A stretch of DNA of 19,381 nt, from the IMG/VR virus record IMGVR_UViG_2861069343_000003, positions 1 through 19,381 of that record. One strand, given 5' to 3'. Each line of letters begins with the position of its first letter. Positions within the stretch are counted from its first letter, which is position 1. Both the position numbers and the translations under genes were made by a program. Positions 1 to 19,381 of the stretch are shown here, piece after piece. The notes under the pieces are model-generated. The model ran no database searches. It saw nothing but the letters and a program-made list of their open reading frames with translations, and had not been told where the DNA came from. The DNA is from a virus (Duplodnaviria; Heunggongvirae; Uroviricota; Caudoviricetes).

Positions 1-552
1 ATGCATGACAATATTTGGTTTACATATAAAGCACGTATCCAAGCGCACCATCGACTAGAATGGCTTGAAAAACACTCTCAATTTATCCTCGTTTGGTATG
101 CTATATTGAGTGCGGTACTTTCAATTGTAACGTTGCGATTTCCAAAGGTTCTAGGAGATAATACAGATATCGTTGCGGCGATACTTTCAGTGGCTCTACT
201 GGGTATTTCTCTGATCGTATCTAACCTAGATTTTCGTGGTCGAGCAATAGCTATGAGAAGGAATTATATTGCACTACAGCGACTCTATTTTGACATTACC
301 ACCAGTCAACAGTTATCTCTTGAACAGAAAGAAAAATATTTTAATTTGCTCAATGAGGTTGAGAATCACCGTGACATAGATGATAAAATTTCAAGGGTAA
401 CTCAAGTTGGACTTAAGACGAGGATCCCCACACAAAAAGAAAAAATAATTGTTATTTTATGGATATTACTTCGAATATTTATTACTGCCGCACTTTATAT
501 ACTCCCATTAATATATCTTTGGATTGACTATGACTGCAAGCAGAATTTTTAA
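1..552 (+). CDS. SLATT-like multi-TM membrane protein, putative pore-forming effector partner of the downstream reverse transcriptase (possibly 5'-partial, because the ORF begins at the window edge)
   Basis: ATG at position 1; the ORF could continue upstream. The translation shows an N-terminal amphipathic helix IWFTYKARIQAHHRLEWLEK. Two hydrophobic helices follow (aa 27-45 = nt 79-135; aa 56-76 = nt 166-228). A helix FRGRAIAMRRNYIALQRLY comes directly after TM2, and a third hydrophobic segment lies at aa 148-174 (nt 442-522). This layout matches my recollection of SLATT 2TM effector domains. The stop overlaps the RT ATG by 23 nt. The region is very AT-rich. The family call is by eye, not by HMM. 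Confidence 0.65.
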   Translation: MHDNIWFTYKARIQAHHRLEWLEKHSQFILVWYAILSAVLSIVTLRFPKVLGDNTDIVAAILSVALLGISLIVSNLDFRGRAIAMRRNYIALQRLYFDITTSQQLSLEQKEKYFNLLNEVENHRDIDDKISRVTQVGLKTRIPTQKEKIIVILWILLRIFITAALYILPLIYLWIDYDCKQNF

Positions 553-1900
553 AAAGTCATTCTCGAAAAAAAACCTTCTAAAAGTATACTCTGAAAAAAT
601 CAAAGAATCAGGAGCGATTGGCATAGATCGGATTCGCCCATCAAAACTTGATTTGACAATAAAAAATGAGATCACTTTCATTTTTGAAAAGGTTAATTCT
701 GGCAATTACAAATTTACAGCATATAAAGAAAAATTAATATCTAAAGGCGCTAACTCTACACCCAGACAGATTTCCATACCAACTGCTAGGGACAGAATTA
801 CTCTTAGAGCTCTCTGTGAATGCCTTACGGAAATATATCCTAAGTCCAGATTAAAACTACCACATACAGTAATTGACTCATTGAAAGAAGCATTAAACAA
901 CAGTCTATATGCTGAATATGCAAAAATAGATCTTAAAAGTTTCTATCCTTCAATTGAACATAAATTGATAATTAATGCAATAAAAAATAAAATTAGAAAA
1001 AAAGAAATTAGACAGTTAATAACATCATCATTAATCGTGCCTACTGTAAGTGGAACCACAGGAAGCAAAGGTATCCCTAATAATACCAGAGGAGTACCTC
1101 AGGGATTAGCGATATCAAACATTTTAGCTGAAATATCACTATCTAATTTCGATGATGAAATCAATAAAATGCATGACATATGGTACATGCGATACGTTGA
1201 TGACATTCTTATTTTAACACCAAAATATCAAGCAACAAAAATAGCTTCTCATATCATTGATAAGCTTCAATCATTAAATTTAAACCCACATCCATTAAAT
1301 GAAGAGAACTCAAAATCCAAAGTAGGCAGTTTGGATGAAAGTTTTAACTTTTTGGGATACCACATAGAAAATCGAGAATTATTGATAAAACATGAGAGCA
1401 TTCTTAGATTTGAGTCATCCTTAGCAAAAATTTTTACTGCATATAGGCACGCTCTACTACAAGCTAAAAGTAAGCGTGATAAAGAACGAGCTGTTGCATA
1501 TTGTCAGTGGAAACTAAATCTCAGAATTACGGGATGTGTGTTTGAAGGTAAACGATTGGGATGGGTATCGTACTTCTCACAAATAACCTCAACAGCTCAA
1601 CTTCGCTCTGTTAATCATACTATCAATAATCTTATCCGCCGATTCGGCCTTTCATCAGAAATAAAACCAAAATCTTTGATTAAAACTTTCTATGAACTCC
1701 GCAGAGGTAGAGCGGAGACTTTTAAATACATACCTAACTTTGACAATCTACATATATCTCAGAAACGAGAACTTGTTTCTATGTGGATAGGTAAAGAGAA
1801 GGAAAAAAAACTTAGCAATAGTGAAATAGAGAGGAAGTTTAAATTTAAAATTGCGAAATCAGTAAAAGAGCTTGAAGAGGATATTTCAGGAATATCATAG
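530..1900 (+). CDS. stand-alone reverse transcriptase (RNA-directed DNA polymerase) of UG/Abi-like or group-II-like lineage, without retron hallmarks
   Basis: The ORF track starts at TTG 524; the first ATG is at 530, preceded by GGA (521-523). Residue numbers use the track translation. Motifs: RQISIPTARDRITLRAL (81-97, motifs 1-2); AKIDLKSFYPSI (133-144, motif A, Asp136); GVPQGLAISNILAE (190-203, motif B); YMRYVDDILIL (221-231, motif C, with YVDD at nt 1193-1204); FNFLGYHI (274-281, motif 7). A thumb-like LRITGCVFEGKRLGWVSYF follows at 333-351. No endonuclease, nitrilase or long repeat extension is present. Confidence 0.93.
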   Translation: MTASRIFKKSFSKKNLLKVYSEKIKESGAIGIDRIRPSKLDLTIKNEITFIFEKVNSGNYKFTAYKEKLISKGANSTPRQISIPTARDRITLRALCECLTEIYPKSRLKLPHTVIDSLKEALNNSLYAEYAKIDLKSFYPSIEHKLIINAIKNKIRKKEIRQLITSSLIVPTVSGTTGSKGIPNNTRGVPQGLAISNILAEISLSNFDDEINKMHDIWYMRYVDDILILTPKYQATKIASHIIDKLQSLNLNPHPLNEENSKSKVGSLDESFNFLGYHIENRELLIKHESILRFESSLAKIFTAYRHALLQAKSKRDKERAVAYCQWKLNLRITGCVFEGKRLGWVSYFSQITSTAQLRSVNHTINNLIRRFGLSSEIKPKSLIKTFYELRRGRAETFKYIPNFDNLHISQKRELVSMWIGKEKEKKLSNSEIERKFKFKIAKSVKELEEDISGIS

Positions 1901-1963
1901 ATATGTAATCCATTAAGTCATTAAAATATATCGCAATAAACACACTATTTAAACTCACAAACC

Positions 1964-2004
1964 AGCCGCAGTATCCTGCCATGGCAAGTTGCTGCGGCTT
2001 TTTA
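1964..2004. terminator. bidirectional rho-independent terminator between the convergent RT operon and the prophage late genes
   Basis: 8-bp stem AGCCGCAG (1964-1971) pairs with CTGCGGCT (1992-1999), with an inner palindrome TGCCATGGCA. TTTT (2000-2003) follows on the + strand and GGTTTGTGAGTTT follows on the - strand. It coincides with the switch from AT-rich to roughly 50% GC sequence. Confidence 0.7.
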
Positions 2005-2007
2005 TGT

Positions 2008-2301
2008 TCAACGGATCAACAGCCAGATCAGAAGACACGCTACCATCGGCACAGCAAAATCCATCAGGCTTGCCACATCCCATGCGCGTGGATCAAAACC
2101 GCCCCACCACGGCATGTTAATCCGCTTGCCATGCCCGAACATTTCAATCCAGCGATATTATGCTTGGGTGTGTTCGCCCGCAATGAAGAACGTACAACTG
2201 GCTATCGCTCCGTAAACCCAGTTTCCGGTAAAAAGCCCCACCAGTATCTGCGCAGCCACAGCACAAAGTGCATGAAGGAAAGGTGTTATACCCATTTTCA
2301 T
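2008..2301 (-). pseudogene. small hydrophobic prophage membrane protein interrupted by an in-frame TAA (97 codons in total if read through)
   Basis: Hand translation of the - strand from ATG 2301 (or ATG 2295, with AGGA upstream) gives MKMGITPFLHALCAVAAQILVGLFTGNWVYGAIASCTFFIAGEHTQA. A TAA follows at 2158-2160. The same frame then continues YRWIEMFGHGKRINMPWWGGFDPRAWDVASLMDFAVPMVACLLIWLLIR to TGA at 2008-2010. Each half is under 60 aa, so neither appears in the ORF track. The + strand ORF 1981-2313 listed there is the antisense artefact. Confidence 0.55.
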
Positions 2302-2337
2302 CCTACCCAATAAAACGGGGCGCACAGCCCCTTAATA

Positions 2338-5300
2338 TTATTTAGAGGCAAGCGCCGCCTCAATTGCAGATAATCTTTGTTTTAATTCTGCGTTTTCTTC
2401 TTCCAGCGAGGTAACGCGATCATCTGTTTCACGGGCGACCTGAACAAGTAAACCCGTCACGGCGGCGTAGTCAACATTAAGATAGCGCGTTTCTTCGCGT
2501 AGCTCGTTGCCGTCAACGGTCGGGCCTTGCAACTCTTCACCGTAATGGATGAATGAACCAACGGCCTCCGGGATGGCCTCTTCAACTTCCTGGGCTATAA
2601 CCCCGGCGCAATGTGCCCCATTCTCCTTGAGCGTGTACGTGTATCCATTAATTTTGCGGATTGCGTCAGTCGCGTTATCGATAATCTCGATATTTTCTTT
2701 CAGTCTGCGGTCTGATGACTGATTCAGTGTGGTGCAGTTAACACTTCCGTTTACAGTAAGGTTTTGCCCGTCTGTTGTTTTTTGCGCATAAAACAGATAC
2801 GCAGCAGACGTGCCAACCTCAAAAACGTTTTGTCGAGTACTGGAACCCCACACCCTGATACTAACTGGTAGTTCTGAATTACCTGAATTAAGTAAAGCAA
2901 AACGATTGCCAGTCCCTGTTTGTTTTCTAATTACTAAATCGGCAGTTGAGTTAACCTCATCTTTGTTGATGGTTAGCGCCTGTGCTGTAGCACCGTTGAC
3001 AGTACCGCTTAGTAGTTGCACCGCGCCATCATCGCCATTTAACAGCACTTGAGCGCTGCTTCTGTGGTTTTTAAGGCACAACATTTTTCCCGTGTTTTTC
3101 GATGTACCTACTGACCACGCCGAATTGGTTCCAGTGCTATCAACACCGCGCACAGCACAATTCATACTACTGTAATCTGACGTACTCCCCAGCACATCAA
3201 CACGCCCGCCGCCTAATTTTGATGGAGTCGTCGAGGTTAACGACCTGACGGTTACATCCTGATTCCATCCTGAAACAACTACCTGACTCCACTCCGTCCA
3301 ACTTCCATTGACAACAAAGCGAACGTATATGCGTTTTGTGTCGCTGCCAATCAGCGTTTGCATGATCGCATAATCTGAACCCGTAGTTTTACGAGTAGAT
3401 TCTACACGTAGCAAAAAGTTACCGCTTACGCCGTCAGGCTTATTGGTAATATATGCACCACCTGCGACAGTTTTGCATTGATAGTATTTAACAGATCCAG
3501 CCACTGTATTAGCAATGATCAAGTCGTTTAAATCAATAGTCTTGTTGTCAATGGTTTCCGGCTCGATAGATCCCGCCATACCTGCGTTAAATGTGGCAAG
3601 GTCAGAAAAGGTTGTTTTACCGCCTACCGTCACCCCGCTATCGAGTTTTGCTTGTGTGATTACTTTGCTGTTTTTTGTGTGGTCAGAATAACTACCAAAA
3701 TACAAATCACCGTCACCAGCTATACCCAGGTATTTTTGATCAACATCATCAACCTTAAACCCAATGGACAAGTTTTTAATTGTGTTGTTGCTCGTTAAAA
3801 CCAAAGGCGTATGCTGAGATCCTTTGATGCTTACCGTAGTGTTATCGGAACTGGTGCTTGTGTTTGCAAATTCTGCGGTGGCTGCGCTGATTTTGTAAGT
3901 TATTTTTAGATTGCGGGCCTCAACCCTCCCGTCGTGGCGAACAATAAAATCACCACTTGATTCACCTTTTGTGTTTTTCGCCCTGATGTGGATTTCGCCA
4001 AGTGATTCGTTGTTTTCAGGCGACCAAACAACGCCGCGCTCGCTTCCGTCGTTGTTCATGAACCACAGATGAGCGGTTCCTTTTGCTGATTTTAGCCTGA
4101 TAGATGGCGTTTCTTTCAATATATCAAGATCACCAGACATAACATCGCCGGATTTTTTCACCTGCGCATCGTTCGTTACGTTGCCAAGTCCAACATCCGA
4201 TTTCGACGGCTTGTTTGCCGAGCCGTATAGCTCATTGACGCTAAAAGTCCCGTTGTTAAGCCGGGCATCGTTGCCGGCATAGATCTTAATCTTCGCGGTT
4301 GAGTAGTCGATATTGATCGCTGACCACGTATCGCCGCACCGCGAGAATATACCAGAACCGTGGCTATAAATGGTCGCCGTGCTTCCGGTCGGCCTATCAC
4401 CGCGCCAGAAATGACCACCTTTGTCACGCAGAGCTTTTAAGATCTCTACATCGCTCATCTTGCCGTTTGTTGATATCCCGCTACCGCCAAGACCGAAAGC
4501 GCCTGTAAGCATAGCATTAGAAAGACCCAAATCTGCTTTAGTCGGCTTGTTTAACTGGTCGTAAATCCTTACAACGGGGCTTTCAACATATCCAGAAGGC
4601 GCGGCGGTTTGCTTAACAAATCCGTCTGGAATGTATAATTCCGGGCGTGCCGTCTGCGCCAGTACCGCAACCTTTGCGCCGTTGATAAATGCGCGCTGGA
4701 AGGCCCAAACCTCAATAAAGCCGTCACCTTTAACCAGGCCGTAACGCATCTGGTTGTTATCGGTCAGCCCGGTTGACCCTAAGCGGCGTATACTCAGATG
4801 ACGAGAAACATTATCCGCACTAAGCAAAGAAGGCAGACCGCGCGCCGAGATCTCGATAAAGTCAATGTTTCCGTAAGGGGAGCCGTAGTTACCAGCGTTA
4901 GTAACCATTAGCGTTACATGGCAATTGCCGCTTCCGGGATCGGAAAGTTTCGCGATCTTTATGTAAAAAGACTCATTACCAGTAACAACGGGCCAATCGT
5001 ATTGCGTCATCGGGCTGACGAGTCCCCCGACCTTGTCGAGATATTCTTTCGCCTTGTTCTCTGACGCTTTAGCGTTGGTTTCGCTGACCTTTGCTGCTGC
5101 CTCACTATTTTTCGCGTTGGTTTCTGATTTTTTGGCTGCTGTCGCGGAGTTTGCCGATGCAGTTTGTGAGTCTGCTGCCGCCTGTGCGCTGTTATCCGCA
5201 TTCGTCTCAGACGTTTTTGCGGCCTTCGCGGAATTTCCTGCTGCCGTTGCCGAGGAAGCTGCACTGCCGGCGCTCGAGGCAGCGCTCGTTTCTGATGATT

Positions 5301-6039
5301 TTGCCGCCACTTTTGAAGCCGACGCATCCCGGGCTGAGGTGGCAGCTTCTGACGCTTTCGTGGTCGCGGTGGATGCAGAAGTGGCCGCAGATTTTTGTGA
5401 TGCTGCGGCATTCGTTTCTGACGTTTTCGCTGCACCGGCACTGGTGGCTGCCGCGCTTTTTGAAGACTCTGCAGCGGCAGCACTTTTTGATGCTTCAGTA
5501 GCCTTTGTTGATGCCGTTCCTGCGCTGGAAGACGCTGACTGAGCCGACGACGCGGCCTGTCCGGCTGACGTGCTGGCTGCGCGTGCGGAGTCCGCAGCAT
5601 CAGTCGCATGGGTTGCCGCCTCACGGGCTGATGTGCGGGCATCACTGGCTGACTTCTTCGCGGCTGCCGTGTTCTGTGCTACTGCGGACGCGTTACGCGC
5701 CACCTCTTCCACCATCAGTTCAAAGCGGCGCAGTGCCTCCGGACGGACATCATCCTCCGTCATGGCACCGAGAAAATCATTCAGCGTACCCGGTTGTGAG
5801 TCTTCATACACGGTGATGGTCCCGGCATGCGATGGCGGGAAGCCTTCCACCAACAGAATAACGCTGTACTGACCGTACTCAACGTCCATGCTGTAACGCC
5901 CGGCTTCATCCGGGTTTTCTGAGGCCACTGTGTTCACCACCACCGTGGTGCTGTTGCGCCTGGCCTTTAGCTGAATGGTGCAGTTTTGTATCGGCTTACC
6001 TGCGCCATCTTTCAGTACACCTGAAATCCGTACTGCCAT
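2338..6039 (-). CDS. stf: side tail fibre protein: lambda Stf-like N-terminus, divergent distal part and C-terminal S74 chaperone domain
   Basis: The N-terminal ~340 aa (MAVRISGVLKDGAGKPIQNCTIQLKARRNSTTVVVNTV...GRYSMDVEYGQYSVIL...TITVYEDSQPGTLNDFL, then the Ala/Ser-rich AAKTSETNA repeats) match lambda Stf (orf-401) as I remember it. The middle ~760 aa is beta-rich and unrelated to lambda Stf; it contains the tail-fibre motif GDVMSGDLDI. The C-terminus is an S74 domain. ATG at 6037-6039, preceded by GGGGGGA. Confidence 0.9.
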   Translation of the reverse strand: MAVRISGVLKDGAGKPIQNCTIQLKARRNSTTVVVNTVASENPDEAGRYSMDVEYGQYSVILLVEGFPPSHAGTITVYEDSQPGTLNDFLGAMTEDDVRPEALRRFELMVEEVARNASAVAQNTAAAKKSASDARTSAREAATHATDAADSARAASTSAGQAASSAQSASSSAGTASTKATEASKSAAAAESSKSAAATSAGAAKTSETNAAASQKSAATSASTATTKASEAATSARDASASKVAAKSSETSAASSAGSAASSATAAGNSAKAAKTSETNADNSAQAAADSQTASANSATAAKKSETNAKNSEAAAKVSETNAKASENKAKEYLDKVGGLVSPMTQYDWPVVTGNESFYIKIAKLSDPGSGNCHVTLMVTNAGNYGSPYGNIDFIEISARGLPSLLSADNVSRHLSIRRLGSTGLTDNNQMRYGLVKGDGFIEVWAFQRAFINGAKVAVLAQTARPELYIPDGFVKQTAAPSGYVESPVVRIYDQLNKPTKADLGLSNAMLTGAFGLGGSGISTNGKMSDVEILKALRDKGGHFWRGDRPTGSTATIYSHGSGIFSRCGDTWSAINIDYSTAKIKIYAGNDARLNNGTFSVNELYGSANKPSKSDVGLGNVTNDAQVKKSGDVMSGDLDILKETPSIRLKSAKGTAHLWFMNNDGSERGVVWSPENNESLGEIHIRAKNTKGESSGDFIVRHDGRVEARNLKITYKISAATAEFANTSTSSDNTTVSIKGSQHTPLVLTSNNTIKNLSIGFKVDDVDQKYLGIAGDGDLYFGSYSDHTKNSKVITQAKLDSGVTVGGKTTFSDLATFNAGMAGSIEPETIDNKTIDLNDLIIANTVAGSVKYYQCKTVAGGAYITNKPDGVSGNFLLRVESTRKTTGSDYAIMQTLIGSDTKRIYVRFVVNGSWTEWSQVVVSGWNQDVTVRSLTSTTPSKLGGGRVDVLGSTSDYSSMNCAVRGVDSTGTNSAWSVGTSKNTGKMLCLKNHRSSAQVLLNGDDGAVQLLSGTVNGATAQALTINKDEVNSTADLVIRKQTGTGNRFALLNSGNSELPVSIRVWGSSTRQNVFEVGTSAAYLFYAQKTTDGQNLTVNGSVNCTTLNQSSDRRLKENIEIIDNATDAIRKINGYTYTLKENGAHCAGVIAQEVEEAIPEAVGSFIHYGEELQGPTVDGNELREETRYLNVDYAAVTGLLVQVARETDDRVTSLEEENAELKQRLSAIEAALASK
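2341..2715 (-). other. intramolecular chaperone auto-processing domain (peptidase S74 type) at the tail fibre C-terminus
   Basis: The last 125 aa begin SDRRLKENIEIIDNATDAIRKINGYTYTLKENGAHCAGVIAQEVEEAIPEAV and end in a coiled-coil, LEEENAELKQRLSAIEAALASK. This is the typical S-D-x-R-x-K self-cleavage signature of endosialidase/tailspike chaperone domains. The Ser codon is at 2713-2715. Confidence 0.8.
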
Positions 6040-6050
6040 ATTCCCCCCAC

Positions 6051-6075
6051 AAAAAAACCCGCCTGAACCGGCGGG
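6051..6075 (-). terminator. rho-independent terminator downstream of lom
   Basis: The - strand reads CCCGCC-GGTTCA-GGCGGG followed by TTTTTTTG (stem 6058-6063 / 6070-6075, A-run 6051-6057 on the + strand). It lies 12 nt upstream of the stf start. Confidence 0.8.
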
Positions 6076-6103
6076 CTGTCATAACACTGTGTTACCTGGC
6101 TAA

Positions 6104-6703
6104 TCAGAATTTATAACCGACACCCACGATGAAACCGTCAGTGCGCCAGTCACCACTGCCGGAACCTTCATAAGCAATATCAATGGCCACGGATTCGGTC
6201 GGGTTAAACTGCACGCCAGCCCCCCACGCCAGAGACGTGTTGCTGTGGCGACCGTCATCACTTCCGGTCAGCACATCGTGCGTTTTCCCCTTGTTGTCAG
6301 TTACGCGGAGATAATCCCCGGAGAAAGTCGACACACGGCTGTAAGCCACACCCGCCATCGCATACGCGCTGAACCATTCATTCACGCGCACAGACGGCCC
6401 CGCCATCACGCTGAACCAGCGGTTACGCACGGAATCCTCATGCCAGCGGGTATCGCTGTAATGCGTTTTTTGCTCATCTTCAGCGTTGGCATAACTGAAT
6501 GACGTAATCAGCCCCAGCGTGTCCGTAAACTCATAACGGTATTTCACGTTAATCCCGTTCAGATTATCGCTGCCGGGAGCGTTCGTACGGGCATGAAGAT
6601 ACCCTGCGCTCAGTGTGGCCTGCTGCTCAGACGCCCATGCAGGCGCACCGGATACGGCCAGACAGATGGCTGCGGACAAAATGGCTGCACAAACTTTACG
6701 CAT
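6104..6703 (-). CDS. lom: Lom outer-membrane protein (Ail/Lom family beta-barrel), a prophage moron
   Basis: The 199-aa product MRKVCAAILSAAICLAVSGAPAWASE...SLAWGAGVQFNPTESVAIDIAYEGSGSGDWRTDGFIVGVGYKF is near-identical to lambda Lom as I recall it. It has a signal peptide ending AWA-SE and an SD GAGAGG before the ATG at 6701-6703. Confidence 0.95.
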   Translation of the reverse strand: MRKVCAAILSAAICLAVSGAPAWASEQQATLSAGYLHARTNAPGSDNLNGINVKYRYEFTDTLGLITSFSYANAEDEQKTHYSDTRWHEDSVRNRWFSVMAGPSVRVNEWFSAYAMAGVAYSRVSTFSGDYLRVTDNKGKTHDVLTGSDDGRHSNTSLAWGAGVQFNPTESVAIDIAYEGSGSGDWRTDGFIVGVGYKF

Positions 6704-6725
6704 AATTACCTCTCGCTTTTCTGCA

Positions 6726-6752
6726 ATAAAAAAGGCGCCAGAAATGGCGCCC
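6726..6752 (-). terminator. rho-independent terminator between J and lom
   Basis: The - strand reads GGCGCC-ATTTCT-GGCGCC followed by TTTTTTATT (stem 6734-6739 / 6746-6751). Confidence 0.8.
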
Positions 6753-6771
6753 GCATATGGGTTATGAAAAT

Positions 6772-9700
6772 TCAGCTAATCGTGATACCTGCTGTGGATT
6801 TCTTCATCACCACAACCAGCAAATCACTGATACTGGCTGTGGGATACCAGTCATTTACCAGCCACGCTGATACCGAAAACTCCAGCGTCATGTGACCGCG
6901 ACCAGCAGGCATATCAATAACACCTGTATAAACCAGCGTATTATCCAGCGCGGTACGGTTATAAATTTCAGCACCGTTTTTCTTCACTATCAGGCGGCAT
7001 GACGAATAAATATCGTTATTCTCCCGCTCATGTTTAGCGCCACGAAACGCCACCGCGGGAATAACAATCTGCCGGTCAAACGGCTGATCGTCATAAACCC
7101 TGACGGTAATGGTCCCTGATGGCCACCGCTCCGGTGCACGGGAGTCCCGGGGGAAAGCTTTGCCCACTGTTTTAACGAGATCGCCTTCAATCTGGTTCGC
7201 AGACAGTTTTCCCAGAACCCGACAGTTTTCATTTATCGTGACATTGTTGAGCGTCCCGGCGTTCGCATTCACACTGCCACTGATATCCGCATTTTTCGCC
7301 GTCAGTCGCCCGTCCGGTGTAAGGGAAAATACCGGAGGATTACCGCCGCTGGTAATGGTGGGAGCCGTCAGATATTTCAGGAACACTTCGTTCATGAATA
7401 TCTGATCGCCCTGACCAACAAACATCGGCTTTGTGTTGCCATTCGCAGGATTAATCATCGCAATCCTGTCTGCCGCCAGCAGCACCTGACTCTGCATGCC
7501 GTCAGGGGTGTTCTCAATACCGGCACCAATACCCGCGATATAAAGGCGTCCGTCCTGCATCTGCTGCAGCTTCACAGCCCACATGCTGTTCAGGTTATTA
7601 TTTGTATCAACCTGAACCTTCTGTATCTGCTGAATTGCCGCACTCTGGTCTTCCAGTTTCTTATTGACGGTCTGTGTGATTTCATTGCTGACATCCGTAA
7701 TGGATGTCCTGATTTCAGCCAGGTCAGGCGCAAGCTGACCGTTATCAATCTGCGTCCACAGCTCCTGAGCCAGATGGGTTTTCCCTATCTCGCCTTTGAA
7801 AAAATCCAGATAGCCGGATGCGTCATCACTCGGCTGACCAACAGCCTCCACGAATGCCGATTTGCCAACGGTGTTCACACTGCGAACGTAAAAATAATAA
7901 TTATGGCCCGGTTTGATATTGATACTGGCGGCTATCCAGTACAACGCCGTACCAAGATAGCGTGCTGTGGTTTCAACCTGCCTGATATCCGCAATCCGCT
8001 TTTCCGAGAACCAGAACTCAAACTGTACCGTCGGATCATAAACCGCAAGATGCGGCGTGGCGGTTATCTGAAAATAGCCCGGCGTCAGCTCAATCCGCGA
8101 CGGCGCTGCCGGTGCGGCAATCCGGAACGATACCGACGCCGGATCGCCCTGCTGCCCCCACGCATTTACTGCCCGGACTGTCAGCCTGTAGTTCCCCAGA
8201 GCCAGTTGTGTGAAGCGGTAAGTGGTTTCCGTCGTCCGGGCCGTGCTGACCAGCCGCTCACTGCCGTCATCCGCTGCCACGGTCAGGCGAAGCAGGAAGC
8301 TCACGCCCTTCACCACCTTCGGCGTGTCCCAGCGGGCCAGCACCTGGTATTCCCCGCTGTCTGCGGTGACTTCTGCGGTCAGATGCTGCACTGCTGGCGG
8401 CGTGACACCATTCACCGTGCCGCTCTGGTCGCCGTCAAAGTGCGCCCCGTTATCCACGATGGCCTCTTTTTCCGGTACATGCTGCACGGCAGTGATGGCA
8501 TACGTGCCGTCATCGTTCTCACGGATACTCACGCAGCGGAACAGGCGCTGGCGCAGCGTCGGCAGCTTCAGCCCCCACACGCTGTACTCGGCAACGCCGT
8601 CAGGAAGCCGGCTCACTTTCACCTTCACGCCGTCGGTGATGGACTGGACCTCCACGCTGACCGGATTGCCACTTCCGTCAACCAGGCTTATCAGCGTGGT
8701 ACCGGAGGATGGCAGCGTGATTTCACGGTCGAGCGTCAGCGTCCGGGTCTGGCTGTTCACCGCCAGCACGCGCCCGCCGGTGCTGATACCGGCATAGTCA
8801 TCATCGCAGATTTCAATGACATCGCCCGGTACATGGCGAAGCCCTTCAGCACCCACGCTGAAGTCCACGGTCTGCGTTTCCAGCAGCTCCGTTTTAATCA
8901 GCCACAGCCCGGCGCGGTGCGCCTGCCCCCGACTGGTACAGCCAAACGCATCCATCTTCGTGACGTTACGACCATAACGGGCAATGGCCTGCGAGTCCTC
9001 CACAAGCTCTGTTGCCGTCTCCCAGCCGTTATCCGGGTCAATCCAGTTCACTTCAACGGCATTATGGCGGTCTTTCAGGGCGCTGAAGCTGTAGCGGAAT
9101 GGTGCGCCATCATCCGGCATCACCACATTACTGCGGTTATAGGTCCACACCTTATCCGATGGTCGGTCCTGCACGAACGTCAGCGTCTGCCCGTTCCATA
9201 CCGGCATACAGCGCATCGCCGAGCAGAAATCACTGAGCACATCCCACGCCTTACGTTGTGTGGTCAGGTAAGCGTTACAGGTGATGCGCGGCTCCGTACC
9301 GCCAAAGCCGTCCGGCACCGACTGGTCGCAATTCTGGCCGATGACATACAGCGCCCATTTGTCCACATCCGCCGCACCGAGACGTTTCCCCATGCCGTAG
9401 CGCGGGTGGGTCAGCATATCCCACAGACACCAGGCCATGTTGTTGCTGTATGACGGTTTAAACGTCCCGTCCCAGATACCGCTGTATTGCCGCGTCTGCG
9501 GGTTATAATTCGACGGCACCTGCAGAATACGCCCGCGAAGATGATAATTACGGCTCACCTGCTGGCTGCCGAACTGCTCCGAATCCACCTGTACGCCGAC
9601 CAGTGCCGTGTTCGGGTAGCACTGTTTCACATCGATGATTTCGGTGTATGACGACCAGAGCGTTTTGTTCTGCAGCTGGTCTGTGGTGCTGTCCGGCGTC

Positions 9701-10251
9701 ATCCTGCGCATCCGGATGTTGAACGGGCGCGGCGGCAGATTATCCACCACTACCGAGGCCAGATACTGCGAGGTGGTTTTGCCCTTAATGGTGATGTCTT
9801 TTTCCGTCACCCAGCCACCGTTACGCTGTATCTGAACCAGCAGGCGGACTTCCGACGGATTCCGGTCCCCCTTTGAAGTGGTTTCCACCAGTGCCTGCAC
9901 ACCGAAGGTAAAGCGCAGACGGTCAATGTTTGCCGACGTGATGGTCCGGGTGATCGGCGTGTCGTATTTCACTTCCGTGCCCAGTACCGTCTCGGAACCT
10001 GATGATTCAAATCCCTCCGGCGGTGTCTGTTCCTGCTCACCTGCCCGGAACACCACCGTGACACCGGAGATGTTAGTATTCCCCTCACTGTCCAGCACCG
10101 GTGTACTGTTCAGCAGCACGCTTTTTAATCCATCCACCGGACCTTCAACCGGCCCTTCGCTGATGGCATCGATCACACTCAGCAACTGCGTGGACTTCAG
10201 GTTGTCCTTTGCTTCGCGCGGGGTATGCCCCTTACTGCTGCCTTTACCCAT
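6772..10251 (-). CDS. J: tail tip / host specificity protein J
   Basis: 1159 aa. The N-terminus [34 protein letters not shown] and the overall length match lambda J (1132 aa). SD GAGGA precedes the ATG at 10249-10251. Confidence 0.96.
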
Positions 10252-10270
10252 TCCTCACGCCCCATAAACG

Positions 10271-10293
10271 ATAAAACCGCCCGGAGGCGGTTT
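10271..10293 (-). terminator. terminator-like hairpin in the I-J intergenic region
   Basis: The - strand reads AAACCGCC-TCCG-GGCGGTTTTAT (stem 10276-10281 / 10286-10291). It sits inside the late operon, so Q-type antitermination probably reads through it. Confidence 0.4.
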
Positions 10294-10311
10294 CACATAA
10301 AACGTTTTTCA

Positions 10312-10953
10312 TCAGCGACCAATCACCACAACCTGACCACCGTCCCCTTCGTCTGCCGTGCTGATCTCCTGAGAAACCACGCGTGATCCCACGCGCATTT
10401 CACCGTACAGAACGGGCAGAACATTGCCCTGGGCAACCATATTATCCAGTGAAGAAAAATAGGTGTTCTGTTTGCCGTTATCCGTTGTCTGTGTGCGGGG
10501 GGTTTTGGGTTTAGGGGCCAGCATCTGTGCAACACCGCCAAGCGTCATACTGGCACCGAGAGAAAACAGCAGATTACTCGCCATAATTCCTACCCCCGGC
10601 ATCCATATAGCAACCGCCATAACAGCCGCCCCCAGCACAGCCTGAAACACACCGCCACTTTTGGCTCCTGCCAGACGCGGCACGATATGGATCACAGCAC
10701 CATTTGCCAGCGGTTCATTAAGACGGGCTGATAATTCCGTTTCACCTGTATCACGCCCGGCAATGCGTACCTGATACCAGCCGTCGCTCAGCTTCTGACG
10801 AAACGCCGGGAGCTGTGTGGCCAGTGCCCGGATGGCTTCAGCCCCCGTTTTCACACGCAGATCGATGCGGCGGCCAAATCGTTGTAAATCCCCGTAAAGG
10901 CAGATGCGCGCCATGCCCGGTGACGCCAGAGGGAGTGTGTGCGTCGCTGCCAT
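10312..10953 (-). CDS. I: tail tip assembly protein I
   Basis: The 213-aa product MAATHTLPLASPGMARICLYGDLQRFGRRIDLRVKTGAEAIRALATQLPAFRQKLSDGWYQVRIAGRD...QEISTADEGDGGQVVVIGR matches lambda I. It overlaps the end of K by 103 nt, as in lambda. Confidence 0.94.
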   Translation of the reverse strand: MAATHTLPLASPGMARICLYGDLQRFGRRIDLRVKTGAEAIRALATQLPAFRQKLSDGWYQVRIAGRDTGETELSARLNEPLANGAVIHIVPRLAGAKSGGVFQAVLGAAVMAVAIWMPGVGIMASNLLFSLGASMTLGGVAQMLAPKPKTPRTQTTDNGKQNTYFSSLDNMVAQGNVLPVLYGEMRVGSRVVSQEISTADEGDGGQVVVIGR

Positions 10954-11594
10954 TTGTCGGTATACCTCTCTCGTTTGCTCAGTTGTTCAGGAATATGGTG
11001 CAGCAGCTCGCCGTCGCCGCAGTAAATTGCGGCGTGATTCGGCACCGATGAACCAAAACAGCACAGCAGCACATCGCCCGGCTGTGCCGCTGACAACGGC
11101 ACCTGATACAGCCCCGTCGCCTCCAGATTATCCAGATAGAGATTCTGGCCGTTACGCCACCAGTCATCCTCACGATGAAAGTCCGGCATCTCAATCCCCG
11201 CCAGATGATAAGCATCCCGGAACAGTGTGTAACAGTCCGTCACACCGTGCTCAAAGCGCCGCCCGGTGAGATGCGGCACACAGCGGAACTTATGAATCGT
11301 CCCCCGGCAGACCAGCCACCACGGCAAATCACTCTGCACCTGCAGCCGCCGGTCGGCCTCACTCAGCCAGGGCAGACCACCGGGGTGGCTGTGGACCAGC
11401 GCCACAATCTCACCCTGCATTTCTGCCTGCAGCCAGTCTTCCGGCGACATACGGAAATACGCCTCCGGCTCACCGGAGATATTCACGCAGGGGAAATATC
11501 TTTCCCCCTCCGGCGTGCTTACCACGAAGCCGCACGACTCCGCTGGCGCACATCGCCGGGCGTGCGCCAGAATCGCTGATTCTGTCTGTGTCAT
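10851..11594 (-). CDS. K: tail tip assembly protein K (MPN/JAB plus NlpC/P60-like domains)
   Basis: The 247-aa ORF begins MTQTESAILAHARRCAPAESCGFVV and contains HSHPGG (JAB motif) and GVTDCYTLFRDAY (NlpC/P60 Cys), matching lambda K. The classical 199-aa lambda annotation would start at the internal MSPEDW. Confidence 0.94.
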   Translation of the reverse strand: MTQTESAILAHARRCAPAESCGFVVSTPEGERYFPCVNISGEPEAYFRMSPEDWLQAEMQGEIVALVHSHPGGLPWLSEADRRLQVQSDLPWWLVCRGTIHKFRCVPHLTGRRFEHGVTDCYTLFRDAYHLAGIEMPDFHREDDWWRNGQNLYLDNLEATGLYQVPLSAAQPGDVLLCCFGSSVPNHAAIYCGDGELLHHIPEQLSKRERYTDKWQRRTHSLWRHRAWRASAFTGIYNDLAAASICV

Positions 11595-11599
11595 GGGAT

Positions 11600-12082
11600 T
11601 TACTGCGAAAGTTTGTTAATGGAAAGGAAGCCGCCAAAGTTGCCGACGTTATTGCGGAACTTACAACCGCTCAGGCATTTGCTGCATTTATCCTTCGTGA
11701 TATCGGACGTTGGCTGGTCATATTCATCCGCGACAGCCGGACCGCTATAACCGCACTCGTCACCGCGATAGGTCCAGGTGCAGGTGTTGGCCAGCATGAT
11801 ACGTCCCGGAAAAACAGCGCCATCCGTTTCCGTCGGCGTGGACAGTACAAAGGAGGCACTCACCGCGCTCAGTTCGCTGCACTGCTCAATGCGCCAGCGG
11901 CTGATCACCTCCTGCTCCGGATCGGCATAACTGTTTCCGTTGACGAAGTTCACCGCATCCAGAAAACGGGCGTAAACATTACGCCGGACCACCGTTCCGC
12001 CGACCAGACTCTGCATATCTTCCGCCATCCCGGTGACCATACCGTACAGGTTAGAAACCGTCAGCGTGGGGCGCGTACCGCT
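11600..12082 (-). pseudogene. L: 5'-truncated minor tail protein L (about the last 160 of about 232 codons retained)
   Basis: ORF 11600-12040 (MVTGMAEDMQSLVGGTVVRR...FGGFLSINKLSQ) matches the C-terminal part of lambda L. The in-frame match continues upstream through TRPTLTVSNLYG to about 12079-12085. The frame then hits TGA at 12107-12109 and similarity is lost. No M, H, T, G, V, U or Z genes, and no head genes, follow. Confidence 0.85.
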
Positions 12083-12088
12083 CTTTTT

Positions 12089-12177
12089 ACAAAACAGAGA
12101 AGAGCATCACCGGACGACGGGCTCATAACCCAATCCATCCGGGCGGCAGTCACCGCAGGTGTTCTTCTCTGTTTTGT
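12089..12177. repeat. 89-bp unit bounded by perfect 15-bp inverted repeats, at the L truncation junction
   Basis: ACAAAACAGAGAAGA (12089-12103) is the exact reverse complement of TCTTCTCTGTTTTGT (12163-12177). The spacer is 59 bp and contains the direct repeat TCACCG twice (12107-12112 and 12150-12155). Confidence 0.8.
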
Positions 12178-12225
12178 GGAGAAACCAACCGACCTTGCAG
12201 GGTCGATATGATGGGGAGCAGCAAA

Positions 12226-12588
12226 ATGGCTAGCGAACGCAGTACTGATGTGCAGGCATTTATCGGGGAGCTGGACGGCGGCGTATTTGAAACCAAAATC
12301 GGCGCAGTTCTCAGTGAAGTCGCTTCCGGTGTGATGAACACGAAAACCAAAGGTAAGGTCTCGCTCAACCTGGAAATCGAACCGTTTGATGAGAACCGTG
12401 TGAAAATCAAACACAAACTCTCATATGTTCGCCCGACTAACCGCGGGAAAATTTCCGAAGAAGACACCACCGAAACGCCGATGTATGTCAATCGCGGTGG
12501 TCGCCTGACTATTCTGCAGGAAGACCAGGGACAATTACTGACTCTTGCCGGTGAACCTGACGGAAAACTCCGCGCAGCAGGTCATTAA
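12226..12588 (+). CDS. yfdP: YfdP-like prophage protein of unknown function
   Basis: The ORF track starts at 12208. ATG 12226 is preceded by GGGGAG (12213-12218) and gives 120 aa (MASERSTDVQAFIGELDGG...), the length I recall for K-12 YfdP. It sits immediately upstream of yfdQ, as in CPS-53. Confidence 0.6.
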   Translation: MASERSTDVQAFIGELDGGVFETKIGAVLSEVASGVMNTKTKGKVSLNLEIEPFDENRVKIKHKLSYVRPTNRGKISEEDTTETPMYVNRGGRLTILQEDQGQLLTLAGEPDGKLRAAGH

Positions 12589-12653
12589 TATCGTTCTTAA
12601 TTAACTGATTATTTATCTCATCACTGAATATCTTTATATAGTGAGGACTTATT

Positions 12654-13478
12654 ATGTCTCAGAACTTAGACGCAACCGCAATTAATCAAATCCATGCCCT
12701 TATTTCTGCTCAGGGTGTTAATGAAATTATCAGTAAAATTGGTGCCGATGCTGTGGCATTGCCTGAGAATTTCCGCATTCATGATCTGGAAAAATTTAAT
12801 TTAAATCGCTTCCGTTTCCGTGGTGCGCTTTCCACTGCCAGCATCGATGACTTTACCCGTTATTCTAAAGATCTTGCAGATGAAGGCACCCGCTGCTTTA
12901 TCGATGCTGATAATATGCGAGCCGTCAGTGTGCTTAACCTGGGTACTATTGATGAACCAGGTCACGCAGATAACACCGCCACTCTCAAACTGAAAAAGAC
13001 AGCACCGTTCTCTGCCCTGTTGTCTGTTAACGGCGAGCGTAACTCCCAGAAGTCACTGGCAGAATGGATTGAAGACTGGGCCGACTACCTTGTGGGCTTT
13101 GATGCTAATGGTGACGCCATTCAGGCAACAAAAGCGGCTGCGGCGGTCCGTAAAATCACGATTGAAGCAAACCAGACCGCTGATTTTGAAGACAATGACT
13201 TCAGCGGCAAACGCTCTCTGATGGAGTCTGTCGAAGCGAAAACCAAAGACATTATGCCAGTAGCATTTGAGTTTAAATGCGTTCCATTTGAAGGCCTGAA
13301 AGAACGTCCGTTTAAATTACGCCTCAGCATTATCACTGGTGATCGCCCTGTACTGGTTCTGCGCATTATTCAGCTGGAAGCAGTACAGGAAGAAATGGCT
13401 AACGAATTTCGTGATCTGCTTGTTGAAAAATTCAAAGACAGCAAAGTAGAAACCTTTATTGGTACTTTCACCGCCTGA
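12654..13478 (+). CDS. yfdQ: YfdQ-like prophage protein (DUF2303 family)
   Basis: 274 aa, the same length as K-12 YfdQ. SD GAGGA lies 7 nt upstream. Its position between the yfdP-like and yfdR-like genes supports the call. Confidence 0.75.
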
Positions 13479-13491
13479 TTTCATTACTGCA

Positions 13492-13514
13492 AATGCCCCT
13501 GCGGGGGCATTTAT
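13492..13514 (+). terminator. terminator-like hairpin after yfdQ (a weaker second hairpin lies at 13537-13560)
   Basis: AATGCCCC-TGC-GGGGGCATTTAT. The second hairpin is TCGCC-TGAT-GGCGA followed by GGGTTTTCTTT. Confidence 0.5.
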
Positions 13515-13605
13515 GGAAACGTAATTAACTCAATAATCGCCTGATGGCGAGGGTTTTCTTTAACCAAAATTCAGCGCGGTGCAGCGCATATACGTGGAGA
13601 ACAAA

Positions 13606-14142
13606 ATGTCATTTATTAAAACTTTTTCCGGGAAGCATTTTTATTATGACAGGATAAATAAAGACGACATCGATATTAACGATATCGCGGTTTCCCTTTC
13701 AAATATCTGTCGCTTTGCCGGTCATCTTTCGCACTTCTACAGCGTCGCCCAACATGCGGTTCTTTGCAGCCAGCTGGTGCCGCAGGAATTTGCTTTTGAA
13801 GCGTTAATGCATGATGCAACAGAAGCGTATTGCCAGGACATTCCCGCACCACTGAAACGCCTTCTTCCTGACTATAAACGGATGGAAGAAAAAATAGACG
13901 CCGTAATCCGTGAGAAATACGGGTTACCCCCGGTTATGAGCACGCCAGTGAAATATGCCGATCTCATCATGCTGGCAACCGAACGCCGCGATCTCGGACT
14001 TGATGATGGCTCTTTCTGGCCTGTACTGGAAGGTATCCCGGCAACAGAGATGTTCAAAGTGATTCCACTGGCTCCAGGCCATGCCTACGGGATGTTTATG
14101 GAACGTTTTAACGAGTTATCGGAGTTACGCAAATGCGCATGA
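13606..14142 (+). CDS. yfdR: HD-domain phosphohydrolase YfdR (5'-nucleotidase family; reported DnaA-binding prophage protein)
   Basis: The ORF track starts at GTG 13579. ATG 13606 follows GGAGA and gives 178 aa starting MSFIKTFSGKHFYYD, the length and N-terminus I recall for K-12 YfdR. HD signature residues are visible in AQHAVL and in ALMHDATEAY. Confidence 0.85.
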   Translation: MSFIKTFSGKHFYYDRINKDDIDINDIAVSLSNICRFAGHLSHFYSVAQHAVLCSQLVPQEFAFEALMHDATEAYCQDIPAPLKRLLPDYKRMEEKIDAVIREKYGLPPVMSTPVKYADLIMLATERRDLGLDDGSFWPVLEGIPATEMFKVIPLAPGHAYGMFMERFNELSELRKCA

Positions 14143-14495
14143 ATGTTTTCGAAATGGAAGGGTTTCTTCGCGGGAAATGTGTACCGCGAGATCTGAAAGT
14201 GAACGAAACAAATGCTGAGTACCTGGTACGTAAATTCGATGCGCTTGAAGCTAAATGTGCGGCACTGGAAAACAAAATAATACCAGTGTCAGCTGAACTA
14301 CCACCAGCAAATGAAAGTGTTCTGTTATTTGATGCTAACGGAGAAGGCTGGCTGATTGGCTGGCGTTCTCTCTGGTACACCTGGGGACAAAAAGAAACCG
14401 GAGAATGGCAGTGGACATTTCAGGTCGGGGACATTGAAAGCGTCAATATCACTCACTGGGCAGTAATGCCAAAAGCACCGGAGGCTGGAGCATAA
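14133..14495 (+). CDS. yfdS: YfdS-like prophage protein
   Basis: 120 aa, the same length as K-12 YfdS. The start overlaps the yfdR stop by 10 nt, with GGAG 8 nt upstream. The stop overlaps the next start (TAATG). Confidence 0.65.
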   Translation: MRMNVFEMEGFLRGKCVPRDLKVNETNAEYLVRKFDALEAKCAALENKIIPVSAELPPANESVLLFDANGEGWLIGWRSLWYTWGQKETGEWQWTFQVGDIESVNITHWAVMPKAPEAGA

Positions 14496-15115
14496 TGACC
14501 ACATTTACCGATAAAGAACTGATTAAAGAAATCAAAGAGCGTATCAGCAGCCTGGAGGTTCGAGACGATATTGAGCGCCGTGCTTATGAAATTGCTCTGG
14601 CATCGCTGGAAGAGGAGCCGGTGGCATGGCTACATTCAGACAATGGCTTAGGTATTCCAGCAATAACCAGGAGTAAAAACATTGCTGACAGTTGGTTATC
14701 AAAGGGCTGGTATGTTCAGCCGCTATATATAGCCAAGCCAGTGCCGGTGGTGCCAGATGCTCGTCCGACTTTAAATAATGGCATAGTCGGTTTTGATGAA
14801 GGCTGGAACGCCTGCCGCACCACCATGCTTCACGGTGTCAAACCTGTAAGCCAGACTTACAAGTTGAACAAGCTGTCTGACAACTCTCCGGTAACTCCGG
14901 ATGGTTGGATAAGCTGTAGTGAGCGAATGCCGAACGATAAACAATATGTTTGGTGTTGGGGTAAGTCTTACGGCTGGACTGAGTGCGATACCTTCGAAGG
15001 GTATTACGATTGTTCGAGAAACAAATGGTGGGCAGTTACTGACGATGGGGAAGAACCGGCATTGAAAGTAACCCACTGGATGCCGCTACCGGAGCCACCG
15101 CAGGAGGTGAAGTAA
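14495..15115 (+). CDS. DUF551-type prophage protein (YfdT-like, full length)
   Basis: 206 aa. The C-terminal Trp/Cys-rich part (GWISCSERMPNDKQYVWCWG...WWAVTDDGEE...VTHWMPLPEPP) resembles DUF551 as I remember it. It is coupled on both sides by TAATG overlaps. Confidence 0.6.
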   Translation: MTTFTDKELIKEIKERISSLEVRDDIERRAYEIALASLEEEPVAWLHSDNGLGIPAITRSKNIADSWLSKGWYVQPLYIAKPVPVVPDARPTLNNGIVGFDEGWNACRTTMLHGVKPVSQTYKLNKLSDNSPVTPDGWISCSERMPNDKQYVWCWGKSYGWTECDTFEGYYDCSRNKWWAVTDDGEEPALKVTHWMPLPEPPQEVK

Positions 15116-15309
15116 TGAACAACTTAATGACAACTAAACAAGTCGCCGACTTCTGTGGCGTTTCAGTATCGACAGTTCTTCGCTGGAACAGCGTAAACAG
15201 GAGAACTGGCCAGAAATATAGGCCTGACTTTCCAGATCCTGATATTAAATCCTGCCCCAATAAATGGGCATCACACAAGATATACAGGTTTGCGGGAGTT
15301 ATTGAGTAA
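15115..15309 (+). CDS. small HTH DNA-binding protein, AlpA/excisionase-like
   Basis: 64 aa. LMTTKQVADFCGVSVSTVLRWN is a typical AlpA/Xis helix-turn-helix. A strong SD AGGAGGTGA precedes it. It is the last gene of the early operon and faces the integrase end. Confidence 0.6.
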   Translation: MNNLMTTKQVADFCGVSVSTVLRWNSVNRRTGQKYRPDFPDPDIKSCPNKWASHKIYRFAGVIE

Positions 15310-15322
15310 TACGTATTAGTTC

Positions 15323-15387
15323 AGATGTGAGCTAACACATCTATGGCACAGAGCTAAACCTAATCTGACTGTCTACTCTGTGCCATA
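15323..15387. repeat. two adjacent hairpins between the convergent excisionase and 870-aa genes
   Basis: Hairpin 1: AGATGTG (15323-15329) / CACATCT (15336-15342). Hairpin 2: a perfect 12-bp stem TATGGCACAGAG (15342-15353) / CTCTGTGCCATA (15376-15387) with a 22-nt loop. Neither is followed by a U-tract in either direction. Confidence 0.7.
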
Positions 15388-15442
15388 AGTGGATGTTAAT
15401 TACTTCTTGGTATTTTAATGGTTGGATAGCTTATCAAGATTA

Positions 15443-18049
15443 CTAATCACCCTGTGATGTAAAATAAAACCAATGGTATTCTAGAGCTTGCATAGACAAC
15501 CCAACCTTGTCCCTCAATAGGACACCATTCAGCTCCTGATAGTACCTATCGCGCACCATATCACTTACGTGAATCCTTAAAGTCGCTGGGTCAATAGATA
15601 TTAGATAGTTATCAAAGAGACGATGTATATCAGTACGCAATAACAAGCCATTTTTTATATGATTATCCTTATCTCCTCTGTAAGGATAAATATGAGCTGC
15701 ATCAAGTACTGCTATTGTTTTGCACCCAGTAAAGGCACATTGCCCCCAAACGTTTATCAGTTTATTTCTGAAGTCGCTTTGACCTATACGTATCGTGACG
15801 TTTCTATTTATAACCTTTCGTTCATCAGAGTTATTTATTTTAAAACTCCCTGCTGTTGAAAAATCAAATTTTTCAGTCGCACTAAATATTTTTTTAGATT
15901 GTTTTTTTACTTTTGCAAGCTGTAAATCTGACTTTATTTGTAAGGGTTTTGAGTTTTCTTCATCAAACGATGGAAGTTGAAGTTCTTTAATCATGCTGGT
16001 AGATAGAAAATTTTTGTAACTCATTAACTTAAAATCTAATCCTCGCTCATAACGAATTTTAGAGAGCACTATTGCAGCTTCTTCAATGTATTTAAAACTA
16101 CTTTTCCTTTTATCCCATAATTGAGATAAACAATCTGCATTTAACCTATCATATCTTGATAAAATCTCACCCAAACTGCTGGCTTTAGCGGCGCTATCAT
16201 AGTTTATATACTGTTTTTCTTGGGAATCTTCAATGGAATCCAGAATAAAATTTATATTTACATGATTATCTGCATCTGCATCTGCAGATGCAGATGAATC
16301 ATTAAAATTATCGTAGTCAAGAGAATTTTGATCACTCCAAATAGGTAGCGATAGATAGCAAATATTATCAATGCTGTCGTCCACCAACATTAATTTTTGG
16401 TGGAGTAAAAATAATATAACTGAAGCTTCAAGGTAATTCATTTCTTGTGACAAGAATTTTTCTTTAAGCATATCAAAGTCATATTGTACGTATTCATTTT
16501 TTTTCTTTGATATTACGGAGAGTTGCTCTTCACTTAAGACCACTGGCCTGTCTTCTGATATATTACGAAGTAAGTATGAAATCAATTTTTTTTGATTTTT
16601 TTTAGAATCTTCAGACCTAGGAGGTTCGAGAAACACACCTTCAAGTCTATCCAATGCTTTAAGGCAACTTCCCGCAAGCCTAGTCATCGCATCTTTTCTT
16701 GTTTGAATTAGAGGATCTGCATAGATAACAAAATTATCCCCATTACGAATATGAGCTATTTCAAGCTGATATACATCTAGATTTTTTATAAGTTTAAATA
16801 CAAATCCGTATTTTTGCATTCTATGCAAAGTCAGTGTCGGTATAATATCTTTATTAGATTCTTCATCCAAATTATAGTTTTTTATTCTTTTGTACAACCA
16901 ATTTGTTGCAGAGGAAGAGCAAATTAACTCATTATATTGAATTTTACTATTTTTAGTTATCAGATTTAGAAGAGACATTCCAAACAATGCCTGAATACAA
17001 TCTACATAATAAGATATAGTTGTATAATCTGGATGTCCTTTATAGGGGAGAGAATCTATTGAAATAAAACCTGAGTTATAGAATCTCATAAAGTTTTTTT
17101 CAGATAACACCATGATCCCTAACGTAGTTCTGTCAATAACATTCTGTCCATTTTTTATTATCTCAAGTAGGCTTACTGAAGCTAGTAAGGAAATATAATG
17201 CGAACCTAAAGTAGCGAGATCTCTGTGCGAACTTATAGATCTATTTTTACCCTTTATTCTAGGGGGTATAAAAGCCTGGATTGAATTAAAGTTATTTGAA
17301 AAACCAAAAGCCATGTTCAATTCATTGTTGATGTAACACTCTTTAACATTCGGTTTCTGTACGCCACCCCATGCTGAAATAATACTATTAGATTTTAATA
17401 TTTGTTTTTTATTGTTTTTCAAATTCAAATGATTGCAAACTAAACTGGCAACATTATTCTCTGCTTTTTTTTTACTCTCACCACTTCCGATAAATATCTG
17501 TCCATTAGGAAGTGCTATTTCAGACTCATATATTGGTGCATGCTCGGTCCCACCAGCCAAGGTGGTTTTGTATGTAGGGATTATGTGTTGATGTCTTTGG
17601 AAATATTCATGTAAAAGAGTTTTTGGGGGTTTGCCAACAAATGACTCCGTAATAGAAAGGCTTTCAACAAAAAATTTGAGATGTAATATGATATCACAAT
17701 TAGATATCGCCCCTAGGTAAAATTGAAATATTTGAATTATCATAGAAGATGAGTTGATTTCTTCTTGTTTTACTCCAGGACCAAATTCTGTTTGTTGGTA
17801 GACTTTTGTTAAGGGAAAATTTGTAACAACAAGCTCTCTTAGTTTTTTCTTCAGGCTGCTAGTCATAATGCTTAAATTGTTACCATCCGCACCTTCTATA
17901 CTCAGAGACCGACAAGCGCAGATTAAATCCTCAAGCGACTTACCAACTGATACAGTTGCGTTAAACAATTCAGTATTGCAATTAAAAGATGAACGATGAC
18001 TTATCTGAATATAATTTTCGTTGATATGATTTATGAATAACTTATTCAT
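15443..18049 (-). CDS. large AT-rich cargo protein: two tandem (degenerate RNase III + dsRBD) modules, an unassigned helical/acidic region, and a C-terminal HNH (HNH_2-type) nuclease; candidate anti-phage effector
   Basis: The ORF track starts at GTG 18055 (870 aa; residue numbers below use that numbering). The GTG lies inside the SD GAGGTG (18058-18053), so ATG 18049 (residue 3) is the likelier start. The stop is TAG at 15443-15445. Domain evidence is given in the sub-features. A sigma70-like promoter lies upstream. Confidence 0.9.
   Translation of the reverse strand: [868 protein letters not shown]
15566..15802 (-). other. C-terminal HNH nuclease domain (HNH_2-like)
   Basis: [67 protein letters not shown] follows the pattern R-x-GQ-x-FR...C-x-x-TG...AAHI-x-P...NGL-x-L...H-x-x-FD that I associate with Pfam HNH_2. 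The candidate catalytic triad is H788, N802 and H811. Confidence 0.8.
16643..17233 (-). other. module 2: second degenerate RNase III-like domain (aa ~245-365) plus a divergent dsRBD-like segment (aa ~402-471)
   Basis: Written as this protein / Rnc. [18 protein letters not shown] / [39 protein letters not shown] / [37 protein letters not shown] / [16 protein letters not shown]. E38, E41, D45 and E117 align to R, A, S and Q; only D114 is kept. The dsRBD-like end is [21 protein letters not shown] / [21 protein letters not shown]. This match is weaker than module 1. The sub-feature coordinates begin at the [8 protein letters not shown]-equivalent motif. Confidence 0.5.
17426..17998 (-). other. 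module 1: catalytically degenerate RNase III-like domain (aa ~20-135) plus dsRBD (aa 142-210)
   Basis: By-eye alignment to E. coli Rnc, written as this protein / Rnc. [18 protein letters not shown] / [26 protein letters not shown] / [23 protein letters not shown] / [36 protein letters not shown] / [41 protein letters not shown] / [21 protein letters not shown]. The Rnc acidic residues E38, E41, D45, D114 and E117 align to T, F, V, Q and Q. Confidence 0.7.
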
Positions 18050-18081
18050 TTTCACCTCGTGTATTATTCGATAAAGATCAC

Positions 18082-18110
18082 ATTGTACGTGATATCAACT
18101 ACTTGCTCAA
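18082..18110 (-). promoter_or_regulatory. candidate sigma70 promoter for the 870-aa gene
   Basis: On the - strand: -35 TTGAGC (18110-18105), a 17-nt spacer, then -10 TACAAT (18087-18082). It lies about 30 nt upstream of the SD and ATG. A short inverted repeat ATCAC/GTGAT (18077-18081 / 18089-18093) brackets the -10. This is a motif-only prediction. Confidence 0.45.
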
Positions 18111-18157
18111 AGCAGATCGTCATATCCTATTGCGTTCTAGCTACGTAAACTATCCTA

Positions 18158-19381
18158 TCAGTTAGAGTCTGAGTTAGTACAAGTAACAATCGATTCAACT
18201 CTCTCCCACCATGCCTGGTAGGCTTTACGCTGTTCTTCTAGATAATCGCTCTTGTCATAAACTTGCCATACCCCTGGCAGTTTATGACCTAGCATTATTT
18301 CTGCAATATGAGGCGCAGTAAGATCAGAAAAGTTTGTTCGTGCTGTTCGTCTCAAATCATGAAGAGACCAATGAGGAAATTGATACCCCAAACGCCGCCA
18401 TGCGTACTGCATTAAATTGTAAGGCAGCGACTGCAATGATGTCCGACCAACTGGTTCCCTGCTTCCTTCCTTAGTAAAAAGCATATCGGAACCGTTGTTC
18501 ATAGAGATAACGTATTTTATAATCTCTTCAACCGGTTCAATAATGGGCCGCTTTAGCGGTTCGCCTGTTATATCCCCTGTCTTATGTCGTTCTGGTGGTA
18601 CAGTCCATATCTTATTAATGAAATCAAAATCGTCCACCTTGGCAGTAATTAGCTCTGAACTACGGCAACCAAAATGAAGCAATAGTTTAATGAAGGCCCG
18701 GTATTTAGGAACCATTCGAGAACCATCGATCGCAGCATAAAGGATTTTAATTTCATCATGTGTCAGAAACCGTTTCTTCTGACCTTTACGGATATCCATA
18801 TCTTTACCCGTGATATCCGACAGCGGGCGAGTTTCAATGAGCTTTCTCTTATACGCCCAGACATGGGCCTGCTTTGCGTTAATTAGCAATCGGTCTGCTA
18901 TTGCTGGAGTCTTAGTGCTAAGAGGCTCCAGGACTTCTAACCAATCATGCAATGTAGCTGCATCGTTAGGGATATTCCCGATTTTAGAGAACAGGTGCAG
19001 CTCAAACGAGCGGAGTATCTGTTCAGAACCTTTTTTATTTTTTACACAATATGCTTCATACCAGGCACGGATCACAGACTCTACCGTCATGGCTTCAGTA
19101 GCTTTTCGTTTTTCAGCCTGCTTGACCAATCGTGGATTACGGTTTGACTCGAGTTCACCACGGAGACGGATAACTTCTTCTCTGGCCTCTTTTAATCCAG
19201 TTGCCGGGTAAGTTCCGATATCAAGACGCTCACCTTTCCCTGCCCATTGATAACGATATTGGAACACTACGCGACCTTTCGGTGATACTCTGACAGACAA
19301 ACCATCACGATCGGATTTAACCAAAACCTTATCACGTTCCTTTCCAACGACTGAACGCAACCACGCATCAGACAGCGCCAT
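18158..19381 (-). CDS. tyrosine recombinase / phage integrase, P4-type (DUF4102-like N-terminal arm-binding domain)
   Basis: 407 aa, with the ATG exactly at the window edge (19379-19381). The N-terminus MALSDAWLRSVVGK...DGLSVRVSPKGRVVFQYRYQWAGKGERLDIGTYPATGLKEAREE is the typical P4-integrase N-domain. Catalytic signature residues are visible in FGCRSSE (Arg), HDLRRT (His-x-x-Arg), LGH (His) and VYD (Tyr). Confidence 0.95.
   Translation of the reverse strand: MALSDAWLRSVVGKERDKVLVKSDRDGLSVRVSPKGRVVFQYRYQWAGKGERLDIGTYPATGLKEAREEVIRLRGELESNRNPRLVKQAEKRKATEAMTVESVIRAWYEAYCVKNKKGSEQILRSFELHLFSKIGNIPNDAATLHDWLEVLEPLSTKTPAIADRLLINAKQAHVWAYKRKLIETRPLSDITGKDMDIRKGQKKRFLTHDEIKILYAAIDGSRMVPKYRAFIKLLLHFGCRSSELITAKVDDFDFINKIWTVPPERHKTGDITGEPLKRPIIEPVEEIIKYVISMNNGSDMLFTKEGSREPVGRTSLQSLPYNLMQYAWRRLGYQFPHWSLHDLRRTARTNFSDLTAPHIAEIMLGHKLPGVWQVYDKSDYLEEQRKAYQAWWERVESIVTCTNSDSN

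Follow-up and report, generated by a model that had tools for sequence, protein, structure and literature searches.

The first 1,900 nucleotides of the window (the whole 19,381-nt stretch of DNA analyzed here) encode a small membrane protein followed by a compact reverse transcriptase (RT), which raises the question of whether this pair represents an RT-based defense module and, if so, which one. A sequence-only reading of this DNA had suggested such a module, left the RT group unassigned and allowed that the pairing might already be characterized. This is indeed the case: the combination of a UG17 RT with SLATT is DRT10, a system that is already known and was characterized in 2025-2026, and the window carries a near-identical allele of its best-studied homolog, Eco3DRT10. 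We consider it very likely that the two genes are the protein-coding portion of an anti-phage system of the DRT10 type (UG17, subtype A) that is cargo of a lambdoid prophage remnant. The RT group, the SLATT_5 neighbor, the ncRNA, the A-B-A' template and the priming and anchoring residues all correspond to this assignment. Both genes are real and the presence of DRT10 is confirmed, while its function, including defense, cDNA synthesis and the predicted repeat of this allele, is extrapolated from a homolog that is ~99% identical. The whole window was 100% identical to E. coli AR437, the source genome, in which the locus is referred to as L001 below.

The first gene (1..552, plus strand, as are all features below) encodes a SLATT_5 family membrane protein of 183 aa, the putative effector component of DRT10. 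Its product exceeded the curated cut-offs of the SLATT_5 models of Pfam (PF18160, 99.7 vs. 29.5 bits) and NCBIfam (NF033631, 136 vs. 60 bits) and also matched the PADLOC model RTasSLATT (PDLC03819, "RT-associated SLATT") with 189 bits. Kyte-Doolittle profiles (19-aa window) placed two N-proximal transmembrane helices at aa 25-48 and 54-79 (73..237; means up to 2.09 and 2.37), both inside the SLATT_5 profile match, and a C-terminal hydrophobic segment at aa 146-177 (436..531; mean up to 2.63), in agreement with the SLATT-like layout of two transmembrane segments plus a C-terminal one that had been recognized by eye. The ATG at nt 1 is the true start, as seen in the identical source genome, where an in-frame TAA is located 13-15 nt upstream without any start codon in between and an AAGGA Shine-Dalgarno sequence is present 7-11 nt 5' of the ATG. 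Only 4 of the 183 residues differ from the SLATT protein of Eco3DRT10. In at least one carrier, strain 510016, an IS1 element was inserted within the SLATT gene.

The second gene (530..1900; ATG at 530, stop at 1898-1900) encodes a UG17-group RT of 456 aa, the size expected from the earlier inspection. A TTG at 524 would yield a 458-aa form, which the earlier D226/D227 numbering of the catalytic aspartates follows; in the 456-aa form the YVDD box, read in translation, corresponds to aa 222-225 (D224/D225; 1193..1204). The group could be assigned with PADLOC, whose RT_UG17 model was matched over its full length (profile positions 1-429 of 429) with 526.5 bits (E = 1.2e-158), while the second-ranked model, Drt3a, reached 127 bits; Pfam RVT_1 matched aa 74-281 with 75 bits. 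With the Eco3DRT10 proteins given in Table S1 of PMC12632851 (OKX54664 locus) as the reference, 5 of 397 comparable RT residues differ, while the RT of the CE10 allele equals the Eco3 RT across these 397 aa, and near-identical RTs are entered as UG17 loci in the same table. YVDD, S456, R371, K385 and Y388 are all present in the window RT and were invariant in 22 homologs of 59-84% identity. The codon at 1895..1897 encodes the C-terminal Ser456, the predicted protein-priming residue by homology to Eco3DRT10, in which S456A abolished cDNA synthesis and defense (PMC12632851; 10.64898/2026.06.29.735271). R371, K385 and Y388 are RNA-anchoring residues that are essential in Eco3DRT10 (PMC12632851; 10.64898/2026.06.29.735271), and mutation of the catalytic RT residues likewise led to a loss of defense (PMC12632851).

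The 3' end of the SLATT gene and the 5' end of the RT gene overlap by 23 nt (530..552, from the ORF coordinates), which makes translational coupling probable. The overlap between the SLATT stop and the RT ATG that the sequence-only reading had described is thus real, while its precise form is 23 nt and not of the ATGA type. All 27 loci from further gamma- and betaproteobacterial species (L007-L032 and L047) retained an overlapping stop and start, with overlaps that ranged from 1 to 23 nt, and the same arrangement has been reported for UG17-A (10.64898/2026.04.29.721553). In 42 of 44 other-species loci, down to 31% RT identity, the RT gene was directly preceded by a SLATT gene. The AT-rich nature of this block was evident from a GC content of 0.31-0.36 over positions 1-2000 vs. 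0.43-0.62 in the tail-gene region (2001-12500), and the strong terminator noted previously was recovered as an intrinsic-terminator-like hairpin with T-run closing the operon (1964..2003). The hairpin at 1964-1999 folded with -21.3 kcal/mol (z = -3.29; none of 200 shuffles as stable) and the T-run, read from the sequence, extends to 2003. A simple terminator scan did not report this terminator, the hairpin loop of which is larger than the limit of that tool; it was found by direct folding.

Annotation of the two proteins alone under-describes the DRT10 system and is incomplete, because the window starts just downstream of an essential ncRNA. The two-gene module initially envisaged was therefore correct with regard to RT and SLATT but missed the template ncRNA upstream of the window, which renders the system tripartite. 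Upstream extension in AR437, a step already advised on the basis of the sequence, uncovered a promoter at window-relative positions -191..-162 (TTGACT-18-AATAAT with a TG extension) and a DRT10 ncRNA of ~137 nt at -155..-19 (L001 5846-5982), identified by fold and covariation; a structured ncRNA of ~137-143 nt with a basal stem and small stem-loops 5' of SLATT is characteristic of DRT10. The cassette from promoter to terminator, with the ncRNA, SLATT and RT, corresponds to AR437 839126-841356 (L001 5780-8010). The single-sequence fold in L001 had a free energy of -57.2 kcal/mol (z = -4.95). Since the close E. coli alleles alone are too invariant for a structure test, distant loci were added by a genome-contig scan, and in the resulting unfitted MAFFT alignment of 25 loci, ranging from E. 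coli to Bordetella, the RNAalifold consensus recovered five helices. Compensatory changes occurred in 17 of 34 pairs, 97.9% of the alignment cells were paired vs. 48-57% with the partners slid, and the observed covariation score was reached by none of 500 shuffles. Cryo-EM structures exist for the near-identical RT-ncRNA complex of Eco3DRT10, and with L001 5846 as ncRNA nt 1, G86, G104, the U105-U106 linker, C107, the A120-U123 linker and C124 match the positions in these structures. Rfam scans, which also covered the flanking group II ribozyme domains that had been considered, returned no family for L001 5300-8400 at E <= 1, where the sole match was a chance miRNA at E = 0.3, and none at gathering thresholds across the whole window; the DRT10 ncRNA has no curated family.

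The loop between SL5 and SL1 of this ncRNA contains the A-B-A' template CAAC-GGUUC-CAAU (nt 107-119). Relative to the Eco3DRT10 template, CAAU-GAUUC-CAAU, two substitutions (U110C and A112G) are apparent, and the A/A' homology consists of 3 nt plus a wobble in the window allele vs. 4 nt in Eco3DRT10. By analogy, the window allele is predicted to produce (GAACCGTTG)n as opposed to (GAATCATTG)n for Eco3. With the same procedure, the longest A-B-A' of the CE10 allele was CAAT-GATTC-CAAT, exactly the published template, and returned the cDNA unit GAATCATTG, which is the repeat motif measured for Eco3DRT10 (PMC12632851; 10.64898/2026.06.29.735271). Most of the 25 loci in the alignment carried a (U)CAA...(U)CAA pattern at the same template position, although a loop of 26 nt will not infrequently contain a repeat of at least 3 nt by chance and the number of pattern-bearing loci is not used as evidence in its own right. 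A second A-B-A' in the template loop of the window, GUUC-AACG-GUUC, has a period of 8 and would correspond to the repeat CGTTGAAC. Even though the automated A-B-A' search preferred this register, it was rejected as the main prediction because the published boundary is C107, two linker nucleotides past the SL5 anchor, and because the (U)CAA...(U)CAA register is the one conserved between species. The 8-nt register needs read-through beyond the published SL5-anchored boundary and could lower repeat precision; a mixed product with 8- and 9-nt periods is doubtful for the window allele. Among the 187 E. coli carriers, 153 genomes had the window type of template and 34 the Eco3 type, so that the commonest E. 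coli allele is two positions off the studied one. It is doubtful that this polymorphism is functionally meaningful, for instance by altering the phage range, by changing how readily SLATT is activated or by evading a phage factor that recognizes the repeat; if it were, specificity would be tunable through the sequence of the repeat, which would then not be a neutral feature.

In the proposed working of the system, the sigma-70 promoter ~190 nt upstream of nt 1 would drive transcription of the ~137-nt structured ncRNA, for which sequence, fold and covariation show SL1 as the basal stem, SL2-SL5 as four small stem-loops and a single-stranded loop with the template between SL5 and SL1. SLATT and RT are probably translated from read-through transcripts, as no separate promoter precedes SLATT. 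Following Eco3DRT10, whose relevant residues are conserved here, two RT monomers would bind one ncRNA, and the RT would itself prime synthesis through the hydroxyl of its C-terminal Ser456. The RT would then copy C107-C115 and stop at a boundary fixed by the distance from the SL5 anchor, after which the 3' end of the nascent DNA would pair anew with the A' copy located downstream (C116-U119) to begin the next cycle in a telomerase-like manner, as in Eco3DRT10. In the window allele, this realignment would involve three Watson-Crick pairs and one dG-rU wobble. The expected product, again as described for Eco3DRT10, is a kilobase-long tandem-repeat ssDNA covalently joined to the RT, and the 2025-2026 preprints show that DRT10 makes protein-primed, telomerase-like tandem-repeat ssDNA. 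Judging from the UG17-A homolog, this cDNA would be constitutive, with host ExoI/SbcB and phage ssDNA-binding-like proteins altering its level or form upon infection; modulation of DRT10 by SbcB and a phage SSB-like protein is described in the cited preprints. The altered cDNA state has been proposed to activate the SLATT membrane protein, which would stop phage propagation, probably by membrane damage.

Published plaque assays support the defense module put forward by the sequence-only reading, since defense requires the catalytic RT residues, the SLATT gene and the ncRNA (PMC12632851; 10.64898/2026.04.29.721553). Similarly, its suggestion that RT activity or the DNA product gates the membrane effector is supported in that both groups propose control of SLATT by the repeat cDNA (PMC12632851; 10.64898/2026.04.29.721553). 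Its designation as an abortive-infection module, on the other hand, held with respect to defense, whereas abortive infection itself is only a proposal in the literature: Tang et al. raise it merely as a possibility (PMC12632851) and the term is absent from the main text of Sanchez-Nieto et al. (10.64898/2026.04.29.721553). All three mechanistic sources (PMC12632851; 10.64898/2026.04.29.721553; 10.64898/2026.06.29.735271) are preprints.

The SLATT-gating step is still debated, because the two experimental papers disagree on the direction in which cDNA changes upon infection, with a decrease observed by Tang et al. (PMC12632851) and an increase by Sanchez-Nieto et al. (10.64898/2026.04.29.721553). 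The same DRT10 parts could therefore follow a reversed, antitoxin-like logic, in which constitutive repeat cDNA restrains a toxic SLATT and infection lowers the cDNA and frees it. This reading was proposed by Tang et al. on the basis of lower Eco3DRT10 cDNA after Bas18 infection (PMC12632851), and Eco3DRT10 is the closest characterized relative of the system in the window. In the UG17-A homolog, however, first-strand cDNA went up on infection, and loss of SbcB, which results in more cDNA, raised toxicity and gave no relief (10.64898/2026.04.29.721553), while an earlier screen found that the RT renders sbcB essential (PMC9226505). The toxicity upon SbcB loss and the essentiality of sbcB suggest that the RT product is a toxic or activating signal, and we regard the antitoxin-like logic as unlikely, though it is the strongest of the competing explanations.

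The DRT10 cassette is cargo inside the end of a lambdoid prophage remnant, with tail-fiber genes on one side and a DinI-like gene, which abuts prfC, on the other. The tail-fiber end of a prophage had been identified correctly, while the cassette was not located "just beyond" it but inside the prophage end, before the DinI-like gene. Of 5426 complete E. coli genomes, 187 carried the cassette, which occupied at least two different attachment sites, and its sequence was 100% conserved in many unrelated isolates. No match to the cassette was obtained by megablast among 50,697 phage records, so that the support for prophage cargo comes entirely from chromosomal context. The prophage itself is decayed, its L gene being truncated and its head and lysis genes absent, and these features, together with the IS1 insertion in strain 510016, would fit an inert relic whose intact-looking genes lack expression or function in the strain. 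Nevertheless, neither ORF is disrupted, the promoter, ncRNA helices and template are preserved and every residue known to be essential is in place, and the conservation and distribution of the cassette likewise argue against a relic, which we consider very improbable.

Membership of the RT in another class, mobile or not (RTs of group II introns or retrons, Abi-type or CRISPR-associated RTs), with SLATT as a chance neighbor has a negligible likelihood, as the weak similarities to group II (TIGR04416, 144 bits vs. a cut-off of 300; GIIM, 14.5 vs. 23 bits) and retron models (St85 RT, 58.7 vs. 235 bits) were far under the curated cut-offs in the face of an end-to-end RT_UG17 match, no Rfam family was present in the locus at E <= 1 or in the window at gathering thresholds, where a described ribozyme or retron RNA would be expected, the upstream ncRNA has DRT10 architecture, and the SLATT-RT adjacency persists across distant species. 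The NCBIfam equivalogs for Drt3a (112.6 vs. 200 bits), Drt2 (76.1 vs. 390) and Drt4 (26.3 vs. 450) were rejected as well.

DRT10, in which a minimal, telomerase-like RT of bacteria serves a membrane effector, has already been discovered and dissected. The present analysis adds the template of the commonest E. coli allele and the observation that the E. coli copies of the cassette are consistently carried by prophages in the interval between the tail-fiber genes and the DinI-like gene. Among known systems, Eco3DRT10 (E. coli 703491, RT OKX54664; PMC12632851; 10.64898/2026.06.29.735271) shares with the window the ncRNA-SLATT-RT operon, the 456/458-aa RT geometry with its TTG/ATG start ambiguity, S456, YVDD, R371, K385 and Y388 as well as the ncRNA numbering (G86, G104, U105-U106, C107..U119 and A120-U123). 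The UG17-A DRT10 of Escherichia sp. E3659 (10.64898/2026.04.29.721553) likewise comprises a ~140-nt ncRNA, SLATT_5 and an overlapping RT, and its ncRNA is independently transcribed and all three parts are required for defense (10.64898/2026.04.29.721553); in contrast to the window, this allele has a 7-nt repeat, a six-stem-loop ncRNA model and a SLATT/RT overlap of 1 nt vs. 23 nt. DRT9 (UG28), DRT2 (UG2) and DRT3 (UG3+UG8), class 2 UG/Abi systems, also combine a compact RT with an ncRNA templating repetitive cDNA, with DRT9 being protein-primed and having an ncRNA of similar shape (PMC12632851) and Drt3a and Drt2 being the next-best profile matches of the window RT. Their products, poly-dA in DRT9, a concatenated gene in DRT2 and poly(dTdG) in DRT3, differ from that of DRT10. 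In DRT10, SLATT acts as the effector and not as an accessory protein. Compared by description, telomerase (TERT and telomerase RNA) similarly copies a short internal RNA template repeatedly with the help of a realignment sequence and a structural boundary, but TERT, a monomeric enzyme ~2.5 times larger, extends the 3' end of chromosomal DNA, whereas DRT10 primes from its own serine with two RTs per RNA. Finally, the SLATT effectors of CBASS and other nucleotide-signaling systems belong to the same 2TM SLATT superfamily of predicted membrane-perturbing effectors, yet their partners are cyclic-oligonucleotide or SMODS/SLOG components, while the DRT10 SLATT is partnered with an RT and its presumed signal is a long repeat ssDNA.

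The AT-rich block at the start of the window (GC 0.31-0.36 over 1-2000, versus 0.43-0.62 in the tail-gene region 2001-12500) encoded two plus-strand genes, SLATT (ORF1, 1-552, 183 aa) and a reverse transcriptase (RT, 530-1900, 456 aa from ATG 530 or 458 aa if TTG 524 is the start). The ATG at nt 1 is the genuine SLATT start, since the source genome carries an in-frame TAA four codons upstream and an AAGGA Shine-Dalgarno sequence before it. In the HMM search against the Pfam SLATT families that the sequence-only reading had proposed, ORF1 matched SLATT_5 (PF18160, 99.7 bits versus a curated cut-off of 29.5), as it did in NCBIfam (NF033631, 136 bits versus 60), and hydropathy analysis revealed two N-proximal hydrophobic segments (aa 25-48 and 54-79) and one C-terminal segment (aa 146-177). 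The RT contained an RVT_1 domain (aa 74-281) with YVDD at aa 222-225 (nt 1193-1204), its ATG overlapped the SLATT gene, which ends at 552, by 23 nt, and the operon ended in a hairpin (1964-1999; -21.3 kcal/mol, z = -3.3) with a T-run after it. The SLATT-like membrane protein of 183 aa, the overlapping RT of about 456 aa with YVDD (D226/D227 in that reading are the same pair in the 458-aa numbering) and the terminator-closed AT-rich block had thus all been described correctly.

The proposed interpretation as an RT-based defence module with a SLATT partner was also supported. In the PADLOC run suggested at the time, the RT matched the RT_UG17 profile end to end (526.5 bits; runner-up Drt3a, 127) and ORF1 matched RTasSLATT (189 bits), which together identify DRT10. 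Models for group II intron, retron, Drt2, Drt3a and Drt4 identities of the RT all scored far under their curated cut-offs. Scanning of the locus and the window returned no Rfam family of any kind. Mestre et al. 2022 (PMC9226505) listed the UG17-SLATT combination among predicted defence pairs, and it was later named DRT10, so that the pairing, which had been left as possibly characterised, is indeed described in three preprints (Tang et al. 2025, PMC12632851; Sanchez-Nieto et al. 2026, 10.64898/2026.04.29.721553; Ramirez et al. 2026, 10.64898/2026.06.29.735271).

DRT10 requires an ncRNA encoded directly upstream of SLATT (PMC12632851; 10.64898/2026.04.29.721553), which places it just outside the window. 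Extension upstream, as had been advised, recovered the true start, the promoter and a structured ncRNA. In the E. coli AR437 locus (L001, position 6001 corresponding to window nt 1), SLATT is separated from a DinI-like gene by a 222-nt spacer that held a promoter, TTGACT-18-AATAAT with a TG extension (5810-5839, from a promoter scan), and a downstream fold of -57.2 kcal/mol (z = -4.95) comprising a basal stem, four small stem-loops and a single-stranded loop. With ncRNA nt 1 set at L001 5846 (window-relative -155), the published numbering was matched exactly, including G86, G104 at the SL5 base, linker U105-U106, the template from C107, linker A120-U123 (AUAU) and the SL1 3' strand from C124. 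As an independent structure test, 44 loci from other species were gathered via the RT alignment, 42 of which carried a SLATT gene directly 5' of the RT. Sequences 5' of SLATT in 25 loci, ranging from E. coli to Bordetella, were aligned with MAFFT, and RNAalifold on this unfitted alignment yielded five helices with compensatory double changes in 17 of 34 pairs. Paired cells amounted to 97.9%, compared with 48-57% when partners were slid by 1-3 columns, and none of 500 shuffles reached the observed covariation score. In the approximately 95%-identity alleles of MS6193 and SCAID (L002 and L005, 3069-3773), one base change abolishes the TAA upstream of the SLATT start, and a spurious 234-aa ORF spans the entire ncRNA, which gene callers could overlook as a result.

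No sigma-70-like site was found between the ncRNA and SLATT-RT, which suggests that transcripts started at the ncRNA promoter read through to give the SLATT-RT mRNA. SLATT and RT would be translationally coupled via their 23-nt overlap; an overlap of the two genes is conserved in the gamma- and betaproteobacterial loci. In published DRT10 systems, each pseudo-symmetric ncRNA carries two RTs, a serine primes synthesis, and repeats are added by copying A-B of the template and realigning on A', the second copy of A (PMC12632851; 10.64898/2026.06.29.735271), with the 5' template boundary set by the distance from SL5 (10.64898/2026.06.29.735271). cDNA synthesis is constitutive, and the cDNA is modulated by SbcB/ExoI and a phage SSB-like protein (DRT10 preprints, including 10.64898/2026.04.29.721553). 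By analogy, these steps would apply to the window allele as well.

SLATT is needed for DRT10 defence (PMC12632851; 10.64898/2026.04.29.721553), and two readings of its control have been put forward. Tang et al. reported that cDNA falls on infection and suggested that it restrains SLATT (PMC12632851), while Sanchez-Nieto et al. reported that it rises and suggested that its accumulation activates SLATT (10.64898/2026.04.29.721553). Under restraint, the infection-linked fall would release SLATT, but loss of SbcB is toxic only with the system present (PMC9226505; 10.64898/2026.04.29.721553), and we therefore favored activation of SLATT by accumulating cDNA. In E. coli 510016 (NZ_CP025851.1, 3287963-3290950), an IS1A element splits the SLATT gene, annotated there as two fragments; such a natural effector knockout is in keeping with SLATT-dependent toxicity.

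The window, which matches E. coli AR437 chromosome 839347-858727 at 100% identity, is an approximately 20-kb lambdoid prophage remnant with prfC on one side and yjjG on the other. Its order is DinI-like gene, ncRNA, SLATT, RT, small pseudogene, tail fibre, Lom, J, I, K, truncated L, yfdP-yfdR, two DUF551 genes, 870-aa dsRBD-HNH protein and integrase. Rather than lying beyond the prophage end, as first proposed, the cassette is cargo inside it at the tail-fibre end, as indicated by the position of the DinI-ncRNA-SLATT-RT block, which in other strains adjoins different tail-fibre modules and also uses the yecD/aspS site. Among E. coli carriers with complete genomes the cassette was always chromosomal, and it was not found in sequenced phage isolates at megablast sensitivity. 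Behind the promoter of the DinI-like gene (TTGACA/AAAAAT) lies a LexA-box-like CTGTATACAAATACAG (L001 5466-5520), and the stretch 5778-5810, from the stop of this gene to the ncRNA promoter, showed no terminator-like site, making SOS-induced read-through into the cassette conceivable.

Elsewhere in the remnant, which is mosaic (11600-12100 and 12000-15200), the lambda-like tail genes stop at truncated L, fused directly to CPS-53-like early genes (yfdP, yfdQ, yfdR and two DUF551 genes), and no head, lysis or replication modules were found. A small minus-strand ORF at 2008-2295 separates the tail-fibre gene from the RT terminator. An internal stop makes it a pseudogene in the window, whereas CE10 and CT265 have it intact, encoding a hypothetical protein of 95 aa; it seems not to belong to DRT10, given that a tail-fibre assembly gene replaces it in other strains. 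The minus-strand tail-fibre ORF (2338-6039) is uninterrupted, encoding 1233 aa with an Ala/Ser-rich repeat region, and RefSeq splits the identical AR437 sequence into a partial N-terminal pseudogene and a shorter S74-peptidase/pyocin-knob protein. A second AT-rich block (GC 0.31-0.35) adjoining the integrase encodes the 870-aa protein (15443-18055, minus strand), with a dsrm dsRNA-binding motif (aa 144-210, 41 bits), an HNH_2 nuclease (aa 773-822, 51 bits) and no recognised domain outside these two. PADLOC returned only weak generic HNH matches and NCBIfam only sub-threshold RNase III (dsRBD) and PT-DNA restriction matches. This gene may represent a second defence cargo that is uncharacterised; 80% or more of 12000-19381 was present in only 15 genomes.

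Compared with the best-studied homologue, Eco3DRT10 of E. coli 703491 (Table S1 of Tang et al., PMC12632851; RT OKX54664), the window RT showed 5 differences over the 397 residues printed there, and SLATT showed 4 over 183. The annotation of OKX54664 adds two residues at the N terminus (S458 becoming S456; PMC12632851), the same TTG-524/ATG-530 ambiguity as in the window RT. All Eco3-essential residues, namely catalytic D224/D225, priming S456 and RNA anchors R371, K385 and Y388, were present and without variation in 22 homologues (59-84% identity). E. coli CE10, whose RT is identical to the Eco3 RT over 397 aa, has the loop CAAU-GAUUC-CAAU, and its longest A-B-A' gave the cDNA unit GAATCATTG, exactly the repeat measured for Eco3DRT10 (PMC12632851; 10.64898/2026.06.29.735271). 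The window allele differs by two loop substitutions, U110C and A112G (CAAC-GGUUC-CAAU), from which we infer the product (GAACCGTTG)n, taking C107 as the boundary that the SL5 anchor sets. Realignment would bring the cDNA 3' end GTTG back onto CAAU, with one dG-rU wobble next to three Watson-Crick pairs. Such a match fits the findings of Tang et al. (PMC12632851), in which 3 nt of homology were required and changes at the fourth A/A' position were tolerated. A competing 8-nt register, GUUC-AACG-GUUC, would need read-through into the linker. The cassette was carried by 187 of 5426 complete E. coli genomes, with 153 loops of the window type and 34 of the Eco3 type. The SLATT-RT pair of the window is thus a near-identical allele of the best-studied DRT10 homologue, a system already known, and its residual novelty lies in the natural template polymorphism and the differing predicted repeat.

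Follow-up and report, generated by a model that had tools for sequence, protein, structure and literature searches.

The reverse transcriptase (RT) gene near the start of a 19,381-nt stretch of DNA (hereafter the window) raises the question of what such an enzyme copies, since an earlier note had found in it neither the hallmarks of retrons, group II introns or DGRs, nor any room for a template RNA. Judged from its sequence, the segment spanning positions 1–1900 very probably (about 0.93) belongs to an anti-phage defence system of the DRT10 type (UG17, Eco3-like) and encodes both of its proteins, a non-coding RNA (ncRNA) being the third component. DRT10, consisting of a SLATT protein, an RT of the UG17 clade and an ncRNA, was described in preprints of 2025–2026 (PMC12632851; bioRxiv 10.64898/2026.04.29.721553; bioRxiv 10.64898/2026.06.29.735271); the system is thus already known, and the locus is an ordinary copy of one already characterised.

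The first of the two genes (positions 1–552, + strand) encodes a 183-aa SLATT_5 effector, matching PADLOC RTasSLATT (1.3e-56), Pfam SLATT_5 (1.8e-28) and NCBIfam SLATT_5 (9.5e-40), with hydrophobic segments placed by hydropathy at approximately residues 27–47, 55–76 and 148–175. Its RefSeq entry, WP_069914208.1, is a SLATT domain protein. The second gene (530–1900, + strand) encodes the 456-aa DRT10/UG17 RT. As had been noted, the upstream gene overlaps the RT start: the SLATT stop codon (TAA) lies at 550–552 and the RT begins at ATG 530, from which residue numbers are counted here, giving an overlap of 23 nt (23–29 nt including an alternative TTG start at 524). The RT matches PADLOC RT_UG17 over its full length (1.2e-158, 526 bits, profile positions 1–429 of 429) as well as Pfam RVT_1, with Drt3a as the runner-up PADLOC family (2.6e-37); other high-scoring families include DRT3a, DRT2 and DRT9, the scores of the latter two being far below that of UG17. 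Of 53 related loci, 50 have SLATT upstream of the RT. Beyond the RT stop codon (TAG, 1898–1900) come 63 nt with a GC content of 25% that form only a weak hairpin, in agreement with the AT-rich gap of some 60 nt described earlier, and then an intrinsic terminator of the SLATT–RT operon (1964–2004, + strand). The latter comprises a palindromic hairpin (1964–1999; AGCCGCAG...CTGCGGCT) predicted to fold into a 10-bp outer stem with inner pairs, followed by TTTTT (UUUUU in the transcript).

With respect to other RT classes, the motifs reported for this enzyme were read correctly: FNFLGYHI occupies residues 272–279, QGLAISN residues 191–197 and the catalytic YVDD residues 222–225 (codons 1193–1204), and a motif search of the 456-aa protein returned no NAxxH, VTG or IGxxxSQ. 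The exclusion of retron, DGR and group II intron identities drawn from these motifs was upheld by further searches. A group II intron is rejected by the absence of any Rfam intron match (searched up to E 1 near the ORF and at gathering score within the window), including the ribozyme domains I–VI, none of which were found flanking the ORF, and by profile scores beneath their cut-offs (GIIM, 14.5 against 23 bits; group_II_RT_mat, TIGR04416, 144 against 300 bits). DGR identity is rejected by the QGLAISN motif, and by a repeat search of 3.1 kb in which the sole direct repeat of at least 20 nt was a chance pair, A-rich and 21 nt long. An AbiK, Abi-P2 or class 1 UG identity was likewise rejected, there being no Abi model among the 25 PADLOC matches listed, a short C-terminal domain, and a dedicated ncRNA.

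That ncRNA was found immediately upstream of the window, in genomes 100% identical to it, from which its sequence was taken. It is 137 nt long and, in window coordinates, occupies positions -155 to -19 on the + strand (5846–5982 of locus L001 in NZ_CP029108.1). The earlier claim that no template RNA could be accommodated therefore stands for the window itself, where the best covariance-model score across 19.4 kb was 6.1 bits (E 1.8), and fails just beyond it: the window appears to lack a template because its position 1 is the start codon of SLATT and the RNA gene lies just before that codon. Among the locations that had been proposed for the template, the one upstream of position 1 is where the ncRNA was found. 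Alternative proposals, in which the template is embedded in the mRNA of the first gene or comes in trans from host or phage RNA, do not agree with the discrete, independently transcribed ncRNA reported for the system of strain E3659 (bioRxiv 10.64898/2026.04.29.721553). The ncRNA has its own promoter, sigma-70-like with an extended TG element (TTGACT-18-AATAAT; -191 to -162, + strand), which stops 7 nt short of the 5' terminus predicted for the RNA.

Sequence analysis thus establishes which genes these are; it likewise covers the presence, structure and conservation of the ncRNA, its template pattern and the conservation of key residues. The ncRNA folds into a basal stem enclosing four inner stem-loops (MFE -57.6 kcal/mol, z -4.6), and across 29 distinct loci with RT identities of 48–100%, in a MAFFT alignment that did not resolve SL4, compensatory changes were found at 20 of 29 base pairs. 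Paired residues accounted for 97% of alignment cells, compared with approximately 52% when partners were slid, and none of 500 shuffles reached the observed pairing and compensatory values. A covariance model built from the 29 ncRNAs placed the RNA upstream of SLATT in 36 loci, the seven outside the build set being two further E. coli alleles, one sequence duplicate and four others at 124, 39, 30 and 28 bits. In most loci with RT identity of 44% or less (L029–L047) the model detected no ncRNA, the exceptions being L036 and L038 and, additionally, L049, at 28–39 bits; such misses are consistent with a report that ncRNA models are valid only within subtypes (Sanchez-Nieto 2026, bioRxiv 10.64898/2026.04.29.721553). 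All landmark nucleotides of the Eco3DRT10 ncRNA are in place (U43, G86, G104, U105–106, C107, C116–U119 and A120–U123).

A structured RNA upstream of an accessory gene might also be read as the msr-msd of a retron, the more so as homologues of this RT are often recorded as retron-type. We regard this reading as having a negligible chance of being correct. The termini of the RNA form a single basal stem rather than a1/a2 repeats around an msr-msd, the score against the retron HMM (58.7 bits) is far under the 235-bit cut-off, VTG and NAxxH are absent, and the near-identical Eco3DRT10 enzyme primes on a protein serine and not on the 2'-OH of a branching G (PMC12632851). Searched up to E 1 near the cassette, and at gathering score over the full 19.4 kb, Rfam yielded no family for this ncRNA, a retron msr or a group II intron. 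Inspection of the upstream region, as had been suggested, thus did uncover a conserved structured RNA; since this has neither a1/a2 repeats nor a branching G, the locus is not a retron.

Within the DRT10 ncRNA, the template (C107–C115, CAACGGUUC) and the realignment site (C116–U119, CAAU) lie at -49 to -37 and follow the published A-B-A' pattern, with CAA-CGGUUC-CAA beginning 3 nt past stem-loop 5 (SL5). A threshold of at least 3 nt for direct repeats proved uninformative, being passed by 77% of shuffled loops; with a 4-nt threshold, A-A' repeats of at least that length were found in 27 of the 29 template loops, where 8 would be expected, and the positional conservation used alongside it showed (U)CAA to be retained at both positions in most loci. 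Compared with Eco3DRT10, the ncRNA carries substitutions only at nt 25, 110 and 112, two of which fall inside the template. Because of these two, the predicted product of the window allele is (GAACCGTTG)n rather than the GAATCATTG repeat of Eco3, and A (CAAC) matches A' (CAAU) at 3 of 4 positions, the fourth being a dG:rU wobble.

We consider it unlikely that the window allele of DRT10 instead yields (CGTTGAAC)n, with a repeat of 8 nt, or else a product that is mixed and imprecise. G112 creates a 4-nt GUUC(104–107)/GUUC(112–115) homology with a period of 8 nt, in competition with CAA(107–109)/CAA(116–118), and GUUC-AACG-GUUC is the longest direct repeat of the template loop in the window allele, the MS6192 allele and Xenorhabdus; furthermore, cryptic re-annealing sites lower precision in Eco1DRT10 (PMC12632851; bioRxiv 10.64898/2026.06.29.735271). 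Against this, the 5' boundary at C107 is fixed geometrically by the SL5 anchor (R371–G104), with U105–U106 serving as an uncopied linker (Ramirez 2026, bioRxiv 10.64898/2026.06.29.735271), and SL5, linker and R371 are all unchanged in the window allele. Most loci moreover keep (U)CAA at both positions, and substitution of U110 was tolerated in experiment (PMC12632851). The C110/G112 template is found in 153 complete E. coli genomes and the studied U110/A112 template in 34. It is conceivable, if doubtful, that this natural polymorphism is functionally meaningful, the commoner allele using an imperfect A/A' pair to make another repeat, GAACCGTTG, possibly with mixed 8- and 9-nt repeats. Were this so, it could be asked whether repeat sequence or precision matters for SLATT activation, for sensitivity to SbcB or for the specificity of the phage trigger. 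Most E. coli copies thus carry a template allele other than the studied one, providing a natural variant with which to probe how far DRT10 immunity tolerates changes in repeat sequence.

A further proposal was that the enzyme is protein-primed or template-independent in the manner of AbiK. The first part agrees with homology, as in Eco3DRT10 the primer is the C-terminal serine of the RT itself (Tang 2025, PMC12632851; Ramirez 2026, bioRxiv 10.64898/2026.06.29.735271); the second does not, DRT10 being templated by its own ncRNA. An RT of AbiK, Abi-P2 or DRT class 1 type that requires no dedicated RNA would share the protein-primed chemistry and would suit a window with no visible RNA, and yet it is highly improbable: UG17 is the best family and the high PADLOC matches include DRT3a, DRT2 and DRT9 but not Abi, the AlphaFold2 (AF2) model of the 456-aa protein contains a thumb and a short helical C-terminal domain only, with no alpha-repeat C-terminal domain, a covarying conserved ncRNA lies upstream, and the near-identical Eco3 enzyme requires its ncRNA in vivo and in vitro (Tang 2025, PMC12632851). 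The Lys/Glu-rich tail that had been put forward as nucleic-acid-binding is indeed present (KEKEKKLSNSEIERKFKFKIAK, residues 422–443), although its role appears to be a different one. Cryo-EM of Eco3 places the conserved C-terminal helix in the path of the nascent cDNA, where it brings Ser456 to the active site (Ramirez 2026, bioRxiv 10.64898/2026.06.29.735271). In the window RT, the AF2 model has a helix at residues 430–451, and this helix together with the terminal ...ELEEDISGIS spans 1817–1897 (+ strand); ELE-DI and S456 are invariant in an alignment of 13 RT homologues, as are R371, K385 and Y388, and Ser456 (codon 1895–1897) is the predicted priming residue.

For the remaining steps we draw on Eco3DRT10, to which the RT is 98.9% identical and for which the tripartite requirement, the ncRNA by RIP-seq, protein priming, A-B-A' repeat addition, synthesis of protein-linked tandem-repeat ssDNA and phage defence have been demonstrated (Tang 2025, PMC12632851); chemistry, product and defence function are accordingly those of the literature. 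By homology, the ncRNA would be bound by two RT monomers, of which the loop-B RT would start DNA on the hydroxyl of its own Ser456, presented to the active site by the C-terminal helix. The RT would copy nine template bases, from C115 to C107, halting at a fixed distance from SL5, after which the nascent 3' end would re-anneal at the downstream CAAU and the cycle repeat. The output would be long single-stranded tandem repeats, predicted as (GAACCGTTG)n and probably made constitutively. Host ExoI (SbcB) and an SSB-like phage trigger, both described by Sanchez-Nieto 2026 (bioRxiv 10.64898/2026.04.29.721553), may affect the accumulation or processing of this DNA, and published accounts conflict on whether cDNA goes up or down upon infection (PMC12632851 vs bioRxiv 10.64898/2026.04.29.721553). 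It has been proposed that the repeat ssDNA switches on the SLATT membrane effector and that infection is thereby aborted.

E. coli chromosomes contain sequence 100% identical to the window; the cassette is present in 187 complete genomes and lacks a near match in the phage database. The DRT10 locus is AT-rich and rides as cargo in a defective lambdoid prophage, at its tail-fibre end; the prophage is a remnant of approximately 20 kb with truncated tail genes and pseudogenes. As the host element has decayed, activity of this copy in situ is an assumption, and a decayed, non-functional DRT10 within a dead prophage must be weighed. This too we consider very unlikely, given that both ORFs are intact, all residues and nucleotides shown to be essential are retained, the same template allele recurs in the 153 genomes above, and promoter and terminator are intact. 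For this pair of genes RefSeq goes no further than 'SLATT domain-containing protein' and 'reverse transcriptase domain-containing protein'; many database records of RT homologues carry the label 'retron-type RT'. The value of the present assignment lies mainly in correct annotation: with gene names generic and the ncRNA unannotated and absent from Rfam 15, windows that start at the SLATT gene will keep resembling orphan RTs without a template.

Among known systems, Eco3DRT10 (RT OKX54664) is the closest, resembling the window locus in its overlapping SLATT–RT operon, ncRNA position, five-stem-loop ncRNA fold and numbering of landmark nucleotides. The RTs are identical at 451 of 456 residues (five substitutions; YVDD, R371, K385, Y388 and S456 in common), a comparison made with the IHE3034 allele, which equals the published OKX54664 across the 397 aa available and shares its prophage/prfC neighbourhood with the window locus; the SLATT proteins are 98.4% identical. 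The UG17-A DRT10 of Escherichia sp. E3659 (bioRxiv 10.64898/2026.04.29.721553) has the same tripartite ncRNA–SLATT–RT order with overlapping genes, and produces tandem-repeat cDNA from a loop with a short flanking direct repeat under SbcB control and with a phage SSB-like protein as trigger, but differs in ncRNA sequence (143 nt, six stem-loops), in its 7-nt AGTAATA repeat and in A/A' (ACU...ACU).

PDB sequence and Foldseek searches returned no deposited DRT10 chain from the copies searched, matching only RTs that were group II intron-like or from DRT9, DRT3a, DRT2, DGRs and retrons. Group II intron RTs (GsI-IIC, G2L4) come closest among solved folds and also in sequence, sharing an xFLGY-type motif 7, whereas the window locus has neither ribozyme domains nor a real maturase (GIIM) domain match. 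DRT9 is also among the solved folds nearest to the AF2 model. DRT9 (UG28) and DRT2 (UG2), both class 2 UG RTs, resemble DRT10 in making repetitive cDNA from an ncRNA template, and DRT9 is likewise protein-primed; however, DRT9 copies poly-U into poly-dA, primes on tyrosine and lacks a SLATT partner, and DRT2 builds a gene by rolling-circle copying of a 120-nt template. Telomerase (TERT and TR) works alike in its short internal RNA template, 5' structured template-boundary element, 3' alignment segment and processive repeat addition, but is eukaryotic, adds its repeats to the 3' end of chromosomal DNA and not to a protein serine, and lacks a membrane effector; that DRT10 and telomerase are evolutionarily linked has been proposed by published authors on the basis of phylogenetic inference.

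The upstream ORF of the defence locus (window 1-552, plus strand; 183 aa) encodes a SLATT_5 protein with three hydrophobic segments, matching PADLOC 'RTasSLATT' (1.3e-56), Pfam SLATT_5 (1.8e-28) and NCBIfam (9.5e-40). The reverse transcriptase (RT) ORF lies on the same strand (524/530-1900; 458/456 aa from alternative TTG and ATG starts), overlapping the SLATT gene by 23 nt from ATG 530. We identified an end-to-end match of the RT to PADLOC RT_UG17 (1.2e-158), the runner-up family, Drt3a, reaching only 2.6e-37; scores against NCBIfam retron, group II intron, Drt2 and Drt3a models were far under cut-offs. In 456-aa numbering, QGLAISN occurs at 191, YVDD at 222 and FNFLGYHI at 272, while NAxxH, VTG and IGxxxSQ are all absent from the RT sequence. 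After the stop codon (1898-1900) come 63 nt at 25% GC, then a strong hairpin (1964-1999) with a U-tract, and the RT possesses a Lys/Glu-rich tail; the earlier note had described motifs, overlap, terminator spacing and tail correctly. UG17 together with SLATT is the system now called DRT10, and the window copy is thus an already described system, nearly identical to its best-studied example.

The proposal that this RT belongs to none of the retron, DGR or group II intron classes was borne out by motifs, HMM scores and searches for ribozymes, repeats and msr. A retron was rejected given the missing VTG and NAxxH motifs, the sub-threshold HMM score and the lack of an msr match; a group II intron, given no ribozyme match and maturase and intron-RT HMMs under cut-offs; and a DGR, given the wrong motif B and no TR/VR repeat. 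The suggestion of a template-independent, AbiK-like enzyme also failed, as the RT lacks an alpha-repeat domain and comes with a dedicated, conserved ncRNA.

DRT10 systems are tripartite: phage defence requires ncRNA, SLATT and RT together, with the ncRNA gene situated in the intergenic stretch directly 5' of SLATT (Tang et al. 2025, PMC12632851; Sanchez-Nieto et al. 2026, bioRxiv 10.64898/2026.04.29.721553; Ramirez et al. 2026, bioRxiv 10.64898/2026.06.29.735271). All 19,381 window bases are 100% identical to several E. coli chromosomes, and the 2-kb cassette occurs in 187 of 5,426 complete genomes. Because the window opens on the SLATT start codon, upstream sequence was read from the identical locus of NZ_CP029108.1 (L001; window 1 = L001 6001). 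There, a 222-nt spacer downstream of a DinI-like gene holds the ncRNA and a promoter-like site, TTGACT-18-AATAAT with an extended TG (L001 5810-5839), the folded sequence starting seven nt past this site. With C107 set as the first template base, the ncRNA spans L001 5846-5982 (window -155 to -19), and every published landmark fits (U43, G86, G104, U105-U106, C107, C116, A117, U119 and A120-U123), in agreement with one of the earlier note's alternatives, a template encoded upstream of position 1. Its predicted fold comprises a GC-rich basal stem (GGGGCAGG/CCUGCCCC) around four stem-loops, with an MFE of -57.6 kcal/mol (z = -4.6) equalled by 0 of 200 shuffles. Rfam 15 holds no family for this ncRNA, and a covariance model, constructed as described below, found none in the window itself (best 6.1 bits, E 1.8).

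Scanning a single genome from each species gave 53 related loci, 50 with SLATT directly 5' of the RT. Upstream regions were aligned for 29 distinct loci (RT identity 48-100%) from E. coli alleles, Xenorhabdus, Photorhabdus, Buttiauxella, Bordetella, Noviherbaspirillum, Rhodocyclales, Gallionella and ~18 Pseudomonas-group loci (Pseudomonas, Stutzerimonas and Pseudomonadaceae MAGs). RNAalifold predicted 29 pairs, 20 of which show compensatory double changes. Paired cells amounted to 97.0% in this structure versus 51-59% when 3' partners were slid by 1-3 columns, double-change cells numbered 95 versus 9-17, and none of 500 shuffles matched any observed measure. Support for stem-loop 4 comes from the single-sequence fold only, since the MAFFT alignment left it unresolved. 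The resulting covariance model located the ncRNA where expected in 36 loci, of which seven came from outside the model-building set: two further E. coli alleles, one sequence duplicate and four others (L048, 124 bits; L049, L038 and L036, 28-39 bits). Built on Eco3-like ncRNAs, the model misses most of the L029-L047 loci (RT ≤44% identical), matching only L036 and L038 among them. These misses agree with the report that DRT10 ncRNA models are valid only within subtypes (Sanchez-Nieto et al. 2026).

A defective lambdoid prophage of ~20 kb, flanked by prfC/DinI-like and yjjG, makes up the whole window. It carries an integrase (18158-19381, minus strand), yfdP/Q/R-like early genes and a series of tail genes (a truncated L, followed by K, I, J, Lom and one for a 1233-aa tail fibre), and it lacks head and lysis genes. 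The low GC content of the DRT10 cassette (33.6%, versus 53.9% in adjacent tail genes) fits defence cargo at the tail-fibre end. A small pseudogene with an internal stop (2008-2295, minus strand) separates the DRT10 terminator from the tail-fibre gene; it is intact in E. coli IHE3034 and HCM-28C-2 and replaced in MS6192 by a tail fibre assembly gene, indicating a variable junction. The 5' side of the cassette varies as well, as HCM-28C-2 (L058 1003-3000) carries an insert 5' of the ncRNA comprising a second DinI-like gene, a capsid-gene fragment and a DUF4760 gene. Adjoining the integrase is a gene for an 868-aa protein annotated 'HNH endonuclease' (15443-18049, minus strand), in which a double-stranded-RNA-binding motif (Pfam dsrm, residues 142-208, 2.6e-10) accompanies a C-terminal HNH_2 domain (residues 771-820, 2e-13). 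The greater part of this protein has no domain assignment and its PADLOC HNH matches are only weak; the gene may be a further defence or cargo element.

Work on the near-identical DRT10 system (Tang et al. 2025; Sanchez-Nieto et al. 2026; Ramirez et al. 2026) suggests how the window system may operate. Two RT monomers would bind one pseudo-symmetric ncRNA, the C-terminal helix sitting in the nascent-DNA path and offering Ser456 to the active site; the first nucleotide would be templated by C116, and the template copied from C115 to C107 before the 3' end re-anneals at the direct repeat A'. The putative product, kilobase-long protein-linked ssDNA repeats that SLATT would sense, would be made constitutively, its toxicity held down by host ExoI (SbcB), with activation requiring a phage SSB-like protein. 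By homology, the conserved terminal S456 supports the earlier idea of protein priming, and the tail, previously considered a candidate nucleic-acid binder, would instead be a priming arm presenting this serine. In the AF2 model of the RT (mean pLDDT 79.8), the C-terminal helix (residues 430-451) forms part of the Lys/Glu-rich tail. Among solved structures, group II intron-like RTs and DRT9 have the closest folds; sequence and fold searches of the PDB copies used returned no DRT10 chain.

The RT of the experimentally characterised Eco3DRT10 is OKX54664 (Tang et al. 2025, supplement), whose record has two additional N-terminal residues, hence S458 for S456, reflecting the same TTG/ATG ambiguity as the window RT. 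The 397 residues of OKX54664 in Table S1 of Tang et al. are identical to the E. coli IHE3034 (L056) RT, from which the window RT differs at five positions (S21T, T49A, K105N, N124S and K300R). It retains YVDD, R371 (SL5 anchor), K385 and Y388 (SL1 contacts) and terminal S456, all unchanged across 13 homologues with identities as low as 59%. The template and realignment site reported for Eco3, CAAUGAUUC-CAAU, recur without change in the IHE3034 ncRNA and specify GAATCATTG as the cDNA repeat. Relative to this Eco3-like allele, the window-linked ncRNA has three substitutions, at positions 25 (a G-C rather than G-U pair in SL2), 110 (C versus U) and 112 (G versus A). The latter two fall in the template, which reads CAACGGUUC and then CAAU (template and CAAU together at L001 5952-5964, window -49 to -37, with their counterpart in L056). 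Given the published boundary rule, whereby synthesis halts a fixed distance from SL5, here at C107, leaving U105-U106 as an uncopied linker (Ramirez et al. 2026), the expected product would be (GAACCGTTG)n. Its realignment would involve three Watson-Crick pairs and a dG:rU wobble; three bases of homology are enough, and substitution of U110 is tolerated (Tang et al. 2025). A minor alternative is a register of 8-nt period set by a 4-nt GUUC...GUUC repeat, which G112 creates; the C107-bounded product remains the expected one. Seeded searches, each able to match one allele alone, divided the 187 genomes exactly into 153 with the window template and 34 with the Eco3 template. Complete E. coli genomes therefore hold two natural DRT10 template alleles, CAACGGUUC, whose carriers include the window's lineage, and CAAUGAUUC, the one studied experimentally.

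Follow-up and report, generated by a model that had tools for sequence, protein, structure and literature searches.

Bacterial class 1 RNase III (Rnc) is the closest described protein to the one reported here, both by sequence and by structure, with the E. coli (7r97) and Aquifex aeolicus (2ez6 and 1yz9) enzymes as the reference structures. Rnc is a homodimer in which an RNase III helical domain is followed by a double-stranded RNA-binding domain (dsRBD). In Dicer and Drosha (class 2-3 RNase III), the RNase III domains pair within a single chain, and covalent tandem RNase III domains are usually considered typical of these enzymes. The McrA-like Type IV enzymes with HNH_2 (ScoMcrA; NF045808) join an N-terminal reader to a C-terminal HNH_2 nuclease in one polypeptide, and HNH_2 is best known from such modification-dependent restriction enzymes, not from abortive infection. 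PKR, a dsRBD sensor, and the inactive RNase III-like mitoribosomal protein mL44 are homologous to the present protein only in the shared domains, and their effectors and biology differ. Finally, the HEPN-RNase III-dsRBD fusions of cyanobacteria, described as 'two-headed RNases', have one RNase III unit each, for which activity is predicted (Anantharaman et al. 2013, PMC3710099). They are conflict-system proteins that also combine RNase III, dsRBD and a second nuclease, whereas the protein studied here has two dead RNase III units in tandem, with HNH instead of HEPN as their partner.

The window, that is, the whole stretch of 19,381 nucleotides that was analysed, belongs to an E. coli prophage remnant whose insertion site is flanked by prfC and yjjG, according to the RefSeq annotation and the flanking genes. 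It carries a gene whose product very probably consists of a dead tandem RNase III/dsRBD module and an intact HNH_2 domain. Our interpretation is that of a single-protein, prophage-carried anti-phage nuclease which uses a duplicated, catalytically dead RNase III as its sensor, and we give this complete reading slightly less than an even chance. In comparison with Rnc, the two units are found in one chain, about 400 C-terminal residues including the HNH nuclease are added, and the gene is prophage cargo and not the housekeeping rnc.

The coding sequence is located on the minus strand (15443..18049), as are all the domains described below, and encodes 868 aa plus the stop codon from an ATG at 18049. 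A longer variant of 870 codons (15443..18055, minus strand) would begin with a GTG at 18055. The ATG is likely the true start, since GAGG lies 5 nt upstream of it and a RefSeq CDS (WP_086625076.1, 868 aa, labelled 'HNH endonuclease') has identical limits. Residue numbers in an earlier, sequence-only reading of this DNA are therefore two higher than those used here. That reading had described a single ORF of 868-870 aa in a strongly AT-rich island, which agrees with the ORF list, its translation and the RefSeq CDS, and with a GC content of 0.31-0.36 over positions 15501-18000 versus about 0.5-0.6 in the body of the prophage.

Residues 1-472 are two units, each formed by an RNase III-like domain and a dsRBD. 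These are RNase III-like domain a (17645..18049; residues ~1-135, pLDDT 84-95), dsRBD1 (17426..17626; residues 142-208), RNase III-like domain b (16856..17332; residues ~240-398) and a dsRBD2-like domain (16634..16843; residues ~403-472). Pfam did not detect the RNase III domains in the single sequence, as the Ribonuclease_3 models stay below the cut-off in the window protein, and for domain b only one Ribonucleas_3_3 and one Ribonuclease_3 match, both also below the Pfam cut-off, were found among 26 family members. Alignment of the family profile by hhalign with 18 canonical RNase III sequences gave a probability of 99.9% (E 2.5e-32) for module 1 (residues 1-215) and 89.9% (E 1.7e-6, 206 columns in register) for module 2 (residues 235-480), and reversed or shuffled controls scored 9-18 versus 49-214 for the real profiles. 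The catalytic part alone was also recognised in domain a (81.6%, E 1.1e-5; controls 9-16) and in domain b (70.8%, E 3.8e-5; controls 9-18). Moreover, in an exhaustive HMMER family search canonical RNase III proteins align over residues 16-210 of the query, and a PDB profile match to 7r97 extends back to residue 100. Foldseek searches with the AF2 model returned the E. coli and Aquifex RNase III as the best matches, and Dicer, DCL and Drosha aligned over 480-560 columns. Thus, family profiles and structure searches agree with the two RNase III-fold plus dsRBD modules that the sequence-only reading had drawn by eye, with significant matches in the N-terminal half, and the domains belong to the RNase III fold at superfamily level. 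Compared directly by hhalign, module 1 and module 2 fail to recognise one another (E 0.21).

In the AF2 model (pLDDT 75) the two RNase III-like domains form a within-chain pair, a predicted arrangement that resembles Dicer and Drosha. Nevertheless, with a pTM of 0.47 the domain placement is uncertain, and the geometry of the RNase III dimer may be one that AlphaFold had learned and imposed. In contrast to Dicer and Drosha, the window protein is catalytically dead, Pfam finds no helicase, PAZ or platform domains, its sequence is closer to bacterial RNase III and its effector is an HNH nuclease. The module resembles a straight duplication of the bacterial unit, because a dsRBD is placed between the two RNase III domains.

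Regarding catalysis, the window protein lacks the ERLEFLGD signature of Rnc, and nine of the ten catalytic acids are replaced, a pattern that holds across the family; it does not have the signature and carboxylates of an active RNase III. Residues E38/E41/D45/D114/E117 of the E. coli enzyme correspond to N30/V33/K37/Q106/Q109 in domain a. In domain b, E38 is replaced by R276, E41 by A279, D45 by S283 and E117 by Q353, and D114 is kept as D350. Glutamine at the E117 position is also present in the Aquifex E110Q mutant, whose complex with dsRNA has been crystallised (PDB 1yz9), and engineered RNase III mutants at this position (E117/E110) bind dsRNA without cutting it. The domain b columns are themselves conserved in the 26 family sequences (R/K in 25/25, A in 23/25, D in 21/24 and Q in 22/24), so the former catalytic surface appears to be selected for something other than catalysis. 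The conservation of R276, A279, D350 and Q353 could also be explained if the dead copy were an integrated decoy, a guard which mimics host RNase III, detects phage kinases or inhibitors that target this enzyme and releases the HNH domain. Sensors acting as decoys are established in other immune systems, and bacterial RNase III, the E. coli enzyme first, is the nearest match of the module in sequence and structure. However, an identity of only ~20% to E. coli RNase III would make it a poor mimic, the family is found in very different hosts without tracking the host's own rnc, and the conserved RNA contacts of the dsRBD point to RNA binding as the selected property. Consequently, a decoy is improbable in our view.

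These RNA contacts are found in dsRBD1, which is canonical (Pfam dsrm, E 2.6e-10) and conserves the dsRNA-contact residues E148, H170 and K193-K194-x-A196-E197 across the family, as expected for the C-terminal dsRBD of an RNase III. The dsRBD2-like domain is degenerate: the GPxH and KKxAE motifs are missing and, taken by itself, it is not significant by sequence (hhalign E 0.03). It shows the alpha-beta-beta-beta-alpha topology in both AF2 models and, in the alignment of module 2, falls in register with the dsRBD of RNase III. The claim of two dsRBDs is therefore confirmed for dsRBD1, whereas for dsRBD2 the fold is seen in the model only.

The region between the sensor module and the nuclease spans ~280 residues and includes two disordered linkers. 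Helical repeat 1 (16334..16537; residues 505-572, pLDDT 77-91, outside known families) is followed by an acidic low-complexity linker (16181..16333; residues 573-623, pLDDT below 50), helical repeat 2 (15959..16180; residues 624-697, with the motif LW..R...F...[17 protein letters not shown]) and a second disordered linker (15785..15958; residues 698-755, pLDDT below 50). Repeat 1 aligned with residues 622-697 by hhalign (93.5%, E 2.3e-7), so that this middle region is a pair of homologous helical repeats flanking the acidic linker. The acidic linker and the stretch without a family match had both been anticipated from the sequence, and the model is disordered at residues 573-623. The linker varies in length among homologues, with a 55-residue P/A-rich insertion in two of them (P0003/P0004). 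Helical repeat 2 is the best-conserved stretch of the family outside the HNH domain in the alignments, and Pfam and PDB searches with it gave no significant match.

The protein ends in an HNH_2 nuclease domain (15446..15784; residues 756-868, Pfam core 771-820), matched by PF13391 with E 2e-13 and 50.4 bits versus a cut-off of 21. The intact H-N-H triad proposed earlier corresponds to H786/N800/H809 and is invariant, together with R805 and D807, in 20/20 members. The HNH part alone has relatives with 33-44% identity in Salmonella, Vibrio and Pantoea phages.

McrA-like Type IV enzymes use HNH_2 as their nuclease, and the protein might thus act by direct restriction. The N-terminal module would read an A-form-like RNA:DNA hybrid (in R-loops, replication primers or transcription bubbles on phage DNA), or else a duplex that is modified or otherwise unusual, and the HNH domain would cut DNA in cis. 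The flexible linkers of the model would permit cleavage near the bound duplex. Two generic HNH models of PADLOC match residues 713-834 only, with hits of the 'Type II restriction enzyme' HNH kind, and the NCBIfam model NF045808 (phosphorothioate-dependent restriction endonuclease) gives a weak match limited to the HNH part (E 2e-4, 20.5 bits versus a cut-off of 180). Moreover, one homologue is located beside two GmrSD Type IV genes. Cas9, whose HNH domain cuts RNA-paired DNA, and the Type IV HNH_2 enzymes, which cut beside the recognised mark, are analogies for this arrangement. Nevertheless, a dead RNase III/dsRBD module takes the place of an SRA or SBD domain as the reader, the similarity to the McrA-like enzymes is confined to HNH, and Pfam, NCBIfam and PADLOC profiles revealed no reader of modified DNA, whether SRA, SBD, winged-helix or other. 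Furthermore, hybrids and B-DNA are poor ligands for dsRBDs and RNase III domains, and dsRBD1 retains the residues with which the 2'-OH groups of both dsRNA strands are read. Direct restriction is, hence, an unlikely explanation.

The intact HNH domain could instead be an RNase that replaces the lost chemistry, the dead scaffold positioning dsRNA, for instance the replicative forms of RNA phages or duplexes of sense and antisense phage transcripts. All the sensor domains are of RNA-binding types, some beta-beta-alpha-Me/HNH nucleases cut RNA in vitro, and the loss of RNase III catalysis with the gain of a nuclease could be a swap of catalytic centres. However, the HNH_2 relatives of known activity are DNases, and the sensor is far from the nuclease in the chain, with two disordered linkers in between. 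The fusions described next agree better with a sensor than with a scaffold that holds the substrate, and an RNase role for HNH seems highly improbable.

The family is tiny and patchy. Most of its 90% clusters have 1-3 members, and the hosts comprise E. coli, Acinetobacter and marine and other metagenomes. At the sensitivity used, no family member was found in 72,556 plasmid records or in the GTDB species representatives, and the full-length architecture was not found in 50,697 phage records. Some relatives carry the tandem dead RNase III/dsRBD module with a different output: three (P0041, P0046 and P0079) have an N-terminal PLDc_2 nuclease, and two (P0071 and P0092) a histidine kinase together with an operon partner that contains Response_reg and SLFN_AlbA_2. 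Ribonucleas_3_3 recognises their equivalent of domain b, with scores that exceed the cut-off in P0046 and P0041, and the substitution pattern is similar (E41 to A, D45 to S and E117 to Q, with D114 kept as D/E). These relatives have neither the helical repeats nor the HNH domain of the window protein, and dsRBD2 is canonical in the PLD forms whereas it is degenerate in the window protein. That one dead module recurs with such varied outputs, either a PLD nuclease or a histidine kinase with a Schlafen-type response regulator, supports its role as a sensor indirectly.

No description of this protein was found in PADLOC-DB v2.0.0, NCBIfam, Pfam, PDB or full-text searches of the literature, and no system protein model of PADLOC-DB v2.0.0 matched it over its full length. 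The earlier statement that no described system has this architecture holds for these sources, in which no dead tandem RNase III sensor is described. Prophage-hotspot defence genes that join a sensor and a nuclease in one protein are otherwise a known kind.

The genomic context supports a function in defence. As previously proposed, the gene is placed immediately downstream of a tyrosine integrase (18158..19381, minus strand; Pfam Phage_integrase and Arm-DNA-bind_3, RefSeq annotation) and is convergent with a plus-strand operon. Gene and integrase have the same orientation. The same integrase, with 95-99% nucleotide identity, is present in about 700 of 5426 E. coli genomes. In sister prophages that share it, the integrase-proximal slot holds Dsr1, BovA (Borvo) or a restriction-like gene, and nine prophage variants examined had nine different cargos, so that the slot is a variable one which carries validated defence genes in related elements, in agreement with the cargo-slot reading. 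As known anti-phage genes occupy this slot in sister prophages, the protein is probably immune in function, and a DRT pair (RT_UG17 and SLATT) at the opposite end of the same prophage remnant adds to this context. Several of the homologue loci have defence or mobile neighbours: the two GmrSD genes already mentioned, a PIN gene with recombinases, IS elements with a solo HNH_2 gene nearby, and the nin-like moron region of another lambdoid phage. On the contrary, one locus (L005) has housekeeping-like neighbours. The gene is a single-gene system, since the neighbours differ at every locus and no conserved partner gene was found among the loci examined.

The same context bears on the possibility that the gene does not serve host defence but the phage itself (regulation through RNA structure, lytic degradation of host DNA, or exclusion of competitors only), or that it is a selfish nuclease gene. 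Every well-resolved locus that has a mobile-element context belongs to a prophage or another mobile element, phages commonly encode HNH nucleases, and the phage relatives of the HNH part fit this explanation. However, the full-length architecture is absent from the sequenced phage genomes searched, homing HNH genes are small and without sensor domains, and the gene is kept in a decayed prophage that has lost its head, lysis and regulatory genes. In addition, such slots hold bona fide defence genes in sister elements, and a prophage that excludes other phages is defence in practice. A role outside defence is rather improbable on these grounds.

This rare protein is probably a new immune protein, and it may sense dsRNA. 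Returning to the anti-phage nuclease with a dead RNase III sensor, the RNase III pair and dsRBD1 would bind an A-form duplex without cutting it, most likely the long dsRNA of phage infection, and this binding would turn on the HNH nuclease. The mechanism that we favour is that several protomers would load side by side on long dsRNA and their HNH domains would be brought together, which would discriminate against short host duplexes. Alternatively, the helical repeats, together with the acidic linker between them, could mediate the release of an autoinhibitory contact. The activated HNH domain would then cleave DNA of the phage, the host or both, and phage production would stop. A dsRNA trigger coupled to DNA cleavage is a tentative proposal. 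It should be noted that E. coli always contains dsRNA, which is processed by the host RNase III; an unregulated dsRNA-activated DNase would be self-toxic for this reason, and the discrimination step is pure conjecture. From the original interpretation, the anatomy is retained, defence is favoured by the context and the sensor is supported through the fusions, while the dsRNA trigger, the DNA target and abortive infection are steps that we infer.

Bacterial immunity detects phage DNA, proteins, nucleotide depletion and, in few cases, specific RNAs. To our knowledge, no general bacterial dsRNA receptor comparable to Dicer, PKR, OAS or the RIG-I-like receptors has been established. The protein could conceivably be the first bacterial dsRNA pattern-recognition receptor on an RNase III scaffold, in which a Dicer/Drosha-like arrangement gauges long dsRNA and activates a DNase, within a wider immune set with HNH, PLD and two-component/Schlafen outputs, although this broader proposal is rather doubtful. 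If true, dsRNA sensing, which is central to antiviral immunity in eukaryotes, would extend to bacteria, and the protein could protect against RNA phages, which are invisible to DNA-targeting systems. The architecture itself indicates that covalent tandem RNase III domains arose in bacterial mobile elements as well, and a dsRNA-gated nuclease could become a tool. The E. coli gene can be cloned and obvious point mutants are available, and the dsRNA reading predicts that the gene is toxic if rnc is deleted or long dsRNA is produced.

Regarding the flanking elements, the convergent plus-strand operon closes with a 64-aa ORF (15115..15309, plus strand) that is absent from the RefSeq annotation. Its convergence with the gene is clear, whereas its earlier designation as an excisionase depends on a weak HTH_17 similarity (E 1.4e-4, below the cut-off), and it is a possible excisionase. 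The promoter-like element reported for the gene is present in the spacer to the integrase (18082..18110, minus strand; TTGAGC-17-TACAAT, 9/12 consensus), but it is weak and by itself no evidence, as such matches in the consensus scan are not enriched over shuffled sequence (9 found versus 14.1 expected). Between the convergent genes, two adjacent hairpins were read directly from the sequence (15323..15386), with a 7-bp stem at 15323-15342 and an 11-bp stem at 15343-15353/15376-15386. The terminator scan did not call them because a T run is absent, and they represent a possible bidirectional terminator.

The gene at 15443..18049 (minus strand) encodes a protein that can be described with high confidence as a catalytically dead tandem RNase III/dsRBD module joined to two helical repeats, flexible linkers and an intact HNH_2 domain. 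The ORF list and translation give the open reading frame as 15443..18055 on the minus strand, and the ATG at 18049, with GAGG 5 nt upstream, is also the start in RefSeq (868 aa, "HNH endonuclease"); residue numbers follow this 868-residue protein, those of the sequence-only reading being 2 higher. GC content across the gene is 0.31-0.36, versus 0.5-0.6 in the prophage body, which bears out the single ORF in an AT-rich island proposed by that reading. Coordinates and strands also confirm its proposed place downstream of the integrase (18158-19381, minus strand), which lies directly upstream of the gene and is co-directional with it. On the other side, the gene is convergent with an operon whose last ORF, of 64 aa, has weak HTH_17 similarity.

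This 64-aa ORF (15115-15309, plus strand) is absent from the RefSeq annotation and may be the prophage excisionase. Of the excisionase operon read earlier, the convergent operon is seen, but the identity of the excisionase depends on an HTH_17/MerR-type similarity (E 1.4e-4) below the cut-off. In the same way, the promoter-like element of the gene has a sigma-70-like match at 18110-18082, in the spacer between integrase and gene, but such matches are not commoner than in shuffled sequence. Between the convergent genes, at 15323-15386, there are two adjoining perfect hairpins, AGATGTG/CACATCT and ATGGCACAGAG/CTCTGTGCCAT (22-nt loop), both without a T run, which may terminate transcription in both directions or bind a protein. 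Rfam gave no match anywhere in the window.

Single-sequence Pfam searches located a dsRBD at residues 142-208 (dsrm, E 2.6e-10) and an HNH_2 domain at residues 771-820 (E 2e-13). Neither Pfam nor NCBIfam detected the RNase III domains with the single window protein, the match of the NCBIfam RNase III model being limited to the dsRBD, and a family profile was therefore needed. With a HMMER profile of residues 1-740, canonical RNase III proteins of 220-240 aa align to query residues ~16-210, one whole RNase III unit. A 26-sequence family alignment was also compared by hhalign with a profile of 18 canonical RNase III proteins. Module 1 (residues 1-215, domain a and dsRBD1) matched at 99.9% (E 2.5e-32), or at 81.6% (E 1.1e-5) when its catalytic part was taken by itself. 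Module 2 (residues 235-480, domain b and dsRBD2) matched at 89.9% (E 1.7e-6), and its 206 aligned columns stay in register across both the catalytic domain and the dsRBD. Real profiles scored 38-214, versus 9-18 for reversed or column-shuffled controls. dsRBD2 alone was not significant against dsRBD1 or canonical dsRBDs (E 0.03-0.05). Since modules 1 and 2 are not significantly similar when compared directly (E 0.21-0.26), we infer a putative internal duplication of the RNase III unit through RNase III and not directly.

The ~270 further residues noted earlier, with their acidic linker, correspond to two helical repeats of ~55-70 residues each (505-572 and 622-697), which are homologous (hhalign 93.5%, E 2.3e-7) and parted by an acidic disordered linker whose length differs among homologues. 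Neither repeat has a significant Pfam or PDB match. The most conserved motif of the family outside the HNH domain, starting LW..R...F.., is found at 15959-16180 (residues 624-697). A likeness of residues 622-700 to the AcrE1 N-terminus was not significant (E 0.13) and is probably due to chance.

An AlphaFold model on the 26-sequence alignment replaced a 4-sequence model (pLDDT 36) and reached a mean pLDDT of 75 and a pTM of 0.47. It is confident for the HNH domain and for each of the RNase III-like and dsRBD-like domains, and shows residues 573-623 and 698-755 as disordered. Foldseek against the PDB placed E. coli RNase III first (E 1e-6) and Aquifex RNase III next, with alignments to Dicer, DCL and Drosha spanning 480-560 columns; the best viral structural match was a tandem RNase III of Satyrvirus. 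The two RNase III-fold plus dsRBD modules first aligned by eye are thus supported by family-profile hhalign and by Foldseek. Giardia Dicer has no dsRBD, and a 257-residue rigid-body match to it indicates that the model pairs the two RNase III-like domains within the chain, a prediction for which the pTM is just 0.47.

In this predicted within-chain pair the protein resembles Dicer and Drosha, but it is without their accessory domains and activity. Since each of its RNase III domains is followed by a dsRBD, the tandem module looks like a straight duplication of a bacterial unit. The protein exemplifies covalently linked tandem RNase III domains from outside eukaryotes and giant viruses. The nearest published idea is that of the HEPN-RNase III-dsRBD fusions predicted in cyanobacteria, which in contrast have single RNase III units predicted to be active (PMC3710099).

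The five catalytic carboxylates of E. coli RNase III were placed through the hhalign registers and then counted over the family. In domain a, E38, E41, D45, D114 and E117 correspond to N30, V33, K37, Q106 and Q109, residues that vary over the family, K37 excepted. In domain b the replacement residues are themselves conserved, with R276 (R/K, 25/25), A279 (23/25), S283 (S or A) and Q353 (22/24) at the positions of E38, E41, D45 and E117; D114 is retained as D350 (21/24), the only catalytic acid not replaced. Both RNase III centres are therefore dead, in agreement with the earlier reading, and an active RNase III is ruled out. With two copies of the RNase III fold but without the catalytic signature that defines the enzyme, the protein is classed as an RNase III-like pseudoenzyme rather than as an RNase III. 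Substitutions of RNase III E117 (Aquifex E110) abolish cleavage and keep dsRNA binding, and the Aquifex E110Q-dsRNA complex 1yz9 was among the Foldseek PDB matches. In dsRBD1 the contact elements E148 (helix 1), H170 (beta1-beta2 loop) and K193-K194-x-A196-E197 (start of helix 2) are present in 20-22 of 23-24 family members; in dsRBD2 the RNA-contact motifs are lost. A pseudoenzyme of this kind could also be an integrated RNase III decoy that detects phage effectors, and alongside the conserved RNA contacts of dsRBD1 this seems quite improbable.

Regarding the other end of the protein, H786, N800 and H809, together with R805 and D807, are invariant in the 20 members that cover the region (20/20). 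The H-N-H triad is intact, as had been read, and the domain is a bona fide HNH_2 family member. An HNH domain acting as an RNase on the bound dsRNA would suit the contacts kept in dsRBD1; next to this HNH_2 membership we consider it highly improbable. McrA-like Type IV enzymes follow the same logic of a reader plus HNH_2, but no modified-DNA reader was detected here; hybrid- or feature-directed restriction in cis, which can be set beside that likeness and that difference, is unlikely. The PADLOC check proposed with the sequence-only reading returned generic HNH models alone (residues 713-834), and membership of any PADLOC system is ruled out, no model covering the full protein. No description of the architecture was found in the full-text literature searched, the coverage of which is incomplete, and to that extent the claim of an undescribed architecture holds. 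Single-protein sensor-nuclease defence genes are a known kind, and it is the sensor that is undescribed within the databases and literature searched.

The tandem module is also present in proteins with other outputs. P0041, P0046 (L010 372-2600) and P0079 carry it behind an N-terminal PLDc_2 (NgoFVII-like) nuclease; both dsRBDs are canonical in these PLD relatives, and the second RNase III domain of P0046 and P0041 reaches the Pfam Ribonucleas_3_3 cut-off. In P0071 and P0092 the module precedes a C-terminal histidine-kinase ATPase. The substitutions in domain b are like those of the HNH family, NRLAFVGS / DVLQA in the PLD relatives and NRLLALIGS / EMMQA in the kinase relatives. The gene next to that of P0092 overlaps it (L011 739-4553) and encodes a Response_reg plus SLFN_AlbA_2 (Schlafen AlbA_2) protein. 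The input domain of a histidine kinase is its N-terminal region, and P0092 may form with this partner a two-component system whose input binds dsRNA. As one nucleic-acid-binding module is joined to interchangeable nuclease and signalling outputs, the tandem module appears sensor-like.

As a reasonable proposal, we infer a dsRNA trigger. The tandem module would bind an A-form duplex without cutting it; the most plausible ligand is long dsRNA, formed when phage genes are transcribed convergently or in antisense, or when RNA phages replicate. This binding would activate the HNH domain. In the favoured scheme several protomers would load co-operatively on long dsRNA so that their HNH domains meet, which would also account for tolerance of short host duplexes. 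Alternatively, autoinhibition could be relieved through the helical repeats and the acidic linker. After activation, by the favoured co-operative loading or otherwise, the HNH domain would cleave DNA, leading to restriction or abortive infection. DNA cleavage triggered by dsRNA is put forward only tentatively.

A word-indexed protein search gave four clusters (100%, 85%, 46% and 46% identity) and a second search, with a module-2 profile, gave one fragment; exhaustive HMMER with the residue 1-740 profile yielded ~25 representatives of a divergent family. Full-length members are mostly of 840-940 aa with 19-40% identity, and most clusters have just 1-3 members. The family was not found in GTDB species representatives in two scans at the sensitivity used, nor were full-length relatives found by tblastn in isolate-phage or plasmid collections. 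In a metagenome scan most of the matches were ordinary rnc genes, and two were members of the family.

The neighbourhoods of the homologues partly agree with the defence or mobile context predicted for them. One homologue directly follows two GmrSD genes (L008), another adjoins a PIN_12 gene and a recombinase pair on an Acinetobacter-like contig (L009), a third adjoins an HTH_17 gene and an IS66 fragment (L003), and the 85%-identical P0002 is flanked by a solo HNH_2 gene and an IS3 element (L002); but at L005 the neighbours are housekeeping-like. At L002 the solo HNH_2 protein (239 aa, 2153-2872) is directly upstream of P0002 and is preceded by a 396-aa protein without family match; the IS3 transposase is downstream. 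A 62-aa ORF lies 33 bp upstream of the homologue P0008 in two independent contigs (L005 5528-5716; L006 422-610), matches no family significantly and does not occur next to other members of the protein family. No conserved partner (antitoxin or immunity gene) was found, the genes lying upstream at L002 and at L009 are unrelated to each other and neighbours differ over all loci, hence the system is a single gene.

In two IMG/VR lambdoid contigs (L021 6198-8924, L022 7994-10750) homologues occupy the nin-like region, between replication genes (HTH_36, ParB-HTH) and DUF968/antiterminator Q; that of L021 is 49% identical and that of L022 was matched over residues 620-698 only. A phage-serving or selfish role of the protein is rather improbable. 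A homing endonuclease is ruled out by size, sensor domains and absence from phage genomes. The moron position in L021 and L022 differs from the integrase-proximal slot, and downstream cargo in L021 comprises a 404-aa unknown, an NA37 nucleoid-associated protein and a DNA methylase.

The window is 100% identical to E. coli strain AR437, where it forms a decayed lambdoid prophage between prfC and yjjG. The gene is present at at least 99% identity in 17 of 5426 complete E. coli genomes, and the integrase at 95-99% nucleotide identity in ~700 of the 5426. The integrase-proximal slot, which reaches from the integrase to the DUF551/xis-like genes (15310-18157 in the window; in AR437 it holds the gene studied), has a different content in each of the nine variants examined: Dsr1 in L012, a CHAT-domain pair in L015 assigned by PADLOC to Borvo BovA (E 1e-174), here split into two ORFs, and a "restriction endonuclease" with a second gene in L019. 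The cargos of L013, L014, L016, L017 and L018 are unrelated hypothetical proteins with no PADLOC match. With nine differing cargos that include Dsr1 and BovA, the slot is therefore hypervariable and carries validated defence systems. The five hypothetical-protein sets are themselves candidate defence genes. This location and the modular relatives support the defence reading well, and a defence role of the gene is predicted as probable. For dsRNA sensing by bacterial immune systems the gene offers a specific candidate that can be cloned.

At the opposite (tail-fibre) end of the remnant, a second AT-rich island (GC 0.31-0.36) contains a SLATT-domain gene (1-552, plus strand; PADLOC E 1e-56), whose ORF continues past the window start, and a UG17-class reverse transcriptase, RT_UG17 (524-1900, plus strand; PADLOC E 1e-158), a candidate defence pair of DRT type. 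According to the RefSeq annotation, the remnant retains tail genes, the yfdP-yfdR block, DUF551 genes and the integrase, and is without head, lysis, replication, immunity and regulatory genes; defence-like cargo at both ends has outlasted the phage. Between them, at 2338-12040 (minus strand, L001), the genes for tail fibre, Lom, J and tail assembly are kept, and a truncated minor tail protein L borders directly on the yfdP block.

What the first reader, a model, noticed from the sequence alone, without database searches (positions are those of the whole stretch)
16643..17998. Dicer/Drosha-like intramolecular pair of RNase III domains with the catalytic acidic residues replaced
Seen in the sequence: two RNase III-like domains occur in one polypeptide (aa ~20-135 and ~245-365). 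Each is followed by a dsRBD-like segment.

In my alignment, the Rnc residues E38, E41, D45, D114 and E117 become T, F, V, Q and Q in module 1. In module 2 they become R, A, S, D and Q.

Established knowledge: bacterial RNase III is a homodimer of single domains. Tandem domains that form an intramolecular dimer are the hallmark of eukaryotic Drosha and Dicer. Loss of the metal-binding carboxylates abolishes cleavage but not dsRNA binding.

Inference: this is a non-cleaving dsRNA-recognition platform, a ruler or sensor rather than a nuclease. That would be unusual for a bacterial or phage protein.
Basis: partly seen in the sequence, partly recalled or inferred. Interest (0 to 1): 0.8.

Follow-up and report, generated by a model that had tools for sequence, protein, structure and literature searches.

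The report
Dead tandem RNase III sensor with HNH nuclease
A rare E. coli prophage gene encodes a protein whose front half is two catalytically dead copies of the dsRNA-cutting enzyme RNase III, predicted to pack like eukaryotic Dicer/Drosha, joined to an intact HNH DNA-cutting domain, so it looks like a bacterial double-stranded-RNA sensor wired to a nuclease.

Summary
The finding lies in one 868-aa gene (window 15443-18049, minus strand; RefSeq "HNH endonuclease").

- **First unit (aa 1-212):** it matches bacterial RNase III end to end (E about 5e-21). It comprises a degenerate catalytic domain plus a canonical dsRBD.
- **Second unit:** aa 241-398 is a second RNase III-like domain (hhalign P = 1e-4). 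It is followed by an alpha-beta-beta-beta-alpha, dsRBD-like element.
- **Catalytic residues:** across 22 relatives the carboxylates are absent. Module 1 has V/K/Q/Q in E. coli and varies in the family. Module 2 has R/A/S/D/Q, which is strongly conserved.
- **HNH_2 domain:** the C-terminal catalytic H-N-H is invariant.

The gene sits singly in prophages and defence islands. No defence catalogue or paper searched describes it.

Best reading: a non-cleaving A-form duplex (dsRNA) sensor that controls an HNH DNase, probably for anti-phage defence. The fold and the dead sites are well supported. The ligand and the function are inferred.

The same sensor module is fused elsewhere to PLD nucleases and to histidine kinases.

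The parts
15443..18049 (-). Whole gene: 868 codons plus stop. RefSeq WP_086625076.1, annotated 'HNH endonuclease'.
   Evidence: ORF listing. RefSeq annotation in 17 E. coli genomes. ATG 18049 is preceded by a GAGG Shine-Dalgarno.
18082..18110 (-). Promoter-like site (TTGAGC-17-TACAAT) between the integrase gene and this gene.
   Evidence: Consensus scan only. The number of sites is no higher than in shuffled sequence, so this is weak.
17636..18049 (-). Module 1 (aa 1-138): degenerate RNase III catalytic domain. It keeps the H18-R-S20 and G36 landmarks. Catalytic positions are gap/V33/K37/Q106/Q109.
   Evidence: PDB profile search E about 5e-21, end to end with RNase III. hhalign P = 3.6e-6. 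Column statistics. Model pLDDT about 90.
17414..17635 (-). dsRBD1 (aa 139-212): canonical dsRNA-binding domain. All three RNA-contact motifs are conserved (KTxLQE, GxxH, SKKxAE).
   Evidence: Pfam dsrm E 2.6e-10. hhalign P = 5e-33. Family conservation 16-20 of 20 at these motif positions.
17330..17413 (-). Basic linker (aa 213-240, pI 9.7).
   Evidence: Model pLDDT dips to about 58 at aa 211-220, with little regular structure until a helix at aa 223-231. Charge computation.
16856..17329 (-). Module 2 (aa 241-398): second RNase III-like domain. Its remodelled site is conserved: R276, A279, S283, D350, Q353.
16622..16855 (-). dsRBD2-like element (aa 399-476): alpha-beta-beta-beta-alpha. It keeps (E/H)R..Q..G in helix 1 and (T/S)(R/K)K(E/D) at the start of helix 2. 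It lacks the GPxH loop.
   Evidence: DSSP of the model, pLDDT 88-92. Weak hhalign to dsRBD, P 0.01-0.03. Canonical dsRBD at the same position in P0027 and P0045. Column statistics.
15815..16621 (-). Middle region (aa 477-745), fold unknown. It has a conserved block (aa 477-575), a variable acidic linker (aa 576-625, pI 4.1), a conserved helical motif LW..R...F..EEAAxVLS..RYERGxDF (aa 640-675), and a basic linker.
   Evidence: Family alignments. No Pfam or PDB sequence match. The aa 615-866 part recurs in other HNH_2 proteins.
15446..15814 (-). HNH_2 nuclease domain (aa 746-868). H786, N800 and H809 are invariant, as are D807, D813, R791 and C771.
   Evidence: Pfam PF13391 E 1.5e-13. Best solved relative is VcaM4I 6yex, E 6.6e-7. 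Invariant in 17 of 17 intact relatives.

Best explanation
The gene encodes a single-polypeptide sensor-effector nuclease carried by prophages and integrative elements.

**Shown or strongly supported**
- The N-terminal 476 residues are a tandem duplication of a complete bacterial-type RNase III, arranged as (catalytic domain + dsRBD) x2.
- Both catalytic domains have lost the Mg-binding carboxylates.
- In the model they pack against each other as an intramolecular pseudo-dimer like the Drosha/Dicer processing centre.
- The C-terminal HNH_2 domain keeps an intact His-Me finger active site.

**Inferred**
- The pseudo-dimer valley plus dsRBD1 (and perhaps dsRBD2) binds an A-form duplex without cutting it. 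The most likely ligand is long or structured dsRNA made during phage infection.
- Module 2 has swapped the acidic metal site for a conserved Arg/Gln/Asp polar cluster, and module 1 carries Lys at the D45 position. Both changes suit gripping a phosphate backbone.
- Ligand binding then licenses the HNH domain to cleave DNA, by relief of autoinhibition or by clustering of several molecules on one duplex. The outcome would be destruction of phage DNA or abortive infection.
For: **RNase III homology**
- Module 1 plus dsRBD1 matches solved RNases III end to end, E about 5e-21.
- Canonical RNases III align over query positions about 9-215 in the exhaustive search.
- hhalign gives P = 3.6e-6 for module 1 and P = 1e-4 for module 2, against control P of about 0.5.
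- A family member and a sister protein hit Pfam RNase III models directly.

**Fold and packing**
- The AlphaFold2 model has pLDDT 86.4 and pTM 0.79.
- Foldseek alignments to Dicer and Drosha span 480-560 columns.

**Dead RNase sites**
- Column statistics over 22 relatives show no catalytic carboxylates apart from the D114 equivalent of module 2.
- E117 (E110 in Aquifex) bridges both Mg ions and is essential (PMC3867540).

**RNA-binding competence**
- The dsRBD1 contact motifs are conserved in 16-20 of 20 relatives.

**Live HNH**
- H786, N800 and H809 are invariant.
- The nearest solved relative is the sensor-HNH restriction enzyme VcaM4I.

**Defence context**
- The gene is in 17 of 5426 E. coli genomes, next to a prophage integrase.
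- Relatives lie in the nin region of lambdoid prophages.
- Other relatives lie beside two GmrSD genes, beside a PIN gene, or between integrase and resolvase genes.
- GC content is 0.31-0.34 against about 0.39-0.48 in the flanking prophage genes and up to 0.62 in the tail-gene block.

**Modular reuse of the sensor**
- The same tandem module is fused to a PLD nuclease, to a histidine kinase paired with a Schlafen/AlbA_2 response regulator, and to a gene in a type I R-M/NERD-helicase operon.

**Precedent**
- Structured phage dsRNA activates a bacterial CBASS cyclase (PMC10686824).
Against: - There is no experiment. RNA binding, DNA cleavage and anti-phage activity are all untested.
- The E. coli protein itself gives no Pfam RNase III hit.
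- The hhalign probability for module 2 is only 57%.
- The pseudo-dimer comes from AlphaFold2, which was trained on Dicer and Drosha, using a shallow 22-sequence alignment. I could not inspect coordinates, so the valley geometry and the position of the HNH domain are unknown.
- Intermolecular pairing of the RNase III domains cannot be excluded.
- dsRBD2 is barely detectable by sequence.
- HNH_2 domains usually accompany readers of modified DNA, which keeps a DNA ligand possible.
- The defence role rests on context alone. PADLOC models match only the generic HNH part.
- No immunity partner is visible, so how self-DNA is spared is unexplained.
Confidence: 0.5

Rival explanations
1. R-loop or RNA-DNA-hybrid-directed DNase. 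The dead RNase III/dsRBD platform recognises A-form-like RNA-DNA hybrids, such as replication-priming R-loops of phages or plasmids or transcription R-loops. The HNH domain then cuts the DNA strand at or near the hybrid.
For: The effector is a DNA-type HNH_2 nuclease whose closest solved relative is a DNA restriction enzyme. Physically tethering a duplex reader to a DNase is simplest if the ligand and the substrate are the same molecule. A-form geometry is shared by dsRNA and hybrids (general knowledge).
Against: dsRBD1 keeps the full canonical motif set that reads 2'-OH groups on both strands. Canonical dsRBDs and RNase III bind hybrids much more weakly than dsRNA (general knowledge, not tested here). 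Nothing in the data singles out hybrids.
Confidence: 0.17
2. Type IV-like restriction enzyme. The tandem pseudo-RNase III module has been repurposed to read phage DNA that is hypermodified or otherwise structurally unusual, and the HNH domain cuts nearby, as in the SRA-, EVE- and SBD-HNH enzymes.
For: HNH_2 is the nuclease of modification-dependent enzymes such as VcaM4I. One relative lies directly after two GmrSD-type genes. Another lies next to a small HNH_2 gene. The module-2 site is remodelled and conserved, so it could be a new ligand pocket.
Against: No known DNA-modification reader fold is present. The sensor is RNase III plus a dsRBD with intact RNA-contact motifs. Adjacency to GmrSD indicates a defence island, not a shared ligand.
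Confidence: 0.1
3. Not an immune protein. It could be a prophage-encoded RNA-binding regulator or processing cofactor. Examples would be heterodimerising with or titrating host RNase III, protecting phage dsRNA, or acting as a selfish or homing-type HNH endonuclease with an RNA-binding appendage.
Against: The invariant HNH catalytic residues and the conserved long architecture argue for a nuclease output. The patchy, rare, low-GC, single-gene distribution in prophage accessory slots and defence islands is typical of defence cargo. The module is fused to other conflict-type effectors.
Confidence: 0.13
4. Same domains, different quaternary logic. The two RNase III-like domains do not pair within one chain. 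They pair between chains (1:1', 2:2' or 1:2'), giving dimers or filaments, so the Dicer/Drosha-like intramolecular arrangement is a modelling artefact.
For: Bacterial RNase III domains are obligate dimerisers (PMC3867540). The monomer-only prediction could not sample intermolecular pairing. AlphaFold2 has seen many Dicer and Drosha structures.
Confidence: 0.1

Closest known systems
Bacterial class 1 RNase III (Rnc; E. coli 7r97, Aquifex 2ez6/1yz9)
   Same: aa 1-212 align end to end, catalytic domain plus dsRBD, with E about 5e-21. The THRS-like and xLGx landmarks, the fold and the canonical dsRBD motifs are retained.
   Different: There are two such units in one chain instead of a homodimer. 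All metal-binding carboxylates except one (D350) are replaced. About 390 extra residues follow, ending in an HNH nuclease.
Drosha and Dicer (class 3/4 RNase III, intramolecular RIIIDa/RIIIDb dimer)
   Different: Both sites are dead here, whereas both are active there. The domain order is RIIID-dsRBD-RIIID-dsRBD, not RIIIDa-RIIIDb-dsRBD. There are no PAZ, platform, helicase or CED domains. Module 1 is most like bacterial RNase III, so this looks like an independent duplication.
Degenerate (pseudo-) RNase III proteins: mitoribosomal mL44/mL57, trypanosome editosome partner proteins, RTL4/NFD2, R3B2
   Different: Those are single degenerate domains that pair with another protein or sit in a ribosome. 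None is a tandem dead pair fused to a DNase, and none is bacterial or phage-borne.
Sensor-HNH_2 modification-dependent restriction enzymes (VcaM4I EVE-HNH; SRA-HNH such as TagI; ScoMcrA)
   Same: They share the C-terminal PF13391 HNH domain with the same catalytic residues. VcaM4I (6yex) is the best solved match, E 6.6e-7. They share the 'reader domain, linker, HNH' logic and occur as single-gene defence cargo.
   Different: The expected ligand is an RNA duplex rather than a modified DNA base.
Giant-virus tandem RNase III proteins (Satyrvirus A0A3G5AGS1, Bodo saltans virus A0A2H4UV56)
   Same: They are the top matches among predicted viral structures, covering about 545 columns, TMq 0.44, E 2e-11.
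   Different: They come from viruses of eukaryotes and are annotated as ribonuclease 3. They have no HNH domain, and no bacteriophage protein was among the significant matches. Their catalytic residues were not checked here.

Membership tests
RNase III superfamily (homology and fold) | All-helical RNase III catalytic-domain fold, detectable by profile or structure comparison | tested here: met
RNase III superfamily (active enzymes) | Signature motif ERLEFLGD and the four metal-binding carboxylates (Ec E41, D45, D114, E117) | tested here: not met
   Module 1 has V33, K37, Q106, Q109, which vary in the family. Module 2 has A279 (22/22), S/A283 (21/21), D350 (20/21) and Q353 (21/21).
RNase III superfamily (active enzymes) | Mg-dependent cleavage of dsRNA | not testable with these tools
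   This needs purified protein. Loss of the E117 equivalent predicts no cleavage (PMC3867540).
Dicer/Drosha-type RNase III | Two RNase III domains in one polypeptide forming an intramolecular dimer | tested here: met
Dicer/Drosha-type RNase III | Both domains catalytically competent, each cutting one strand | tested here: not met
   Catalytic carboxylates are absent in both modules.
Dicer/Drosha-type RNase III | Order RIIIDa-RIIIDb-dsRBD plus measuring or accessory domains (PAZ/platform/helicase, or the Drosha central domain) | tested here: not met
   A dsRBD lies between the two RNase III domains. There are no Pfam hits other than dsrm and HNH_2.
HNH_2 (PF13391) nucleases | His-Me finger with catalytic His, Asn and metal-binding His | tested here: met
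   Pfam E 1.5e-13, above the gathering cut-off. H786, N800 and H809 are invariant in 17/17.
Type IV modification-dependent restriction enzymes (sensor-HNH) | N-terminal modified-DNA reader domain (PUA/EVE, SRA, SBD, DUF3427) | tested here: not met
   No such domain appears in Pfam, NCBIfam or PDB profile searches. The N-terminus is RNase III/dsRBD.
Type IV modification-dependent restriction enzymes (sensor-HNH) | Cleavage that depends on DNA modification | not testable with these tools
   This needs biochemistry.
Catalogued anti-phage defence systems (PADLOC-DB v2.0.0) | Match of the protein to a system-specific model | tested here: not met
   Only generic HNH models match, and they cover aa about 713-836 (868-aa numbering). 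This holds for the E. coli protein and for 17/19 relatives.
Pseudo-RNase III scaffold proteins (mL44-like, editosome partner proteins) | Degenerate RNase III domain that works by pairing with a separate partner protein or complex | not testable with these tools
   Degeneracy is met. No conserved neighbouring partner gene was seen in 8 contexts.

The most novel reading that the evidence does not exclude
The (dead RNase III + dsRBD) x2 unit is a previously unrecognised prokaryotic pattern-recognition module for double-stranded RNA, a bacterial counterpart of PKR- or Dicer-type dsRNA sensing. Evolution has plugged it into several outputs:
- an HNH DNase (this E. coli prophage gene);
- a PLD-family nuclease;
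- an operon with a NERD/helicase protein and a type I restriction subunit;
- a cytoplasmic histidine kinase whose cognate response regulator carries a Schlafen/AlbA_2 domain.

If so, bacteria would sense infection through dsRNA as a generic molecular pattern and answer with DNA destruction or two-component signalling.
Probability: 0.3. Interest if true: 0.9.

Novelty: new variant of a known kind. Interest (0 to 1): 0.72.

Why it matters
- **A textbook distinction.** Bacterial RNase III is taught as a homodimer of single domains, with tandem intramolecular dimers as a eukaryotic (Dicer/Drosha) hallmark. This is a bacterial, phage-borne protein with the tandem arrangement. It probably arose independently by duplication of a whole rnc-type gene.
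- **Selection on a dead site.** Both active sites are dead, and one of them is remodelled and then strongly conserved. That points to selection for binding rather than cutting.
- **A missing kind of sensor.** The platform is wired to a live HNH DNase and sits in prophage cargo slots. That makes it a candidate for direct dsRNA sensing feeding a nuclease, for which the papers and PADLOC-DB v2.0.0 models I searched offer almost no example in bacterial immunity. The closest precedent I found is CBASS activation by a structured phage RNA.
- **Easy to test.** It is one gene in E. coli with obvious point mutants.
- **Possible tool.** A programmable 'bind dsRNA, cut DNA' protein would be useful, and the protein would be a natural dsRNA-binding, non-cleaving RNase III scaffold.

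Tried and rejected
- **First AlphaFold2 run.** With only the 4 close homologues it gave pLDDT 42, and only dsRBD1 was confident. It was uninformative, so I repeated it with 22 relatives.
- **Word-indexed homologue search.** It found only 4 clusters. Repeating it with a 19-sequence profile returned the same 4, which wasted a search. The exhaustive HMMER search was what revealed the family.
- **Genome-contig scan.** The tool chose HNH motifs as patterns, so all 80 loci were generic HNH_2 proteins matching only aa about 600-866. I obtained no species-level distribution for the full-length family.
- **Other scans.** The afdb50 fold library was unavailable.
- **Catalogues.** PHROGs, NCBIfam and PADLOC gave only domain-level hits to dsRBD and HNH. 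tblastn of the N-terminal half against 50,697 phage genomes found nothing.
- **Literature.** Eight full-text literature searches were run. Apart from those used for the VcaM4I reference and the cabRNA precedent, none found a paper describing a dsRBD- or RNase III-HNH protein, a bacterial tandem RNase III, or this accession.
- **Rejected: module 2 is unrelated to RNase III.** This was refuted.
- **Rejected: the protein is an active RNase.** This was refuted.
- **Rejected: GTG 18055 is the start.** It lies inside the Shine-Dalgarno of ATG 18049.
- **Rejected: a conserved partner gene.** None recurs across contexts. The two 239-aa upstream genes in L082 and L087 differ in Pfam content, but I did not compare them directly.


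Full report
**1. Where the finding sits**

The finding (window 16643-17998) lies inside a single minus-strand ORF, 15443-18055.
- The real start is most likely ATG 18049. It follows a GAGG Shine-Dalgarno, and the upstream GTG lies within that Shine-Dalgarno.
- This gives the 868-aa protein that RefSeq annotates as WP_086625076.1, 'HNH endonuclease'.
- The gene is AT-rich, with GC 0.31-0.34 against about 0.39-0.48 in the immediately flanking prophage genes and up to 0.62 in the tail-gene block.
- It is present in only 17 of 5426 complete E. coli genomes.
- It lies 102 bp downstream of a tyrosine integrase at the edge of a degraded lambdoid prophage, next to yjjG and a tRNA-Leu cluster.

**2. 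Domain content by sequence**

- Pfam sees only a dsRBD (aa 142-208, E 2.6e-10) and an HNH_2 domain (aa 771-820, E about 2e-13). It gives no RNase III hit for the E. coli protein.
- The word-indexed protein search found just four clusters.
- The exhaustive HMMER search of 1.84 billion cluster representatives found about 20 further full-length relatives of 790-940 aa at 20-30% identity.
- The same search showed that canonical 220-240-aa RNases III (P0056, P0128, P0139, P0140) align with query positions about 9-215. That span is the whole RNase III protein, not only the dsRBD.

**3. Module 1**

- A 19-sequence family profile matches solved bacterial RNases III end to end. Query 7-217 aligns to chain 7-219 of Aquifex 1yz9/2ez6/1yyk, and 13-216 to E. 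coli 7r97, with E 4e-21 to 6e-22. It also matches Drosha RIIIDb plus its dsRBD.
- Profile-profile comparison of aa 1-138 alone with 15 canonical catalytic domains gives P = 3.6e-6 over 137 columns.
- Landmarks are kept: H18-R-S20 corresponds to 'THRS', and G36 to G44 of 'FLGD'.
- The catalytic positions map as E38 to a gap (near N30), E41 to V33, D45 to K37, D114 to Q106 and E117 to Q109.
- Across the family these columns are variable and non-acidic. The exception is a frequent Lys at the D45 position, in 10 of 18 sequences.
Its 'T, F, V' is a register error of about four residues that does not change the conclusion.

**4. Module 2**

- aa 236-398 against the same canonical domains gives P = 1e-4 over 111 columns. 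Unrelated pairings give P of about 0.5-0.6.
- The alignment pairs 'QAFIPPR' with 'QALTHRS', '[10 protein letters not shown]' with 'NERLEFLGD', and '[11 protein letters not shown]' with '[11 protein letters not shown]'.
- An HMM of module 2 alone hits the catalytic region of several canonical RNases III.
- Module 2 of the sister protein P0066 hits Pfam Ribonucleas_3_3 directly, E 8.6e-5. One family member hits both Pfam RNase III models.
- Unlike module 1, these replacements are under strong constraint: R 20/22, A 22/22, A or S 21/21, D 20/21, Q 21/21.
- E117 (E110 in Aquifex) bridges both Mg ions and is essential, and E40/D44/D107/E110 hold the metals (PMC3867540). A site with only one of the four carboxylates should therefore not cleave by the RNase III mechanism.

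**5. The dsRBDs**

- dsRBD1 is canonical (hhalign P = 5e-33). All three RNA-contact motifs are conserved in the family: K143/E148, G167/H170 and S192-K-K-x-A-E.
- The segment after module 2 folds in the model as alpha-beta-beta-beta-alpha (H402-413, E416-423, E426-433, E439-443, H451-469) at pLDDT about 90.
- Sequence similarity of that segment to dsRBDs is weak (P 0.01-0.03). It lacks the GPxH loop but keeps (E/H)R..Q..G in helix 1 and (T/S)(R/K)K(E/D) at helix 2.
- In the sister proteins P0027 and P0045 the equivalent position holds a Pfam-recognisable dsRBD. The ancestral layout was therefore (RIIID-dsRBD) x2.

**6. Structure**

- A model from four close sequences was useless, with pLDDT 42.
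- With 22 relatives the N-terminal 486 residues gave pLDDT 86.4 and pTM 0.79.
- Foldseek against the PDB puts E. coli RNase III first (207 columns). It then lists Dicer, DCL and Drosha chains aligned over 480-560 columns.
  - DCL4, 260 residues, 3.6 A.
- Among predicted viral structures the best matches are giant-virus tandem RNase III proteins. No bacteriophage protein was among the significant matches.
- I could not access coordinates, so the valley geometry and the inter-site distance were not measured.

**7. The rest of the protein**

- aa 477-745 have no detectable relatives of known fold. This region contains a variable acidic linker and a conserved helical motif, LW..R...F..EEAAxVLS..RYERGxDF.
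- That motif, together with the HNH domain, recurs in otherwise unrelated short HNH_2 proteins.
- The HNH_2 domain keeps H786, N800, H809, D807, D813 and R791 in all 17 relatives with intact C-termini.
- Its closest solved relative is the EVE-HNH modification-dependent restriction enzyme VcaM4I, PDB 6YEX.

**8. Context**

The gene travels alone. No neighbouring gene recurs across contexts.
- Relatives at 55% identity sit in lambdoid prophages between the replication genes and NinG/Q.
- One relative follows two GmrSD-type genes.
- One lies between an integrase and a resolvase.
- One lies next to a PIN-domain gene and integrases.
- One lies next to a small HNH_2 gene and an IS3 element.
- PADLOC models match only the generic HNH part.
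- Eight full-text literature searches were run. Apart from those that retrieved the VcaM4I paper and the cabRNA precedent, none found a description of this architecture.

**9. Interpretation**

Shown by computation:
- a duplicated bacterial-type RNase III;
- both RNase sites dead, one of them remodelled under purifying selection;
- a predicted Drosha/Dicer-like pseudo-dimer;
- a canonical dsRBD;
- an intact HNH DNase;
- mobile, defence-like contexts.

Inferred: the N-terminal half binds an A-form duplex, most likely dsRNA, without cutting it, and this controls DNA cleavage by the HNH domain. The logic parallels reader-HNH restriction enzymes, with an RNA-duplex reader in place of a modified-base reader. 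Structured phage dsRNA is already known to trigger one bacterial immune system, a CBASS cyclase (PMC10686824).

Rivals:
- recognition of RNA-DNA hybrids;
- recognition of unusual or modified DNA;
- a non-immune RNA-regulatory role;
- intermolecular rather than intramolecular pairing of the RNase III domains.

**10. A wider pattern, seen in passing**

The same tandem dead module occurs with other outputs.
- **Histidine kinase.** P0066 and P0099 carry an H-box-like motif and an HATPase_c domain. In L092 the next gene overlaps by 4 bp and encodes a receiver plus Schlafen/AlbA_2 protein.
- **PLD-family nuclease.** P0045 and P0123.
- **Operon partner.** P0027 follows a NERD/helicase giant and a type I HsdR gene.

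This modular reuse is typical of immune sensor domains. It is the main reason to rate the finding as interesting rather than a curiosity.

**11. Verdict**

The protein is a new architectural variant within the RNase III and sensor-HNH worlds. It has not been described in the catalogues or papers searched, and its biochemical function is still untested.

Noticed in passing
P0066, P0099; locus L092 739-4553: Proteins of about 1040 aa carry the same tandem dead-RNase III/dsRBD N-terminus. They also have an H-box-like motif (LHDLKNQL / LHDMKNEI) and a C-terminal HATPase_c domain, so they look like cytoplasmic histidine kinases. In L092 the next gene overlaps by 4 bp and encodes a receiver plus SLFN_AlbA_2 protein. 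This may be a dsRNA-sensing two-component system.
   Followed up: partly
P0045, P0123 (locus L093); P0027 (locus L094 7001-9994): Two other fusions of the module were seen. One has an N-terminal PLD/NgoFVII-like nuclease followed by a dsRBD, an RNase III-like domain with the A/S/D/Q signature, and a canonical dsRBD. The other is a 997-aa protein with an unknown 520-aa N-terminus. It is encoded right after a 1625-aa NERD/kinase/SF1-helicase gene and a type I HsdR gene.
   Followed up: partly
window 1-1900 (+): A second low-GC defence cargo lies at the other end of the prophage remnant. A SLATT-domain protein (1-552) overlaps a UG17-class defence-associated reverse transcriptase (524-1900). PADLOC gives E 1e-56 and 1e-158.
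   Followed up: partly
window 15815-16120 approx. (aa 640-745); locus L006 7503-8702: The helical motif 'LW..R...F..EEAAxVLS..R' precedes the HNH domain. It occurs twice in a 399-aa Pseudomonas HNH_2 protein and in other short HNH_2 proteins. It therefore looks like a shared, uncharacterised accessory element of this HNH subfamily.
   Followed up: partly
window 16250-16300 approx. (aa 585-600): The acidic linker contains a short '[10 protein letters not shown]' repeat that differs by a 2-aa indel between otherwise near-identical E. coli alleles (868 against 866 aa). In the 46%-identical relatives it is replaced by a Pro/Ala/Ser-rich insertion of up to about 55 aa (shorter in P0004).
   Followed up: no
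window 11600-12040 (-) and 12208-15309 (+): The lambda-like tail gene L is truncated and abuts oppositely oriented CPS-53-type genes (yfdP, yfdQ, yfdR and two DUF551 genes). The element is therefore a mosaic, degraded prophage rather than an intact phage.
   Followed up: partly
window 2338-6039 (-), especially about 5000-5700: The side tail fibre gene has a long Ala/Ser/Thr-rich, low-complexity N-terminal region. This region spawns several long spurious ORFs on both strands. GC rises to 0.58 there.
   Followed up: no
loci L083 5528-5716 and L084 422-610: A 62-aa ORF lies directly upstream (about 30 bp) of the relative P0008 in two independent contigs. No equivalent ORF is present upstream of the E. 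coli gene.
   Followed up: no
loci L082 2153-2872 and L087 6976-7695: In two unrelated contexts the gene is preceded by a 239-aa ORF. One is an HNH_2 protein and the other has no Pfam hit. I did not compare the two directly.
   Followed up: no

Follow-up and report, generated by a model that had tools for sequence, protein, structure and literature searches.

The window, meaning the whole 19,381-nucleotide stretch of DNA that was analyzed, carries a prophage integrase gene followed by a large open reading frame, both on the minus strand; the features of this locus are listed in the table below. The same frame is present in RefSeq as WP_086625076.1, with an ATG start two codons later (position 18049) and 868 residues. 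Residues are numbered here from the GTG start, such that H788, N802 and H811 are H786, N800 and H809 in RefSeq numbering. The promoter-like site ahead of the gene is a consensus match only, in a region with fewer such matches than its shuffles. The frame has a GC content of ~31%, versus 46-50% for the flanking phage genes, and fills a variable slot of this E. coli prophage, between the integrase and DUF551 genes; prophages that share the yjjG site with it have an unrelated 460-aa gene there. It was found in 17 of 5426 complete E. coli genomes, and its family is rare, with 19 proteins (fragments counted) at E ≤ 1e-30 among 1.84 billion cluster representatives searched. A literature search found no paper describing a fusion of dead RNase III and HNH_2.

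Table. Features of the nuclease gene and its upstream region (positions in the window; residues counted from the GTG start).
Feature	Position	Residues	Strand	Remarks
Whole ORF	15443-18055	1-870	minus	870 aa from GTG start; annotated merely as 'HNH endonuclease'
RNase III-like domain 1	17636-18055	1-140	minus	Dead; catalytic positions variable
dsRBD 1	17426-17626	144-210	minus	Canonical RNA-contact residues E150, H172, K195, K196
RNase III-like domain 2	16850-17338	240-402	minus	Site substituted yet conserved: R278-A281-S285-D352-Q355
Second alpha-beta-beta-beta-alpha unit, dsRBD-like	16640-16846	404-472	minus	Secondary structure in both AF2 models
Helical extension of sensor module	16346-16612	482-570	minus	AF2 pLDDT ~77-92; dN/dS 0.21
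Linker 1	16181-16333	575-625	minus	Acidic, low-complexity, length-variable; pLDDT <50; dN/dS 0.64
Conserved helical module, 73 aa	15962-16180	626-698	minus	Pattern L..LW..R...F.; part of nuclease cassette
Linker 2	15833-15961	699-741	minus	pLDDT <50; dN/dS 0.76
HNH_2 nuclease domain and leading helix	15446-15826	744-870	minus	Pfam core aa 773-822 (15590-15739)
Promoter-like site	18082-18110		minus	TTGAGC-17-TACAAT; in 102-bp gap after integrase gene, then GAGG and start codon
Prophage tyrosine integrase	18158-19381		minus	Context of nuclease gene

The C-terminus matches Pfam HNH_2 (PF13391) over the full profile, positions 1-66 (50.8 bits against a cut-off of 21, E 1.5e-13), as do 19 of 23 related proteins. 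The original prediction, made for the segment 15566-15802 (residues 752-830), had read an intact HNH triad here and proposed to examine its conservation across homologues. The triad is confirmed and conserved: H788 (codon 15692-15694), N802 (15650-15652) and H811 (15623-15625) are present and, together with D815 (15611-15613), are invariant in all 16 full-length homologues, which share 25-48% identity. The domain has 23 invariant positions among these 16 members and a dN/dS of 0.11. The motifs C-x-x-TG (CAFTG), AAHI-x-P, NGL and H-x-x-FD were likewise listed correctly, while the supposed GQ-x-FR is in fact GQ-xx-FR. Moreover, VcaM4I, an enzyme of solved structure (PDB 6yex), is matched in its HNH domain by the family profile (E 8e-6) and by a profile of the C-terminal cassette (E 1.9e-9). 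The VcaM4I alignment pairs the experimentally validated residues H224, N241, D250 and D254 with H788, N802, H811 and D815, respectively; H788 is predicted to act as general base, N802 to be structural, and H811 and D815 to be metal ligands. The domain is poorly modeled by AF2 (pLDDT 36-68). In PADLOC-DB v2 the matches are confined to two generic HNH models, PDLC04132 and PDLC03546, over residues 715-836, and no system-specific model matches the family; NF045808 (PT-DNA_restrict) matches the HNH part only, with 20.5 bits against a cut-off of 180. Judged by its sequence, the HNH subtype is that of type IV restriction, and its catalytic set is the sole intact nuclease chemistry in the protein, with activity predicted.

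The N-terminus had been described loosely as RNase-like; superposition and Foldseek searches identify it instead as a tandem of two units, each an RNase III domain with a dsRBD, which are predicted to form a Dicer/Drosha-like intramolecular dimer. The RNase III fold, taken from the predicted model, is followed by a dsRBD, and canonical RNase III proteins align to the family profile across residues 18-212. The best Foldseek match of the AF2 model is E. coli RNase III (7r97_A, E 1.5e-6, 225 of 226 columns, 20-22% identity). Against canonical RNase III domains, hhalign places domain 1 in register over 120 columns (prob 78, P 1.8e-5) and domain 2 over 131 columns (prob 77, P 2.1e-5). At prob 77-78, the sequence support for each RNase III copy is only moderate. 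Pfam RNase III models have no match in residues 1-140 or 211-465, the latter covering copy 2, even at E 10, and TIGR02191 (NCBIfam RNaseIII) reaches 37 bits against a cut-off of 166, in the dsRBD only. That first dsRBD is matched by Pfam dsrm (E 2.6e-10) and by RNase III dsRBDs in hhalign (P 4e-35), and its E-H-K-K contact residues are retained by nearly all family members. The second dsRBD-like unit, with a dN/dS of 0.11, has weak sequence support (hhalign P 0.007) and lacks the canonical GPxH and KKxAK RNA-contact motifs; the equivalent segment of the sister family described below reads KTRLQERCQ and is nearer to a canonical dsRBD.

Neither copy carries the signature NERLEFLGD, or (N/H)ERLE(F/Y)LGD, with the four acidic ligands (E41, D45, D114 and E117 in E. 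coli), and the metal-binding quartet was found in neither copy of any family member. In copy 1 all four metal ligands are absent, N32, V35, K39, Q108 and Q111 standing in place of E. coli E38, E41, D45, D114 and E117, and across the family these positions are variable and non-acidic almost everywhere. Copy 2 has a conserved R-A-S/A-D-Q set family-wide, with A281, G284 and Q355 invariant and D352 at least 90% conserved among 19 sequences, and this replacement leaves it one metal ligand out of four. The sites are therefore dead, as had been predicted, since the quartet is lost in both copies, but the description of them as variable fits copy 1 only, copy 2 being substituted and strongly conserved; this conservation argues that selection in copy 2 removed catalysis, not function. 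In the original prediction, selection maintained nuclease chemistry only at the C-terminus. The HNH set is indeed the only one intact, but the N-terminus is itself under purifying selection, with a dN/dS of 0.11-0.34 versus 0.64-0.76 in the linkers.

The AF2 model has a pLDDT of 75-93 over residues 1-570 (~80-94 in domain 2), and a structure search with the module returned RNase III and dsRBD folds only, including matches of ~500 columns to DCL4, Drosha and Dicer. Both RNase III domains superpose at once on Giardia Dicer (3.8 A over 255 residues) and on DCL4 (3.7 A over 260 residues), which favors pairing, the pseudo-dimer packing being that of one AF2 prediction built from 19 sequences (pTM 0.47). 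A dsRBD is common to this protein and to the eukaryotic class 2/3 enzymes Dicer and Drosha. Unlike these, however, it has the order RIIID-dsRBD-RIIID-dsRBD-like, which looks like a doubled bacterial RNase III monomer; searches detected in it no helicase, PAZ/platform or other Pfam domains, all catalytic quartets are lost, sequence identity is 9-13%, and the module is fused to a DNase-type HNH. Copy 1 with its dsRBD aligns with bacterial RNase III (Rnc) along the whole length, whereas the protein differs from Rnc in the absence of NERLEFLGD, in the loss of four of four metal ligands in copy 1 and three of four in copy 2, and in having its domains covalently joined rather than paired as a homodimer. 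RNase III mutants of the E117/E110 class bind dsRNA and do not cleave it. The invariant Q355 of copy 2 is a natural glutamine at the E117 position, like the Aquifex E110Q mutant crystallized with dsRNA (non-cleaving mutants: E. coli E117, Aquifex E110; PDB 1yz9, 1rc7). The double RNase III module probably binds dsRNA, as far as homology can tell. Also among the structural matches are the inactive RNase III-like scaffolds mL44 of the mitoribosome and plant RTL4/NFD2, which keep the RNase III fold, in some cases along with a dsRBD, and have no catalysis, but are single-domain ribosomal or organellar factors with no nuclease effector.

Between sensor and nuclease, residues 472-745 had been taken for a single spacer of ~270 aa, a view that does not survive: the region is a composite of the helical extension, whose start aligns to the sister family as far as residue 501, two fast-evolving linkers and the conserved 73-aa module. 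Purifying selection extends across all folded parts, and the linkers are near-neutral; linker 1 shows large insertions and deletions among homologues. In the conserved module, W647, A660, L664, R668, G672, D674 and L694 are invariant among 16 members, and residues 626-698 have no Pfam or PDB sequence match. Together with HNH_2, this module occurs elsewhere as stand-alone proteins of ~300 aa (32% identity over 232 aa, E 8e-34).

The whole N-terminal module is also homologous to the N-terminus of a sister family of histidine kinases (hhalign prob 99.9, P 2e-36, 478 columns), in which the copy 2 positions again hold an R/K-A-S/A-D/E-Q set. On three contigs, the kinase gene overlaps a downstream gene for a receiver-Schlafen protein. 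As the same module is fused to either an HNH nuclease or a histidine kinase, it occupies a sensor position with interchangeable outputs, and its reuse ahead of kinases supports a putative sensor role. The proposed sensor-linker-effector design gains from this reuse, although its linker is the composite region described above.

Homologues occupy a nin-region slot in two other lambdoid prophages and, in one case, an integrase-resolvase islet. Elsewhere their neighbors are GmrSD (twice), MksE/BrxR, and PDC-M01A/B and HamA with a helicase (Hachiman). No conserved partner gene was found in the homologue neighborhoods compared; a single ORF encodes the nuclease, an orphan with no accompanying methyltransferase, in defense islands or mobile elements. 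From gene neighborhood alone, we infer a function in defense.

Type IV enzymes that join a reader to HNH_2 (the EVE-HNH enzyme VcaM4I, TagI, ScoMcrA) share with this protein the C-terminal HNH_2, the catalytic layout and the leading GQ..FR helix, and also the sensor-linker-nuclease design in one ORF, the orphan state without methyltransferase, and the location in defense islands or prophages. Reader-plus-HNH nucleases are known sensors of modified DNA. Here, no modified-DNA reader (PUA/EVE/SRA/YTH, SBD, winged helix) was found by Pfam, NCBIfam or PADLOC, and, unlike in those enzymes, a tandem dead RNase III/dsRBD module of 570 aa, by homology a putative binder of RNA duplexes, serves as the sensor. 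The protein also differs in its canonical His (H811) as second metal ligand, an Asp in VcaM4I, and in the extra conserved 73-aa module ahead of the nuclease. The usual modified-DNA reader thus appears to be replaced by a Dicer-like dead RNase III pair with an RNA-binding-competent dsRBD. The same logic, with a sensor of nucleic acid or infection linked to a nuclease or signaling output, is found in short Argonaute-HNH SPARHA, in Septu PtuB and, for the sister operon, in Detocs-type two-component systems; those systems, however, sense through a guide-carrying Argonaute, an ATPase or a TPR kinase and are multi-protein, as opposed to one polypeptide here. In SPARHA, HNH activation is reported to be triggered by the invader (PMC12738770).

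On balance, we favor the reading that this protein is a stand-alone, prophage-borne defense nuclease of sensor-tether-effector design with an HNH effector, probably triggered by dsRNA and acting in superinfection exclusion or abortive infection. The sensor (residues 1-570) would be a single-chain RNase III dimer packed in the manner of the Dicer and Drosha RNase IIIa/IIIb pair; because the Mg-binding acidic residues are lost, while the dsRBD contacts and the non-catalytic valley of copy 2 are kept, it should bind an A-form duplex and not cut it. Its likeliest ligand is long double-stranded RNA arising in phage infection. The effector cassette (residues 626-870, helical module and HNH_2) would be tethered to the sensor through the flexible linker, and RNA binding may relieve auto-inhibition or unite two HNH domains, by analogy with VcaM4I; the active HNH could then cut the DNA of phage, host or both. 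In VcaM4I, the closest relative with a solved structure, the HNH domain on its own is toxic and acts as a non-specific dimeric DNase, which the upstream linker helix and sensor otherwise restrain (PMC7897488); this gives a precedent for keeping a toxic HNH auto-inhibited. As E. coli already holds dsRNA from antisense transcription, which RNase III clears (PMC7373196), a dsRNA trigger would need a threshold or a length preference.

Other readings assign the module a different task. It might serve targeting and not switching, tethering the HNH to sites on DNA with an attached RNA duplex or RNA-containing duplex (R-loops, RNA primers on phage or plasmid DNA in replication, convergent transcription complexes) so that nearby DNA is cut selectively and with no general toxicity. 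We consider this unlikely, as the sister system uses this sensor to drive a histidine kinase, an arrangement that suits signal detection better than physical targeting. Moreover, dsRBDs and RNase III bind RNA-RNA A-form helices through 2'-OH contacts, a recognition that also argues against targeting. The long flexible linkers would nonetheless suit a tether, the architecture parallels that of reader-HNH_2 enzymes such as VcaM4I (E 1.9e-9 on the HNH part; PMC7897488), and the orphan gene without methyltransferase lies in defense islands beside the type IV enzyme GmrSD. An RNA substrate, with the HNH having replaced lost RNase III cutting in a dsRNA-guided ribonuclease against phage or host transcripts, seems improbable. 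The module should place an RNA duplex, and some HNH nucleases, such as colicin E9, cut RNA as well as DNA; however, the nuclease cassette also stands alone without an RNA-binding domain, and two disordered linkers of ~45-50 aa separate it from the sensor, so nothing fixes the HNH active site next to the valley that binds RNA.

Still less credible is an integrated decoy, in which the dead tandem mimics host RNase III and senses, in place of RNA, phage proteins (kinases or inhibitors) that bind or modify RNase III. T7 does phosphorylate RNase III, copy 1 with its dsRBD resembles the E. coli enzyme (7r97) end to end, and the conserved non-catalytic residues of copy 2 could form a protein-binding surface. 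But the E/H/KK contacts of dsRBD 1, conserved family-wide, would be superfluous to a pure protein decoy, identity to host RNase III is low, and both this family and its sister are spread over highly varied contexts and metagenomes, whereas a decoy should follow the RNase III of one host. Least probable of all, in our view, is a role outside defense, in which the gene would encode a homing-type HNH endonuclease that spreads selfishly, or a housekeeping nuclease of the prophage with RNA-binding domains present by chance. Phages commonly harbor selfish HNH genes, small phage HNH proteins are the nearest phage matches to the HNH part, and the GC content is anomalous and the distribution patchy. 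Against this, homing endonucleases do not resemble a protein of 870 aa whose conserved 570-aa sensor is under purifying selection; the HNH is of the type IV restriction subtype; the gene lies in accessory slots and not in essential phage modules; and it also occurs outside prophages, beside GmrSD, Hachiman, BrxR and PDC-M01 genes.

The favored reading of a dsRNA-triggered defense nuclease has a broader form, which we put forward tentatively and with less than even confidence: the tandem dead RNase III/dsRBD module may be a bacterial pattern-recognition receptor for dsRNA, a non-catalytic counterpart of the Dicer/Drosha core with no fewer than two outputs, the directly fused HNH DNase and the histidine kinase that signals to a receiver-Schlafen effector. 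If so, bacterial antiviral immunity would read dsRNA as a pathogen-associated signal, as happens in eukaryotes, and a single-chain RNase III pair, usually seen as an invention of eukaryotic Dicer and Drosha, would exist in prokaryotic mobile elements. The protein looks like an undescribed one-protein anti-phage weapon; were its ligand dsRNA, it would link dsRNA sensing directly to DNA destruction within a single bacterial protein, and the kinase/Schlafen sister operon would be further evidence of dsRNA as an infection signal in bacteria. The protein is small enough for quick testing and could provide a dsRNA-gated nuclease.

The segment at 15566-15802 (minus strand) encodes residues 752-830 of an 870-residue protein (ORF 15443..18055, GTG start), whose sole name in RefSeq is "HNH endonuclease" (WP_086625076.1, 868 aa); the RefSeq start lies two codons downstream, so the residue numbers of the original prediction, also used here, run two ahead of the database entry. 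Pfam places HNH_2 at residues 773-822 (50.8 bits against a cut-off of 21, E 1.5e-13) and dsrm at residues 144-210 (E 2.6e-10), and both matches, as sequence scores, are far beyond chance. The HNH_2 motifs listed for this segment from the sequence alone (C-x-x-TG, AAHI-x-P, NGL, and H-x-x-FD) are all present, and the GQ and FR of a further predicted motif, GQ-x-FR, are also there but are separated by two residues, not one.

A word-indexed search with the single window protein returned only four clusters (100, 85, 46, and 46% identity), and the same type of search with a 19-sequence profile again gave four clusters and no remote relatives. The remote family comes from an exhaustive profile search against 1.84 billion cluster representatives, using as query the N-terminal 745 residues, which keeps HNH-only proteins from filling the match list. 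This search recovered 19 proteins at E≤1e-30, fragments counted in; about 15 of the top matches are near-full-length (680-940 aa, 23-48% identity to the window protein), and below the family rank canonical RNase III proteins of bacteria, whose alignments cover query residues 18-212. When a genome collection was scanned with the family alignment, HNH_2-only relatives dominated and none of the 80 loci listed held a full-length member.

Within residues 744-815, 23 columns are invariant among 16 full-length members, D815 among them, and every member possessing the C-terminus retains AHI.PYRG.KDN...NG.LLR.D.H.LFD. Frequent loss of the H/N/H residues among homologues, which the original prediction had named as evidence against an HNH effector, is not seen: H788, N802, and H811 are invariant in all 16. 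Among solved structures, VcaM4I (6yex) is the nearest by sequence: the full-length profile matches its HNH domain at E 8e-6, and a profile restricted to the C-terminal cassette (residues 626-870) does so at E 1.9e-9. In VcaM4I, H224 activates the attacking water, N241 is structural, D250 is a metal ligand replacing the second His, and D254 stands in for the ligand usually found just before the first His, with activity impaired by each of H224A, D250A, and D254A (PMC7897488). HMMER alignments place these four residues at H788, N802, H811, and D815, respectively; the residue preceding H788 is Ala, where VcaM4I has Ser, so D815 is likely the second metal ligand of the window HNH domain. On its own, the VcaM4I HNH domain (residues 179-309) forms a dimer, cuts non-specifically, and was too toxic to clone; the preceding linker helix and the sensor domain together auto-inhibit it (PMC7897488). 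VcaM4I thus offers direct experimental precedent for reading the HNH domain as the effector and for an isolated domain that would be toxic.

Pfam and NCBIfam detect no RNase III domain in the window protein. The family profile nevertheless draws in canonical RNase III over both the catalytic domain and the dsRBD, and a PDB profile search aligned residues 101-212 with E. coli RNase III. Profile-profile comparisons with the dsRBD left out matched residues 14-135 to RNase III residues 23-142 (prob 78, P 1.8e-5) and residues 252-395 to RNase III residues 17-148 (prob 77, P 2.1e-5), with the signature and D..E motifs in correct register in both RNase III-like domains (hereafter copy 1 and copy 2), which lends each copy moderate support. 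Direct comparison of the two copies by hhalign gave no significant similarity (P 0.39), so an internal duplication is indicated solely via the RNase III match of each copy.

An AlphaFold model built with 19 sequences reached pLDDT 75-93 over residues 1-570, referred to here as the sensor, and was the model used, as AF2 run from four close homologues only gave pLDDT 34; the HNH domain is poorly modelled. The predicted secondary structure runs helical domain, alpha-beta-beta-beta-alpha, helical domain, alpha-beta-beta-beta-alpha, helices, and the top PDB match of the model in Foldseek is E. coli RNase III (225/226 columns, E 1.5e-6), with matches of ~500 columns to DCL4, Drosha, and Dicer. The N-terminus is best described from this model as a single-chain RNase III dimer in the order RIIID1-dsRBD1-RIIID2-dsRBD-like2, the intramolecular pairing being a prediction of one AF2 model (pTM 0.47). 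Its predicted topology resembles the Dicer/Drosha core, although the window protein lacks both the catalysis and the accessory domains. The second alpha-beta-beta-beta-alpha unit lacks the three RNA-contact elements of a canonical dsRBD and is dsRBD-like by predicted topology only (hhalign P 0.007).

The RNase III sites were originally predicted to be dead, and the hhalign registers bear this out for both copies: E. coli E38/E41/D45/D114/E117 correspond to N32/V35/K39/Q108/Q111 in copy 1 and to R278/A281/S285/D352/Q355 in copy 2. The term "degenerate," applied earlier to both, suits copy 1, in which the catalytic columns are variable and nearly never acidic (at most one or two of the five positions in any member) and G-K recurs in place of G-D; copy 2 is substituted yet conserved, with A281, G284, and Q355 invariant and D352 at least 90% conserved across 19 sequences, and its R/K-A-S/A-D/E-Q set also occurs in distant kinase-linked relatives. 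Q355, at the E117 position, is the substitution carried by Aquifex RNase III in a crystal with uncut dsRNA (1yz9, E110Q), itself a Foldseek match. The earlier view that nuclease chemistry is kept only at the C-terminus agrees with these dead sites and the conserved HNH set, and the pattern of constraint (Nei-Gojobori dN/dS of the window gene against an 85%-identical relative, dS ~0.32) shows that the dead N-terminal module is clearly maintained for some other function.

Coordinates of features in the window protein and related loci, with dN/dS by region (codons, minus strand, read from the DNA)
Feature	Position	dN/dS	Remarks
H788 codon	window 15692-15694 (-)		
N802 codon	window 15650-15652 (-)		
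H811 codon	window 15623-15625 (-)		
RIIID-like 1	aa 1-140	0.34	
dsRBD1		0.19	
RIIID-like 2	aa 240-402	0.17	
dsRBD-like 2		0.11	
Helical extension of sensor	aa 482-570	0.21	confidently modelled
Linker 1	aa 575-625	0.64	acidic, disordered, length varies
Conserved module	aa 626-698	0.18	W647, A660, L664, R668, G672, D674, L694 invariant
Linker 2	aa 699-741	0.76	disordered
HNH		0.11	
Stand-alone module + HNH_2	L021 7806-8720		Thermomonas
Stand-alone module + HNH_2	L034 7875-8753		Luteimonas
Stand-alone module + HNH_2	L008 275-892		
Stand-alone module + HNH_2	L009 417-1028		
Kinase + receiver-Schlafen operon	L093 739-3885 and 3882-4553		metagenomic contig
Kinase + receiver-Schlafen operon	L094 197-3433 and 3430-4317		metagenomic contig
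Kinase + receiver-Schlafen operon	L095 110-3346 and 3343-4230		metagenomic contig

The stretch from about residue 472 to 745, originally taken as a single spacer of ~270 residues, does contain two disordered linkers but is composite. Residues 626-698 form the most conserved part of the protein outside the HNH domain; this module has no Pfam, NCBIfam, or PDB sequence match and is, by its position, a candidate auto-inhibitory or dimerisation element. The genome-collection scan recovered stand-alone proteins of ~300 aa that combine the module with HNH_2; they come from Thermomonas, Luteimonas, an Oceanospirillaceae MAG, and Arthrobacter. Over 232 aa, the Thermomonas example is 32% identical to the C-terminal quarter of the window protein (E 8e-34). 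Because the cassette also stands alone, the window protein is a complete small nuclease cassette fused to an RNase III-derived module.

The same N-terminal profile search identified three proteins of 1031-1078 aa that share the RIIID-dsRBD-RIIID N-terminus but have a histidine-kinase H-box (HDLKN) and HATPase_c at the C-terminus. Profile-profile comparison of the window-family and kinase N-termini gave prob 99.9 and P 2e-36 over 478 columns, and prob 97.6 and P 4e-12 with copy 1 and dsRBD1 removed. On 3/3 contigs (two kinases examined) the kinase stop codon is overlapped by the following gene, whose product joins a receiver domain to a Schlafen AlbA_2 domain; among the system-specific models of PADLOC v2 the kinase has no match and the receiver-Schlafen protein only a marginal one (PDC-M60B, E 9e-4), and the operon looks like an undescribed defensive two-component system. 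A module coupled in some proteins to a fused nuclease and in others to a two-component phosphorelay behaves as an input domain would be expected to. A third architecture is found in the 997-aa protein P0029: an unrecognised N-terminal region of ~590 aa precedes the tandem RNase III-like module, the C-terminus gives two clear dsrm matches, and there is neither an HNH nor a kinase domain.

We lean, by a modest measure, towards the window protein being a dsRNA-gated, auto-inhibited HNH DNase, in which ligand binding would release the otherwise inhibited nuclease and the nuclease would protect the lysogen against superinfecting phages. In dsRBD1 all three canonical RNA-contact elements are retained: E150 (helix 1), H172 (loop 2), and K195-K196 (at helix 2). 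dsRNA as the specific ligand of the sensor is a serious possibility that falls somewhat short of an even chance. E. coli is reported already to hold RNase III-sensitive dsRNA (PMC7373196), so a dsRNA trigger would have to act above some threshold or favour certain lengths. A type IV-like alternative is that the protein is tethered to DNA structures containing RNA, and the window protein does work like reader + HNH_2 type IV restriction enzymes but without their defining reader domain; we consider this unlikely, though it is the strongest of the alternatives.

That the HNH domain acts on RNA we judge improbable. The window protein has the folds of RNase III but falls outside its enzymatic definition. 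An RNase III decoy sensing phage factors is slightly more improbable still, and a selfish or non-defence nuclease has the slimmest chance. More distant members adjoin two GmrSD type IV restriction genes; one adjoins MksE, DUF7281, and BrxR, another adjoins a HamA + helicase pair and PDC-M01A/B (PADLOC E 8e-203 and 6.5e-107), and one lies in an integrase-resolvase islet in the dnaX-ligA interval. Returning to the gated nuclease, we regard the window protein as a putative sensor-fused HNH_2 defence nuclease. PADLOC v2 holds no model for the family apart from generic HNH models, and full-text literature searches turned up neither a dsRBD/RNase III + HNH protein nor the kinase/Schlafen operon; the nearest published protein, a cyanobacterial HEPN + active RNase III + dsRBD fusion reported in 2013 (PMC3710099), is different. 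That the window protein reveals dsRNA pattern recognition in bacterial immunity is a tentative proposal, held with less assurance than dsRNA as the ligand.

The window covers the part of a defective lambdoid prophage nearest its integrase; the prophage sits beside yjjG in E. coli, with tail genes J and Lom followed by yfdP/Q/R-like genes, two DUF551 genes, the nuclease ORF, and a tyrosine integrase; GC content is ~31% in the window gene against 46-50% in the surrounding prophage. The window gene occurs in 17/5426 complete E. coli genomes, and 35 other E. coli genomes match only the first 98 query bases, at the junction after the DUF551 genes. At window ~11588-12600, a region with an identical counterpart in strain AR437, the AR437 annotation labels minor tail protein L truncated; its gene abuts an opposite-strand truncated hypothetical gene and the yfdP/Q/R-like genes, so the stretch separating the tail genes from the integrase end lacks head, lysis, and replication modules. 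The gap between the integrase and nuclease genes contains a sigma-70-like TTGAGC-17-TACAAT (18082-18110, minus strand; a consensus match only), which suggests that the lysogen could express the nuclease gene without relying on transcription of the integrase gene.

Of these partially matching genomes, the one locus inspected (strain 2014C-3011) likewise has its prophage at yjjG, and the slot that the nuclease gene fills in the window is taken there by an unrelated 460-aa gene on the opposite strand (L002 6407-7789) with no Pfam or PADLOC match, a second unknown cargo in the same hotspot. Relatives of 50-57% identity occupy a different accessory slot in other lambdoid prophages, flanked by the replication genes on one side and DUF968/antiterminator Q on the other. 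A conserved partner gene was rejected, as neighbours differ at every locus, and the absence of a conserved neighbour indicates that the gene acts alone; the 239-aa genes upstream of the homologues P0002 and P0013 are mutually unrelated and were ruled out as a shared partner. A 62-aa ORF lies ~30 bp upstream of the homologue P0008 on both contigs with upstream sequence (L088 5528-5716 and L089 422-610); the window has no equivalent, its integrase gene ending 102 bp upstream of the nuclease gene. Ahead of P0002, the 85%-identical homologue, lie a separate 239-aa HNH_2 protein (L004 2153-2872) and an unknown protein of 396 aa, an IS3-family transposase comes after it, and this locus may be a small nuclease island.
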